Under the pieces are notes generated by a model, which was not told where the DNA came from, did not search any database, and saw only the letters and a list, made by a program, of their open reading frames with translations. A stretch of 64,000 nt of DNA from Tubulanus polymorphus (taxonomy: Eukaryota > Animalia > Nemertea): the NCBI RefSeq assembly GCF_964204645.1, contig NC_134031.1, positions 16,479,807-16,543,806 on the forward strand, written 5' to 3'. This document shows positions 1 to 64,000 of this stretch, piece by piece. The position numbers were made by a program, and so were the translations under genes. How positions within the stretch are numbered: the stretch's first letter is position 1; each line of letters begins with the position of its first letter.

Positions 1-476
1 TTCTGTTACTAGATTTATACATGTAGATGTATTTCTTAACGCAATGAGTTCTCTCTTAAATTTGGTGTACTCTAAGTTGGTCAAGTTTGACTGTATTTAA
101 GGTGCAAATAGAATCAGATCCAGTGAAATAATCACAGAAAACATCAGAATCATACTAAATAAGAACATTTATTTGTTTGCAAGGACTGTTCTATTGTTTA
201 ATAGCACGTCTACCTGCAGAGAACTACACACTAGTATAAACACTATAACACTGCACACCAAGAATTCGCCCCAAAAATACAATATTATTTGTCACGATCA
301 ATCCATAAAAATTCACACTTTCAATAAAAGTTTTTCAGTTAAAAAAATAACGGTTGATGAGGAATGAAAACACCTTTCACCCTACCAAAAAATCTAATGC
401 AAAGATGAAAATGTTTTAAGTAATTAGTTTATTCAAACTTCAACTTGATAATGGATCATATTTCAAGATAAATACA

Positions 477-812
477 TCATGGCACGTGGACCCCGGGGCT
501 CTTTTGAATTACTTCTTCCTCTAACAAACCAAGCATTTTAAACACTTGGTCGTTAAATGCTGAAGCATCACTCTTCTTCTTATCAACTAAAGCTTCAGCC
601 GCTTCAACAATTATCGCCTTGTCATCAGATGACAATGGATTCTTTTTGTTTAATCGTTCTCGAAGGTAATACGCATTAATGATGAATCTAGCCACTTTTT
701 TACCATTTCTTTCCAGGATTTTAGACGGCTTGGAACGTTTAACTACCACCTCTGCATCACTTACAACAATCAGAACTATCAATATCAAGACTAAGGGAAC
801 AGAATACCTCAT
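477..812 (-). CDS. 111-aa Cys-free secreted protein or peptide precursor, unknown family
   Basis: Single-exon ORF: hydrophobic signal peptide (MRYSVPLVLILIVLIVVSDA), KR site, basic segment, then an acidic/helical C-terminal half. Confidence 0.7.
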   Translation of the reverse strand: MRYSVPLVLILIVLIVVSDAEVVVKRSKPSKILERNGKKVARFIINAYYLRERLNKKNPLSSDDKAIIVEAAEALVDKKKSDASAFNDQVFKMLGLLEEEVIQKSPGVHVP

Positions 813-894
813 CTTTTATCAATACAACTGCAGTATAGAATGATAACTACATTTCAACTTCGGTAGAAAAACCCTTCCACTTATCTGTAACCCG

Positions 895-1003
895 GATCCA
901 GTGTCACAGTTCTAATTCAGAGTTAACTCTTGAGTCAAAATTAGTTCGTTTTCCATGTTTTAACTCCGAGTCAAATCTTAACTCACATCTATGGAACTGG
1001 ATC
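895..1003. mobile_element. Harbinger-like MITE (about 110 bp)
   Basis: Ends GATCCAGT...ACTGGATC; internal sequence homologous to 28657-28766. Confidence 0.6.
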
Positions 1004-1786
1004 CAGAGAACCTACTGGTAGATCTAATTGTATTACGTACCTTTACTGTCTTTAAAAAAGTTTTCCAGAAATGCAAAACACAACATTATTTCCAGACATT
1101 TTATACTCTTGAGGGAAAATGAATAGCTGCTATTAGTCAATCCCTGTTTTTCAGATGAAACAAACTACTAATCCGTACATTATTAAATTTTCAATAAAGA
1201 TGGAGACCATACGATCATTTGAAACCAGGCGTCTAATGATCCAATCACAGAACAGCACCTGGGATGTAACGGATCATCATCTATTTCTAAGAGAAGATTT
1301 TGTGGTAAACTTCTGTTACTAGATTTATACATGTAGATGTATTTCTTAACGCAATGAGTTCTCTCTTAAATTTGGTTTACTCTTAGTTGGTCAAGTTTGA
1401 CTGTATTTAAGGTGCAAATAGAATCAGATCCAGTGAAATAATCACAGAAAACATCAGAATCATACTAAATAAGAACATTTATTTGGTTGCAAGGACTGTT
1501 CTATTGTTTAATAGCACGTCTGCCTGCAGAGAACTACACACTAGTATAAACACTATAACACTGCACACCAAGAATTCGCCCCAAAAATACAATATTATTT
1601 GTCACGATCAATCCATAAAAATTCACACTTTCAATAAAAGTTTTTCAGTTAAAAAAATAACGGTTGATGAGGAATGAAAACACCTTTCACCCTACCAAAA
1701 AATCTAATGCAAAGATGAAAATGTCTCAAGTAATTAGTTTATTCAAACTTCAACTTGATAATGGATCATATTTCAAGATAAATACA

Positions 1787-1906
1787 TCATGGCACGGGGA
1801 CCCCGGGGCTCTTTAGAATTACTTCTTCCTCTGACAAACCCAGCATTTTAAACACTTGGTCGTTAAATGCTGAAGCATCACTCTTCTTCTTATCAACTAA
1901 AGCTTC
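1787..1906 (-). pseudogene. 5'-truncated copy of the secreted peptide gene (C-terminal ~39 codons only)
   Basis: Matches 477-596 with 3 non-synonymous and 1 synonymous change; no ATG or signal peptide. Confidence 0.75.
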
Positions 1907-2573
1907 TAAGGCGCAATTTGGGTTGAATTTCTAAAACTATAGTTCATCTCGGTTACTAGGATTATTCGTGGTACAGTCAAGCTCAGTTAAACCATCATTA
2001 GATAAGTCATCGCATCACTTCATTTTAGTCCCATTTTGTATTTTCGATTCAATTTGCCAAATGTAAGTAGTCATTTCGATAAGTCACCCCAGTGACAATT
2101 TATCCGAGTTGAGACTGTTTACCCGTACATGTATTTCTAAATGAGTACCCACACGATAAATACAAATTGAATACAATTCAAGAAACAGGAGTATACCGGC
2201 ACAGGTATTGCCCGCTTTTTTTCTAACACGAATTATAGATTAATCAACAATGATCTCAATAATAAAAGCATAATTAATTCAATCAGCAAAATGCAGTCTC
2301 CTAGAAAATAATGCATAGGAGACACGTCGGAAATGCTTTTCTTAATACACATATGAAAGCTGAGTACATATAGGTTTTAAGTAGACAGTACCGGTAATCT
2401 AGAAAATGATATAAACGGGACGGTTTCAACTGCTTTATAAATGAAACCAGCTCAAATACACACAGCAGTAACTTTGTTCGCATATAATGATAACATAATT
2501 TTCGCCCAAATCATCAACAGTTCTATAGTACAACGCTGCAAGTCGGTAAGTCCGTCTGGTTTACGTTGCGGAC

Positions 2574-5500
2574 TTATTGAGCATCGTCCGATTCCGTATC
2601 GGACAAGAAACAGATGCACATCGAATCGCGACCCATTAAAAGAAGGGACGTTCCGTCCGGATGCCAGCGTAACGACGTCACTTGGAATACAGCTGAAATG
2701 AATCGATCGTAAGGAGTTAATGATCCTTACAAATACAGGGATATACTTCCCGATTTCTAAATTATTATTTCCAATGAATGAGTTTCAGATTCTCTTTCAG
2801 TTTTGACCATCATATCAGCTTATTCAAAAAAAAAAATTTTGAGTCCACCATCTCCAAATCGTATCAAGAGGTGATTTAATGATTTGACAAATCGATTTGA
2901 ATTTGATGCCGTGTTAAATTCAAAGATTAGACCAAATCAAATTTGATTATGACAAGATAAAAATGATTTTACTTAAAATCAAATTTAATTAGATGTGATA
3001 AATTCGCCTTTGTTATCCTACGACATATACTTACATTCAACAGGTATTTCAACGGACAACGCGCCAGCCGGTGACCACATGTAAATCTTATCGGTACCGG
3101 TACACAGAGCTAAACGAGTATTCACCGGATCCCATTCGACACCTACAAAACAAAATACATGCGTTTACAACAGGTTCGATTAACGTTCAAAATCGCTATT
3201 GCTGAGATATGGAATTCTACCTGGACCACTTACATTTGATTGGACTGTTCTGCACAAGAATGACGGCCAAATTTAGCGCTATTATATCCCAGATCCACAG
3301 GGTATGAGGCATGTTGTCTATAATGAAATAAATTTCAAAATACTACACCGATCTCTTAATTACAAATGGTTCTTACAGGAAAATTGAGAGCGGAAGTTAC
3401 CATTTCGAGTGAACATGTATCGGTTATCTTTACTGAACGCCACACATCCGACCCCGAGTTTAGGGTTCGCTTTTTCCAGATCCGGTTTCACGGTGGGTAT
3501 CTGAATCGGTCCCTCGATCACTTCATCTGCGTGAAAACATACCCAATCAAAATCTCTTACTCGAAATTCGTGAAAAAAAAAAACCACAAAATCTCATATT
3601 ACTTACATTTACTTGGGGCCGAAGTCAATTTAGAATTGATCTGGATTCCTCCAATGTTCGGCGTTGGTCGTTTTTCCACCTCGTTGTAAGCTACCTGCGG
3701 ATGGAAAAAGAATCAAAAGTCCATGATTCTGGCAACAGAACCGATTTAATCAATGCTTAATCTGTAACGGGGTCCCTACAGATCAGTCATTCCAGAATTC
3801 AAGGCCTTTCCAGGAGAATATTTCAAATTTCGAGTAGTGTATGCATCACTTTCGCAAGTTACTCTAGACTGCTCATAAATTTTACTGCTTACGGTATCTC
3901 AGTTAACCATTTAATTTGTGTGTATAAGTCCTACGATTACTAACTAGGCCCACGTACCTTTAATTCATCGATCTGTTTCGGATGTTCTTGCTCGGCTACT
4001 GTTCTCCACGTGATATGGTTAAGTATTCGTACCTGAATATACGATCAAATCGGTTACGCTCGATTCAAGTGACATAAAGGGAACTGAAATTTATCGTTTC
4101 ACGGCAGGACGAGGCCGAGTACCTTTTCATCGTAGCTGCCTAAAGCGAGGAACTGACTCGTCGGTGACCAGGCCAAACTCTTAATACCTAAAGCGTAGTC
4201 GTACGCGCTGTAACTGGCTAAACATCGTCCATCCACTGAATACAGCAATACTTTATACTACAAAATCATCAAAATATAGTTACGGAGAAATTCTATTGAT
4301 TGTCCGTTCGTAAGGGTACGGCGCTCGTTATATCTACCTGAAGACAAGTGTCCCATACGGCTAATACTCGGCCGTCCGGCGACCATTGGACTCCTTTTAA
4401 ATCATCGGTTTCTGTTTCAAAATGCTACAAATATTCATTAGATTTCATGGTTACTGATTTCATTTCCAATCTCAATACTAATTTCAAATGCAGCAGGTGC
4501 AGATTCAGCCTACCGCCTTCACTGCTTGAGCGGTGGGCATAGACAGGCAAAACTCAGAAACATCAGGATTCCCTTATTTTGGATATGTGGAAAATTTAAT
4601 TTGACATCCCCATAACTGTGTAAATTACCGGTACTGTATCTGGAGGTAGTAAAATGCAAATTATCTGGGAGGAACCCTATACCCGCCTGTGGTGCCTTGC
4701 CTCTAGGGCCAACTTTGGTTATGTGAGTTAGTCCACCAATAGCCGAACTAAGTGAAACAGAATGTCAGTTACCGGGTAGTCAGAACAATGGTCTGGAAAT
4801 AATTCAGAAATTAAGCGCATTCGCTTATCAGTTCCAACCACTAGTCGACTAGATACGAAAACCGAATTTGGCCCTGACTGAGCCGGGGACTCAGAAACTG
4901 AGGCTGGACCCAAGTCGGTATTGATTTCATTATAGAATAAACCGTACCTTAACGAGTTGCCAGGTCGAACAGGCAAAAATACTGATATAATCTTTACAGT
5001 CTCGACGTTCAGCGAGGGCCATGTACTTTCCACCGGTGCTGAAATCGACGCCTGCAAAACCAAATTGAACCATTAGAGACGGTTTCGTAAATTACCGGTA
5101 AGAAAATATTTCGAAATATTCAGTTACCTTTCTGACAAGCTTTAGGGTATTTGATGTAGGACACCGATTTGTTCAACAGTGACCAAACGGTCATACGGAT
5201 CTGAAAAGTTTAGAAGTAAAAACTTCGACGATTTCGGGCCACACGATTTTCATCGGGATTATCAAATTTTGAGAAAAAAAATGACTTACATGAAAGTCAG
5301 CAGTAGTTAGAATATGCCTCCCATCTGGAGCCCAACATACATCGGCTAAACCAGCCGAGCCTTCGTCTATTTTACAAGTCCACGACGGTTCCTCCAACGA
5401 CCAAACCTATCAATTATTAATTATCCACCAGTTAATCTAGTCTCAGCCAGGCATAGAGCCCTTTCGTACTCTGTACAAGCACTCTGGAATACTTAAAACC

Positions 5501-6461
5501 TAACACAATTATATCCACTCCATCAATCAATGTTTTCAAATCAAACCTAAAAACTCTCAATTTAGAACACAAATTCTGATTTGGTCCGTTCCAAATTTGG
5601 CTCGTTCCAGGTACGGACCGGTCTAACTAGTGGTAACGCGGAGCCTACTGTCTACACATTCTTTAGTCATATGTTCATTTAAAGAATAATTGATTTAACT
5701 GTTTTTAGATTTTTTTCTGTTCTCTTTTGGCCTATGTAAAGCCAATGAGCACATTTCATATGGATTTTAGGCTCAACAGATATAAGTATGATTGAAATAC
5801 TTTTTTCGAGATAATTTTTATAAATAGGGTGCCCATATAAGCAATGCGTTTTGTACCTGAACTAGACCACGTTTGTACATTCCACATAAGACGAATAATG
5901 AATCAGACGACCACTGAAAAGAGAGAATGGTTTAAAAAAGTTATGGAAAAGAGTTAGCTGAAAACCTGAATAATTCAGAACTAATAAAGATCTATTAGTT
6001 ACCTCAATGTGTTGAATACTGTCCAAGCATGCATATAGTTGTAGTATTTGTAGGGTCTTCGTGTCCCGAACCACTAATCTATACTGAACGGCATTGGCCT
6101 GCAAAATAAACAATATAGTTATAAACATTATTTAGAAAAGATTTTCCAAAGTAACCAAACCCAAATCTCTCTAGACTCTAAATTTGCACGAAAACTGAGC
6201 AGACAAATCAAATTAGCTAATTGAATGTACAGCATCATATTGAAATCCGATTAACAATTTGATTGAATTTATTAAACATTAATTTAGTGGGATTGTTCAT
6301 GTAGATTGTTTTTCAAACAGCGATACGAATTTCGCGGTAAAAATTGAATGAATCGAACCTGGAACAACTAAAAAGTACCAACAAATACTCACTAAATAAT
6401 CCCCGTTAGGAGAAAACTTGCATAGATGATTCGATTGTTTGAACAATTCGGAGAAATTCAT
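2574..6461 (-). CDS. WRAP73: WD-repeat protein WRAP73 (WDR8), multi-exon
   Basis: Exon 1 (6393-6461) [23 protein letters not shown]; then [62 protein letters not shown]; last exon ..[26 protein letters not shown] at 2574-2576. Closely resembles human WRAP73. Confidence 0.95.
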
Positions 6462-6539
6462 AATTGTGTTCGCTCAAAATATCATCTAAATATGTAAGAA
6501 ATTGCTATTTTGGAACAAATTTGGGAGAAATTTCAGAAC

Positions 6540-6766
6540 CCGGAAGTGTTTTATCCTGCCTATATCGGGCGCATGCGCACTCCAGCCGAAAACCCGCCGC
6601 TAAAATGTTTAGAGATAAAAAGTGTAGAAAATTTAAGATCTGAATAGCCAAAACTTGTAGATAATTCTAAATTGGTGTCTTGAAACGATTCAAAAGATTT
6701 TATGAGTTGTTATTTAGTTCAAGGGGTAAAATTTAAATTATTGTTGGATAAGTAAGCAACTTCCGG
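6540..6766. promoter_or_regulatory. Bidirectional promoter between WRAP73 and the p63/73-like gene
   Basis: ETS/GABP CCGGAAGTG 6540-6548, NRF1 palindrome GCGCATGCGCA 6569-6579, second ETS ACTTCCGG 6759-6766; about 80 bp from the WRAP73 ATG. Confidence 0.7.
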
Positions 6767-6769
6767 TAG

Positions 6770-7059
6770 GGAATGGGACCGCACAACGCAAGTATTGAAT
6801 ATAGTAAATCATCGCTGTAAATGTAGTTTTTAAATGCCAATAGTTTTCCCGGTGAAAACTCGTTAATCGTCGGCTATTTGTGGTTTGATAGCTGAAACTA
6901 CTCGATTCTGATGGAGCAATGGAGCTCGAATTGACATTCACTGAGAAAATGAATGTGTAGTAGCTGGAACTTCGCGTAAGGATACATTTCGTCATCAAAA
7001 ACATCATTTTCCAGAGCATGCATTTATTTGCAGCATCTTGCTGTTAATTCTGATTATAC
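6770..7059 (+). other. Putative non-coding first exon of the p63/73-like gene (5' end approximate; contains short uORFs)
   Basis: Strong donor TAC|GTAAGT at 7059/7060 just downstream of the ETS/NRF1 promoter. Confidence 0.5.
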
Positions 7060-7403
7060 GTAAGTTTACACACAATTCAACGTTGACATTTCATCCATAA
7101 AGATCTTTGACAAATGCATGTTTGCATTTGATATTTTTCGGGTAATTTTAGGCTCAAAATGCTGTAAAATGTGATGATGATTCATCTGTTTTGAGCATCA
7201 GCAGCATTTGAACAATTCAATTCAATATACTGAATTAAACGTTTTCTAAGATGCCAGTGCATGGGTACAGGCGGGGGCATGCGCAGCCATTTGGAAATGG
7301 AGTAAAATGCTGTCAGAAATTTTAACCCACCAAGCCCCCTTCTTTTAGGCTTGCTGCTAATGCCTAATTCCTTTATTTCTGAACTTGTTGGTCATTGGAG
7401 GTG

Positions 7404-8636
7404 TTTTTAGCCCACTTGGGACTTTAGTCCCAGCGGGCTATTGCGTTCCCTTTTCGTCCGTCGTCCGTCCGTAGACGGAATCCAGTTATTTTGAGAAGTT
7501 TTGAAGACGCTTCAAGGTAATGTCTTGATATTTGGGTTACACATGTATCTACCCTAGACACATCTTCAGCCCAAAAACTGGCCCTGTCAGAATCAAGTTG
7601 GCCGACTGGCAGCCATTGTTGTTCACCAAAATCAGCACTTTTTACACATTTTTGAACTTTTTGAGGGAAATTTTGAAGACGCTTCGATCAATTACCTTGA
7701 TCTTTCGGATATATGTGAATCCCCCCAGGGCCCATCAACATAACAAAAATTGGGTCGGTCGGACTCAAGATGGCCGTCCTATGACCTTTTTAGTGCCCAA
7801 AAATGTTAATTTTGGCCCGAATTCTGAGTCCTGTAGCTTCCTACTGGTTTGCCATTTCTCATTACAATTTGTGATGGGTATTCTTTGGAAAGGGATGTTT
7901 TATACCTGAGACAGGTATTTTTCATCAGCCAATTATGACGCAATTGGCGGCCATCTTGGTGTCACCAGTACTCATTCGTAAGTTGGAAAAAGTTTTTCCA
8001 CATTATATTGATACCTAAGCGTATTTTGCTACCACAATCAATTAGAAAGTTGTAGCTCATAACGTGTTCTATGATTGTGGTGAGTTTCAAGGTAATTGGA
8101 TTTCGTACCAGGGGGCGTTGAATAATACAATATCTTAGCATTTCTTTATTATATTCGTATCAATGCATATTTTGTAACCACAATCAATTGGAAAGTTGTA
8201 GCTCATGACATCATCTATGATTGTTGCGAGTTTTAAGCACATAAGTTTTTCTATATGGTCACCAGGGGGCGTTGAATAGTAGAATAACTTCATTTCCTTA
8301 TTATATTGGTACCTAGGCATATTTTGTTACCATGATCAATTGCAAAGTTGTAGTTCGTGACATATTCTATGATTGTGGTGAGTTTCGAGGTCACCAGGGG
8401 GCGTTGAATAGTAGAATGACTTAGTATTTCCATATTAAATTGGTAACGAGGCATATTTTGTTATCACAATCAATTACAAAATCGTAGCTGCTGACATGTT
8501 CTATGATTTTGGTGAGTTTCAAGGTCATTGGATTCTGTATATGGTCACCAGGGGGCGTTGAATATTGAAATTGTTAGATTGTTGAGCATTTGAAACCACT
8601 TCCCAAGTGGGCATGGTGTCCCTGGACCCCTAGTTT
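7404..8636 (+). mobile_element. Non-autonomous Helentron-type (HINE/DINE-1-like) element with internal ~154-bp tandem repeats
   Basis: Starts in a T-run; 5' subTIR CCCACTTGGGA with adjacent inverted copy; (GTCC)-type microsatellite ~7454-7472; four internal repeats; 3' subTIR TCCCAAGTGGG 8601-8611; ends CTAGTT. Confidence 0.8.
8102..8560 (+). promoter_or_regulatory. Four co-oriented CTCF-like motifs inside the HINE repeats
   Basis: TGGTCACCAGGGGGCGTTG at 8256-8274 and 8542-8560, AGGTCACCAGGGGGCGTTG at 8388-8406, TACCAGGGGGCGTTG at 8106-8120; CTCF consensus TGGCCACCAGGGGGCGCTA. Confidence 0.55.
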
Positions 8637-9611
8637 ACCTTGAACGCACTAACAGTTTTTTGCTTAAGCTACCTCTATCATACGCATTTCATGGTTAACA
8701 GAATTCAGTCGTTCATGATCAGAATAGGAATCGCATCTGATTTTCATTAGTTGTATTTAGTTCTGATTGCGAGAGTAAGCATTATTTCTAATGTCATATT
8801 TTTTTGTAGCTTAACCTTTCGTTCCCTTGAACCTTGAGTGCATTTTTGCTGAACGCAAATACACGGCATTAGATTTTTAATAAAGAATCATTTGGATAGT
8901 AAAGTTATTATGTTTAGAAGGCCCCCTTTACTTAATGAAAGGATCTTACTCATTAGGCACAGTCATATCCCCTGGGGTGCTACAATTTTCCGCCATTGTC
9001 GTCATATATTTTGATATTATGGAATTAAAGTTTAGATTCACGCTCAGCGGATTCTTAACAATACGAGATATTTAGCGTAATCCGCATAAGTCATCAGTTC
9101 GGAATCGTCTTTATTTTACGAGATTATTAATTTCGATAGAACGGGACATCCAATCGCAACGCGCTCTTATGGGGGGTTCGCTTCAATCGATATTGTGTTT
9201 CGGACGGCTTCGTATTGTCGATTTCTGATTTGTATTATTTATGTGTGAATGCCGTCGCATAATAAGCGACCATTTCGAAGGGAATTTTATTATTGTTGTG
9301 TTGAAAATTAACCCGTACGTTCCACGCCATTGAATCCCCTGTGATGAGCCCGCAATTTATGGTTGTTTAAGAAATTATGAATAGCCTTCACGTGGCACAT
9401 TGGTTTCCACGCGCATAGTGAACAGTACCGCCGTGTATTTCTTGCTGAATTCATTTTGGGGGCTCTTCCGCAAATATTTGTAGTAGTACTAGAAAACGTT
9501 TCTCACTATCGCACCTAGTGTAGTATCTGATCACCTGGAACAGAGGCAGGCACTATGGTATGTAGTTTTAGTTTATTATGTTCTATGGCGTCGCCTGAAA
9601 TTGTTCGTCAG

Positions 9612-9719
9612 GACCCAGTTCTATGGTTGCAACTTTGACAAGAATTCCATTTCAGCTTTCAAAAACTGTATCATCTTGAATCTAGCATCTTACCTACTTC
9701 ATTCCAGTGCAACTGGGTC
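9612..9719. mobile_element. Harbinger-like MITE
   Basis: TIR GACCCAGTT...AACTGGGTC, preceded by CAG. Confidence 0.55.
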
Positions 9720-10828
9720 TTGCGTATTTATTTTATGTACTTAGATCAAAAACATCAATGGTCTGATAAACTTTGAAATGGGATTGCAATGATCAGGTCA
9801 GCGAATCGAATGCATTTATATGGCAAAATCTTGTTTACAAAAAGTCTGTAAAGGTTTTCTCGAGCTTTTCCTAGTTTTGAATAAAAGTATTTCATCAACA
9901 TTATTGATTACCCGTACTTCATCCTAGTTTTTGACAAAATTTCAACTGGAATAAGTTTTGAAATTAGTAATAATTGTTTTTGCTCGACCAGTGGTTACAG
10001 CTTAAGTGTTGAAGGGTTGTTTACCGCCAGACCTGATGACCCAATGTTACAGTCTGCTACCAATTCATAAATGAAATCGGGATTAGAAAAGAGGATAGAC
10101 CTAGATGTCTTGTGAGCTGGTATTGTCATCCGTGCCCGTGGCACCCGCCCGTCTTTACAACCGGGATTATACCACTATCATTGTCCTCTAAAATAAATAG
10201 GACCCGGGCATGGTTACAGGTTGACAGTTGGGATAATAGCACCCCTTGTGAAAACCAGGCCACATGCATAGTAAAGAGATGCCAACATTATCAATTGTGC
10301 ATTATAGTTATAGGCTTTCGGGATTCAGAGATAAATTTCGCATTTTAAATTTGCTACGTTTGCATAAAATACGCGAGTGAAGTTTCCTTATTTCCATCCT
10401 CTTATAGACTGCACAATATTCTTAGTGATTCGAGTTAGTTTTTGCCATAGATCTGTTGCAACATTTTATCGAACGAAAGTTGATTCCGCAAACTTAAATG
10501 TCTAGTGAAATTTTCGGGCGCGCGTGGTTTGAATTTGAGCATCCTTCTATATGAATTAGAACATAGAGATATTGGACTTATAACCTCTGACTTCATCATT
10601 TGCAAGCTTACATTCACCTGTTATAGTAGTCTTTCGCAAAAGCCACTGGTGACTATAGATCGCAAAATTCGTAGTGAATAATATTCTACATTACTTGGAG
10701 TTAGTTAGTTGGACGTATTTGCGATATTGTGATGAAATTATTTGAGAGAAAGAAAGCATCAATTCTAATGTTGTAGAATATCTTGCTGATGTATATGTTC
10801 TGATAGGGCTTTGACCAGAGACTAGATC

Positions 10829-10849
10829 ATGGATTGCTTACCGTTTATA
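10829..10849 (+). CDS. Candidate alternative N-terminal coding exon of the p63/73-like gene (MDCLPFI)
   Basis: atcATGG Kozak, 7 codons, phase-0 donor GTGAGT at 10850; possible acceptor ending at 10806; in frame with the exon at 13636. Confidence 0.45.
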
Positions 10850-13216
10850 GTGAGTATATATATTATTACACAGTGACCTGCTTGTTTTCGGATTTATTTG
10901 TCGTGTACTTTGCGAGCTTTTGTTTTCAAATCTAGAATTAATTTGCTTTTCCAACGTGAAGTGTGTACATAGCCCGACCTATTAATATGTAGGTATATGT
11001 GTTCGAATGTATGTCGGATCCGGGTTTGGTGACGGACCTGTGAAGACATCAAAGTCAGCAAGATAGTTTTGAGATCAGGTTGATTATCTTAAAGTTCAAG
11101 TGTTTTTTTGAAAGAAAAATGGGCAACTATTTTCTAGCAGTAGGCTTTGTATAACGGCCATATAACGGCTTTTGTCATACCTGTCCAATTCCTGTGGTAC
11201 TTGGACAAATTCCTGAAAATGCCCTGTAATGAGAACCTCAGAAATTAAAAGCATGTCTTACCTACTCCTGGCGTGAAATTAGTTCAAACTTTCTTCTCGA
11301 ACACCATATTTGTCGAGAATTATGTATCCTGTTCGGCTTAAAACTTTTGTCGCTGTTAATCTTCATACCTCTGAGAACTCATTGATTCACTAATGAATAT
11401 ATCTAATTAATTTTTTGCTGCTGCTACATTGTGCTGCTAGATAAAAAGGCCGTACTTAAACAATGTTGTAATTATTTTCCCCAAGTTGCTGTAAAAACAT
11501 AGTTTCCAAATGCAAAACAAACGGACAGTGCTTGCTACGATCGTCTTCGTCATTTACGCCAAAGATTCTGCTGAGTGTGACTGACATCTGTAAAGTTGTT
11601 AATTAGCAAAATTAGTTCATAAATCAGGACTGATTCAACGACGAGCTCATTCATCCAGCTTTATAAAGATTAATGGGAGGAAAAGCTTGATTCCGTTATT
11701 TCTGCGGAACAATTTCTATTCTGCCAAAACGTTAGGAATTCTGTAACAACTGGTTGAATTAGAGTTGAAAAATCTTTAGAGGATGTTCTGTTACTGCCCA
11801 ACACAAAATTCTAAGCCGGTAGTCAGCCAGTCTCGGAGAGATACAAAACTGTCTCAATACTTCAATACGAACTGATTGGTTTGTTAGTTTGAGAAAATGG
11901 GTCTGTCTAATTGATATCTGATTGAACATCACTGATTTTGAGTCCCATCTCAAACAATTATTGATAATTTGTCAAACAATTAGCTGTAATTTTGATAACC
12001 CATTCGAGTAGGCTTCCTGATTTAGCTTTACAAGAAAATAGATGCATATTTTCTCTTTTTACCGTAATTAAAGATCTTCTTAGCGAGATATTTTTATTGG
12101 CATGAAATCTGACAATTTAGAAATGGTTTCAACCATGATAATCTTAAATGGGATTTAGACGAAATTTATATCTTGAAATATTAACAAAAGTCGAAATATA
12201 GTTTAATGGATTTGGATTCCCGCTGATATTCAGTGTTAATTGATTCTCGAGATTATGTAAGTAATGGCTCAGTGACTGAAGATCTACACACTAGTCAGTT
12301 GCTACTTTGCTAATTGGTCACATTTGACTGCACTTTATTGTCCGATTGAACAGTTATTATTATTGCGTAGGTCTTACATAATTTATCTCCCCCCTCCTAA
12401 AATCTACCTGTAATCATTTTGTGATATGGTTTATTCCCAAGCAATCGAAGGGCCCCCCACGAACCCCCCTGGTGTCCTCTCAACGGTCAGACGTTACAAT
12501 TATGTCCATTTGTTCGTGGAAATTGTAGTTAGACATTTTGTTTGATGTTATTTTCGAATTCAATAATTCCTAGACAAACTTAAGCGTGGTACTTAGTTTT
12601 ATGTAAACTTACCATATAGGCCCATATAGCGACAAAAATGATATTCCAGCTTTCTTGGTTGTTTGTGGAAATTGTGGTTAGGAGTTTGTTCGATTTTATT
12701 TCGGAATGGAACAAGGATCAAACTAGCGTGGTGCCTAGTCCTATGAAAACTCACCAATTTTCATAATGAGATTATTCTTTTTTCAGCTTTTCCTGCTTGA
12801 TTTGTTTTTGATTGATTGAAATGTATTGTCTTACGGCAATGTGTTAAACCATACTTGGGAAATATCATTCTGAATTGAAATATCTTATTTGTCCTCTTAA
12901 ACTTCTTTAAATGTTTGAAGATTAACGTTTTATTAATCCCTATTTCGGACGTCTTAATCTTCATTCCACCACGGATTAAGTAACATAAATCCTAATGATC
13001 CTAAAACAGCCTGAAGTAATAATCCCTGCAGTGCCGTTACAGTAGCTGGCTGATTGGTCAGCGATCAGGGACAATAACCCAATTGACTATTGCACCAGCT
13101 ATTGTTTGAGATGTTACCCCCAGTCTGTGGGTGCAAACCGGGCAATTGTTAATCAGTGTCTGTTGCTAATTAATTGATGTCTATTCTGGACAGTGATGTG
13201 TACTCATCTGTCTGGG

Positions 13217-13226
13217 TATATATAAA
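13217..13226 (+). promoter_or_regulatory. TATA box of a second p63/73 promoter
   Basis: TATATATAAAA about 140 bp upstream of ATG 13362; reverse CCAAT (CTGATTGG) near 13050. Confidence 0.5.
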
Positions 13227-13361
13227 ATCATAGAGCACCAGTCTGTCAAACACCAGTTGGCATTTATCAGTTGATCTACTGACTTCCTACTAGTGGTGCT
13301 ATATCTCTCATTCATCTTCGGATTTATTCGTTTGCGTTGCGTACAAATATCGGAAAAAAAT

Positions 13362-16300
13362 ATGTTCCCCGAAAGATCACCGTATTCCATGGTCGCGTCT
13401 CCGTATAGAGATTTGGACCCGGCGTTCTATCTCGACGATGAACTTAGTCGTGTAAGTGGTTATTCTTTTTTAAGAGGCAGATTCTTAGATCACTCGAGGA
13501 TTACTAGAAGGCTTTGACTGCTTCATTTTAGCAGTTCAAGTTCGGCTCTATATTTTTTTGGGAAGAAAAATCATCACTCGGGAAAACAAATCGGTAAAAT
13601 GTATTTACAATTATTTTTGCTCTCAATTTTTTCAGCCAATCAAAGAAGAGCCAATAATAACAACAACGGCCATGTCCCAGGAATCGAACAAGTCTCTGAT
13701 GTCGCAGGAGACGTTCGATTTCCTATGGAGCAATCTTCAAGACGTGACATCGAACGGGTAAGTTGCGACAGGTGTTAAAATTTGAAGCATTTACCGATGT
13801 AGTTTCATCTCAGATCTGAGTTTAAAAACTATGGAACTGGGCCCGGAAAAACAGTTTCTTGAACCCGGTCAAAATAATTACATTTATGGCATTTACCTCG
13901 TTCCGTCCATTTTATTGCTTTATATGGGTTTAAAACTGGTCATTGATAATTTTGGGCTGGGCAGTTTAATTCTATGAAACCTATTCGTCATTGGTAATGA
14001 CTTTGTTAAGGTCCGATCGGAATTCCGAGAACTCGATTCTTTACCCGGGAAAAATATTGCCTACAATTAAGACCACTACCGGACAGCGCGGTTTGCGCGA
14101 TCCCTTTGAAAGCTTTCGTCGCGACGAACAATGTATTGTTTAAACGTAAATTTAAATCGCGGTTTGAATTCCAATTTACATTGAGCGCGCTAATATTATT
14201 TGCTCGCCGACGTGACCTTCACGAAGCCAACTATGCAAATCGAGAATCGGTTTTGATTGCTGAGAATTCGTCATAATTTGTCTGAATTCTTAAATTCGAA
14301 TTCGTGTCTGTCGAATTCGATCGCGTTTTCTGTTAGTGTAATTTAATTTATGAGAATTAGTTTTCGAGGTCGGTTAAATTTTCGGCTGATAAGTTCGAGC
14401 TCGCGATGTATACGAAAAACGAATGCTGTTGAAGTATGTCTTATCTGAAATGTGTAAAGTCCATCCCTGATATAATTTATGTATGTAAATACAGAACTGA
14501 TTATGACTACTATTTGAGAGTGGTTTCTGCTCTTTAAGACCTCAACTACTCAAAAAGATATCGAAATACCCTAAAATTGGAATGATTTCTTCAATTTCAA
14601 CTTCTATTTTCGATGTCAAATTACTCTTATCTTTAGTGTAAATTACAACTTAGAGATATCAGGTAGTCCGGTCTGTAGAATAAGTTCATGCTTAGAATAT
14701 GAAAGTCGACAAATTTCGGAAATTTATTCAAAATTTACACCTCTCATCGGGTTGTAGAATATGTACTTTACGCGTCTCGTAAACGTTTTCAGTACACTTA
14801 ACATTTAACGCGATCAACCGAACTTTTCATTCTCGTTTTACCGAGAAAAAGGTCCCTTTTATTCGTTCGTTCATTTGTTTTCGTTAAGAGAAGATTCTTT
14901 TGCGAGAAGAAAACTTCCCGGGCGTTGAACACGTTAACCTATTTGAGCTGTTATGCAAATGAAGACGGTACTGGTTTCATATCAGTGGCACTTCCTGATT
15001 TGTCAACGCGGCGACTTTTTGGAAGCGCTCCAACCAACCGAACCGTCTCATGAGCCACCCCTAGAATTGAATTCAACGTACACGCTGTTGTCTTCGATGT
15101 TATATACGCTGAAAGAATATTACGGCGATTGTACCGCGCGGTCCCCGGGTATTTTATTCTAATTAAGGGTAGCTCGTAACGCGGGATAGGCCCAGGCAGA
15201 CCTGACTTGGCAGCCGAGCCGATTGGATAGGACTATGGCGACTAGTGGAACTATAGTGTATTTCAGCGATAGGTAGGCCATTTTGATTCGCAGTACTGCC
15301 ACTTACTAGACAAACTTTTGAACTTATCACCAAAAACTTTCTAAAATTAAGCGTATTCTTTTTTTTTTTTTTACTAATCGAAATAGCGAGTTTTTTCGTC
15401 AATTCCCTCATTCGATCTCGGCTTCTGCCAATATTGCATGTATTTCACATAATTCTTTTTTCAACTGAATGAAAATCTAGTGGCTCGTTCCTGTTGACAA
15501 TTAATTGAAAAATGGCTAGCCGATTCAAATTGTGAAATAGTCTGACGGATTTACTAACCATCTTCGTAATTTTTGGAACTAACTCTGAGTTTGTTTTTTT
15601 TTTTTTTTCAATATATTCAATATCTGTTTGTCGATAATGCATATATTTTTGTGCAATTCTTTTTTTCGACTTAATGAAAATGAAGTCACTTGATCCTGTT
15701 GACTTTCAATCGAAAAATAGGTAGCTGATTAAGATTGTAAAGTAGTCTGAAATTATTATAACAATCTTCAAAATTTTTGGCAAGCCAATTGTTTGAATAT
15801 TTATTTTCTATTTTTTTTTTTGGTCAGAATTTTTATGAAAATGTTTTTTTTTTGGTTTGGTCATTCTAATCATCGACCTAATAAAATGCACATTTTCCCC
15901 AATGAGTAAAAAATAATTCAGTCAATAGATTCCATCATGATGATTACAATATTTATTCTACGATTAGTGATAGTGAGTATATAGGCACTGTGAGAGGTGG
16001 CTGAAAAACCTATTCCGGGTGGTTCGCATTCATAAACAACTCATCTGCCGGTTTTTCATAATAAATGCGAAGAATCTATTATTCCTAATGATAATTTGTG
16101 ATCGGTAAAGTGTGAAGGACATAGGAGATAATCCCACCCACTTTTCAAGTTGTTTACTACTTTGAAACAAATTGACCCGGTGACTCATCGGGGTGTTTCG
16201 AATGTTATCAATCAGGTTTTTTGATCAATCAATGGAACAGATTTTCCGGGTTCGAACGGAATGCAGATTTTGTTGTCTTATATCGCTAATCTAATTCCAA

Positions 16301-19300
16301 TTCGCTGTCAATTACTTACGGGGATATAATTTTAGAAGGGCCCACTAGATTTCATTGCAGGGGGGCCGCTTACCTGGAAATCAGGGAAAACTCGGAGAAT
16401 TTTCTTCTCTTTAAAGAAAGTCGGGAATTTTGTAAAAACAAATTAAAAAACCTAAAAATCTCAGAGAAGGATCTGGGTAATTTGTTGAGATTACTTGATC
16501 AACAGTTTCCTTCTACAAATGTCTTATGTATTTGACTCTTAGTTAATTGCATTCTTAGCAGATCAAGTAAAAGAATAGTCGGGGAATAAGCAAGTCAAAT
16601 ATATAAGGCCTCCTTGCATAAATTTTTTTTAATTTTTCAATTTCAAGTGCGTTTGATTTATCAATTAAAGCTGTGTTTAAATCATCTGGATTCCGTAACT
16701 CTGCAATTATGAAAAAATGTCCATTTACGTAAATATAGGTATATCTTGCAGACATCACCAGTGAAAACATAACCATTAAAAGCGATTCTAAGTCGTACAA
16801 TAAATCATCGCAATTCACTGCAATGAATCATTCTATGAGTCTATCGCGAATTGAAACATTGAATGAACGCTTTTTTATTCCATTCAGTAAGATCATATTT
16901 GCGATAAATATGGCTAAATCGTTTGAATGCGTTCCAGCGTTGAGAATTGCTATTTGTATCGAGTAAATCATTCGCTAAAAAACACTTCTATTCATTTTGT
17001 CCCCCTCGAAATGCCAGTTTTACTCGCGTTTTGTTAAAGTCGTCTTGTTTACGAAGAGAGACCTTTTATGAACCAGGGGTCGGGAACTGAATTTTATTCA
17101 TCAGGACATGAATAGAGAATAGGTATAATTCAAGTCCCAAAATAAAACACTGTAGACGTTTTATGTTGACTGTTTATTCGATATGAACAAGCTATAATTT
17201 TCCTAGTGGAATTTCGGAATTTTTATCTCAACATTGCTTGTTTAGGTAAAATATCCAACTCGGTCCAGAAAAAGCAATTTGAGCAATTTTCATTCATCTT
17301 GCACAGAAATCGTGTATCATTTGACCTATTGCAAGTTTACGTATTATGAAATTATGAAATCCTAAAGAAGATATATTTTTAGTATTAAAAAGGGATTGGA
17401 TCATAAACTGTCAGATCATATCAGATAGCTGGTGATAACAAAAAACTACCCTTTCTAAAACGGTGAAATATCAGGTTTTGATTTATGTCAAAATGATAAT
17501 TTTTGTTTTTTTGTTTTTGTTTTTTTCTAATAGGGATCTGTCACAGCTTCACGCGAAAGATGTGGAATATTCGTACGATGATAATTCGAGTGACCATTCG
17601 GCGAGTATACAAGTAGAACGTTTCTCTCTTGGAAGTAGCGCCTATAATCGTTCGGATGTGCTGCCCGACCTCGTAAGTATATCCAAGAACATTTGAGAAA
17701 AGATTCGATCATTTTCTCTAAAACATAATTACCATGCAATAGATGTTTTGTCGACAAAAATAGAGGGCCTGGGTCCGGTGGCCCTCCCCTAAATCCGCCC
17801 CTGACAGTTGTACCTTTATCCTTGATTCGGAACTAATTAATGTCAACCGATTACTGCTGGACTGGGTTCGGATTCATAGCGCGATTTGGAAAAGAAATCA
17901 TGAATCTCGACTTGCGTAACTCGAAATTGTACCGTACTTTTTCAATGCTTTTTATGCACAATGCTGACTGATGCATTGAAAAGTGCACTACCTGCGAAGT
18001 GTACACACTAGGAGGTGTTGGGATATCACTTCTCTAGACATGCCCAGACTTGAATCTTAAAAAGCAGCATAAGCCTGATGAGAGTATTAGTCATTTCATG
18101 TGAAGTCGTTGATACGGAAAATGGACTGTATTCGATCTGCAGGTAGTTGATAGAAATATTTTTTTCGAAATTCCTACCGAAGATCGATTGCGAAATAGGG
18201 ACTAATTTCGATGATGAGTAAGTTGTTGTTATTCGCGGTCGGGATGGGATGGGTCCTTGCTTCCGATGACGTCATGTACAAGTCTGAGCGTGCCTCGAGA
18301 CTTCAGCATGGCGAGGAGCACCCGATACGATCTCCGCAATGGAAAGAAAACGAGAAAATGTTCAGTGCACTTGGTATGAGCTTTATTACTGAATTTGTCC
18401 TTTGAAACTAGAAGGAACTTATAAGAAATATGGCCGCGCCGTTAAAAATCTATAAGTATTGATTGATGTGAATTCTAGATATGTGGTTCCATTAAATTTC
18501 TGTCCGTTGTTTGGTAAGAGCATACGCCGGTACGTAATTTCAGCGCAATTCAATCTAAACCTATAAACCTTTGTACCTGAAACTTCAACGAGTACAATAC
18601 TGAATACACAAATGTTGTATAATGTATTTTACCCCATAGTGGACGTTTCCATAAAGGAAATTCCCCGTATTTTAAATCTGCCTATTTTGTAAGCGGTTGG
18701 TTAAGAAATATAAGACGTTAATTGCGTTTTGAATTCCGGAGTTATTTATCTCGTCTCGTCAGTCGGTGTATAAGTTGAAAAAACGGTTCGAATTCATCGA
18801 TCGCGTTCGTGAAAATATTTCCCTTTTCGTTCTAATGATTTCAACGATTTACTGTTTCAATCATGACCTGCAGTCTTCTGAAATCTTCTGAATACCATTT
18901 AAACGATGAAGATTAGGTTATTCATTGTTTTGTTTTCTTTTATCTTTATAGTTTATCCCGAACAGCGGAGCGAATGGCGTCATGTCTCCAGACTCACAGA
19001 CAGTTACCTCAAGTCCCACATATTCAGTGCCAGACACAAGCACTCAGGTACTTTTCCTAAAATATTCATAACTCAATACTCTCCGTCAAAGGGCCAGTTG
19101 CTTAAAAGTTGGTTAAAGATAACCCATGGGTAAATGCCAGAGTAACAATGAACCTTTAATTGTTACTGTGTCAACTAATTAGCTGTAACCAACTTTTGAG
19201 CAACTGCAGCCTGAATTCTACATTGACATCAGTCTAAGATATTAATTATTGACTTGTGAAAATTTCAGCGATCGCCTGGTCCTTATTCGCCAGTATGTAA

Positions 19301-21635
19301 CAGTACCCCGACTCCATCTGTACCATCAAAGTAAGTACGATACATCAGGTATAGATGTCTCAAATCTTTAAATATTTGTCTATGTTTATCCAAATTCCAT
19401 CGATATCCGTTCTAATGAAATCGTATTTGTTTACAGTACGAATTACTCAGGGGAATATGGTTTCGAAGTGTCCGTGGCGCAGCAGTCAAAAGAGACTAAG
19501 TCGACTACATGGACGGTAAGCAAAAAGACAAGAGGGGCCACTTACTGGAAATCAGGGAACTTCTAATGAAAAAAAATTCAAAATCGGGGAAAAGTCTGGG
19601 AAAAAGCGATTCAAATATAAGTGCCCAACCTGAAACAGCAAGGAGTGAATTCAATAATTTCGAATTGCGACTCTCGAACTTGGAATAAAAACCTGTCACC
19701 CTCAATATCAGTAATCGTTCAAGTTCATTTCATAATTCTTTCAATTTCTGTTTCAGTTTTCTGATCCGTTGAACAAACTGTTCGTTCGTCTGGCCACCAC
19801 TTGTCCGATCCGGTTCCGAACGACGAAGCCTCCGCCTCAGGGCTGCATTATTCGCGCGATGCCGATCTACATGAAGCCCGAACACGTGCAAGAAGTGGTG
19901 AAACGCTGCCCGAATCACGCCACAACAAGAGAACATAATGAGAACCATCCGGCGCCCGAACATCTCGTCAGGTGTGAGCATAAATGCGCTCAGTACTGGG
20001 AGGATCCGTATTCCCATCGTCAAAGCGTCATCATTCCTCACGAGAATCCGCAGGCTGGTAGCGACTGGGTAACCAATCTATACCAGTTTATGTGCTTCAG
20101 TTCGTGCGTCGGTGGTTTGAACCGGCGTCAAGTCCAGGTCGTCTTTACCTTAGAAACAGCGGAGTAAGTTTTCCTAATTTCATCTGATTTGCTAATTTTT
20201 TTTCGCCGATTCATTTCGTAGATATTTGATGAATATTTGTATCGTTTTTTTTCCGTAGCACGAAAGTTCTCGGACGTCGCGTCTTCGAGGTCAGGATTTG
20301 CGCCTGCCCCGGCCGCGACCGTAAAGGCGAGGAAGCCAGCCTGAAGCCAAAACCAACGAATGGTGAGTTTATTCAGAATATCGAATAATTTGAGGGTGCC
20401 CACTTAACTGGATATCAGGGAAAAGTCGGGGAATTTTCTTTTCTTTGAAAAAGTCTGAATTCGGTAAAGAAAAAGAAAAACCATTAATCAGGAGAAAGTC
20501 GGAGAAATTGAATGAGATTCAAGATTGCGCATATAATCAAACAGATTCTGTCTGTGTTTTTTTCATATTTGACTTTGTTAACTGATAGAATTCTTAACAG
20601 ATCAAGTTGGGGACAAAGCACGGAAAAAGCAGTCAAATAAAAGTGGCTACCCTGTATTCAGTGCATCGTTATGTTGCGCAATATTTCACTCCGTGTATTC
20701 GTATCATTGTAGTGACGATGTCAACGGAGATATACTCGATCGGCCCGGCGGCTAAACGTAGAAAGTTGAACAGCAACGAAGTCTTCACCGTGCAAGTGCA
20801 CGGGCGCGAGAATTACGAGATTCTCTGTAGGATCCGCGATTCGCTGGAGTTGAGCGCGATGGTGTCGGCGGACCACGTTACCGCGTATAAGCAGCAACAA
20901 CAGCAACAAGAGAGTATTCAGAAACAGTAAGTTTGAAGATTCTGTTGAAACAGTATAACTGTTTCTCTCTATTCGTGCTTTCTCCGTGCTGTTTAGTGCC
21001 TAGGACTCGAGCAAACTCGATAGACTCCTTCTTGTTCTCGATTCTTTGCTGTTTACCCATGAAAACTGGTTTGAACGTTTCGAGCATCGTTTTGAAAATT
21101 GATGCACTCTTCTTAAAATGCTTTTATATGAGCTTAGATTTCTTGCTTTTAGCTCTTTTACTTCGATGCCTTTCAAAGGACCTTCCCACTTCCCCATTTT
21201 AAGTGCCGCAAATTAAAACTATCGAAGGCAAATCTGTCTCTTTTCCGATATGAATGTAGCCTGTTGCAAAAAAGCAAGCCCACTTCCCCGGTCCTGCCCT
21301 CAATCTGTATTGAAAAATCATACCGGTATATCAAAGAACTGTTTTGATTTTACCAGATCTCTCATCAGACGAAGGTAAAAAAAAGTTTTCTGTTCATTTC
21401 GTGATCTAACATTGGTGTTACGTATGAGTCCAGTTAATGCTTAGCGAAAGTTTGGTATTTGACACAAATGAAGTGCAGTGCTATTTGGTATCTCATGATC
21501 AGTAATGGATTTGTGAAATTTGCAAGATATTTTTAACAAGCCCGACAGTTGTTCAGAGGTCTGACATTTGGTTTGAGGATGAATTTTCGTTTTGAGATCT
21601 TCGTTTTCATCGTTATTTGTCATCGTTCTCATTAT

Positions 21636-21698
<63 letters not shown>

Positions 21699-24600
21699 TA
21701 TTTGGTGTTAATACTCAGAAATAATGCACCATTTGGTTGAATCCTGGCATTGAATAAATGCGTCAAATAATTCTATTTGTTTGAAGACAAGTTTTGTCAT
21801 CTTTGTTTATTGAACAAATGTACAAATCAGCGATCAGTACTTCATCTGTACTTGGATCGAATCAGAGGATCAGAAGATAGTGAATTTGATAAGATATAAA
21901 CATCTCTGATGATATATTTGTAATGATTATTATTATCATGATTAATTATCTTTACGATAATTTTGTCTGAAACGCGTGGAAACGCGTTTATTCTAGATAA
22001 GTACTACGACAATTCTAACCAAGCCATCTGGTGCATTATTTCAGGGTCGTTACAACGAAAATCGCGAAACAACACAATCGAGCCGTTCCTCCTCAACCGT
22101 CGTCATCGTCGTCGTCATCGAAAAAGGTCATCGCGCAGCCGTTGAAGGTCCCGATCGGTGCGGCCGTCTCTGCGGCCATCCCTCAGCCCGTCGAGTATCC
22201 TCCGTCGAGATTACCGGGAATAAACGCAATGTTGTCGCTGTGATCGCCTGCTGCCCGTTGTTCAATAGTTGGAAAGCCGTCTGCCCATAACAGAGAGTAC
22301 CCGTTTGGTGATTGAGTACCTATCTACCCGTTGAGTAGCCGTCTGCTGGTTGAGTCAAGCAGCCGTCTGCCTGCTACAGAGTCAAGAATTGTCACCGATC
22401 AGAATGAACTGAGTAGTCTGAAAGCGCATACCGGTAGACCTACAGCGATAGAACTATCGTCATTGTACATAGAGTGTTTTAGCTGTGTTTGATATTCAGA
22501 TTGTTCGGGTTCAGGGATTTAAGAATGTATTTCTAGATATTCTGTGTAGAGTACGACGCGAATGCATAATTCACATTCTGTGAGCTATTTCTCTTTTTTT
22601 ACGACTTTGCATTTATTTATGCTCGAGCTATTGGCATTTTTTCTTCACGTATTTCTAGAGAGTATTATTATCGCCGACGAAAAAATAAACACATTAAAAC
22701 GAAAATGCATGTATTTCTAAAAAAAAAAAAAAAACATGACAGTTACATTTTGCATTTTGAATTTTTACACAAAATCTTAACGATATTTTAACTAACCAGT
22801 AGTTTGATTGTGAAAATAGATACTAATGAAATTCTTTGAAAAAATCATGTCCTAATTGAAGAATTGTACACTATTTTGTTCTACGGAAATTTTTACAAAC
22901 TGTATTCGATAAAATAGTTTTGATTTCGCATAGTCTGCATGTAGTTTATCTAATCATTAGCTCGCTTATATAGATGTCTAGTAGTATTGAATCTCTTTAC
23001 GAAGTAAACGTTTTGCCCTTCTTCAGGTAGCTGTTATCTCTGTTTATTGAATCTTCTTATCACGTTCAGTAAGCCCTCTCCACTTGAGAGACAAACTGAA
23101 ATAAGATAAAAGCGTAGATAAATGAGTTTTTTTTTTTTTTGTTTAGTCTTATTTTTTTATCAACAAATAAGAAGAAAATGAATAAATCCATGGCAAAGGG
23201 AATGTTTTATATTTTTCATATCAAGTTAGTTCACTTTTACCTTCTGTGTTCGAAACTTTATACTCATATTTGTCAAATCGGTATTTAATCATATTCCGCG
23301 TGTTAATGCTGTCTATTTGAATTTCGATTTCTGCCCGGAAAATCATCCCTTATGAATTGCACAGAATCTCTGGGCTGGATGGCAAAGTCAGACTGGATAC
23401 TAGTACTTATATCGTACATCTTCATCTATCCTCCAATCTAATGGAGAATTACTTAAAAACTAGATGAGTTGATCCAGATTAAGTTGAATTCAGCCAGTTG
23501 AGAAGACAACTAACAAGCTAGAATATAATTTCTATGTAAATAAAGTATATACACCGGTAGTGTATACGACGGATGGTTCAAAATGTATCGCGCATAGTTC
23601 AAACTGTGCTACTCGATCAAAAATTCTTTTCAACGAGGGCGATTTTAATTTGAATGGAATTTTATCATCGAGTTCGAATTTTAAATCTGAAAGAAAGCCT
23701 TAATTTTATACGTCGTTATAAAAGTGTTTCAGAGACAAAGAAATGGATGCCAAAATATTAACTTACTGAATGTATGATGTGGTATGCGGTATGTGGTATT
23801 TACGGATGTGCTCTCTGTGAGTATAATTCATTGAATGAAGACATCTACTAAGGCTTACTTGCTTTTCATGGTTAAAGTTTTCATCACGTGTCGCATTGTT
23901 TTCATGTAATTACTGTGACATGATGAAAACACTCCTGTCATTTTCGAATCAATGATTAGCGATTGGAGCTACTTGATAATTACTGCATCGGACACTAATT
24001 TGCCATCTAAATTAGTTGTTTTCTTCTTGTGTTGTCAGAAACCTAATGTTGTATTGTAATAATGATATTATTATTATTATTTGAATGTTTTTTGTTTTGT
24101 ATGTTGTATATTAGAGTTTATTATTATGTTTATTATATTTCTGTCATTATGACTAGTATTGACTCACAAAACATGAAATGAACATTGAGCTTGGTATGAT
24201 ATCAGTGAGTTCATATACCGGTATATCTAGTAAGTGGGATATGTTATGACTATGCCGTGTAATACTTTGCCTCTGTTTCACTGTCGGTTGAAACTGCTCG
24301 AGATGTCCTCGGTTATAACTAGTCTTACAGATAGGGAAGGGCCAGTTCCATTTTATTCAGTCCAAAAGTAGTCTTAAATCATGAAATCGGCTGTACAACT
24401 AAGATGGTCTGAGACTGATTTTAAGTGTAAGCCATGATTATGGAAGCGACCCCTGATTTATCGCAGATTTCTTATACCGCCTAGATATTCATTGTTAAGT
24501 GTCAGAAATTTGAATCTACAAAGAACGCACATTTGTTGTTTATTGGTATATCATTGTATGTATTATGATGCGGTGGGATCAGAGTACTAAGTATTTCTAT

Positions 24601-26546
24601 TTCTATTATCTTATATTAATTCCTGTCCATGTTCAGCATTTGTTTTGAAACAGACTGCCGAAATAGAGGCTTTAAAATGACCAGGACGGAACTTACTTAT
24701 GTATTTGTAAATGATGAATACTTTTTTCTAGAATTTGTATATGATACTTATATTTATACATATATATATATTTGAATTGCGAACGGTTCATGAACTTTTT
24801 AAAAACAACGAAATGTAAAAAAAAAATTGATAAAATAAAAATGGACTCTATTCACATAAAGTACTAAACGCTCTTGTTTATATTCGATACGGGAATTCGT
24901 TCTCAGCTGCGGTACGTCCTCATTTGCGTCCGGCGTCAGATCAAGTTTGCTGAAGGAATTTCGGATTCTTTTTTCATATTTTTCACGTTTCAATTTTTAG
25001 AAATCGGCACGTTCTTCCCAATAGACAGTAATACTTGTCAAAATATGATTTCTCGCAAATTGATCACACAGATGCACATTGGTCTATAAAATGGATAATT
25101 CTGGACATTGACAGAAATATTTCAGTAGCTTATCTGAATTTTCATTTGTAATTGTCTTTCTAGGCCGTCATTGGGAACGAAACAGCTTAGTATTCCGATG
25201 GTTCCAGCGGCCAACATGCCTTGTGCCGTGAATCCGATTAGTTTGATGTCGCACAACGGTGGATTACATTCGAACGGAATATTGAGCGCGCCTGCCTCGT
25301 GCTTACCATCCCCTTCTAGCACTCCGTCACCACCGACTACAGACGTTAAACCATCCCTGTTACACGTCGGAATGCCCGGTCTTGATGTTGTCGATTCGCC
25401 ACAAGTAAGTATTAGTCACAAACTCAAGTGCCAATCCCCCATTTGATTCCTTTGTTCGGATTTGATGAAAACTGACGGTTTGAATTGATTCTTTCACTAT
25501 TTTGTCCTCAGTTGTCATTGGTCAGATTGCTGAAATACCCCATCTATGGGCCAATCAGATTGGGCTTCACACTAAATAGAAAACTCTATACCATAATTCT
25601 GATATTCGCCAGGGTCCTATTTTTATAGACTGGTATCAACTTTAACCTGGGGGTTAACTCAATGCACTTTCAAACCCCGGCTTAAAGGTAATGCCAGCCT
25701 ATAAAACCGGGCCCAGTAGTATAATTTTACATATCTGCACGTACCATTTGTATTCAAACTTGAAATATTTTAAGATTTTAATAATCTACCCTCGCCATGT
25801 AAAGCATTAACATCAATTGATTTATTTACAGATATCCAGCTCCCAACAGTCTGTATCATCGCTTAGCTCACAGTTATCTACGGGATCAGTGTCATCATCT
25901 GGTTCTGGTTTACTTCCGCAAACGAGTTTAGGTGTAACGGCAAGTCAGAGTAACGATAACACTATTGCTGGGTGAGAACCATATTAACGCTACTTCGAGA
26001 GCAGTGTATTTTGTAAATATATCGTTTTAGGTAGATAATTATTTATCTATCATCTATTCTCTTACAGGTGGCTTTCAAAGATTAATTTGTCGCCGTATCT
26101 GGATAATTTCAAAGCTCAGAACCTTTATACGATGGATCAGCTACAGAACTATTCAATGGAGGTAACAATAAACGTCCGGTAACGACACAATTTGTTAGCC
26201 AGGTATTCACGCAAATGTTAATAATTCTAACGCCTTCTTTCGACTTCAGGATTTCCAGAAATTGAAAATCGGCACCAGCCACTGCAACAAACTGTTGCAG
26301 GAGTTAGGCGCGTTCAAGCGTCAGATATTGAACCAGTTCGCTTGGGCAGCGCAGCAGCAACAGCCCAATCTCAACTCGCAGCAGAGTTTCCCATCGCCGG
26401 CATTGTTCGAAGTCACCCGATACACCTTTAAGCGCTCGATTAGTTTGAAACCGGCGACGCAGACGTACGAGAGCAATTACTTAACCAGCGATAACGACGA
26501 AAATTATGAAAACGACACAGACGACGCGGCCGATATCGATTTGTAA
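13362..26546 (+). CDS. TP73: p53-family transcription factor, p63/p73-type (TAD, DBD, OD, SAM, TID), longest isoform
   Basis: Exons 13362-13451, 13636-13757 ([10 protein letters not shown]), 17534-17672, 18952-19047, 19269-19330, 19437-19515 (KSTTWT), 19757-20163 ([22 protein letters not shown]), 20259-20362 ([13 protein letters not shown]), 20713-20926 ([21 protein letters not shown]), [21357-21374], 25164-25404, 25832-25971, 26068-26161 (SAM), 26250-26546 ([13 protein letters not shown]); phases are consistent. The symbol is approximate: a single invertebrate p53/p63/p73 co-orthologue. Confidence 0.95.
16358..16616. mobile_element. hAT-like MITE family A, copy 1
   Basis: CAGGGGGGCCGCTT...CTGGAAATCAGGGAA; homologous to 19531-19632 and 20392-20654. 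Confidence 0.6.
18036..18092 (+). promoter_or_regulatory. Internal (deltaN-type) promoter with p53-family response element
   Basis: AGACATGCCC AGACTTGAAT 18036-18055 (perfect half-site plus 8/10 half-site, no spacer), TTAAAAA at 18057, Inr-like TTAGTC near 18087. Confidence 0.55.
18308..18373 (+). CDS. Candidate deltaN first coding exon ([22 protein letters not shown])
   Basis: agcATGG Kozak; 22 codons to phase-0 donor TTG|GTATGA; joins exon 18952 in frame; in-frame upstream ATG at 18266. Confidence 0.55.
19091..19210. mobile_element. Harbinger-like MITE
   Basis: TIR CAGTTGCTTAAAAGTTGGTTA...TAACCAACTTTTGAGCAACTG. Confidence 0.6.
19531..19632. mobile_element. hAT-like MITE family A, internally deleted copy
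   Basis: GGGGCCACTTACTGGAAATCAGGGAA...AAGTGCCCAACCTG. Confidence 0.55.
20392..20654. mobile_element. hAT-like MITE family A, copy 3
   Basis: TIR AGGGTGCCCACTT...AAGTGGCTACCCTG. Confidence 0.65.
21357..21374 (+). CDS. Candidate 18-nt frame-preserving microexon of the p63/73-like gene (SLIRR)
   Basis: TTTTACCAG|ATCTCTCATCAGACGAAG|GTAAAA, phase 2-2. Confidence 0.5.
21637..21698. repeat. (ATC)n microsatellite, about 20 units
   Basis: Direct reading; intronic. Confidence 0.95.
22045..22243 (+). CDS. Alternative terminal exon of the p63/73-like gene (SAM-less, gamma/p53-like isoform)
   Basis: Acceptor TTTCAG at 22044, phase 2 matching donor 20926; GC-rich open frame VVTTKIAK...[12 protein letters not shown], followed by an AT-rich UTR. 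Confidence 0.7.
25613..25713. mobile_element. Harbinger-like MITE with CAG target-site duplication
   Basis: CAG|GGTCCTATTTTTATAG...CTATAAAACCGGGCC|CAG. Confidence 0.65.
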
Positions 26547-28656
26547 TAATAAACATTTGATTTATATATATTTAACAACGACTTCATATAATGTTAAGTA
26601 TAGCCGATGCATTCTGTTCTGAAGTAATTAAGAAATTGAAGGCATTTTCGGAATTCGATTTGTGATATTATTCTTTGCGAGACGCATGAGTTTGGGTTAC
26701 AGTTTGCATTTTAGATTTTACTGCCACCTTTTCTCACATCTTCGAAATGCAGCGATAAACCGGATTACGATCCGCGATAGTTAGTAGCTAGAAAACAAAT
26801 TTGCTGTATGGTAGAACACTTTATTACTAATATAATGATTTCAAAGTATCCGAGATGATGTACGTATTTCAATTACTTTGTACGTATTTCAATTATTTTG
26901 ACTTGATTTTGATGTAATTTTCTACCATACTGCGTGATATCGTTATTACTATGTACACAACCAGTACAAACCAAAGTGTGTTCCACTTACAACACTACAA
27001 GTACATAAGCCAACTGCCAGCCGGCTCTTTCAACTTCTCCTTTGAGAATATTTTCTTTGTAAAACGCATTTTTTATGTTCCGTATTTGTTTTTTGAGAAT
27101 CTTACTACGTATATGTTCATGCTCTTCCAGCATTTATGAGAAAAGAAGCGTTTTCTGATGTGACGAAAGCTCGAAATCTATTGCGTAATCAGGATTGGAA
27201 ATAGTGTATGTAGTTGGGCCTTCGTGTATTGAGGCTTGATTAAAGAAAAAAGCCAAGCACAAAAAAAGAATTAATCGTGCGTCTAGATTTCACGTGTGTT
27301 CAGGACATTTCTGATTGAAAATGGACTGGCAAATGTCTGAAGAGGTAGGGTTCGAGCAGCAGAATGTTGCCGCACCTGCGTGTGTGACTTAATATGTATT
27401 TGAAAATTGTTTTGTAATTTCATACTTGAAAATCTTATAATCAATAGCCAGTAGATATAGTTTTCTTCGACAATGTGTGCTTGATTTGAGTATTCATATC
27501 TTCTACCCACGGAAAGAGATATTATAAGAATTGGCGTCATAATGATACGTAAAGCAACATTTAATGAAATATTTGATTGTGTAAAAGTAGCGACACTGAT
27601 AGTGTATGTTTGTATGCATTTAGTTATTGCCTTTGGATCAAATGTTGTTCTTTGTATGAAACGACATGTAGTTATTCAAAAAAGTGTGATTCTATAAACG
27701 TTAAAGTGTAATTATTCATATCTGGCTGAATTAAGTGCCAACTGATGAGATTGAACGTGTTAACATTTTGACGTGTTTCTTCAAGTTTTAGTTAGAGTTG
27801 ATATCATATTATTAGTGTCACTTATGCAATAGGATTTTCAACTGGATTAATGTGCACATTTTGTTTTTCCAGTTGTGCATAGTTCCACTAAAACGATACA
27901 TTATTTGATGTACATACATGATTATCATAGCTATAGATTAAGTTGTGTAGGCTAAATTGTTCAGAAACTAATCGCATCATTAGTGCTTGTTTCTGGACAA
28001 TTGACTTATGCTATTAGACTTTCTGACGAAAATTATAAAAACAGAGTAATTTGTGTAAATAGATGAATATGGCTTTGATGACCACTGAAATTTGTGGAAT
28101 GTTATTTTGTATTTCATAAAATTTTTCATTTTTGAAATTCCAATGCATGGAGTTGCAGAAAAGTTTTTTTTTTTTTTTTAGCAGTTTTCCGATGTATTCG
28201 ATGTCGTATGAGAATGCTTCGGAATGTATGCATTTCTCATTCCATATCATTGTAGCATTTCATGTACGATGTGTGTATTTTGACTATGTACTTATACATC
28301 TGCATTATTCTCAAATTCGCATTGATGCCGTAATTTGAAGAAAAAAAAACGACATTTCGTTTAATGATCATGATTCTGTGAAAATTCAACTGTGATAAGA
28401 ACGATGATCACTTCAGTGCCAATCATGTCGAACATTATTTTTTCTGTAAAAGCCCATTCCACTGAAGATAGCTTTGCCTAGAATCTTCCATGTTGGGTCT
28501 TTTATAGAATCCGGATCAGTTACGTTATTAGTGAAAAAATGTTTCTATATACTTAAAAGTTGCATAAATTGCTCAAAAATGTAGACATTCCCTGTTTGTA
28601 ATAAAATATATTCATATAAATGAAAAATGTGGATATGATCAACTAGAATTTATCAG

Positions 28657-28766
28657 GGCTCAGTTCCACAGTTGTGAGTTATTGTTAAAACTCTGAGTTA
28701 GAATCAATTCATTTTCAATGAGTTAACTCGGAGTCAAATCTTAACTCACAACCGTGGAACTGGGTC
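28657..28766. mobile_element. Harbinger-like MITE with CAG target-site duplication
   Basis: CAG|GGCTCAGTTCCACAGTTGTGAGTTA...TAACTCACAACCGTGGAACTGGGTC|CAG. Confidence 0.7.
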
Positions 28767-30028
28767 CAGGTGTCAATTCATTTTCGTTACTTCGACAAGA
28801 AATATCAATACCATAAGAAACTTCGATACATTTAGTTCCAGTTATCTGCATTTTGACGACGTTGTTTTTCTGGGATGTTCAAAGCATTTATATATTCCCT
28901 GAATTCTTTTGCCCTCTCCGTGTCGAGGACCGTACGCGGTTTATATTTTGGAAGGCGAATAGCCTGCATTTCATAAAATCTCATTTGAAATGGAATTTTC
29001 GTGTATGTATTTAATTGGATACTCGGTCTAGATCGCAGAGTTTCTCATATACTCGAACCCGAATCGTTAATGTTATATTAGATTTCACGGCGAAAACTTG
29101 TTTGTAATTTGGTTTTCATATATCAACTGCCAAAACCTTAAATTCGTAGGTATAAGGATCATTGTAATTATGTTAAGAGTGTCTAAAAATGTACACCATT
29201 ATGCAAAGTGATTTTAATTTTTGTTTTATCCGGTCAGATACAGACTGGCCAGTAAAAAAAGTGTCCAGCTTTTATTGTGGCTCATTGTGCGAAAAATAAT
29301 GTGCTCAACTATTACGTAAATTATGACTTCATCAAAAAAGAAATAGAACATTTTGTTGCAGGGAATCGGTCGATTCCAGCTGCAGCAGCTGTGACAAGCA
29401 GTTTAACTAATTTGATAGTTGCTGAGTTTGGGGAGTCCAACACTCGGTGAACAGATTATGTCAAAGTTATTTGAGTTTAATTTGAACATTCTACTGATTT
29501 GCTGAATGTTTTTTTTGTGTACACCATATTTTGATTCGCTTACAACAAACCCCTTATTGGTTTTGCGAACTAGATTTTTTCTACGATGTATATTAATTTT
29601 GTTGTAATTATTAAAACATAACTCTTTTGGAAAAAATACTAATACTATGTAAGTGATAGTATAGGAACGTTTATGATAATGAAATACTATTAGAAAATAC
29701 TAACATAATTATTGTGTAGAAAAATCAGGTTCAAATAAAAGCAAATTTATTCATATATAAAACAATGAATTCTTTCTCTTTGACGATGATTTCGCAGATG
29801 ATAGGATAATTTCATTATTCTCCTTTCATTTAGATGGTATGTTGATGGAGAAAATAATTTTGTTCACAAAGGAGAAAAAATAAAGATATTTGAAAGCAAA
29901 CATTCTCTTTGTGCTGCCCCTATGCGTGAACGGGGAAACCACGAACAAAGCTCTTGATGATCTATGTAGATCATGATATCAACAAGTTTAACAAGTTTTG
30001 GTCTTATTCACGCATAATTTTTACTACG

Positions 30029-32204
30029 ATGACGACGTATGATTTCGTCGCTGCGAGTTACGTAGCGTTTGTCGTACTATTACTGAGCTGTTCTGTCGCT
30101 GCTGTTGATGATGGCGGTTTTAGTTGTAAGGATCCAAATGGTAAAAATGTTAGTTGGTAAGTCAGTTTCGCTTCATACATGCTCTAGTGTATTGTCAGCA
30201 GTCAGCAGTCAGCAGTCAGCAGTATCGTCGATGGATCTAGTTTATACTGGTGACCATGATTAGATGGTAACTAGAGGGTTAAATATAATGCACCTGACGT
30301 CATACAAATGACGTCACAGCGCGCGAAACTGAGTTTCGTTTAATCGTGTAAGAATTTTACAAATATCAAAATATATCATTTTTCGTACAGCACAATTCTT
30401 ACCAGACCGTATACACCTTTTAGGATACGAACATTCAAACTCATCTTGTGAACTCATCTCGCATACGAAACACAGCAATGGCCTTCAAAAGATGGTTAAC
30501 TATCGCATTTTGTGTTCTAGGTTTATCGTCTACAAAGTACCGAAATTGCCAGGAAACAAAAACAAACTGATAGCCGCCGGTTTGGCACATTTTTACCTGG
30601 ATGCGAATAATCCGAGTCCGTTTCGACTTTCCCCGGTTTCCGTGGCTAGTAGTAGCGGACACGCCCTGGCAAATACGCTCAAACAGATGCACGATGGATT
30701 CATACAGAAAACCGTAAACATTAATCGAATCATCACTGAGAACAACTAACAAAAACTTCGTTTGAAAATTATTATGATTTTTCAAATGTTTTTTTTTTAG
30801 GATGTTTTGAGACTTCTTATGAATGATGAAACACCAGACAAACACAAAGACTCGTACCATGCCCACCAGAAAGGTAAATTGAATCCAGTTGTCTCAATTT
30901 ACAAACGTAGCTTTACGGGATTGTAAATGTTAATACATTGTTTGAAACAGGAGTTGTGCTGTTCAATCGTGACGGAGGATTCTGGATGGTTCATAGTATG
31001 CCACGGTTTCCAAACAGGGCTAATCGTACCTACGGATGGCCTGATAAAGATTTAAGATATGGACAAAGTTTCCTGTGTATTAGTATGAATTCCACTTTTC
31101 TGGATGTCATAGGTAACAAGTAAATGTATATGATTTATACTGACGTGGGAGTGAAATGCAATTATTGTATTTACAACAGATACCTTCATTTTTTTTCAGC
31201 CAATCTACTTGCTATCAGTCACCCAACGGTTTATGATTTCAATTTGCCAAAGACGTTCAAGGTAAACGCGATGTTTCAGCAAATAGCTCACAACAAAGCA
31301 GTACCCGTGAATGTCACCTATAAATCGTCGATTATAACGGCATCCGGCACTTACTTAAAAACATTCCAAGCATTTTCGAAGAGTAAGAAGTTTAACAAAG
31401 GTATATCATATTCCATCGCCATTTTCTTTTCATTATTCCTTGCGTTATTTCTAGACTAATGTTAAATCGTTTTTTCTTTAAGATCTGTATGGTAGTCTCG
31501 TAGCTCCTAGGTTAAAGGCTAACCTGAGAACTGAAACATGGCAACATGGACATCGTATTCCTTCAACTTGCCCTCCGTCGGGTTACCGGGTAAGAAATCT
31601 AGTAATCTGGATGGCAAAATATACTTAGAAGGCGTAAATCATAAAAGTAATGTGCACAAACTTTTTTTGTAATCTAGGTTGAAAATATCATTACCGTTAA
31701 ACTTGGCAATTCGATAGTATTCAACAGCACTCACGACCATTCCAAGTATGCCGTAGGCGATACGTCACCAATTGTCTGTATCGGAGACATTAATCGACAG
31801 GTATTACAGGATTGCCCGAACATTATTTCAAAGAGCTACCCAAGGCCTACCCAGGCTTATTCACAACTTGCGTTATACACTTTTTGCCCATACCTTTCCC
31901 AGATGATTGTTCCATGTTTCATGGGATCGCCTAACGGATACGAATCATATAGAATGATAACTTTGGAGTATTCAGTCTGATTACTCCAGGATGATACGAA
32001 ACTAATTCTGTTTATTTGCCTTTTCAGTATTCTCAATTCCACAGAGGAGGTGGTACTGTTTGTATATTTGATGCTAACGTATGGCGCGTGTTCCAGTCAC
32101 TGATTTTAGCCATCGAAAAGTGTCCTAATCACATTGACGAAACACTGAAATTCATTCCTAGGCGTAGAATGATCGTTCATAATAGTCCTACGCAGTATAC
32201 GTAG
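30029..32204 (+). CDS. DNASE2: Deoxyribonuclease II (plancitoxin-like), paralogue 1
   Basis: Exons 30029-30156, 30521-30713, 30801-30873, 30951-31112, 31200-31400, 31483-31589, 31678-31800, 32028-32204; signal peptide, SCKDPNGKNVSWFIVYKVP, AHQKG, GFWMVHSMPRFP, YGQSFLCIS, DHSKYA, CIGDINR, RGGGTVC. Confidence 0.92.
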
Positions 32205-33310
32205 CTGTATTCATTAAAATGATTTGTACATTGTAGTTGAGGCTCAACACTCATTTTGTTCACTGCTATAGTTGTTAGGGACATAATGTGCACATGTACA
32301 ACTCTTTTAAGAAAGAATAAGATGATAAAATGAAACCTTTTTTGATATTTCAGAGTAATAAAAGTAAATAAATTTCAGAGTAGTAAAGATTTTGCTAAGC
32401 TTTAACTACTATATTCTGAACTTCACGAGTTTTATGATTACTTCTATTTTGAATTTCAATATGTATTCACCATTCTGTCTAACAGCGCTATATCTTTGCT
32501 TATACGAATGACTTGTAAATGTTTTTGTTTAAAAGCATCTTTTGTACGAAATAAAGTTTTGTAACTATAAACCTATTCATCATATGCTATCATTTTACCT
32601 TTCCCCTAGATCTGATAAGTAGGCCAAAAAAAATTCCACAATTTTCATGTTCTATCTTTAAATCTACATATCTCCACATAATCAAAATTGATTGATTGGC
32701 TTCATAAATTTTTCATATTTCTTGGAATGCCCTTTTATAAAAAAACGTTGAATCAATAATACGAAAAGATCCAATGAATAGAATTTTTTTGTAAATCATT
32801 AAGAAAATGTTTTGTTGATTAATTCAGAAATTGACAAGAATCTATCATCAATATTTGATTTTTTGTATAGAAATACCCATGCACGTATAAACCAAGACAG
32901 CTTTCATCTGGCTATTAGGTTACACACATAATCAACAGAATATAGAATCATTATATACGACTTGCATTTGAAAATGATTCATTCCAATTACACATAAGAA
33001 AATGAAAGACTTACGCGGACACATATTCATTCTGTATTCAGTACGCCTGATGATAGCCAAAACGTTGCTCAAATACGTATATTCAAGAACTTTTCTCTCG
33101 GTTTATACAGACACATTTTCGTTACACAAAAATCTGTCCACAATCTGGTAAAGCTATCATTTTTGAACTGATATTATAGATGATTGACCCCCATGGCAAC
33201 TTTGAAGGTAAAAGCGTCGACACCTATTCGTGTTCCCATCAGTTTGACACGAGATAAATGGTTACTGATATCGCCTATCGTGCTTATCATTCTAATCAAG
33301 TCTCCATCGG

Positions 33311-33319
33311 CTATAAATA
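33311..33319 (+). promoter_or_regulatory. TATA box of DNase II paralogue 2
   Basis: CTATAAATA about 60 bp before ATG 33373. Confidence 0.55.
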
Positions 33320-33372
33320 AAACCCTAAGTGTCGTTTGAGTCAAATTTCAGAGACACGGACGTTTATACGAG

Positions 33373-35948
33373 ATGCTACCTATATTTTTGATCGTCGCCT
33401 GCTCTTTGGCGCTGCATTCGTCTGATGCCTATTACACGCGGAGTAAAGGCAGTAGATTTACGTGTAAAGATCCAAACGGCCAGGATGTTGACTGGTAACG
33501 TATAACGATGACGAAAACTTGTTTTGAATATCCTCTTTACGATATAATGAAGATATCAATACGTCGTATATTCGACGAATTAAAATTGGGCTCGACATTT
33601 CAAAAGTCGTGTTTGAAAATTTTTAAGGTATATCGTTTACAAGTTACCGAGAGATCGTGAAAACAGCAACAAACTGATCGAAGTTGGTTTGGCGCATTAT
33701 TACATGGATGCTAGGAACCCTAGATTTACGTTGTCTGAGGTATCGGTCAACGCGTCAAGCGGTCACGCTATCGCTAACACCCTTAAACAAATGTACGATG
33801 CAGATAAACTAGACAAGGTACTTGAAATCTTTGAAAAAATTTACCTAATTCAGCGTAGTTTTTATTTTTCTCATTCATCGGCGATGGTTAAGTAAATTTT
33901 CTCATTGATAGGATGTTTTAAGATTGTTGATGAATGATAGGGCACCAAGAGGGAAGACAATTTTCAACTTAGCACATCAAAAAGGTACCAACAGCTTTAA
34001 ACACATTTATTCTCAGTTTATTTTTTTTTTGTGGTCGACTCATCTAATGTATTTGATTTGACAGGAGTATTACTTTTTGGTCCTCTTGGTGGATTTTGGA
34101 TGATACAGAATACACCCGGATTCCCAAACGCACCGAGCACCCCATATGAATGGCCCCATTCTGGTACATATTTTGGACAAGCAGCCCTTTGTATTTCGAT
34201 GGCGACTGTTGACAATTTGGACGCTATTGGTAAGGGCATTGAACATGTGCTTATGAAAACTTAAGTCCTGGGCCCAGTTTCACAAAAGCGTTTAACTCAA
34301 ATTTTTGGTGTAGTCGCTATTGGTTACTTCATTTCTTCAATGAGGACAACAATTCAAACTTAACCGTGTTAGGCTTACACTTTTTCGTGAAACTGGGCCG
34401 TGCTGATCCATAAAATTTCAAGCAAAATGTAAAAAATATGAACAGAACGAAACGTTTGATTTGTAGGCGATATTCTGGCTATGAGTATACCAAATGTATA
34501 CGACAGTCGTCTACCAACACAGTTCAAAGTGAGTCCATTATTCGAACAAGTGGTAAATGGACATGTAAACGATTCGGCGCCATGGATTTTGGAGAGAACT
34601 TTGACCTCATCTGCCGGCGTCGAATTCAGAGCGTTTTCAAAACACACGAAGTTCAGTAACGGTAATCCGACAAGCAGCTTATTGATGTGTGAATGGCGAA
34701 ATTAACTATTATTTCGTTTATTTATCTCGGTAATGATATTCATATTATTCGTTTTCGCAGATCTGTACGAATTCGTTGCCGATAAGTTTGGGACAGATTT
34801 GAGAACCGAAACGTGGCAAAACGGACCCAAATATCGTAACTTGCCATCTTTCTGTCCGCTCACTGGACCGAAAGTAAGGCATACAATGTTGTGTGAGACC
34901 AATATGAAGATTTACCAAGCAAAATCAGTCTTCGAATGTACTATTTAATTGATTCTTCTTGTACTATTTAATTGATTCTTCTTGTACTATTTAATTGATT
35001 CTTCTTGTACTATTTAATTGATTCTTCTTGTACTATTTAATTGATTCTTCTTGTACTATTTAATTGATTCTTCTTGTACTATTTAATTGATTCTTCTTGT
35101 ACAATCTTTGCTGTTGTTAATGTTTTTAGGTTGAAAATATACTCTCCGTTCAGTTGGACAGCATAAGATTCGATAACCATCAAGATCATTCGAAATACGC
35201 GGTGTCTGACGGCGAACATTCGACTGTGTGCGTCGGGGATATCAACAGACAGGTAAATAAATGAAATAACTTAGTCTCATTGGGAAATTAGGCCTTTCTT
35301 CAATCATTTGGAGCACGGATCTTTTTCAAGAAAAATGGGAGGGCGAAGGGAAAAAATTAAAAGATGCAAACACATTTGTTTTTATAATACGCGTTTTTAG
35401 AAAAGAAGCTGACAGGAAAAGAATTTAAATGATCTTCTTTTCGATCATTTAAGTATTTTTTTTTTCACATAGATCGTCGGAAGGGCTGCAGGAAAAAATG
35501 AAAAAAGGAGTGAAAATTATTATGAATTTGTTTCAAATGATGGGAGAAATGATGAAAAAACTAAAATTTTTGCAAATCACGAGATTGAACATTAAGATCA
35601 CCATGAATTTTACAAGTTACTAGACGGACAAGACAAAAAAATCTATTGCAAAACTGTGATGAAAACACGGAGGAATAAAAAAAGGATTCTTTTTGTTTAA
35701 TTTGATGATTCTTGGGAGGCGGATCCGTACTCCAAGTAATTGAAAAAAAGCGTTAAAAATAACTTTATTGGATTGTATAAACGATCATATGATCTATGAA
35801 AACGTGACAATATTTATTGATGAATTTTACTTTCTAGAAATCGCAATTCAAAAGAGGAGGTGGAACGGTTTGTTTCAAGAATACGGCAGCATGGAACGCG
35901 TTCAATTCAGCGATTGGTTCTGTCGATGCATGCAAAAAATCCGAATGA
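33373..35948 (+). CDS. DNASE2: Deoxyribonuclease II (plancitoxin-like), paralogue 2
   Basis: Exons 33373-33494, 33628-33817, 33912-33984, 34065-34229, 34467-34661, 34761-34873, 35130-35252, 35838-35948; same intron positions as paralogue 1; AHQKG, DHSKYA, CVGDINR, RGGGTVC. Confidence 0.92.
34271..34399. mobile_element. Harbinger-like MITE
   Basis: TIR GGCCCAGTTTCAC...GTGAAACTGGGCC. Confidence 0.7.
34937..35102. repeat. 23-bp minisatellite, about 7.2 perfect copies
   Basis: (TGTACTATTTAATTGATTCTTCT)n in an intron of DNase II paralogue 2. Confidence 0.95.
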
Positions 35949-36599
35949 TAATCGTGAAAATTGTTTCAGAAAAACTCGAGCTATCAGGCGCGAGAATTCG
36001 TAGGCTATACATTGATCTACCTCAAACGATAATAAACTGATCATATATTTATACATTATTTGTTATCATATCTGTCTTATATCATGAATGCGTATCTTTC
36101 TCTACTGATATTGACGATCTTGGATGATTATAGTCTTTTTAACCAATGGCTATGGCGAAAAAGAAACTGAAACTTTATTCTAAGTTAATTTTACCGTACC
36201 AAAAATAAATTGTTATCAGTATTTTATTATCATTTACATTTATGCATCCAGCTTGGTGAGGCATCCGGTCGAAGGACAAAACTCTTTCTCATAATTTTTC
36301 CTTTTCTACGCGCATGCATGTGACTTATATTACTGATCAAACTTGCCATTATTTGATAAGCGTTTGTCCTCCCTCGTCAAGTGTTGATTATGTCTACACC
36401 AGTGTACATGATATTACGATAACTAACACAGATTCATATGAACAAGTAATAGCATAATCAAATACATATAGGAATATATAGAGCGCAGTATATATTTAAT
36501 ATCGTACTGCACTGGTTAAGTTTCAAGCAGATGTAAAATGAGCGGGATTTCTCATCGCTATCACCTGCCCGCATCATCATCAACCGCAACAATAATACT

Positions 36600-39500
36600 A
36601 TGCCAACTGTAGTTCCTGTTTCGTATGATAACAGCGGTGGTGACAGTGCTATGGAGGCGTCGCAAAGGAGCAGTTCGGGCAGTGTCGTTTTAGATTTAAG
36701 GCCCCGCGCGGCTACTCGCGACACGGTCGTTGGAAGGGTACGTACAGAGTATTAAACTGAGATGATAAACATGATATTTTCTGATATTCGTCGCGACGTT
36801 AGTAGTTAATTGAATCCCCGATCTACGATATGAAAAATATCATCGAATACGTTCGGCATATATTCATACATAGGCCTACACCGTACGGTGAGTCAGGCCT
36901 ACGTAGAATACGTATTTGTAAACCTAATCATAGCGTTTGAATCATTTAAAAATGAACTGAAAGACTTTCAACGATTGACTTGCTATTAGCTTTAACCTAA
37001 CTACTTCTTCAAAATTTGATTTATATATTCCGTGGATTTAAGGTGAAAAAAAATGAGTAACTACGTTCATCAAAAGTTGCCGGTAATTTTTCTCATATTT
37101 CCATGTGTAGACTCGAGAATGGGACGACTTGCAACCAGAAGAGATTGCGTTTCTCGTTATTTCTTTCATCAGTATTCTGGGAACTGTCGGTCTGACGATT
37201 ACCAAATTAGTTCAAGGGGTCACAGGAGATGACTTCACATTTGCCCTTATTTTACTTATCAATACAGGTATATATCGATACTTTGTCTCGCGTGTTACGA
37301 TATTAAACAGCTAATCAAAACTGTTTTTGATAAAACATGGAGTATTTTCCGAATTATTTTCAATATTTTCATGTTTTCCAATGTATAATATCAGTAAAGT
37401 GTAGTATTTGTTCAGTAACCAATTCTAACAGTGGTCGAATTTAAAGATTAACGATCTTTTGTAGCACTTTGTTCTTACTATATCCTGCATGGAGTATTGC
37501 GAGAGAGGCCGTACGAAATCATCGTTTATGTCATCGCTTGTGTCATCGTCATCGTATACATCATCGCCAACTTCGCCTCCTCGTCAAATAATGTTAAGGA
37601 TAAAGTCAAACTGGTATGTTCATATCACCCGAAACTAACAGACGCGTTCAGAATTTGAACTCATTCAAAAATTAGAAGATGAAACTTGTTAAACTCAGAT
37701 TCAGCGTCTCTTTTCAATTATTTGTAGGCTCGTTTGATATGCGCCTCGATTTTGGGACCGGTAAATATTGTTCTGGGCATCGTGATTAGCATACGATACC
37801 ATAAGAGTGGTAATCTGATATTTCGCACGGTCGGCGCCAACGAAACCTTACAAAAAATCTGCAAAACGATGTATTTCGCGTCGGGACTTCTCAAGTTCGA
37901 CTTCCAATTGGAGGTTAGTTCGTTCAGACTTTAAAACCTCGTTCATGCTCAGGGGCGGATCCAGGGGCACTTATGAGACTTGTACGAGTCCATGAATTTT
38001 TTTAGCGCCCTTCTTCATTATATCAACAAAAATAATACTTTTGGGATGTGACAAGTTCTTCGAAATTAGCCCCTCTATGCGGCAGTATAATTAATATTTT
38101 TGGACATTGCGCTGGGATGTGACAAGTCTGGCCTCTTGAACCGCCCCTGATGCTCCCGGCAAAACAACATTTTTTTATTTATCAAAAGTGTCACTCAGAC
38201 TTGCTGTAAAACAGATAGGACACCTCCGTGTTGGTTATAGGCCTATCAATGAAATTATGATTGTAGGTTAGCATGGTGTTGCTTATTTTGCAAAATGGTC
38301 GAGAAATTGGTCTGAAAGAACAGATAGTATTAGGAGTTGGGTTTCCACTGAGTGTACTGTGGCTGATCATGGGGTTTCTTAGCGTAAGTCGAGAGATTCT
38401 CTACTCGTACATGCTTCAAACATTATCTTCAATTCCATCGCTGTTGTCCTCGTTACAATAAACTTCATCAAACCACGAAATATCGATCTTATTCGTATCT
38501 TTTGTTTCAGATGCGATTTGAAAACAAAATCATGACGTTGGTGTTTTTGATCAGTGGTGTATTCGAACCGGCTTACATTATTTGGAAAATCTATGACGTA
38601 AGGAACCGTTCAGACACATAAAGTCAGTCTTAATCTAATGTAGTTTGATTCTTATTATGCGTGCTTTATATCAACGTGTAGTATGAAAGTGTATAGACGA
38701 GGAAGTTAATTCGAATTGTTTACCTCGAATTTGTGAATACTTCCTTTTTTCGTGTTTCACCAATGAATGTATATATTTGAATAGAAGGGTTTTCACTGCG
38801 TCATTTCTTTTCGTTTGTCATGATTTACAATTCTACTTCAACGATATATGGTTTATTTTTTCCTCAACGGAAGGGGTTGTTTTCGTTACCATAAAATGTA
38901 TGACTCACAGCATGCAATGAAATGAGATACACAAATCAATAGATATTGTTGCCTGAACTGGATGGACAAAAATATCAAATTGAGCGTCTAATGATAATGA
39001 CCGGGAATTTAAAACCCCAGTGAAACCCCTTCATCTCCCAATAAGGAACAAGTAATGTTCCTTATTGGGAGATGAATTCTCAGTAAGTAACGAAAATTGA
39101 ACCGGTAAAGACGAAAATCTGAATAAAGAACAAGTAACAAGTTGATTGTTCCTTATTGGGAGATTAATTCTCGATAAGTAACGGAATAAGGAATAAGGAA
39201 CAAGTAATGCACTTCACTGGGGTGAATTTAAAATGTTATTTTCGATTTTAACCGTCTTTTGGTTGTTTTTTTAGTCTTCAGGTACGATAACGGAACGCGC
39301 GAGTAAATCGATTGAAGCGGTGACGTTCGCGTGTGCGGCCCTAGCCCTCATCGTTCGTATCACTTTACTATTCACCATGGTGTTCGTATATAGAAACTAT
39401 GGAAAGGGGTTGAAAGAAAAAGGTACGCTTCGTATATTGAATTCTTACCGAACAAAAGCAAATTGCGAATGTGTAAATGAGATGTGTAACTATTCTTGAA

Positions 39501-39676
39501 AATCCTAATGATAAAGCACACTACATAAGATTCCATGCTTTTCCATTTTATTCCCCATATTGTTAAGCTCTGTATTTTGTTCTACGACAGCCTTCGGTCA
39601 GGGATCAGAAGTAACGCTTTTAGCTTACAAAAAGAAGCGGTCATCGTTTTCTTATAAGACACTGGATGAAAACTAG
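36600..39676 (+). CDS. Uncharacterised multi-pass membrane protein
   Basis: Exons approximately 36600-36737, 37111-37267, 37465-37613, 37728-37913, 38267-38383, 38511-38597, 39275-39422, 39591-39676 give a continuous frame with about 8 hydrophobic segments, ending RNYGKGLKEKAFGQGSEVTLLAYKKKRSSFSYKTLDEN. Confidence 0.8.
37950..38149. mobile_element. MITE with 5-bp TSD (hAT5-like)
   Basis: ATGCT|CAGGGGCGG...CCGCCCCTG|ATGCT. Confidence 0.75.
38787..39225. mobile_element. Composite of inverted-repeat elements
   Basis: GGGTTTTTCACTG...CAGTGAAACCCC (38787-39030); palindrome TTCATCTCCCAATAAGGAACA...TGTTCCTTATTGGGAGATGAA; repeated AATAAGGAACAAGTAA; ACCCCAGTGAA/TTCACTGGGGT. Confidence 0.55.
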
Positions 39677-39959
39677 CCGGGTAAACTATTGTTGGTGTGC
39701 GCTGGGTTTAGGTTGTGTGGGTTGTACGCGGGCGGCGTGAATGTATAATCATTGGTTTTTAACTATCTAAATTATCAAATAGGGGTTTTTGGACGCGAAA
39801 ACATTACAGAGAAGCCAGCTACATGAATATCTATCAGCTAAACGTGGATCGTTGGGAGGTAGTCGATTATCATTTACTACCTGCATCTGAATCTATTACG
39901 CATGATATCCTAGACAGCTATCTTTTTAGGAGCCATTTCCAAGAAGTGGTTTGTCTGCT

Positions 39960-40216
39960 CATAGGCGTCCACAGGATTTTTCAAGGCGTTTCTCTTTAAG
40001 GGCGAAATCCACTAGATTTCATATCTTAACCTAAAGCTAACCTATAATATATACTAGTCCGTATATAACGAACATTACTAGTTTTATAGACTTATATAAA
40101 TTGTCGTCATAGTGGAGAATTTGCATAATTTTATGAAGAAGTTGACACCAGATTTCCTTATTTGGAAATGGACGGCGCTATGGCCCAAAGGGATGGTCGT
40201 TTTGAGGACGCCCATA
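39960..40216. mobile_element. MITE with 5-bp TSD (hAT5-like)
   Basis: CTGCT|CATAGGCGTCC...GGACGCCCATA|CTGCT. Confidence 0.7.
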
Positions 40217-41666
40217 CTGCTCATTGAACGGGATCTTTACATTAATCCACAACGTTTCATCTGCGCCCATCATGATTACTTTTGAAAATCGAATTAAAAC
40301 CCACAACTATGGAACGCAACACGCCTTACCATCGCTGCACTTGTTTTCTGCATGTTGTTAAAATCGTGGTGATGGTTTTTCTTTCATTTTCTTTTTCTTT
40401 AAATCCGGCCTTTTGATTAAACAAAAGGTGTTCAGAACTGTAATTTCGGTGACTTTGTTTCAAATTGAAAGATGCCGTAAGAATCTTATAAGACGAGAAT
40501 TCATTTCATAGAACTGAATTAACTTTCCGGAATGAACCTACGAGCAATCATCTCAAAAAAGAGATTGCTCGTAGAGAGAACCGAAGTCTGACTGAATTAC
40601 ACAGGGGCCCGTATCAGAGTTGTAGGTGATAAAACGGTAAAAACGATACAAGAGGGGGGGGTAACTACGCTTACTAAGTACTCAACTTCAGTCGCTTACT
40701 ATTTTGTTATTTCTCATCCGATTTCGATAATACAAGCATGAAATCAAAGCTAATAGTCTTCTGTTTCCAACGGATTAACAGATTATCGTTCTTACACTGG
40801 TGGTAAATTACAATACATCGAGATGTTGATCATGTTATTTTTTCTGTGTTGTAGCTTACGGGAGATCCGATTACGATGAATACGACTCCCAAAGAAGAAG
40901 AGTTTCAACAGAGAAAAGTGATCGGTTTTGATTGGAATATTATGTAACAGTAACGGATAACACAAATCGTAATATAAAATCACTGAGACAACTGTTGAAA
41001 TTGCAGAAAATTGTAAATATGTGACAGAATAAAAAAAATTTAATTCGTTAAAGTTGTAATTCAAAGTCAATCAATTAATTTACGACATCTTTAATTAAAT
41101 CTTATTCTCGAAAATTATTAGACCATTCAATATAGTAATCAGTATCCAACTAACAGAGTAATTTGCACTTGCCTCATATCTCACGGACCAATAGATTTCA
41201 CCTGGCATTCACGTACTGGATAAAAATGCAAATCTTCCATTTTAAACTCACCGAGATAATACGAGTTCCTGGTTCTCCAACGCTACGAAAGATGAAATAC
41301 TCAGAGGACACTACCGGACTGTGTTATTCAACATATGACTTTCTGAATAAGTTTGTTTGACGATTCAGTTAAGACTAAACTGAAGAAATTTACATATTAG
41401 AGTATTAAAGTAATGTGATTTTTAGTCTGGCATTGCCATTATTCGTAATAGCTGTGAATAATAGGTAACATCTTGAAACTGTGAAAATGTGAAAATCATC
41501 CAGTTGAAGTCCAGTCCAAGTGAAGTTGATTAGAGCTTTATTTTGCAGTTAAATGACAATCATGTGTAATTAACTACGTGAATAATCAGAACAGTAATGA
41601 AGAGACTTAGAGTAGTTAATTTAGAACCCATTGCCCGATATCGGATACCAAATCATATCGTTCATT

Positions 41667-41765
41667 TTAACTGCCACAGTTTCTATTCGCGCACCACTCT
41701 CGACGGAGCCTCTCGGCAGCAGATTCGGCATCGCGTTCGTTCTGCGAGTTGGCGGCTGAAGCCAT
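41667..41765 (-). CDS. Candidate 32-aa microprotein MASAANSQNERDAESAAERLRREWCANRNCGS
   Basis: GGGCCATGG Kozak, GC-rich ORF in an AT-rich context; upstream exon with donor at 42048/42047 (GTAAGT), acceptor at 41822, TATA-like 42113-42126, AATAAA 41538-41543 (minus strand). Confidence 0.5.
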   Translation of the reverse strand: MASAANSQNERDAESAAERLRREWCANRNCGS

Positions 41766-42262
41766 GGCCCAAATAGACACAAAAATACCACAAAGTGGAA
41801 CGGCGATTTTATGCAACTCACCTAAAATTATATACATATTGATAAATTTACTAGAATCATCTATAATGCATAGATAGATAATTATGAACAGAATAGATAA
41901 ATAACTTAACGTACTGATCATTGTAGATAATGCAGTTTTGAATCCTGAAAAAAAACCATCTATTTCAGTAACGGTTATAGCTAGACGCATCCCGATAACT
42001 TGCAAGTGGAATCTTCATGACAATTATCTTATAAAATCATAACTTACGTGTTAGATAGAGTTGTGTGAAACTGGCTTAACACTGCTACTGCTACTGCTGC
42101 TGCTGTTAGTCTTTTAAAATATATATCATTAAGTCTACTGTAAAGCAATACTGTAAAACTGGACGTTTTCTGTTTTTTCAGGTTTTGTCTACGACAGAAA
42201 TTTGAATCCCCTTTCAGTAAGTGATCAAATATATATGACATATTTAATGAAATATATGATGA

Positions 42263-42417
42263 GCGAGTTCACACTAGGTCAAATAAAATAATTTAATGAC
42301 GATTTCATACATATTTATGATAAATATATAATGATAAATATAATGATAATATATAATGATAAATACATATGTAAAAATGGTCAATAAATTATTTTATTTT
42401 ACCTAGTGTGAATTCTC
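42263..42417. mobile_element. Foldback MITE with ~40-bp TIRs and internal (ATAATGATAAAT)-like repeats
   Basis: TTCACACTAGGTCAAATAAAATAATTTA...TAAATTATTTTATTTTACCTAGTGTGAA. Confidence 0.7.
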
Positions 42418-42982
42418 AGAACCTGGGACCCCCTTACCGTTAACCGTAGTTAACACTGTAACACTAAGGAATCGTCGGTATCAGTCAATACTAGGTTCGA
42501 GCCTATGGCCTTGTTCATTACTTATTCAGCATCAGGACCAGTCAATCATATACGATGGTGCCATAGTCAGACGCCGCTAGAGGCAGCCCTTTTTACTTTC
42601 TGGTGGATTTGGACACTTCAGGAAAGGAAATAGGTAACCGTAAGCATTTTTTACGCCCGCCAATGAATGTCACATTTCAGTCAGTCACCGGAATTGCATA
42701 GATTTGTGGCTATTGAATAACTGTAAAATCGTCAAAAAGAATTTACAAATCTTCATTAAAAATTCGTTATGAAATATCAAAAGCAGTAAAAGCATTATAA
42801 ATAGTGTTAACAATGTCTGTAACTGAAACTATTTTACTTTTGCGGAACTAGTTTCATCTTTTGTACGTATGAATCTGTATCATCCTCAAATTATCATTGT
42901 AAATGTGGTCTTAGTTGTAATTGAAGTTAAGCTAAGCTATTACTTATTATACATCATCAATTTTAAATTGGGGAAATAGATT

Positions 42983-43057
42983 CGGCAGGGATTCGAACCT
43001 GATGGCATCGCAACACTCGGCCACAGCACATCAGGGTTCGAATCCCTGCCGGGGGAG
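42983..43057. repeat. Inverted pair of tRNA T-arm/B-box-like sequences
   Basis: CGGCAGGGATTCGAACCTGATG...CATCAGGGTTCGAATCCCTGCCG. Confidence 0.6.
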
Positions 43058-43230
43058 AATGTCCAAATCCGCCAGGCCATGAATACTGATGCCAACAGCA
43101 CCAGACAGAACTTTTCTGTGGATTTTTTCATTAAAAATCTTAGTAAAGTTAACATGGAACTGTATTGGTTTACCATCATTTTACTGTACATGCAGTTAAC
43201 ATAGTAAGCCAACTTGGCAGGTACAGCATT

Positions 43231-43629
43231 CAGGGTTTCCAGTGATAAGGCCAGGGTAAAAAGAAGTACTAAGAAGGACTTTTTCGGCAATTTTAGACTC
43301 AAAAGGAGGGACTTTTGGACAACTCGGGAAGTTCCTTCCAGTATATTGAGGGCGCAATGCCTTCACAGGGATTCTTAGTCATGTAGACCAGTCATACATT
43401 TCAGGATAATTCCATAAAACTTTCCGGTATATTCAATCTTACTGACAATTGAATTAACAGGCCCGAGTAATAAAATACTTCAACAGTTGAATTCGTGACA
43501 AAATTACCGGTACGCGCAAAAATCAAATTTGGAAGGACTTTAATCGAATGGAAGGACTTGAGTTAAAAAGAAGGACAAAGATGATGTTTTTCCAAACTTT
43601 TTCCATAAGAAGGACCATTGGAAACCCAG
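43231..43629. mobile_element. hAT-like MITE
   Basis: TIR CAGGGTTTCCAGTG...CATTGGAAACCCAG; repeated subterminal GAAGGAC. Confidence 0.65.
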
Positions 43630-44054
43630 AGTATGGGAGGAGCTAGAACGTCATCAGGTGTAGAATTAGTAATTACTACTACTGGGTTTTAAACTTTGTT
43701 TGTGCAAGCTAAACTTGAACAATAGGTCAAGAGATCCCTCCATAAGTATGTTATAGAGAACGTTCGTTGTTTTAAAATGCTTTTTATTTTCCGTTTTTGG
43801 ATACTATTCAATTGTAAAATACTCTTTCCTCCATATACAGTAACCGCGCATCAATCGGATCTTTTGGGACAAAGAAAAATCATCCAACTTTGAAGAAGGA
43901 AAAATCGAGACCATGAACATTCATCCGATACAAACGATTATCCAACTTACACCGAGCGACTCAAGAAACATTGACTAAAACGATTGAATTTTTCATTCTA
44001 TCCCATTTGTTTATTTTTTCGTTCAGGATATTATTTATTTACACAACGTTTCGC

Positions 44055-46448
<2,394 letters not shown>

Positions 46449-46879
46449 ACTGTTCGAAGATCTACAGAAAACAAGAACGAATGAAAATAATCAATAATTA
46501 AGTGTATTCAAGGCCGGTGGATTGATCACAAGCCTGTCACAGATTCCCAAATGAAAATGAAGTTACTGAAAAAATTCACAGGAGTTTTTCATATGTCAGT
46601 TCCACAGCCACAGAACGCACCCCCCTCCCAGGGTCAGTATACACGCGATCGTGGACGACACAGTACTCATACAAGAACAAGAATGCTCAAATTAAGCGTA
46701 CACCAACCAGCCATGCAGTTCATATAAGACTCTGTCAGCATATAAAAAGATTTTGTCTCTCATTAGCATAAAGCAAAGCGTGGCCGACTGTATACCGATA
46801 TGAATGACTCGAATCGAGATGGACGAGAGAAACAAGGAGGCAGATTAGCTATTACACGATCGAAAAAATATTTCACATG

Positions 46880-47110
46880 GGCGCCGCCATCTTGGATTAG
46901 AAAACACCGTCAATAAAATACAGCATTTATCATAAATTCGGCATATTCCACGAGAAACCATGAAACCAAAAATAAGCGGCTGGATAGTTCTAGATCAGAT
47001 AGATCTCGTTATTTTCAGATTTGAATATTTTAAAGGCCTATTATCGATAGAAATAGATCACACATGCACGAATTTCACTTACTCGGAATTAACCCGGAAG
47101 TAAGAGGAAT
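46880..47110 (-). promoter_or_regulatory. RPS5 TCT/5'-TOP start, non-coding exon 1 and downstream YY1 site
   Basis: Minus strand TTCCTCTTACTTCCGGG near 47109-47093, donor GTAAGT at 47082, AAGATGGCGGCGCC at about 46880-46893. Confidence 0.7.
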
Positions 47111-47408
47111 TCGGGGTGGACACACATCCAGAAAACGGAGGTATTTAATCTCTACATCAAAAAATAATTAGTAATTACATTTATTCTGTTAACAAGTCGT
47201 GTATGTAGTATGAATATGATTTACATATTCATATACAAAACGGTAGCTCTACTTGAGTTATTTGACGACTGTCAATAAAATGAAGAGTTGAAATTGTAAA
47301 ATTAAAAATGGCTTCCGGGTTGTAAAAATCGAAGAGCTTTCTGCAAATTCCTGTAAATCTGTCTCATTGCTGCTAAACGAAACGATTTATCGAAATGGCA
47401 TCTATAGA

Positions 47409-50400
47409 ATGGTCGTGAGGTGTATCTTTTCCAAATTAAAAGTACGTATGAGAATGTGAACGTCGCGCGTATTTCAATGAAATAAACAAAACAGGTCCTC
47501 TTTTCCTGGCCCAACAAACAGCGCCATCTGTTGAGAATTTCTTCAACTTGCAAGTAATTTCATGTCCCCGTATTGATTATTGTGTAAATCTGCAGTTTAG
47601 GTCGTTCTTGATAAATTCTACATACCCAAGAGCCTCTAAATGGCTGATTTCTATGTTTCGAATTAAAAGGAAGGATAAATTTGTGTAAGAAGATTTGTAT
47701 TTGAAGTTTGGAGCTCAGGGGCTTGTTAACTGACTGGCTTTGATTTTTTATTTCCGGGTTGTTGATTATCTCGCAAGAATGGCGTATTAGGCGGTCGCGA
47801 TGCTGTACTATATAAAAATGACCTATATAGTACAGCATCGTGACCACCTGATCACTTGTTTTTCGGAAGTTGTGTACAAGCCCCTGTGTTTGGAGGTGAA
47901 CTGCAGCTTTGATCATCCAGTGTCCCTGGTACTATTTTGGTTTATATTAGCACCAGGGATGCTGGATGATCTGAGCTACTGTCCCACAAACTTCAAATAT
48001 GAGCCCCTGCCATGCCATGATTATCAGTTTTAAAAAAAGGATCTGGGATAGTCTGAATACCAGTTGTTGTTACGGGTTCCCTTAGATTGTTTGGGGAACG
48101 ACGGCTAGGTACAGATCTGGGAGTGACTGCAGTTTAGGTGTCCCTAATCATGGTTGCGTACCTTAAACTAACCATTCACTATCATTTAATAACACTAAGC
48201 GCCACACAGTGGAAAGGTGACCTGAACTGCTGTTAGACTAACATTGATAGGTTTGTGTAGTTTTCCTTGTCACAGTATTTATTCAATGTTGTAGCTGGAT
48301 TTCGAAGTTGGAAAAAGACAGATACATCTTTTCCGCGATCAGGTTAATTAATCTTATCGATTGTACAAGTGTGAATTTATATAGACATGAATTAGTTGAT
48401 GAATTTCATACTCTTTGATTCGATGAATTGACGAAGAAAATCATTGGAAAATCGTGTAATTGATTATATAGCGAAATTAGTTAACAATTGATTTGATTTT
48501 ATAGTACCTGTAAATATTGAAAGGTTGGGAATAATTTTGGACTCACCTAGCTGATCAATAATAATAATAATAATAATAATGTCACATTTATATAGCGCCT
48601 GTTTCACTAATAATAATGTTCACCAGCGCTTTGTATGGTAGTGGTGCTGAATTCACGGAGCATAGGCTTTGCAGAAAAGCAAATGTTTTACTCTCTGTTT
48701 GAAAGTGTTGATTTCAGTTATATTCCGTATATTTGCATCGAGAGAGTTCCACAGAGTTGGAGCAATACCAATGTCAATGTCGATGTTCTGCTGTTGGTAG
48801 TCATGTCAAGAGAAATCCTGCATGGTTTTTGATATAAGCACCGGTGATTAATATTTGTGTTGTATTTTACAGCAGCAGTTCGGCGTGATGCTGAAATCAC
48901 GGCATTTACCGGGTATCGCTCTCGTAGCATTTCTCATATGGTTTGTGTTCGTTATGTTTCGACCGGATCCATGTAAAAGTGACCAGTTCAGGGTGAATTT
49001 GGTAAGTGACTTTCTAGCCATGAATCGCAGGCACCGGGGTTTGTCAATACATAGCGTTCTACGTATTGTTTGGGGGTTAAAATAATGGTTTGAAGCGAGT
49101 TAATTTGACGAATAGCGGATTGCGCAAAAATCAAGCTTAATTTTTATTGAAGAGATGGTTAATCCCTTGCCATTTCGGCTTTTGGCAGACTCAATGTTAC
49201 ACTAAAGAATAAGGGCGGCCCCTCAAAAATCCCAGCACATGCGGAAAACTGTAGTATGACACCTTCACCAGGGTTTAGTCACCCCCGGGTTAAACTGATG
49301 AGCAAATGATATTCTAGGCGTGCCCTGGCACTCTTAAGGATACACCCTAGTTAGAAGGCACAAACTCATATCGCTTCTTAAAAATGTCTTCATCTTGTTT
49401 GTAGTGTGAATTGTATGAGAGTAATATCATCACTGGAACGCTTTGTCCTCATGTATGCAAATCGAAAACATGGAAGTTCCACCATTGCCACGTCGACAAA
49501 ACCGGACAGATAGTGAGTTTCAAAAAAAATCTATCACTCTCGGCGTCTGAAAGCTTTACGACGAAATTTGTATCATGGTATTTTTATTTTGTAGTCATTC
49601 ATCGAAAAGCCGTCGATATTAAAACTCGGTCATCAGGCCGAGCAGTTGTGGCACGGCCATTCGGCTTCGGGACTATACATGACTCCCGAGGAGGGCATGA
49701 ACGTGCGCGCGTTTAAAAAGTTACTGAAAGACTTTCTGGACACGCGTCTCGGTTCATCGGACCACGAACAAATTTTTCGTCGCATCCTCAACGTAGCAGA
49801 CGTCAACGCCGATGGAAAGGTATTGGACTGATTCGGAATAGAAACGTTAGAACGAAATTCAAAAAACCGTAACTTGAAAGTTTTTTTGATCTTAAAATAG
49901 GGATTGACCCTGTGATTTATTTGATTGGTAAATTTCAAAGTTTTTGGGGTACATACAGACCAGACAAATACGGGTTCATTTTTCCTGCTGGGAAAACTCG
50001 ATCTTTTCTTGAAAATCACGGGAATTTTAATTTTTGACGTCTCGTTCTTGCCGGTGATAATTGGCACGATGAACCGCATGATAGCGGTGTTCACTACAAC
50101 AGGGTTTAGAGGGGCAGCCACCCCATTCATGTTCACATCAACCCCTCCAAAAATCAGCCTCCCCTTATAGAATATCTTCTGCCCCTCCCATCTACTGGTA
50201 TCTTATAATTGAATGTGGTAATATCAGGGAATTCTGAGTTTGTACATTAATGATTACCGTTTGTGTTTTAGATATCGTTGTCGGAGGCGAAGACGATCTG
50301 GTCTCTAATTCAGAACAACGAGTTTCTGCTATTGCTCGTGTTCCAGGGCAGTCATTACGTGTCGGAACTGCGCGGATTCTGCGGCGACTTTTACGCCGTC

Positions 50401-50973
50401 GAGTACGTGCTGCAAAACTCGCTACCTGTGCTGCCGCCTACCGGTATAAATCGGTACTGGAGCAGCTTGTACGACATCGCGTGGCACAAAAAAGTGAAAA
50501 TCTGCATCGGGCTGTTGGAGTTCACGTTGGAAGCGTACCAGCACGGCGCCGACGGTTCGTTTTACATGTGCGACCTCGGCGAACATACGATCGGTTATAC
50601 GAAAAACTACGAAGCCCGCGTGACGAACCTCGCGTTGACGTTCCCGCGCAAGACGCTGCACCGGTACGTGAAACGACATTTCTGCAACGCGGACGCCGAC
50701 TGCGTTTACACGCGTCAGTGTCAAACGACGTGCGATCGCGCGACTCGCCGGTGTTCGGCGGATCTCGTGCGTCCAAATCTCGTTTACGTCTGTCAGATCA
50801 TCGAGCGTTACATGTTCCCCGACGTGCCGCGCGGCGTTCGCGGCGAGCTGAAAGTTTTACTCGATCGTTGCAAGTCGTTGAATATCTACGCGCGCGATAT
50901 GCAACTTCAACATTCGCTGCTTCTCAACGAACTGAAAAGTCTTCTATGGAAGCAAATCAGTTCCGACGTATGA
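47409..50973 (+). CDS. DIPK1: Divergent protein kinase domain 1 (FAM69/DIPK1 family)
   Basis: Probable exons 47409-47441 (less certain), 48873-49001 (TM), 49405-49512 (CELY..G.LC..VC), 49595-49819, 50272-50973; EF-hand ADVNADGKISLSEAKTIWSLIQNNEFL, GFCGDFYAVE, FYMCD, Cys-rich C-terminus, LKSLLWKQIS. Confidence 0.9.
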
Positions 50974-52746
50974 ACGCTTTTCAGCGCGATTTTATTCTTA
51001 GTTATTTAGATTTATCGAAATTCATAGAAATATTCTACAACGGTTTGCTTTGGAAAATGAAAACGATGCACCGGAACCACTTTGGCATCACGACTAGAAA
51101 TAGGAATGGCCCGATTGCATATGATTAAAAGGCTTATCGTGAAACCTTGCTATTGTTTTACAGACATTCCAAATAGAGCTATTCGGAATCTAACCTTATT
51201 TTCTATTTCTTTGTACAAGGTCGTACTATCAATATTGATGTGTTTAATGTCCATATTTGACGTAGTTTGTATTTGGAGAACAGTTCATTAACTGTGTCGT
51301 TATCAAAACTCAATCGTGTCTCTGTATTTTTAACTGTATTTTCCACCACATATTATTCATGTAAAAAAGTCCTTTTTGCTTTGATGATTATTATTATTAT
51401 TATTTATAAGTGTAATTTATTTTTGGGCATATTTATTATTTATGTCCGTCAAACACTGCTTCCATTGCCAAAATTTTCCCACCAAACCTTTATTTTATAA
51501 AAGAAAAAATTCTTTTTTCTATTCATTGTCGGAGATTAATTTTGTTTGATTTAATCTAGGCTTCATTATATACAAATAATATTATTTATACTCCAGATAT
51601 TTTATTACAGTAGAGTTTTTATTTATGACGGTGCCCGATATTTCCTCGGTACATTTGTCTCTTTGTTGTGATGAGAATTACTGTTTCTTTGATATTCTAG
51701 TTTCTTATGTTTTCAGTAATATATTGTATTTGACATAAATATATTGTAACTATATACTTAATATACCAGTCATCAAAATTCTGGAATTGTCTTTACAAAT
51801 TCTGGCTAGTCTCTATGTAGAAAGGTTGTTAGTTTCCTAGTGATAAATGGTACGTACTTACGTGGAAGCCCTCCCTGCTAAAAATAAATCGACATAAGAC
51901 AATCAAATAAATGTAGAAACAGTAGTAGTTCGGGGTTTTAACCGGTAGTCAACTAGCAACAGTCACATTGGCGACTGGATTGCTAGGTTAGGAGATTTGG
52001 GCCAGGCGATGGTTGAACTAGGATATAAATTTCCTAGATACAAGTATGATTATTCAATCGATACAAATAGCTTTGTCGGTGCGTAACTCTCGTCATAGGA
52101 CTTTCAATTGATAATGATACGATTAAATGTTAGTTACGTTACTAAAGATCGAAGCATTGGTGTATTAGATATTTTTGGAAACAATTCAAACCATTCTGTT
52201 CTGAAATATGAAAGCGATTGCAAGCAAATCAACCCTGGCAAGTGATTGTTATAGTGACTATGGTTATTGCTAATGTTATTGGTGCTTCCTTAAATTCCTT
52301 ATACTGTGTGCTTGTAATTGAATGCATTATAGGAGTAATAGTATATCTGGGAGGGAATTTGAATATTTAATATATAAGATATGAATATTTGATAAGCAAG
52401 TGTGTAGCTTGGTCGGACCACAGAGATTAAATCTAGTCGTTTACATTTTAATGAAATGTTAATGTTTCTATTGTTCATATTTCTAATATACCGGTACGCG
52501 TGCGTTTTATCTTCACACTACGTCTGGATTTAATGCAATATTTGTTGTTCTTCTGATATATACGTATTAGAGATGGAATCTTTTACAACAATTTCTAGCA
52601 ACATTCGGCGCAATAAATATTCAAATATATCAATTGAATTAACCATGCATTGTGTTACTTGTTGCGCAACCAAGAACTCTGTATAGCCGTGACCCGGGCC
52701 AACTGTCACACTGGTGCACACCCTTCAAAAAAGCAGAACCTCAAAA

Positions 52747-52913
52747 AAGTGGAACCTCGTTATAACGAACTCGGATTTAATCGGATATTACAAATATAGA
52801 ATTGTGCCCAAAGTAAGAAGATTTGTTTGATTATATACTGGATATAACGGACTATCGGTTATAACGAACATATTTCTGACCCCCGTGAAGTTCGCTGTAA
52901 CGAGGTTCCACTG
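52747..52913. mobile_element. Tc1/mariner (Tigger/pogo-like) MITE
   Basis: TIR AGTGGAACCTCGTTATAACGAACT...AGTTCGCTGTAACGAGGTTCCACTG. Confidence 0.75.
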
Positions 52914-53125
52914 CAGAAGGCCCTCCTATGTTCAAGCATCCCCCAGATCAAAACAGTTAAGTTTTCAAACAACGAAAAATGAAATCAAGAGACTGACATT
53001 ATTTACTTAACTTCATAATATGATTATTATTCACTTCACATTTTCAGTTTATCTTTCATTACATAATTATAATATATTCAGTCATCATGTCTACTTGATT
53101 GCAGATTGTATTATGTGTATAATAA

Positions 53126-53127
<2 letters not shown>

Positions 53128-53170
<43 letters not shown>

Positions 53171-53178
53171 TATATATA
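53128..53178. repeat. (TA)n microsatellite
   Basis: Direct reading. Confidence 0.9.
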
Positions 53179-53830
53179 TTTGTGTTCATATTACATATAT
53201 CACATAAAAAACATTACATATTCACAATACATCGAGGGCATCACTTCTCAAATAGGTTTTGTATAACACTTGAATTTGCTGTCTTCAAAACTTTGAAGTG
53301 CTACGCAACTTCGAGCTTGGACTCCTACGTGCAACGAAACCCTGCAACAAAACGCTATTAGGAACCGAGAATTAGTTTTTTGATCACATCATAACATGAA
53401 GAATGTACGACGCTATCAAAGTTCACAATATCATGACAAATCACAACCACTAATAACGCCCTTCTTCGTCATGAGATTGTGATATATTTTACAACATTGT
53501 AATAAGAAAGGTCAGCATTCAGATATTTCAGCTATTTCTTCAAACTAGATCTCAACATACTTTTACATCGATTAAAAGTCACAGGATTTACATTGTTATT
53601 GCGAAATAACGATTATTAACACTAGTGCATAATACACGATAGAATATACAGAAGAGTATTCTATAAATTCTTACGTTTCTTTTAAGATACGTCACGCAAA
53701 CGTTAGATTTTAATTTCCTTTACGTGGAGAATAACAGCATTTTTGATTTATAAAACATTCGAAACCGATATGAACAATCACAGAGAGATCTAGCGCGTCC
53801 GCCTGCATCCGAGAGCGTTTGCGCGCGCGT

Positions 53831-56800
53831 TTAAAATTCTAAGGTATCTTTCTGAAATTTCAGACGCGGACTGTTCTCCGAATAGAATTGCGAGTACCAG
53901 CGTCGGTGTTTCTGCACCTGCGAATCCTCGACGGATTTCACGAACACCGGTCGTCCTTCGTATCGCTTGTTATTCCAAATCATTATGTCGCGATCAATCT
54001 GCATGAAAAAATCAGAGTCAGAGTTTATAGCAGAAGACACTAATTTATGTATGATCTTAAAATAGGGATTGTCGTTTGATTTATGTCGCGATCAATCTGC
54101 ATGAAAAAATCAGAGTCAGAGTTTATAGCAGAAGACACTAATTTATGTATGATCTTAAAATAGAGGGATTGTCCTTCGATTTATTTGGTTGGTTGATTTG
54201 GTATCCCCTCACAGACCGACCACACCTCTGCCGGGACCGAAACAGGTTGTTTGATTCTGAAATCGTAAATCGAAGTACCAATTTCGGTTCCGATTCGTGT
54301 AGCGAATAAACCTTTTAGACCAAATGGGTTTCGATTGTTCCTTGGCACGGCGTTTTGAAATCCTATTAAGGATTGATTGATGGCCAAAAAAGTTGAATAC
54401 CACATACACTGATAACTACCTATCAGTAATTAGTAAGTAATAAGTTATTCATTACGTATAGTAGGTCAAATTATAACCAATTTCGTTTGAAATATCATAA
54501 ATACAGTTCCAAAAACATAACAGTATTTTTTTCTTCCATTAACAGGCCCGTACCGAGCTTTTTGGAGGGGCAACTCTATCTCAAGAAAAAGGGCACTTTT
54601 TGCCGTGAAAAGGGCTACTTTCCTATTGATAAAGGTCACGTCAAATATGAAGTGTCCGGGTACCAGAATAAATCATTAAAGAATGGATTGCTTTTCATTT
54701 TCCAAAAAGTAACATGATTAATATTGTATCCATATTTCGCAAAATCTTGACCCGAATTTTTTGACACTGACTTTGAAGGGTACTTCGGAAATTCCAGGGG
54801 GTTCGTTCGCTAACCCCGAACCCCACATGGCACGGGCCTGATTAAGCATTTTCTAGAGAACGCGTTCACGAACCTGTAAAGCCTCGCCGATGAGAAATAT
54901 CTTAGCAACAAACGTCGGAATTTTCCAGTCGAAATAACACAGATGAATCATTTTTTGCACGAGCGGTTCGACCGGATTCAGAGACTGCACGAACACGCCC
55001 TTACCCAATACGCTATTGAATTCGAGATAAACAATCGAAGGACCGATCTGAAAGAGACAAAATATACATCAATGAGATGGTATCATCGCTGCGCGCCTTT
55101 ATCTCGCTCTGGAAAATAAAATATTCTCAAGGGACCAATAAAACCGGCGTAATCCCTGGAGATTCAGTGTAATGATCTATGTTTTCTTCGGTGATTTACG
55201 TACTTGTTTTGCCACGACTTTAACGTCCAAAATCGGAATTCGGATTCCGAATAATCTCATCGTGTGAGTGAGTTCTAAAGCTCCGACGTGTTTGTCCGGC
55301 TCCGAATATTGTCCCCACGTCGCGTGCCATTCGTGTTTAGCGAACGACCAGATGCTGTTGTACATAGATTTCAGATCAGATCCAGCGGGTATGATCGGGC
55401 TGTGCACAGCGTCTAAATGCGCCAGATCGGCGCCGTTTTCGGGTATATCCTTAAAAAAAGAAAGAAAAATTACTTTCGTAATGCAATACGTCGTGAATTT
55501 CATTTTGAGATAAATATAAAACTTTTGAAAATTCTTATCTAACCTCGATATGTGCGTTTATTGTATGTTCGGTACGCCCTCGATAGGTATATTGGCCAGA
55601 CGTGATTTCTGGAATCTCAGGGGGTGTCCAATAGGGTTCAGCGCCCTCAGCGTGAAACCACAAGTATATCCAACCGTTCAATTCCATTACTGGCCACGAT
55701 TTCACTTTAGCCATTTCAGGTACTAAAAAAAGGCGTTAAACCAAAATTCAGAATTAGAAAAAATACATGAATCGTTCGTTTATTAGAGAAAGTGGATCAA
55801 ACGAATTTCGGATAAAGTTCTTGAACACGCAGACGAAATGGGAAAATTGCCAAGTACGATTGAGTAGATTTCGTGAAATGCAAAAAACGGCTTATTCCAA
55901 TCGGCGTGAATTAATCAATAGCGAAAACAAGTAGAAAACTCGTTTTTCTGGTTTTATGGGACATGTTATTTTCGGACAACAGTTTTGCGTAGTTACATGA
56001 AAACATTGATGAAAATACTTGTCGCAAAGGGCATATTATGTTATAGGCATATAACATATGAAGATTCACACGTTATTTGCTTGTAGATATAGTTTTCGAC
56101 TTAGTTGCTATCGCATCAGACTTATGTAGTACTGGACTGATCATAGACAAAAGTTGGTAGACATGAAGATTTATGAAACGATAAACCCAGACACGACACG
56201 ACAAAACATAAAAATGTCTGATCTTTATAGCTTTCCATTCTGGGCGATGAAATAATAAAACCAATGTTGTAAATGTAATGATATGCTATGGGCTTTAAAT
56301 TGGGAACTAATCCAGTTGTTTGGGTTTGCTCAGTTGAATGGTGGTTCGTATAACAATCGGTATAACTGAAAGGTAAAATCGACAGTCAGACGGTAAGTTT
56401 GATCGATGATGATACCTCCTTGAAGCCTGTTCAAATCGACATGACCCGCAATCGGCATCTTCTAGCAAACATATTAACCCCTAGATCAGTACGAATGGCA
56501 ATGCTTGATACCGACGCGCGTTCATGTGTAAAGCCGAACGGACAGCGCGGCTTAAGCAAAAACCTGTTTTCAAGGGGTTTATAAAAAAGAAATGCACCAA
56601 AATAGGGATATGGAATAAAACCCTGTTCTTCTCATCGAGTGCACTTTTCATTATTCATATTCTTTTTCGATGTAAATATTCATAGAAAATTGTGTGTTTT
56701 GTTCGAAGTAATTCATTCACGACCTTGGAGGGTCTGCCAAAAAAAGAAAACGTGCATGACCTTGGAGGGTCCGCCAAAAAAATTAGCTAGGGGGAATTGT

Positions 56801-59800
56801 TATCCCACGTTTCTGTTCAGCTACTACTAAAAATTCGTAATGATCATAATATTGTAGATGAATTTGCTACTGTGAATTTCGGTAAAGTCATGCGTTAAAT
56901 ATTCATTCGAAGAGATCTGATGACCAAGTGATAATAATAGCTTTTATCACTATTATCTGAACGATCTTATCAATGTGTTGAGAATAACTGAAATGTTCTT
57001 GTATACCGGTATATCGAACTTATAGACCATGGACTGCGGGAAATTCTGATCGGAATATTCAACAGCTATCAAGAGTTTTTTTTTTAATTCAAATAATCAT
57101 AAATCTTACAACAAATAGACCAACGGCTTCAATATTTGTAAATTTTGCGGGGAGGGCTGAAAGATGAAATATATCTACCTTTTCCTTGTGCATATGGAAT
57201 TTTCGTACATTTGCCATCATCGCCGCGGTATTGCCAGCCGTGGAATGGACATTCGAGACAATCCCCTTTTACGCGTCCGCCGATAGCCAGGTTGGCTCCG
57301 AGATGGGCGCAGTAAGCATCGATTATGTGCGCCCTGCCATCTTCTCCTCGAAAAACGGCCAAATTCTGACCTAAAAAAAGATATAAAATTCTATGATGTT
57401 TTGGTGCATTTTTATGATGATGCTGATGAAATAATATTCATATAGCGCCATTTCCGCTGATTCAAATTTCAAAACCATGATAAAGTAATCCAGTAAACAG
57501 TTATGTTTTTAGGAGCCTTTCGAGATAATCCAGATCAGGTTCATTAATATTTTTAGAGCATTTCAGAGGATGGGAGCAAAAAATGTGAGAGATCGTCCAC
57601 CAAAGGTTGGTAATAAGTGAATTGTCCGATCCAGATCTTAGTTGACGAGAAGGGGGACAAGTTTGCGGAGAAAATCAGGAGTCAGTCCATGGTAGCTTTC
57701 GAAAGCGAGCAGCAACAGTTTTAAATTCAATTCTTTCTTTTTAATTCTGATTCGGCAAAACAAATATCATTTTGGTATCAAAACAGAATAGTTGGATTAT
57801 ATATGAACCGATAATTGAAGGGATTGGTACAAATGTTAAGTCAATTTTTGAAGAATATTGAGACATATTTGATGGCAAGGCTCTTTCTATCTATTTTAAA
57901 ACTTCAACGCAACCGAACCTGAAACTTCCAACAGTACCAAATACAGACTTATCTTAAGTCAGACAGAAAACAGAGGACAACTTAACATACCCTTGAAGGG
58001 TAACTAAATTTTACCAAAAAGCAACCATTCGTATTTATGCACCAATCCCTTTCATTGTCTTTCTTATAAATATAAATCCAAAATACATTTCGAAGGCCAT
58101 ACAATCTTGTTACATTCATGAAATTTATTTATGAAGGGTATCGAAATTACAAGTGTAATAGGTAACTGAGCACGTCTGCGTTAAGTGATCTGAGAACTTG
58201 GTTCTTGATTTCACTGAAGTCATTTCAATTTTCAAAAGATGGAATCGACCCAATAAATTTTTCCGACGAACAAAAATATAAAAAAATGTCATCAATCATT
58301 GAAACATATGGAGCAGAAAATTCCGATCATGGCCTGAACAACGCACTTATTTCTAGAACGCTCCATAGCCTAGAAACCTGTTTCGCGAGAAAAAAATTCG
58401 CCCGACAATAGAAAGCACCGATTGAATGAAACATAATTTTCACATAACCCCCGAACATTTTGTGTAAATAATATTTTTGCGACGTGACCACATGCACGCA
58501 TGCAAAGATGCGTACTCGAAATCGGCTGCGGCGGCGGAGGCGGTCTAACACAAAAAGGTCTAAAGCGCTAATAGGGAAATATTAAACAAGTTCAAGCACA
58601 ATCGGCCATCAAGTCAACAGTTCTCAATCAGCCGACGTAATCCCATTATAGTCACTCTTTTTTAGTTAACAGATAGCCTTACACGCTCGCTAGGGTTCGA
58701 TTGCCACTGTGACACAACAGACAGGAAAATACATCGCGGTCGAGTGCACCACGAGTAGAAAATGTGATTATTTTTCTCTTACATATATAGACATATATAT
58801 ACATCAGACTTTTCCCCCTGAATCTAGTAAATAACCGCAATCCAAATGTGAAACAAGAAAATATTTTCATTTCGGAATCGTTTTCAAGTAAGAAGCTCCT
58901 CCGACGTCTGAAAACCGCGCAGACGGTTCAATAAGACCATATAGAGAAAGAAAGTGAGGTTTGCAACTAGAACTGGAGAAATTGAATATGAATGCACCCC
59001 CCTTCCCCCAAAAGTGGCGCTGATGATTTAAAATATCATCAAAAATTGCCTAATTGTCGAGAATTTTTTTAAACATGTACATATATATCTAAGTTTTGGA
59101 TATGAGGAAAAGGTATACGCTTCCTTTATAAATCATGACCCAATTAAAATCGCAATCGTTTCCGAGATCGATTTTACGCTTATGAATGGAACGAACGAAT
59201 ACTATTAAATGACGTGAAAACTCCGAAATACTGTATTTGACAAAACAAGTATTTGATCGCGCATTCACTTTTATGTAAATATACCTAATACATGCGAATG
59301 CGTTTGTAAAGTTACGTTGTCGAAAGTGTTTGACAAGCATTACACATATCGGGTATAGACCAACGTGTGCGGAGAAAAATAAGAAATAACTCGATCTTAA
59401 TTCGTTTGATATTTCTGTATCATTGCGGTGTAGTCATAGCGATTCTATGGACAAGTATCGCCTCGCCCCCATAGAAAAAAATGAGAAAAGAAAAATATAT
59501 TCTTAATACGACGACCGGGTTTTAGGGACGAAACGATCTGAATTGACTATATATAGTAACGAAATACGAAGGTCCCGGAAACGACATTTGAAGATCGAGA
59601 TTAAAGAAGCGATAAAATTATTATTTGGCGAACTTGAAGAGCAGTCTGTGTCCGCGTGTATGTACCTAGCAAGAGCAATAAAACACCACCGAAGAGTAAA
59701 CTGAGATAACAATTTCAATGCGAACCCGATTGATGCCGGGTAACAATTCCCGAAAAAAAATTCTCATTTTGTCCCCGCCAGAATCTTCAGAATAGCGAGT

Positions 59801-62573
59801 ATGAACAAAAAATAACGTCACCATTAAAGTTTCCATGAAGATTTTATGAACTATTCTCATGCAAACTACGAGTCTGGTCTCTTTAATTCTTCGAATAAAG
59901 TCGTGCGCAGTCAAAATTCGCGAGAAATACGAAACATCTTTTACGAGTTTCTTGATCGGGGGCGAATGTGCGACGAATAGCTAAACCGAAATTGTTATTG
60001 CATATTCAGGCGATTCGATGATTGACAAAATGTTCGTCGGTCGTAAAATGTATACGAAAAATCTCCGCCGACGTCGTCAGCGACGGGTTTCCTCTCGGCC
60101 GTGAGACTTTTATGAAGATGAACTCGTCGCAATTATCGCGGTCCTAAAACGGCGTAGAAAATAAAAATCGCTCAAGTGACATGTCCCTAAATAGAGTATT
60201 ATGTCATCGCGCGGATGAGTCAGGTCTGGACGCGGTCGCGGTGCGAATAACAAAATCAATACGTGAGAAAAACAAAAATCAGGTGTTGAGGCCAAAAATC
60301 GAAAGCGAAATTTCAAATCATATTTTGAATAATGCTTTGGATTTGTCCCGTCTGAAGTAAGGTTTTGGTCTATTTGGGTTCTTATTCATTCGCAGAGGTA
60401 CGATGACGCTATACTATTTGTATTGTATAGCGAAATTGAGAGTTTTTACAAATTCTATCTCTTTCCGGTCCCTTAGAAAATGATTCACCAATTTTCACGA
60501 GAAAAGCATTTTCCTGCCAAAGCATTGAATGTCAAGTGCGTTTTTCCCACTACAGATTTGGTTAATGACCATAAATCACTGGTAAACCAACAAACTACAT
60601 CTATTAATGAGAATCATCAAGGACAAGGAGGCACCACTCGTAAACTAACTGAAGATCGAAGTGACAGGGAAAGTAGTGTAAATACACACATCAAATGCTC
60701 GATGACCCATCGGTGAAAGTCTCAAAGGCTTCAAAAAGAATACTTAGCTAAAATTCAATGAATTGAAAGATTGTGACTTTATCAGAAACTTTTCAAACGA
60801 AACATAACGAAAAATAACGAAAATGAAAAACGAAGCCATGGGCTCGAGGAGATTGAAACCGGTGGTTAGGCAATTAATTGCTGCTTAGATTGAAAATTCA
60901 GATTTCAAAAACCCAGAATGAAAATCTTATAGTGACGCTATCGTACACGCACGAGGAACAATGAGTTTAGATAATTTTATTGTTAACTACACTATCGCGG
61001 GTCAAAATCAGAACTGGTGGTCAGAATTGCGAATAAGTTAGTGACCAAAATCAGTGAAATCTATACCCTTTAGAACCTTCATATCACGTCTGGCATTGAA
61101 ACGATTGTCATTTCATCCGACCTTTGATAATATTGAAATGGAACCCACCAAACCATGGCTGTTTACGTACAGTAATTAATGCTTAAAAATAGCTGTCATC
61201 TATTCAGTAGGAGAGTTCACCCCTGCTAAGTTATAAACGTAATATCTTATAAAGATTCAAAGCCTCTACACACAATTACACAAAATATATGTATGCGTGT
61301 CAATCTTAGTGTGCTAACAGAAATTGCTTCCAAAATATTGTCAGATTTCATTGAGGAAAAAACATTTTTTTATGAAAATAATTTAGTGTAGGAGCTGTCG
61401 TGGATTTATGAAGCATCCCTGAAAGATATTTCATGCCCCAGACGAACAGTTTTTTGGCCGGGCCTATAATGCTTGTCTTTGAGCGCAAAAGACGGAAATA
61501 TACTTTTCAATGGACATTTTGACGGGCCCCACCATAGCGATGGCTTTGTCAAACAGAACACTAAACAAAATTTCAACGTAAAATTCCAGTTCTGTCATAA
61601 GAGTTTTTTTCAGCTTATAAAAGCAGCATAGCACGTCGTAGGTCAACAATAGGCAAACAGATTTGGCCTATTACAATAACCCATAAAAATATGATATTCT
61701 TTGATCGCAGTTCTGTTTAAATGTCAAACCTTTTAAATTAATGTTACACAATGAGATTTGGACTAAGCCCCTGTATCATGAGAGGACCACGGTAATGATT
61801 CTTTCAAAACTCCCTGCACGGATCGGATTTTCGAAGTTTGATTAACTCCCCAGCAGGTCACGGCACCTGTCTGCAAAATCTGATTAATTGAAAGTATGAT
61901 ATAAAGGATTAGTGATCTCAGCGGCAGCGGCCAACGCGAAAATTAAATACAAAAACTGCATTTTGTCAAACAAATATTTGAATTTTTCTAGCAAAACATA
62001 TACATATAATAAACATCGTATGATATATATAACATTGGTTAGGTAGTGTAGATATAATTGGATTGCTGAAAATCTGTGCTGCATTCATCGTGAATTATCG
62101 ATATACTTACCTATCACTGTCACATATTTGGCTTGCGCTTTCTTGACGTACATGGATTCTAAAACGCCATACCATCCGTTTGGATAAACAGGGGGCACAT
62201 CTCCTATCAGTTTCATTTTACGAGCCATATTCGCCGCATCTTTGCGGTTGACGTGTTGAGGCTGCGAGTAGTCGTCAACGCGGTATCCAAGATCTGTCAA
62301 CAGTTTCACTCGGTTGGTAGGTTTCACGAACACGTAGTGCCAAGCGTAAACAAAAGCGAGGCATGCAACGAATGAAGCTACGAAGATAATCGGGTTCGGG
62401 GTGTACCAATCAGCTAAAAAACGACGTCCCGCACTGGCACTTGTTTTCAACCAGAAATGTCCGACTTCGGCTAAGGGTACATCGAAAAGTCTTTCGGTGA
62501 TGGCTGCGGATACTAAAGCAGCGAGTGAAAACACGAATATCCCCGAAAAGACCTTTTTCCGATACGACGACAT
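53831..62573 (-). CDS. nvd: Cholesterol 7-desaturase, neverland/DAF-36 Rieske oxygenase
   Basis: Exons 62111-62573, 57179-57370, 55544-55722, 55204-55449, 54874-55047, 53831-53998; PPVYPNGW, Rieske [14 protein letters not shown], iron motif [41 protein letters not shown]. Confidence 0.95.
53983..54172. repeat. 98-bp tandem duplication spanning the last nvd splice acceptor
   Basis: 53983-54071 is repeated at 54081-54172. Confidence 0.9.
54543..54840. mobile_element. MITE with 5-bp TSD (hAT5-like)
   Basis: ATTAA|CAGGCCCGTACC...GGCACGGGCCTG|ATTAA. Confidence 0.75.
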
Positions 62574-63861
62574 GGCGATTGACTGCGTCTGTGTATGTTA
62601 CAGAAGGCTGTAGCAACGCGCTGTTTATGCCGAGAGAAACCAATAGTCGACGCGACGCGACCCGATAGTAAATGTGATAAACACCACGCGTGCACACAGC
62701 CTACAGCCTACGATAGATAATAATAAACGAGTGTTCGAGAAACGAGTTCGCGCTAGATCCAGGAAATAGCATCAAAAGTACCGCCGTCAATGTTATTTTA
62801 AATAGAATAGCTTTTAGTTAAGGTGTGAATTTCTACGTAAGGTTCTATTCGAGACAAACAAATGAACGGAAATAATAATAAAACGCCTAGCACTTCTTCG
62901 TTTAGTATATGCCACCCACATCGAGTAACTAAATTAATTTGATTATTCTCGGTAATAACATGTTCTTATGTCTCCAGTAGGCAAAGAAAGGTCTCCGTTT
63001 TTTCTGTTACAAGGGGTTTCAGGTGGTTATTCGGACGAGAAAAGCTTGAAAATGCAAAATTCGGGAAAAGGGAACATTATTTCGACGTGTCATAACTAAA
63101 CGTCACCTCCATGGTCAGACTGCGTCATCAAGCCTTTTGGACATCGGACGGTTCATGGACTTTTGTTAAGATAAGAACACTGTCGAAAATATACGGATCA
63201 ATTCCACCAGATCTAGCCGTTTTGAACCAGTTTAAAAGATTGAATTCAACACAAATGTCTTATGTTTCTTATTGGACTTATAGTGATGTTTCAAGAAGGA
63301 CTTCAAAATTCACATGAAAATTGAATAAAAGAGGATCAAGATTATTTTACGAATATGCCTTCTTGGAAGAGGCGCAGGGTGGGCCGGGATCCATTCAATG
63401 TCGCCGCATGGCTTCAGCGAGAGAAAAGTGTTCCCACGCAACCTTAGTCTAGCACCACCTCATCTTTTTTCCTAAACAAGGAAATAAAACTCTCTGAAGA
63501 ATTCTCTGAAGACTAGAATTTATAACAGGCAGACTACCAAGGTGGCCCGCCGACAATAATATGACGCTCAGCAGCCTTAGCGACGGATGTCGGTCTAGAA
63601 GCGAAGCCGGCGGCACAAATAAACTATCTATATGGCGCGGCTTCTGCGAAGGTGCTTGGAATCGGCTCCTCAGTGCTGTGCCGCCTTCGTCGGTATCTTC
63701 AAGTCATCGGTCTTCGAAGTGCAGGGATTTTCAAAGGCGGGTCCGCTTATCGACCCCCATGGCCACAACATAGTGTCGACATAGAACGATGACCACACTC
63801 AAACGTGGTGAACGGATAATAAGATTAAATCCCAATATTTACAGATTAAAAGAATTTAAAA

Positions 63862-63989
63862 ACCAGAATTTATTTATTAAATCTAAAATATATAAAAGAC
63901 ACGACGTGACGCACCTGACGATGATCTCTAGGGTGAGATCGTAACGTCGTGTCTTTAATATATTTTAGATTTAATAAATAAATTCTGGT
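63862..63989. repeat. 128-bp near-perfect palindrome (foldback element)
   Basis: ACCAGAATTTATTTATTAAATCTAAAATATAT-AAAGACACGACGT and its reverse complement around a ~30-bp spacer. Confidence 0.9.
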
Positions 63990-64000
63990 CCCAGTTTCAC

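What the first reader, a model, noticed from the sequence alone, without database searches (positions are those of the whole stretch)
18036..18373. Internal p53-responsive promoter and deltaN exon: a candidate autoregulatory loop
Seen: the intron between the TAD exons and the DBD contains a two-half-site p53 element (AGACATGCCC AGACTTGAAT) directly before TATA-like and Inr-like motifs. A GC-richer exon follows, with a strong Kozak ATG and a phase-0 donor that joins exon 18952 in frame and removes the FxxLW TAD. Known: the vertebrate deltaNp73 internal promoter is induced by p53/TAp73 as negative feedback. Inference: one invertebrate gene encodes the whole TA-to-deltaN feedback circuit.
Basis: partly seen in the sequence, partly recalled or inferred. 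Interest (0 to 1): 0.8.

Follow-up and report, generated by a model that had tools for sequence, protein, structure and literature searches.

The report
Likely internal promoter of worm p63
Inside the single p53-family gene of a ribbon worm lies a p53-type binding site, at the spot where seven relatives (another ribbon worm, five molluscs) start a shortened, inhibitor-type isoform behind a similar site; this suggests the self-limiting loop known from vertebrate p73/p63 is old, but the proposed exon itself is unproven.

Summary
The window holds the only p53-family gene of the nemertean Tubulanus polymorphus (RefSeq "tumor protein 63-like", 652 aa). The finding lies in intron 3 (17673-18951), the intron that carries the deltaN promoter in vertebrate p63/p73.

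Taken alone they are weak:
- A site this close to the p53 consensus is expected about 1.3 times per window.
- Intron 3 holds 28 chance "ATG to phase-0 GT" segments.
- Donor 18373 scores below all eight real donors checked.
- Nine ATGs lie between the Inr-like motif and ATG 18308.

The comparative test changes the picture. In Lineus longissimus and five molluscs, deltaN first exons are annotated or cDNA-cloned. In all six a zero-spacer p53 site with at most 2 mismatches lies 145-200 bp upstream of the deltaN ATG (about 0.7-1% chance per locus; no column-permuted control motif hit more than 2 of the 5 loci tested). Tubulanus intron 3 has two such sites (P about 4e-4).

Verdict: a p53-responsive internal promoter is likely. 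The exact exon (ATG 18308, donor 18373) is only the best in-frame model. It is a new member of a known kind.

The parts
13672..13757 (+). Coding part of exon 2 of the p63-like gene: start codon and FxxLW transactivation motif; donor in phase 2
   Evidence: Pfam P53_TAD E=8.4e-6; 100% tblastn match to P0062 residues 1-29
17534..17672 (+). Exon 3 (TA-specific, 46 codons); its donor opens intron 3
   Evidence: tblastn of P0062 residues 27-75; sequence read
18036..18055 (.). p53-type response element RE1: two abutting decamers, first perfect (CATG core), second with 2 flank mismatches
   Evidence: the DNA search; half-site scan; analogous elements upstream of deltaN exons in 6 relatives
18058..18097 (+). 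TATA-like TTAAAAAG (18058-18065) and Inr-like TCATTTC (18091-18097): candidate core promoter, unverified
   Evidence: Read directly from sequence; AT-rich genome, so individually weak
18267..18274 (.). Perfect CRE/ATF palindrome TGACGTCA directly abutting RE2
   Evidence: Only 3 copies in the window (18267, 30295, 30309)
18276..18295 (.). Second p53-type element RE2 (2 mismatches, one in a core W position), 13 bp upstream of ATG 18308
18308..18373 (+). Candidate deltaN-specific coding segment (22 codons, basic peptide), phase-0 donor GTATGA at 18374; best in-frame model but unverified
   Evidence: no Pfam family; no similarity to Lineus or mollusc deltaN peptides
18952..19047 (+). Exon 4, first exon common to TA and deltaN forms in relatives; begins in phase 0
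   Evidence: tblastn of P0062; Lineus isoform X6 and mollusc deltaN isoforms join their unique exon to the orthologous exon
19269..20362 (+). Exons 5-8 encoding the linker and the p53 DNA-binding domain
   Evidence: Pfam P53 E=4.3e-45 and 3.6e-8; 79% identical to the Alvinella DBD 7pc6; nearer to p63/p73 than to p53

Best explanation
Positions 18036-18373 are the internal (P2, deltaN) promoter region of the single p63-like gene of the nemertean Tubulanus polymorphus. The region lies in intron 3, as in vertebrate p63 and p73.

Proposed mechanism: the full-length TA protein, or the same protein activated by stress, binds as a tetramer to the abutting decamer pair at 18036-18055, and perhaps to the second pair at 18276-18295 next to a CRE. 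This switches on a transcript whose first exon splices to exon 4 (18952). The product keeps the DNA-binding, tetramerisation and SAM domains but lacks the FxxLW transactivation motif. It can therefore compete for sites and form mixed tetramers, which is a negative feedback.

Shown here: the gene, its exon map, the elements, and their conservation in position upstream of deltaN exons in six lophotrochozoan relatives.

Inferred: binding, transcription start, induction and dominant-negative action.

I give that detail about 35-40%. A non-coding or different first exon accounts for the remainder of the 0.58 given to this explanation.
For: Gene identity and structure:
- The window encodes XP_074655602.1, tumor protein 63-like.
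- It is the only PF00870 locus in the 268-Mb genome.
- The element lies in intron 3, 916 bp before exon 4. In Lineus the element is 866 bp before exon 4.

Comparative test:
- Lineus isoform X6 (unique 15 aa spliced to exon 4) has a 2-mismatch zero-spacer element at -195 from its ATG.
- Gigantopelta has one at -200 (0 mismatches), Pecten at -162, Patella at -183 and -146, Haliotis at -145, and Mytilus edulis at -147.
- Such matches occur only 1-6 times per 34-60 kb locus.
- P per locus is 0.007-0.01; the product for five loci is 3e-11.
- None of 1000 column-permuted motifs hit more than 2 of the 5 promoters.

Tubulanus itself:
- Two elements in a 1.28-kb intron, P about 4e-4.
- A rare GC-rich patch and a CRE sit beside RE2.
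- The region is single-copy, not a repeat.
- DNA-contact motifs of the DBD ([23 protein letters not shown]) are conserved.
- p53-family DNA specificity is reported as conserved across distant species (PMC2807882).

Vertebrate precedent: the P2 promoter lies in intron 3, exon 3' encodes 13 unique residues in frame with exon 4, and a p53-responsive element forms a feedback loop (PMC2194062).
Against:
- RefSeq models only one (TA) isoform for this gene, and no other Tubulanus p63 protein is in the 5.8-billion-protein collection.
- Donor 18373 (TTG|GTATGA) scores below all eight real donors checked.
- Nine ATGs, several opening out-of-frame ORFs, lie between the Inr-like motif and ATG 18308.
- RE1 lies 272 bp from ATG 18308, against 145-200 bp in relatives. 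The ATG at the 'right' distance (18211) is out of frame.
- The candidate peptide is not similar to the Lineus or mollusc deltaN peptides, and no alignable non-coding block is shared with the Lineus intron.
- One near-consensus element per 64 kb is expected by chance.
- The Lineus element has both mismatches in core W positions.
Confidence: 0.58

Rival explanations
1. The elements are functional p53-family binding sites but act as an intronic autoregulatory enhancer or silencer on the upstream P1 (TA) promoter or on a neighbouring gene. Tubulanus makes no deltaN transcript from this intron.
For: RefSeq has a single TA isoform. No convincing first exon exists: the donor is weak and there are many upstream ATGs. 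No deltaN-peptide homology.
Against: In all six relatives the equivalent element sits directly upstream of an annotated or cloned deltaN first exon, so a promoter-proximal role is the simpler reading. A GC-rich, CRE-bearing patch follows the element.
Confidence: 0.15
2. Chance: two near-consensus decamer pairs and an open ATG-to-GT segment happen to lie in an ordinary intron, and nothing here is functional.
For: 1.29-1.47 matches with at most 2 mismatches are expected per window. Intron 3 holds 28 phase-0 ATG-to-GT segments. The TATA-like and Inr-like motifs are common in a 37% GC genome.
Against: Two elements in 1.28 kb, P about 4e-4, and 3 of 1000 permuted motifs do as well. The same intron carries the same kind of element before deltaN exons in six relatives. 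GC patches of this strength cover about 1.3% of intronic windows.
Confidence: 0.18
3. The GC-rich patch belongs to something else. One option is a small nested gene for a 64-residue peptide with a signal-peptide-like start (ATG 18211, stop at 18403-18405). The other is a cassette exon (acceptor before 18307) spliced from exon 2, whose phase 2 it would fit.
For: The frame from 18211 stays open for 64 codons, with a hydrophobic N-terminus. ATG 18211 lies 175 bp after RE1, the distance seen in relatives. Segment 18307-18373 is 3n+1 long and matches the phase-2 donor of exon 2.
Against: No paralogue anywhere in the genome and no Pfam family. The acceptor before 18307 lacks a pyrimidine tract. The inserted peptide would be strongly basic in an otherwise acidic TA region. 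Neither form is in RefSeq.
Confidence: 0.05

Closest known systems
Vertebrate deltaNp73 P2 promoter and exon 3' (human/mouse TP73)
   Same: Internal promoter in intron 3. A short unique exon is spliced in frame to exon 4 and removes the TAD. A p53/TAp73-responsive element in the promoter gives a negative feedback loop (PMC2194062, citing Grob 2001 and Nakagawa 2002). A TATA-type core promoter follows the element.
   Different: In Tubulanus nothing is shown experimentally. The unique peptide (22 aa, basic) has no similarity to MLYVGDPARHLAT. The intron is 1.3 kb, whereas the human start site lies 7.6 kb after exon 3. The gene is a single pre-duplication p63-like gene with a SAM domain.
Vertebrate deltaNp63 promoter (p53-family-responsive, autoregulated)
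   Same: The gene here is closest to p63 by DBD sequence and has the TAD-DBD-tetramer-SAM layout. A deltaN form from intron 3 is the major p63 form in vertebrates (from my own knowledge).
   Different: No evidence here of tissue-specific use. The peptide is not similar to the vertebrate one.
Lineus longissimus tumor protein 63-like isoform X6 (XP_064642875.1)
   Same: Same phylum. A unique first coding exon (15 aa) in intron 3, 627 bp before exon 4, joined in phase 0 to an exon that starts with F as in Tubulanus. A p53-type element lies 195 bp upstream of its ATG and 866 bp before exon 4.
   Different: The Lineus exon has a strong donor (GCT|GTGAGT) and an acidic peptide. No sequence similarity to the Tubulanus candidate, and no alignable intron sequence. 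It is a RefSeq model, whereas the Tubulanus RefSeq annotation lacks such an isoform.
Molluscan deltaN p63/p73-like isoforms (Mytilus trossulus/edulis cDNAs AAZ05998.1 and AAZ05996.1; M. galloprovincialis deltaNp63gamma; Lottia TPA deltaNp63alpha)
   Same: Alternative first exon spliced to exon 4 of a single p63-like gene. I found one or two tandem p53-type elements 145-200 bp upstream of the deltaN ATG in five mollusc loci.
   Different: The mollusc peptide MIK[VF]ERTGFTTYR is almost invariant and absent from Tubulanus introns 2 and 3. Mollusc promoters share a further motif (TGATTATCATAATAAAT) not seen before the Tubulanus element.
Delta133p53 / zebrafish Delta113p53 and arthropod deltaN p53 isoforms (Drosophila, Litopenaeus)
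   Same: An internal promoter yields an N-truncated isoform. The 'dual gene structure' is described as conserved (PMC5374463). The vertebrate forms are themselves p53 targets (from my own knowledge).
   Different: Those promoters lie further 3' (intron 4, or exon 3 in the shrimp) and remove part of the DBD or a different N-terminal span.

Membership tests
p53/p63/p73 gene family (p63-like, SAM-bearing) | TAD motif, p53 DNA-binding domain, tetramerisation motif, C-terminal SAM region | tested here: met
   Pfam P53_TAD, P53 and P53_tetramer on window exons. P0062 carries PF00870, PF07710, PF00536 and PF07647. It matches the window at 87-100% identity per exon alignment (94-100% away from splice junctions).
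P2/deltaN internal promoter of p63/p73-type genes | Located in intron 3, between the TA-specific exons and exon 4 | tested here: met
   Exon map from P0062: intron 3 is 17673-18951 and the elements lie at 18036 and 18276. The deltaN exons of Lineus and the molluscs lie in the same intron.
P2/deltaN internal promoter of p63/p73-type genes | Transcription start within the intron | not testable with these tools
Only TATA-like and Inr-like strings are available.
P2/deltaN internal promoter of p63/p73-type genes | Unique first exon with an ATG spliced in frame to exon 4 | tested here: inconclusive
   An in-frame model exists (18308-18373, phase 0). However, the donor is the weakest of those scored, there are nine upstream ATGs, and 28 chance alternatives exist. 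No such isoform is in the databases.
P2/deltaN internal promoter of p63/p73-type genes | p53-family response element (two RRRCWWGYYY decamers) in the promoter | tested here: met
   18036-18055 and 18276-18295, each with 2 mismatches and zero spacer. Enrichment P about 4e-4. The same holds in six relatives.
P2/deltaN internal promoter of p63/p73-type genes | Binding by, and induction through, the TA protein or p53 (the feedback itself) | not testable with these tools
   Needs EMSA/ChIP, a reporter assay and DNA-damage induction. The only indirect support is conserved DNA-contact residues and reported conservation of specificity (PMC2807882).
Lophotrochozoan deltaN exon (orthology with the Lineus or mollusc exon) | Sequence similarity of the unique peptide or of the flanking non-coding DNA | tested here: not met
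   Best local scores in introns 2 and 3 fall within the shuffled-sequence range. blastn of the two nemertean introns gives only chance-level matches of 10-17 nt. The regex for the mollusc/annelid motif finds nothing in intron 3.

The most novel reading that the evidence does not exclude
The TA-to-deltaN autoregulatory circuit, meaning a p53-family response element placed 150-200 bp upstream of the deltaN start codon in intron 3, is not a vertebrate invention. On this reading it was already present in the single ancestral p63-like gene of the common ancestor of nemerteans, molluscs and vertebrates. The Tubulanus window would be one instance of it, with a lineage-specific replacement of the deltaN peptide.
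Probability: 0.45. Interest if true: 0.7.

Novelty: new member of a known kind. Interest (0 to 1): 0.55.

Why it matters
If the element works as in vertebrates, one ancestral-type gene would contain both the activator and its own inducible inhibitor. That would place the negative feedback logic of the p53 family before the p53/p63/p73 duplications and before the protostome-deuterostome split. It would also explain why deltaN exons persist in molluscs and nemerteans although their peptides diverge.

The comparative result gives a directly testable set of seven promoters: six relatives plus this one. I found no report of such elements in invertebrate deltaN promoters in the open-access library searched. 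That library lacks most subscription papers on mollusc p63, so the novelty is not certain.

For genome annotation, the result suggests that the Tubulanus gene model lacks an isoform.

Tried and rejected
No place was reported as human-like.

2. Looking for a Tubulanus deltaN protein. The word search with the DBD exon and with P0062 region 76-300, plus the cluster look-up, found only the TA protein. The third word search (fragments, or the 64-aa ORF) was not spent. No Tubulanus-derived fragment had appeared, so its chance of success was low.

3. Joining the candidate exon to exon 4 for a search.

4. Homology of the candidate peptide, or of any intron 2/3 frame, to the Lineus or mollusc deltaN peptides. 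Scores were at noise level.

5. Conserved non-coding blocks between the Tubulanus and Lineus introns. None found.

6. CpG-island logic. The genome has CpG observed/expected of about 1.17 overall, so this is uninformative.

7. Repeat or transposon origin. The region is single-copy.

8. Paralogous p53 genes. None.

9. Nested signal-peptide ORF. No paralogue and no family.

10. An annelid test locus (Dimorphilus P0218) and two deltaN isoform look-ups were not on record.

11. Other donors downstream of the element are stronger (18143, 18514, 18530) but have no in-frame ATG.
Full report
WHAT IS IN THE WINDOW. The plus strand between about 13.6 and 26.5 kb encodes a p53-family protein.
- Pfam finds the transactivation motif in 13672-13755, the DNA-binding domain in 19757-20164 and 20260-20361, and the tetramerisation motif in 20712-20927.
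- An exhaustive protein search with the largest DBD exon returned a 652-residue protein, P0062, at 99% identity.
- The cluster look-up names it XP_074655602.1, "tumor protein 63-like [Tubulanus polymorphus]", a palaeonemertean ribbon worm.
- tblastn of P0062 on the window gives this exon map: exon 2 coding part 13672-13757 (FDFLW motif, phase-2 donor), exon 3 17534-17672, exon 4 18952-19047, exon 5 19269-19330, exon 6 19437-19515, exon 7 19757-20163, exon 8 20259-20362, exon 9 20712-20926, and further exons to about 26543.
- PF00870 matches nowhere else in the 268-Mb assembly, so this is the only p53-family gene.
- By DBD sequence it is nearer to p63 and p73 than to p53. The closest solved structure is the Alvinella DBD 7pc6.

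The finding lies in intron 3 (17673-18951, 1,279 bp). This is the intron that carries the P2/deltaN promoter and exon 3' in vertebrate p73 (PMC2194062).

CHECK OF THE OBSERVATION. All the strings are present at the stated coordinates.
- Element: the decamer pair lies at 18036-18055. The first half-site is a perfect RRRCATGYYY. The second has a CTTG core and two purines in the YYY flank.
- Core-promoter strings: TTAAAAAG follows at 18058 and TCATTTC at 18091.
- Start codon: ATG 18308 has A at -3 and G at +4.
- Frame: the 22 codons end at 18373 before GTATGA, in phase 0. Exon 4 starts in phase 0, so the join is in frame and would drop residues 1-75, including the TAD.
- Composition: the segment is GC-richer than its surroundings. 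It is 48.5% GC for 18308-18373 and 57% for 18228-18335, against 34-41% for the rest of the intron and 47-61% for true exons.
- Patches that GC-rich cover only about 1.3% of 108-bp windows elsewhere in introns 2, 3 and 9.

Taken one by one, however, the features are weak.
- The window has 3 matches to the 20-mer consensus with at most 2 mismatches, against 1.29 expected, and 10 of 100 shuffles reach 3.
- Intron 3 contains 28 open "ATG to GT, phase 0" segments.
- On a simple donor matrix the candidate donor scores -0.1 bits, below all eight real donors of the gene that I scored (1.8-6.9 bits).
- Three stronger donors lie downstream of the element (18143, 18514, 18530), though none has an in-frame ATG.
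- If transcription began at the Inr-like A (18093), ATG 18308 would be the tenth ATG. Among those before it are a 9-codon uORF with a good context (18121) and out-of-frame ATGs at 18211, 18214, 18244 and 18274 whose frames stay open to the donor. There is also one in-frame ATG at 18266.

WHAT CHANGED THE PICTURE: RELATIVES. The word search with P0062 and the cluster listings show that deltaN forms of the single p63-like gene are already on record in Lophotrochozoa.
- cDNA-derived entries: "delta-N p63/p73-like protein" of Mytilus trossulus and M. edulis, and deltaNp63gamma of M. galloprovincialis.
- A third-party annotation: deltaNp63alpha of Lottia.
- RefSeq isoforms in many molluscs.
- Within the same phylum as the window, isoform X6 of Lineus longissimus.

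Mollusc deltaN forms start with an almost invariant MIK[VF]ERTGFTTYR joined to exon 4. Lineus X6 starts with 15 unique residues joined to an exon 4 that begins with F, as in Tubulanus.

I fetched the genomic loci of Lineus (L004), Gigantopelta (L006), Pecten (L007), Patella (L008), Haliotis (L009) and Mytilus edulis (L010). I then mapped the deltaN exons. In Lineus the deltaN exon lies in intron 3, 627 bp before exon 4. The Tubulanus candidate donor lies 578 bp before exon 4.

In every one of the six loci a zero-spacer decamer pair with at most 2 mismatches lies upstream of the deltaN ATG:

| Species | Position relative to the deltaN ATG |
|---|---|
| Lineus | -195 |
| Gigantopelta | -200 (no mismatch), plus a 3-mismatch pair at -161 |
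| Pecten | -162 |
| Patella | -183 and -146 |
| Haliotis | -145 |
| Mytilus | -147 |

Matches of that quality occur only 1-6 times in each 34-60 kb locus.
- With first-order Markov simulations, the chance of at least one match in the 300 bp before the ATG is 0.007-0.010 per locus. The product for the first five loci is 3e-11.
- The mollusc loci are not independent by descent. But retention across gastropods and bivalves is itself evidence of constraint.
- As a control for local composition I permuted the columns of the motif 1000 times. No permuted motif hit more than 2 of the 5 promoters, while the true motif hits 5 of 5.

For Tubulanus the independent question is whether intron 3 carries such elements. 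It has two (18036 and 18276). The Poisson P is 0.03 for one and 4e-4 for two, and only 3 of 1000 permuted motifs give two hits there. The element lies 916 bp before exon 4 in Tubulanus and 866 bp in Lineus.

MECHANISM, AND WHAT IS SHOWN VERSUS INFERRED.
Shown:
- A single p63-like gene with two p53-type elements in intron 3.
- A perfect CRE palindrome (18267-18274) abutting the second element. Only three copies of this palindrome exist in the window.
- An unusual GC-rich patch.
- One possible in-frame first exon.
- The same element-before-deltaN-exon arrangement in six relatives.
- The DBD keeps the DNA-contact motifs of the family. DNA specificity is reported to be conserved among distant family members (PMC2807882).

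Inferred: the TA protein binds these elements and induces a TAD-less isoform that competes for sites and forms mixed tetramers. This is what has been described for deltaNp73, which is induced through a p53-responsive element in its promoter (PMC2194062 citing Grob 2001 and Nakagawa 2002).

My estimates are:
- about 0.58 that this is a p53-responsive P2 region that drives a deltaN-type transcript;
- within that 0.58, about 0.35-0.40 that the exon is exactly ATG 18308 to donor 18373;
- the remainder of the 0.58 for a different or non-coding first exon. In that case translation could start at the conserved Met of exon 4 (VMSPDSQ), which is present in all lophotrochozoan sequences seen.

EVIDENCE AGAINST.
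- There is no RNA evidence. 
- A follow-up note on another gene of this genome also reports that no RNA evidence could be obtained.
- RefSeq gives this gene a single isoform, whereas Lineus has six.
- The candidate peptide (22 residues, strongly basic) resembles neither the acidic Lineus peptide nor the mollusc motif. No frame of introns 2 or 3 does.
- The two nemertean introns share no alignable block.
- RE1 is 272 bp from ATG 18308 and RE2 only 13 bp from it, outside the 145-200 bp range of relatives. The ATG at +175 from RE1 (18211) opens a 64-codon frame with a signal-peptide-like start that is out of frame with exon 4. That ORF has no paralogue in the genome and no family.

STEPS LEFT OUT. 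Exons were searched one at a time by reference. The third word search was not spent.

COMPARISON WITH WHAT IS KNOWN, AND NOVELTY. The arrangement works like the vertebrate deltaNp73/deltaNp63 P2 system and like the deltaN forms already cloned from mussels. An invertebrate deltaN isoform is therefore not new.

What I could not find reported is a p53-type element at the invertebrate deltaN promoter. The library searched is open-access only, so this absence is weak. I class the window as a new member of a known kind.

The more novel reading is that the whole TA-to-deltaN loop predates the vertebrate gene duplications. The seven-locus pattern makes this testable, and I give it about 0.45.

VERDICT. 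Observation partly confirmed. Interpretation partly supported: the promoter-with-element idea is well supported by comparison, while the exon, transcription and feedback are unproven. Interest 0.55.

Noticed in passing
window 2577-6473 (minus strand); L004 4650-8753; L006-L010 upstream genes: A WD40 gene lies head-to-head upstream of the p63-like gene in Tubulanus. Its exons match the WD40 gene in the same position in Lineus at 66-87% identity. The same neighbour is called in five mollusc loci. This looks like conserved p53-family/WRAP73-type microsynteny.
   Followed up: partly
L006 18730-18850, L007 32000-32135, L008 28780-28900, L009 41215-41315, L010 26420-26490: Mollusc deltaN promoters share a TGATTATCATAATAAAT-like motif 60-90 bp upstream of one or two tandem p53-type elements. 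The proximal element (GGGCAWGATTAGGCTTGTYA) is nearly identical in Patella and Haliotis, and partly so in Gigantopelta and Pecten.
   Followed up: partly
window 18460-18472; L004 17338-17350: A PBX/HOX-like TGATTGAT string (13-nt match with one difference) occurs in both nemertean introns. It lies 118 bp upstream of the element in Lineus but 184 bp downstream of RE2 in Tubulanus. By blastn this is chance level.
   Followed up: no
P0218, P0236, P0239, P0243, P0262, P0226 N-termini: Annelid-like and other mollusc proteins without a TAD start with a related motif ([FY].FT[GN][RK]K, or ERTGFTTYR variants) just before the exon-4 LNP/LNA residues. The deltaN peptide may therefore be conserved between molluscs and annelids, but not in the two nemerteans.
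   Followed up: partly
L004 17511-17654: In Lineus a 47-codon upstream ORF starts at an ATGGCG between the element and the deltaN ATG. It ends with a TGA that overlaps the deltaN start (ATGA). If it is transcribed, this is a termination-reinitiation type arrangement.
   Followed up: no
window 22000-22290 (intron 9): This is the only other strong GC-rich patch in the gene's introns apart from a small one near 15123. It has several open frames and could be an alternative 3' exon (gamma-type C-terminus, as in molluscs).
   Followed up: no
window 29930-32100 and 33340-34950 (plus strand): Two tandem DNase II-like genes (Pfam PF03265 on first-exon ORFs, E=8e-5 and 4e-8). Two CRE palindromes lie at 30295 and 30309 within the first one.
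   Followed up: partly
window 7965-8573 (minus-strand frames) and 21600-21700: A tandem repeat of about 165 bp with open, mutually similar frames lies in the WD40-p63 intergenic region. A long (CAT/ATG)n microsatellite lies in intron 9.
   Followed up: no
window 18612-18640: ATG TTG TAT AAT|GT encodes MLYN, recalling the MLY start of the vertebrate deltaNp63/p73 peptides. The donors are weak and it is probably coincidence.
   Followed up: partly
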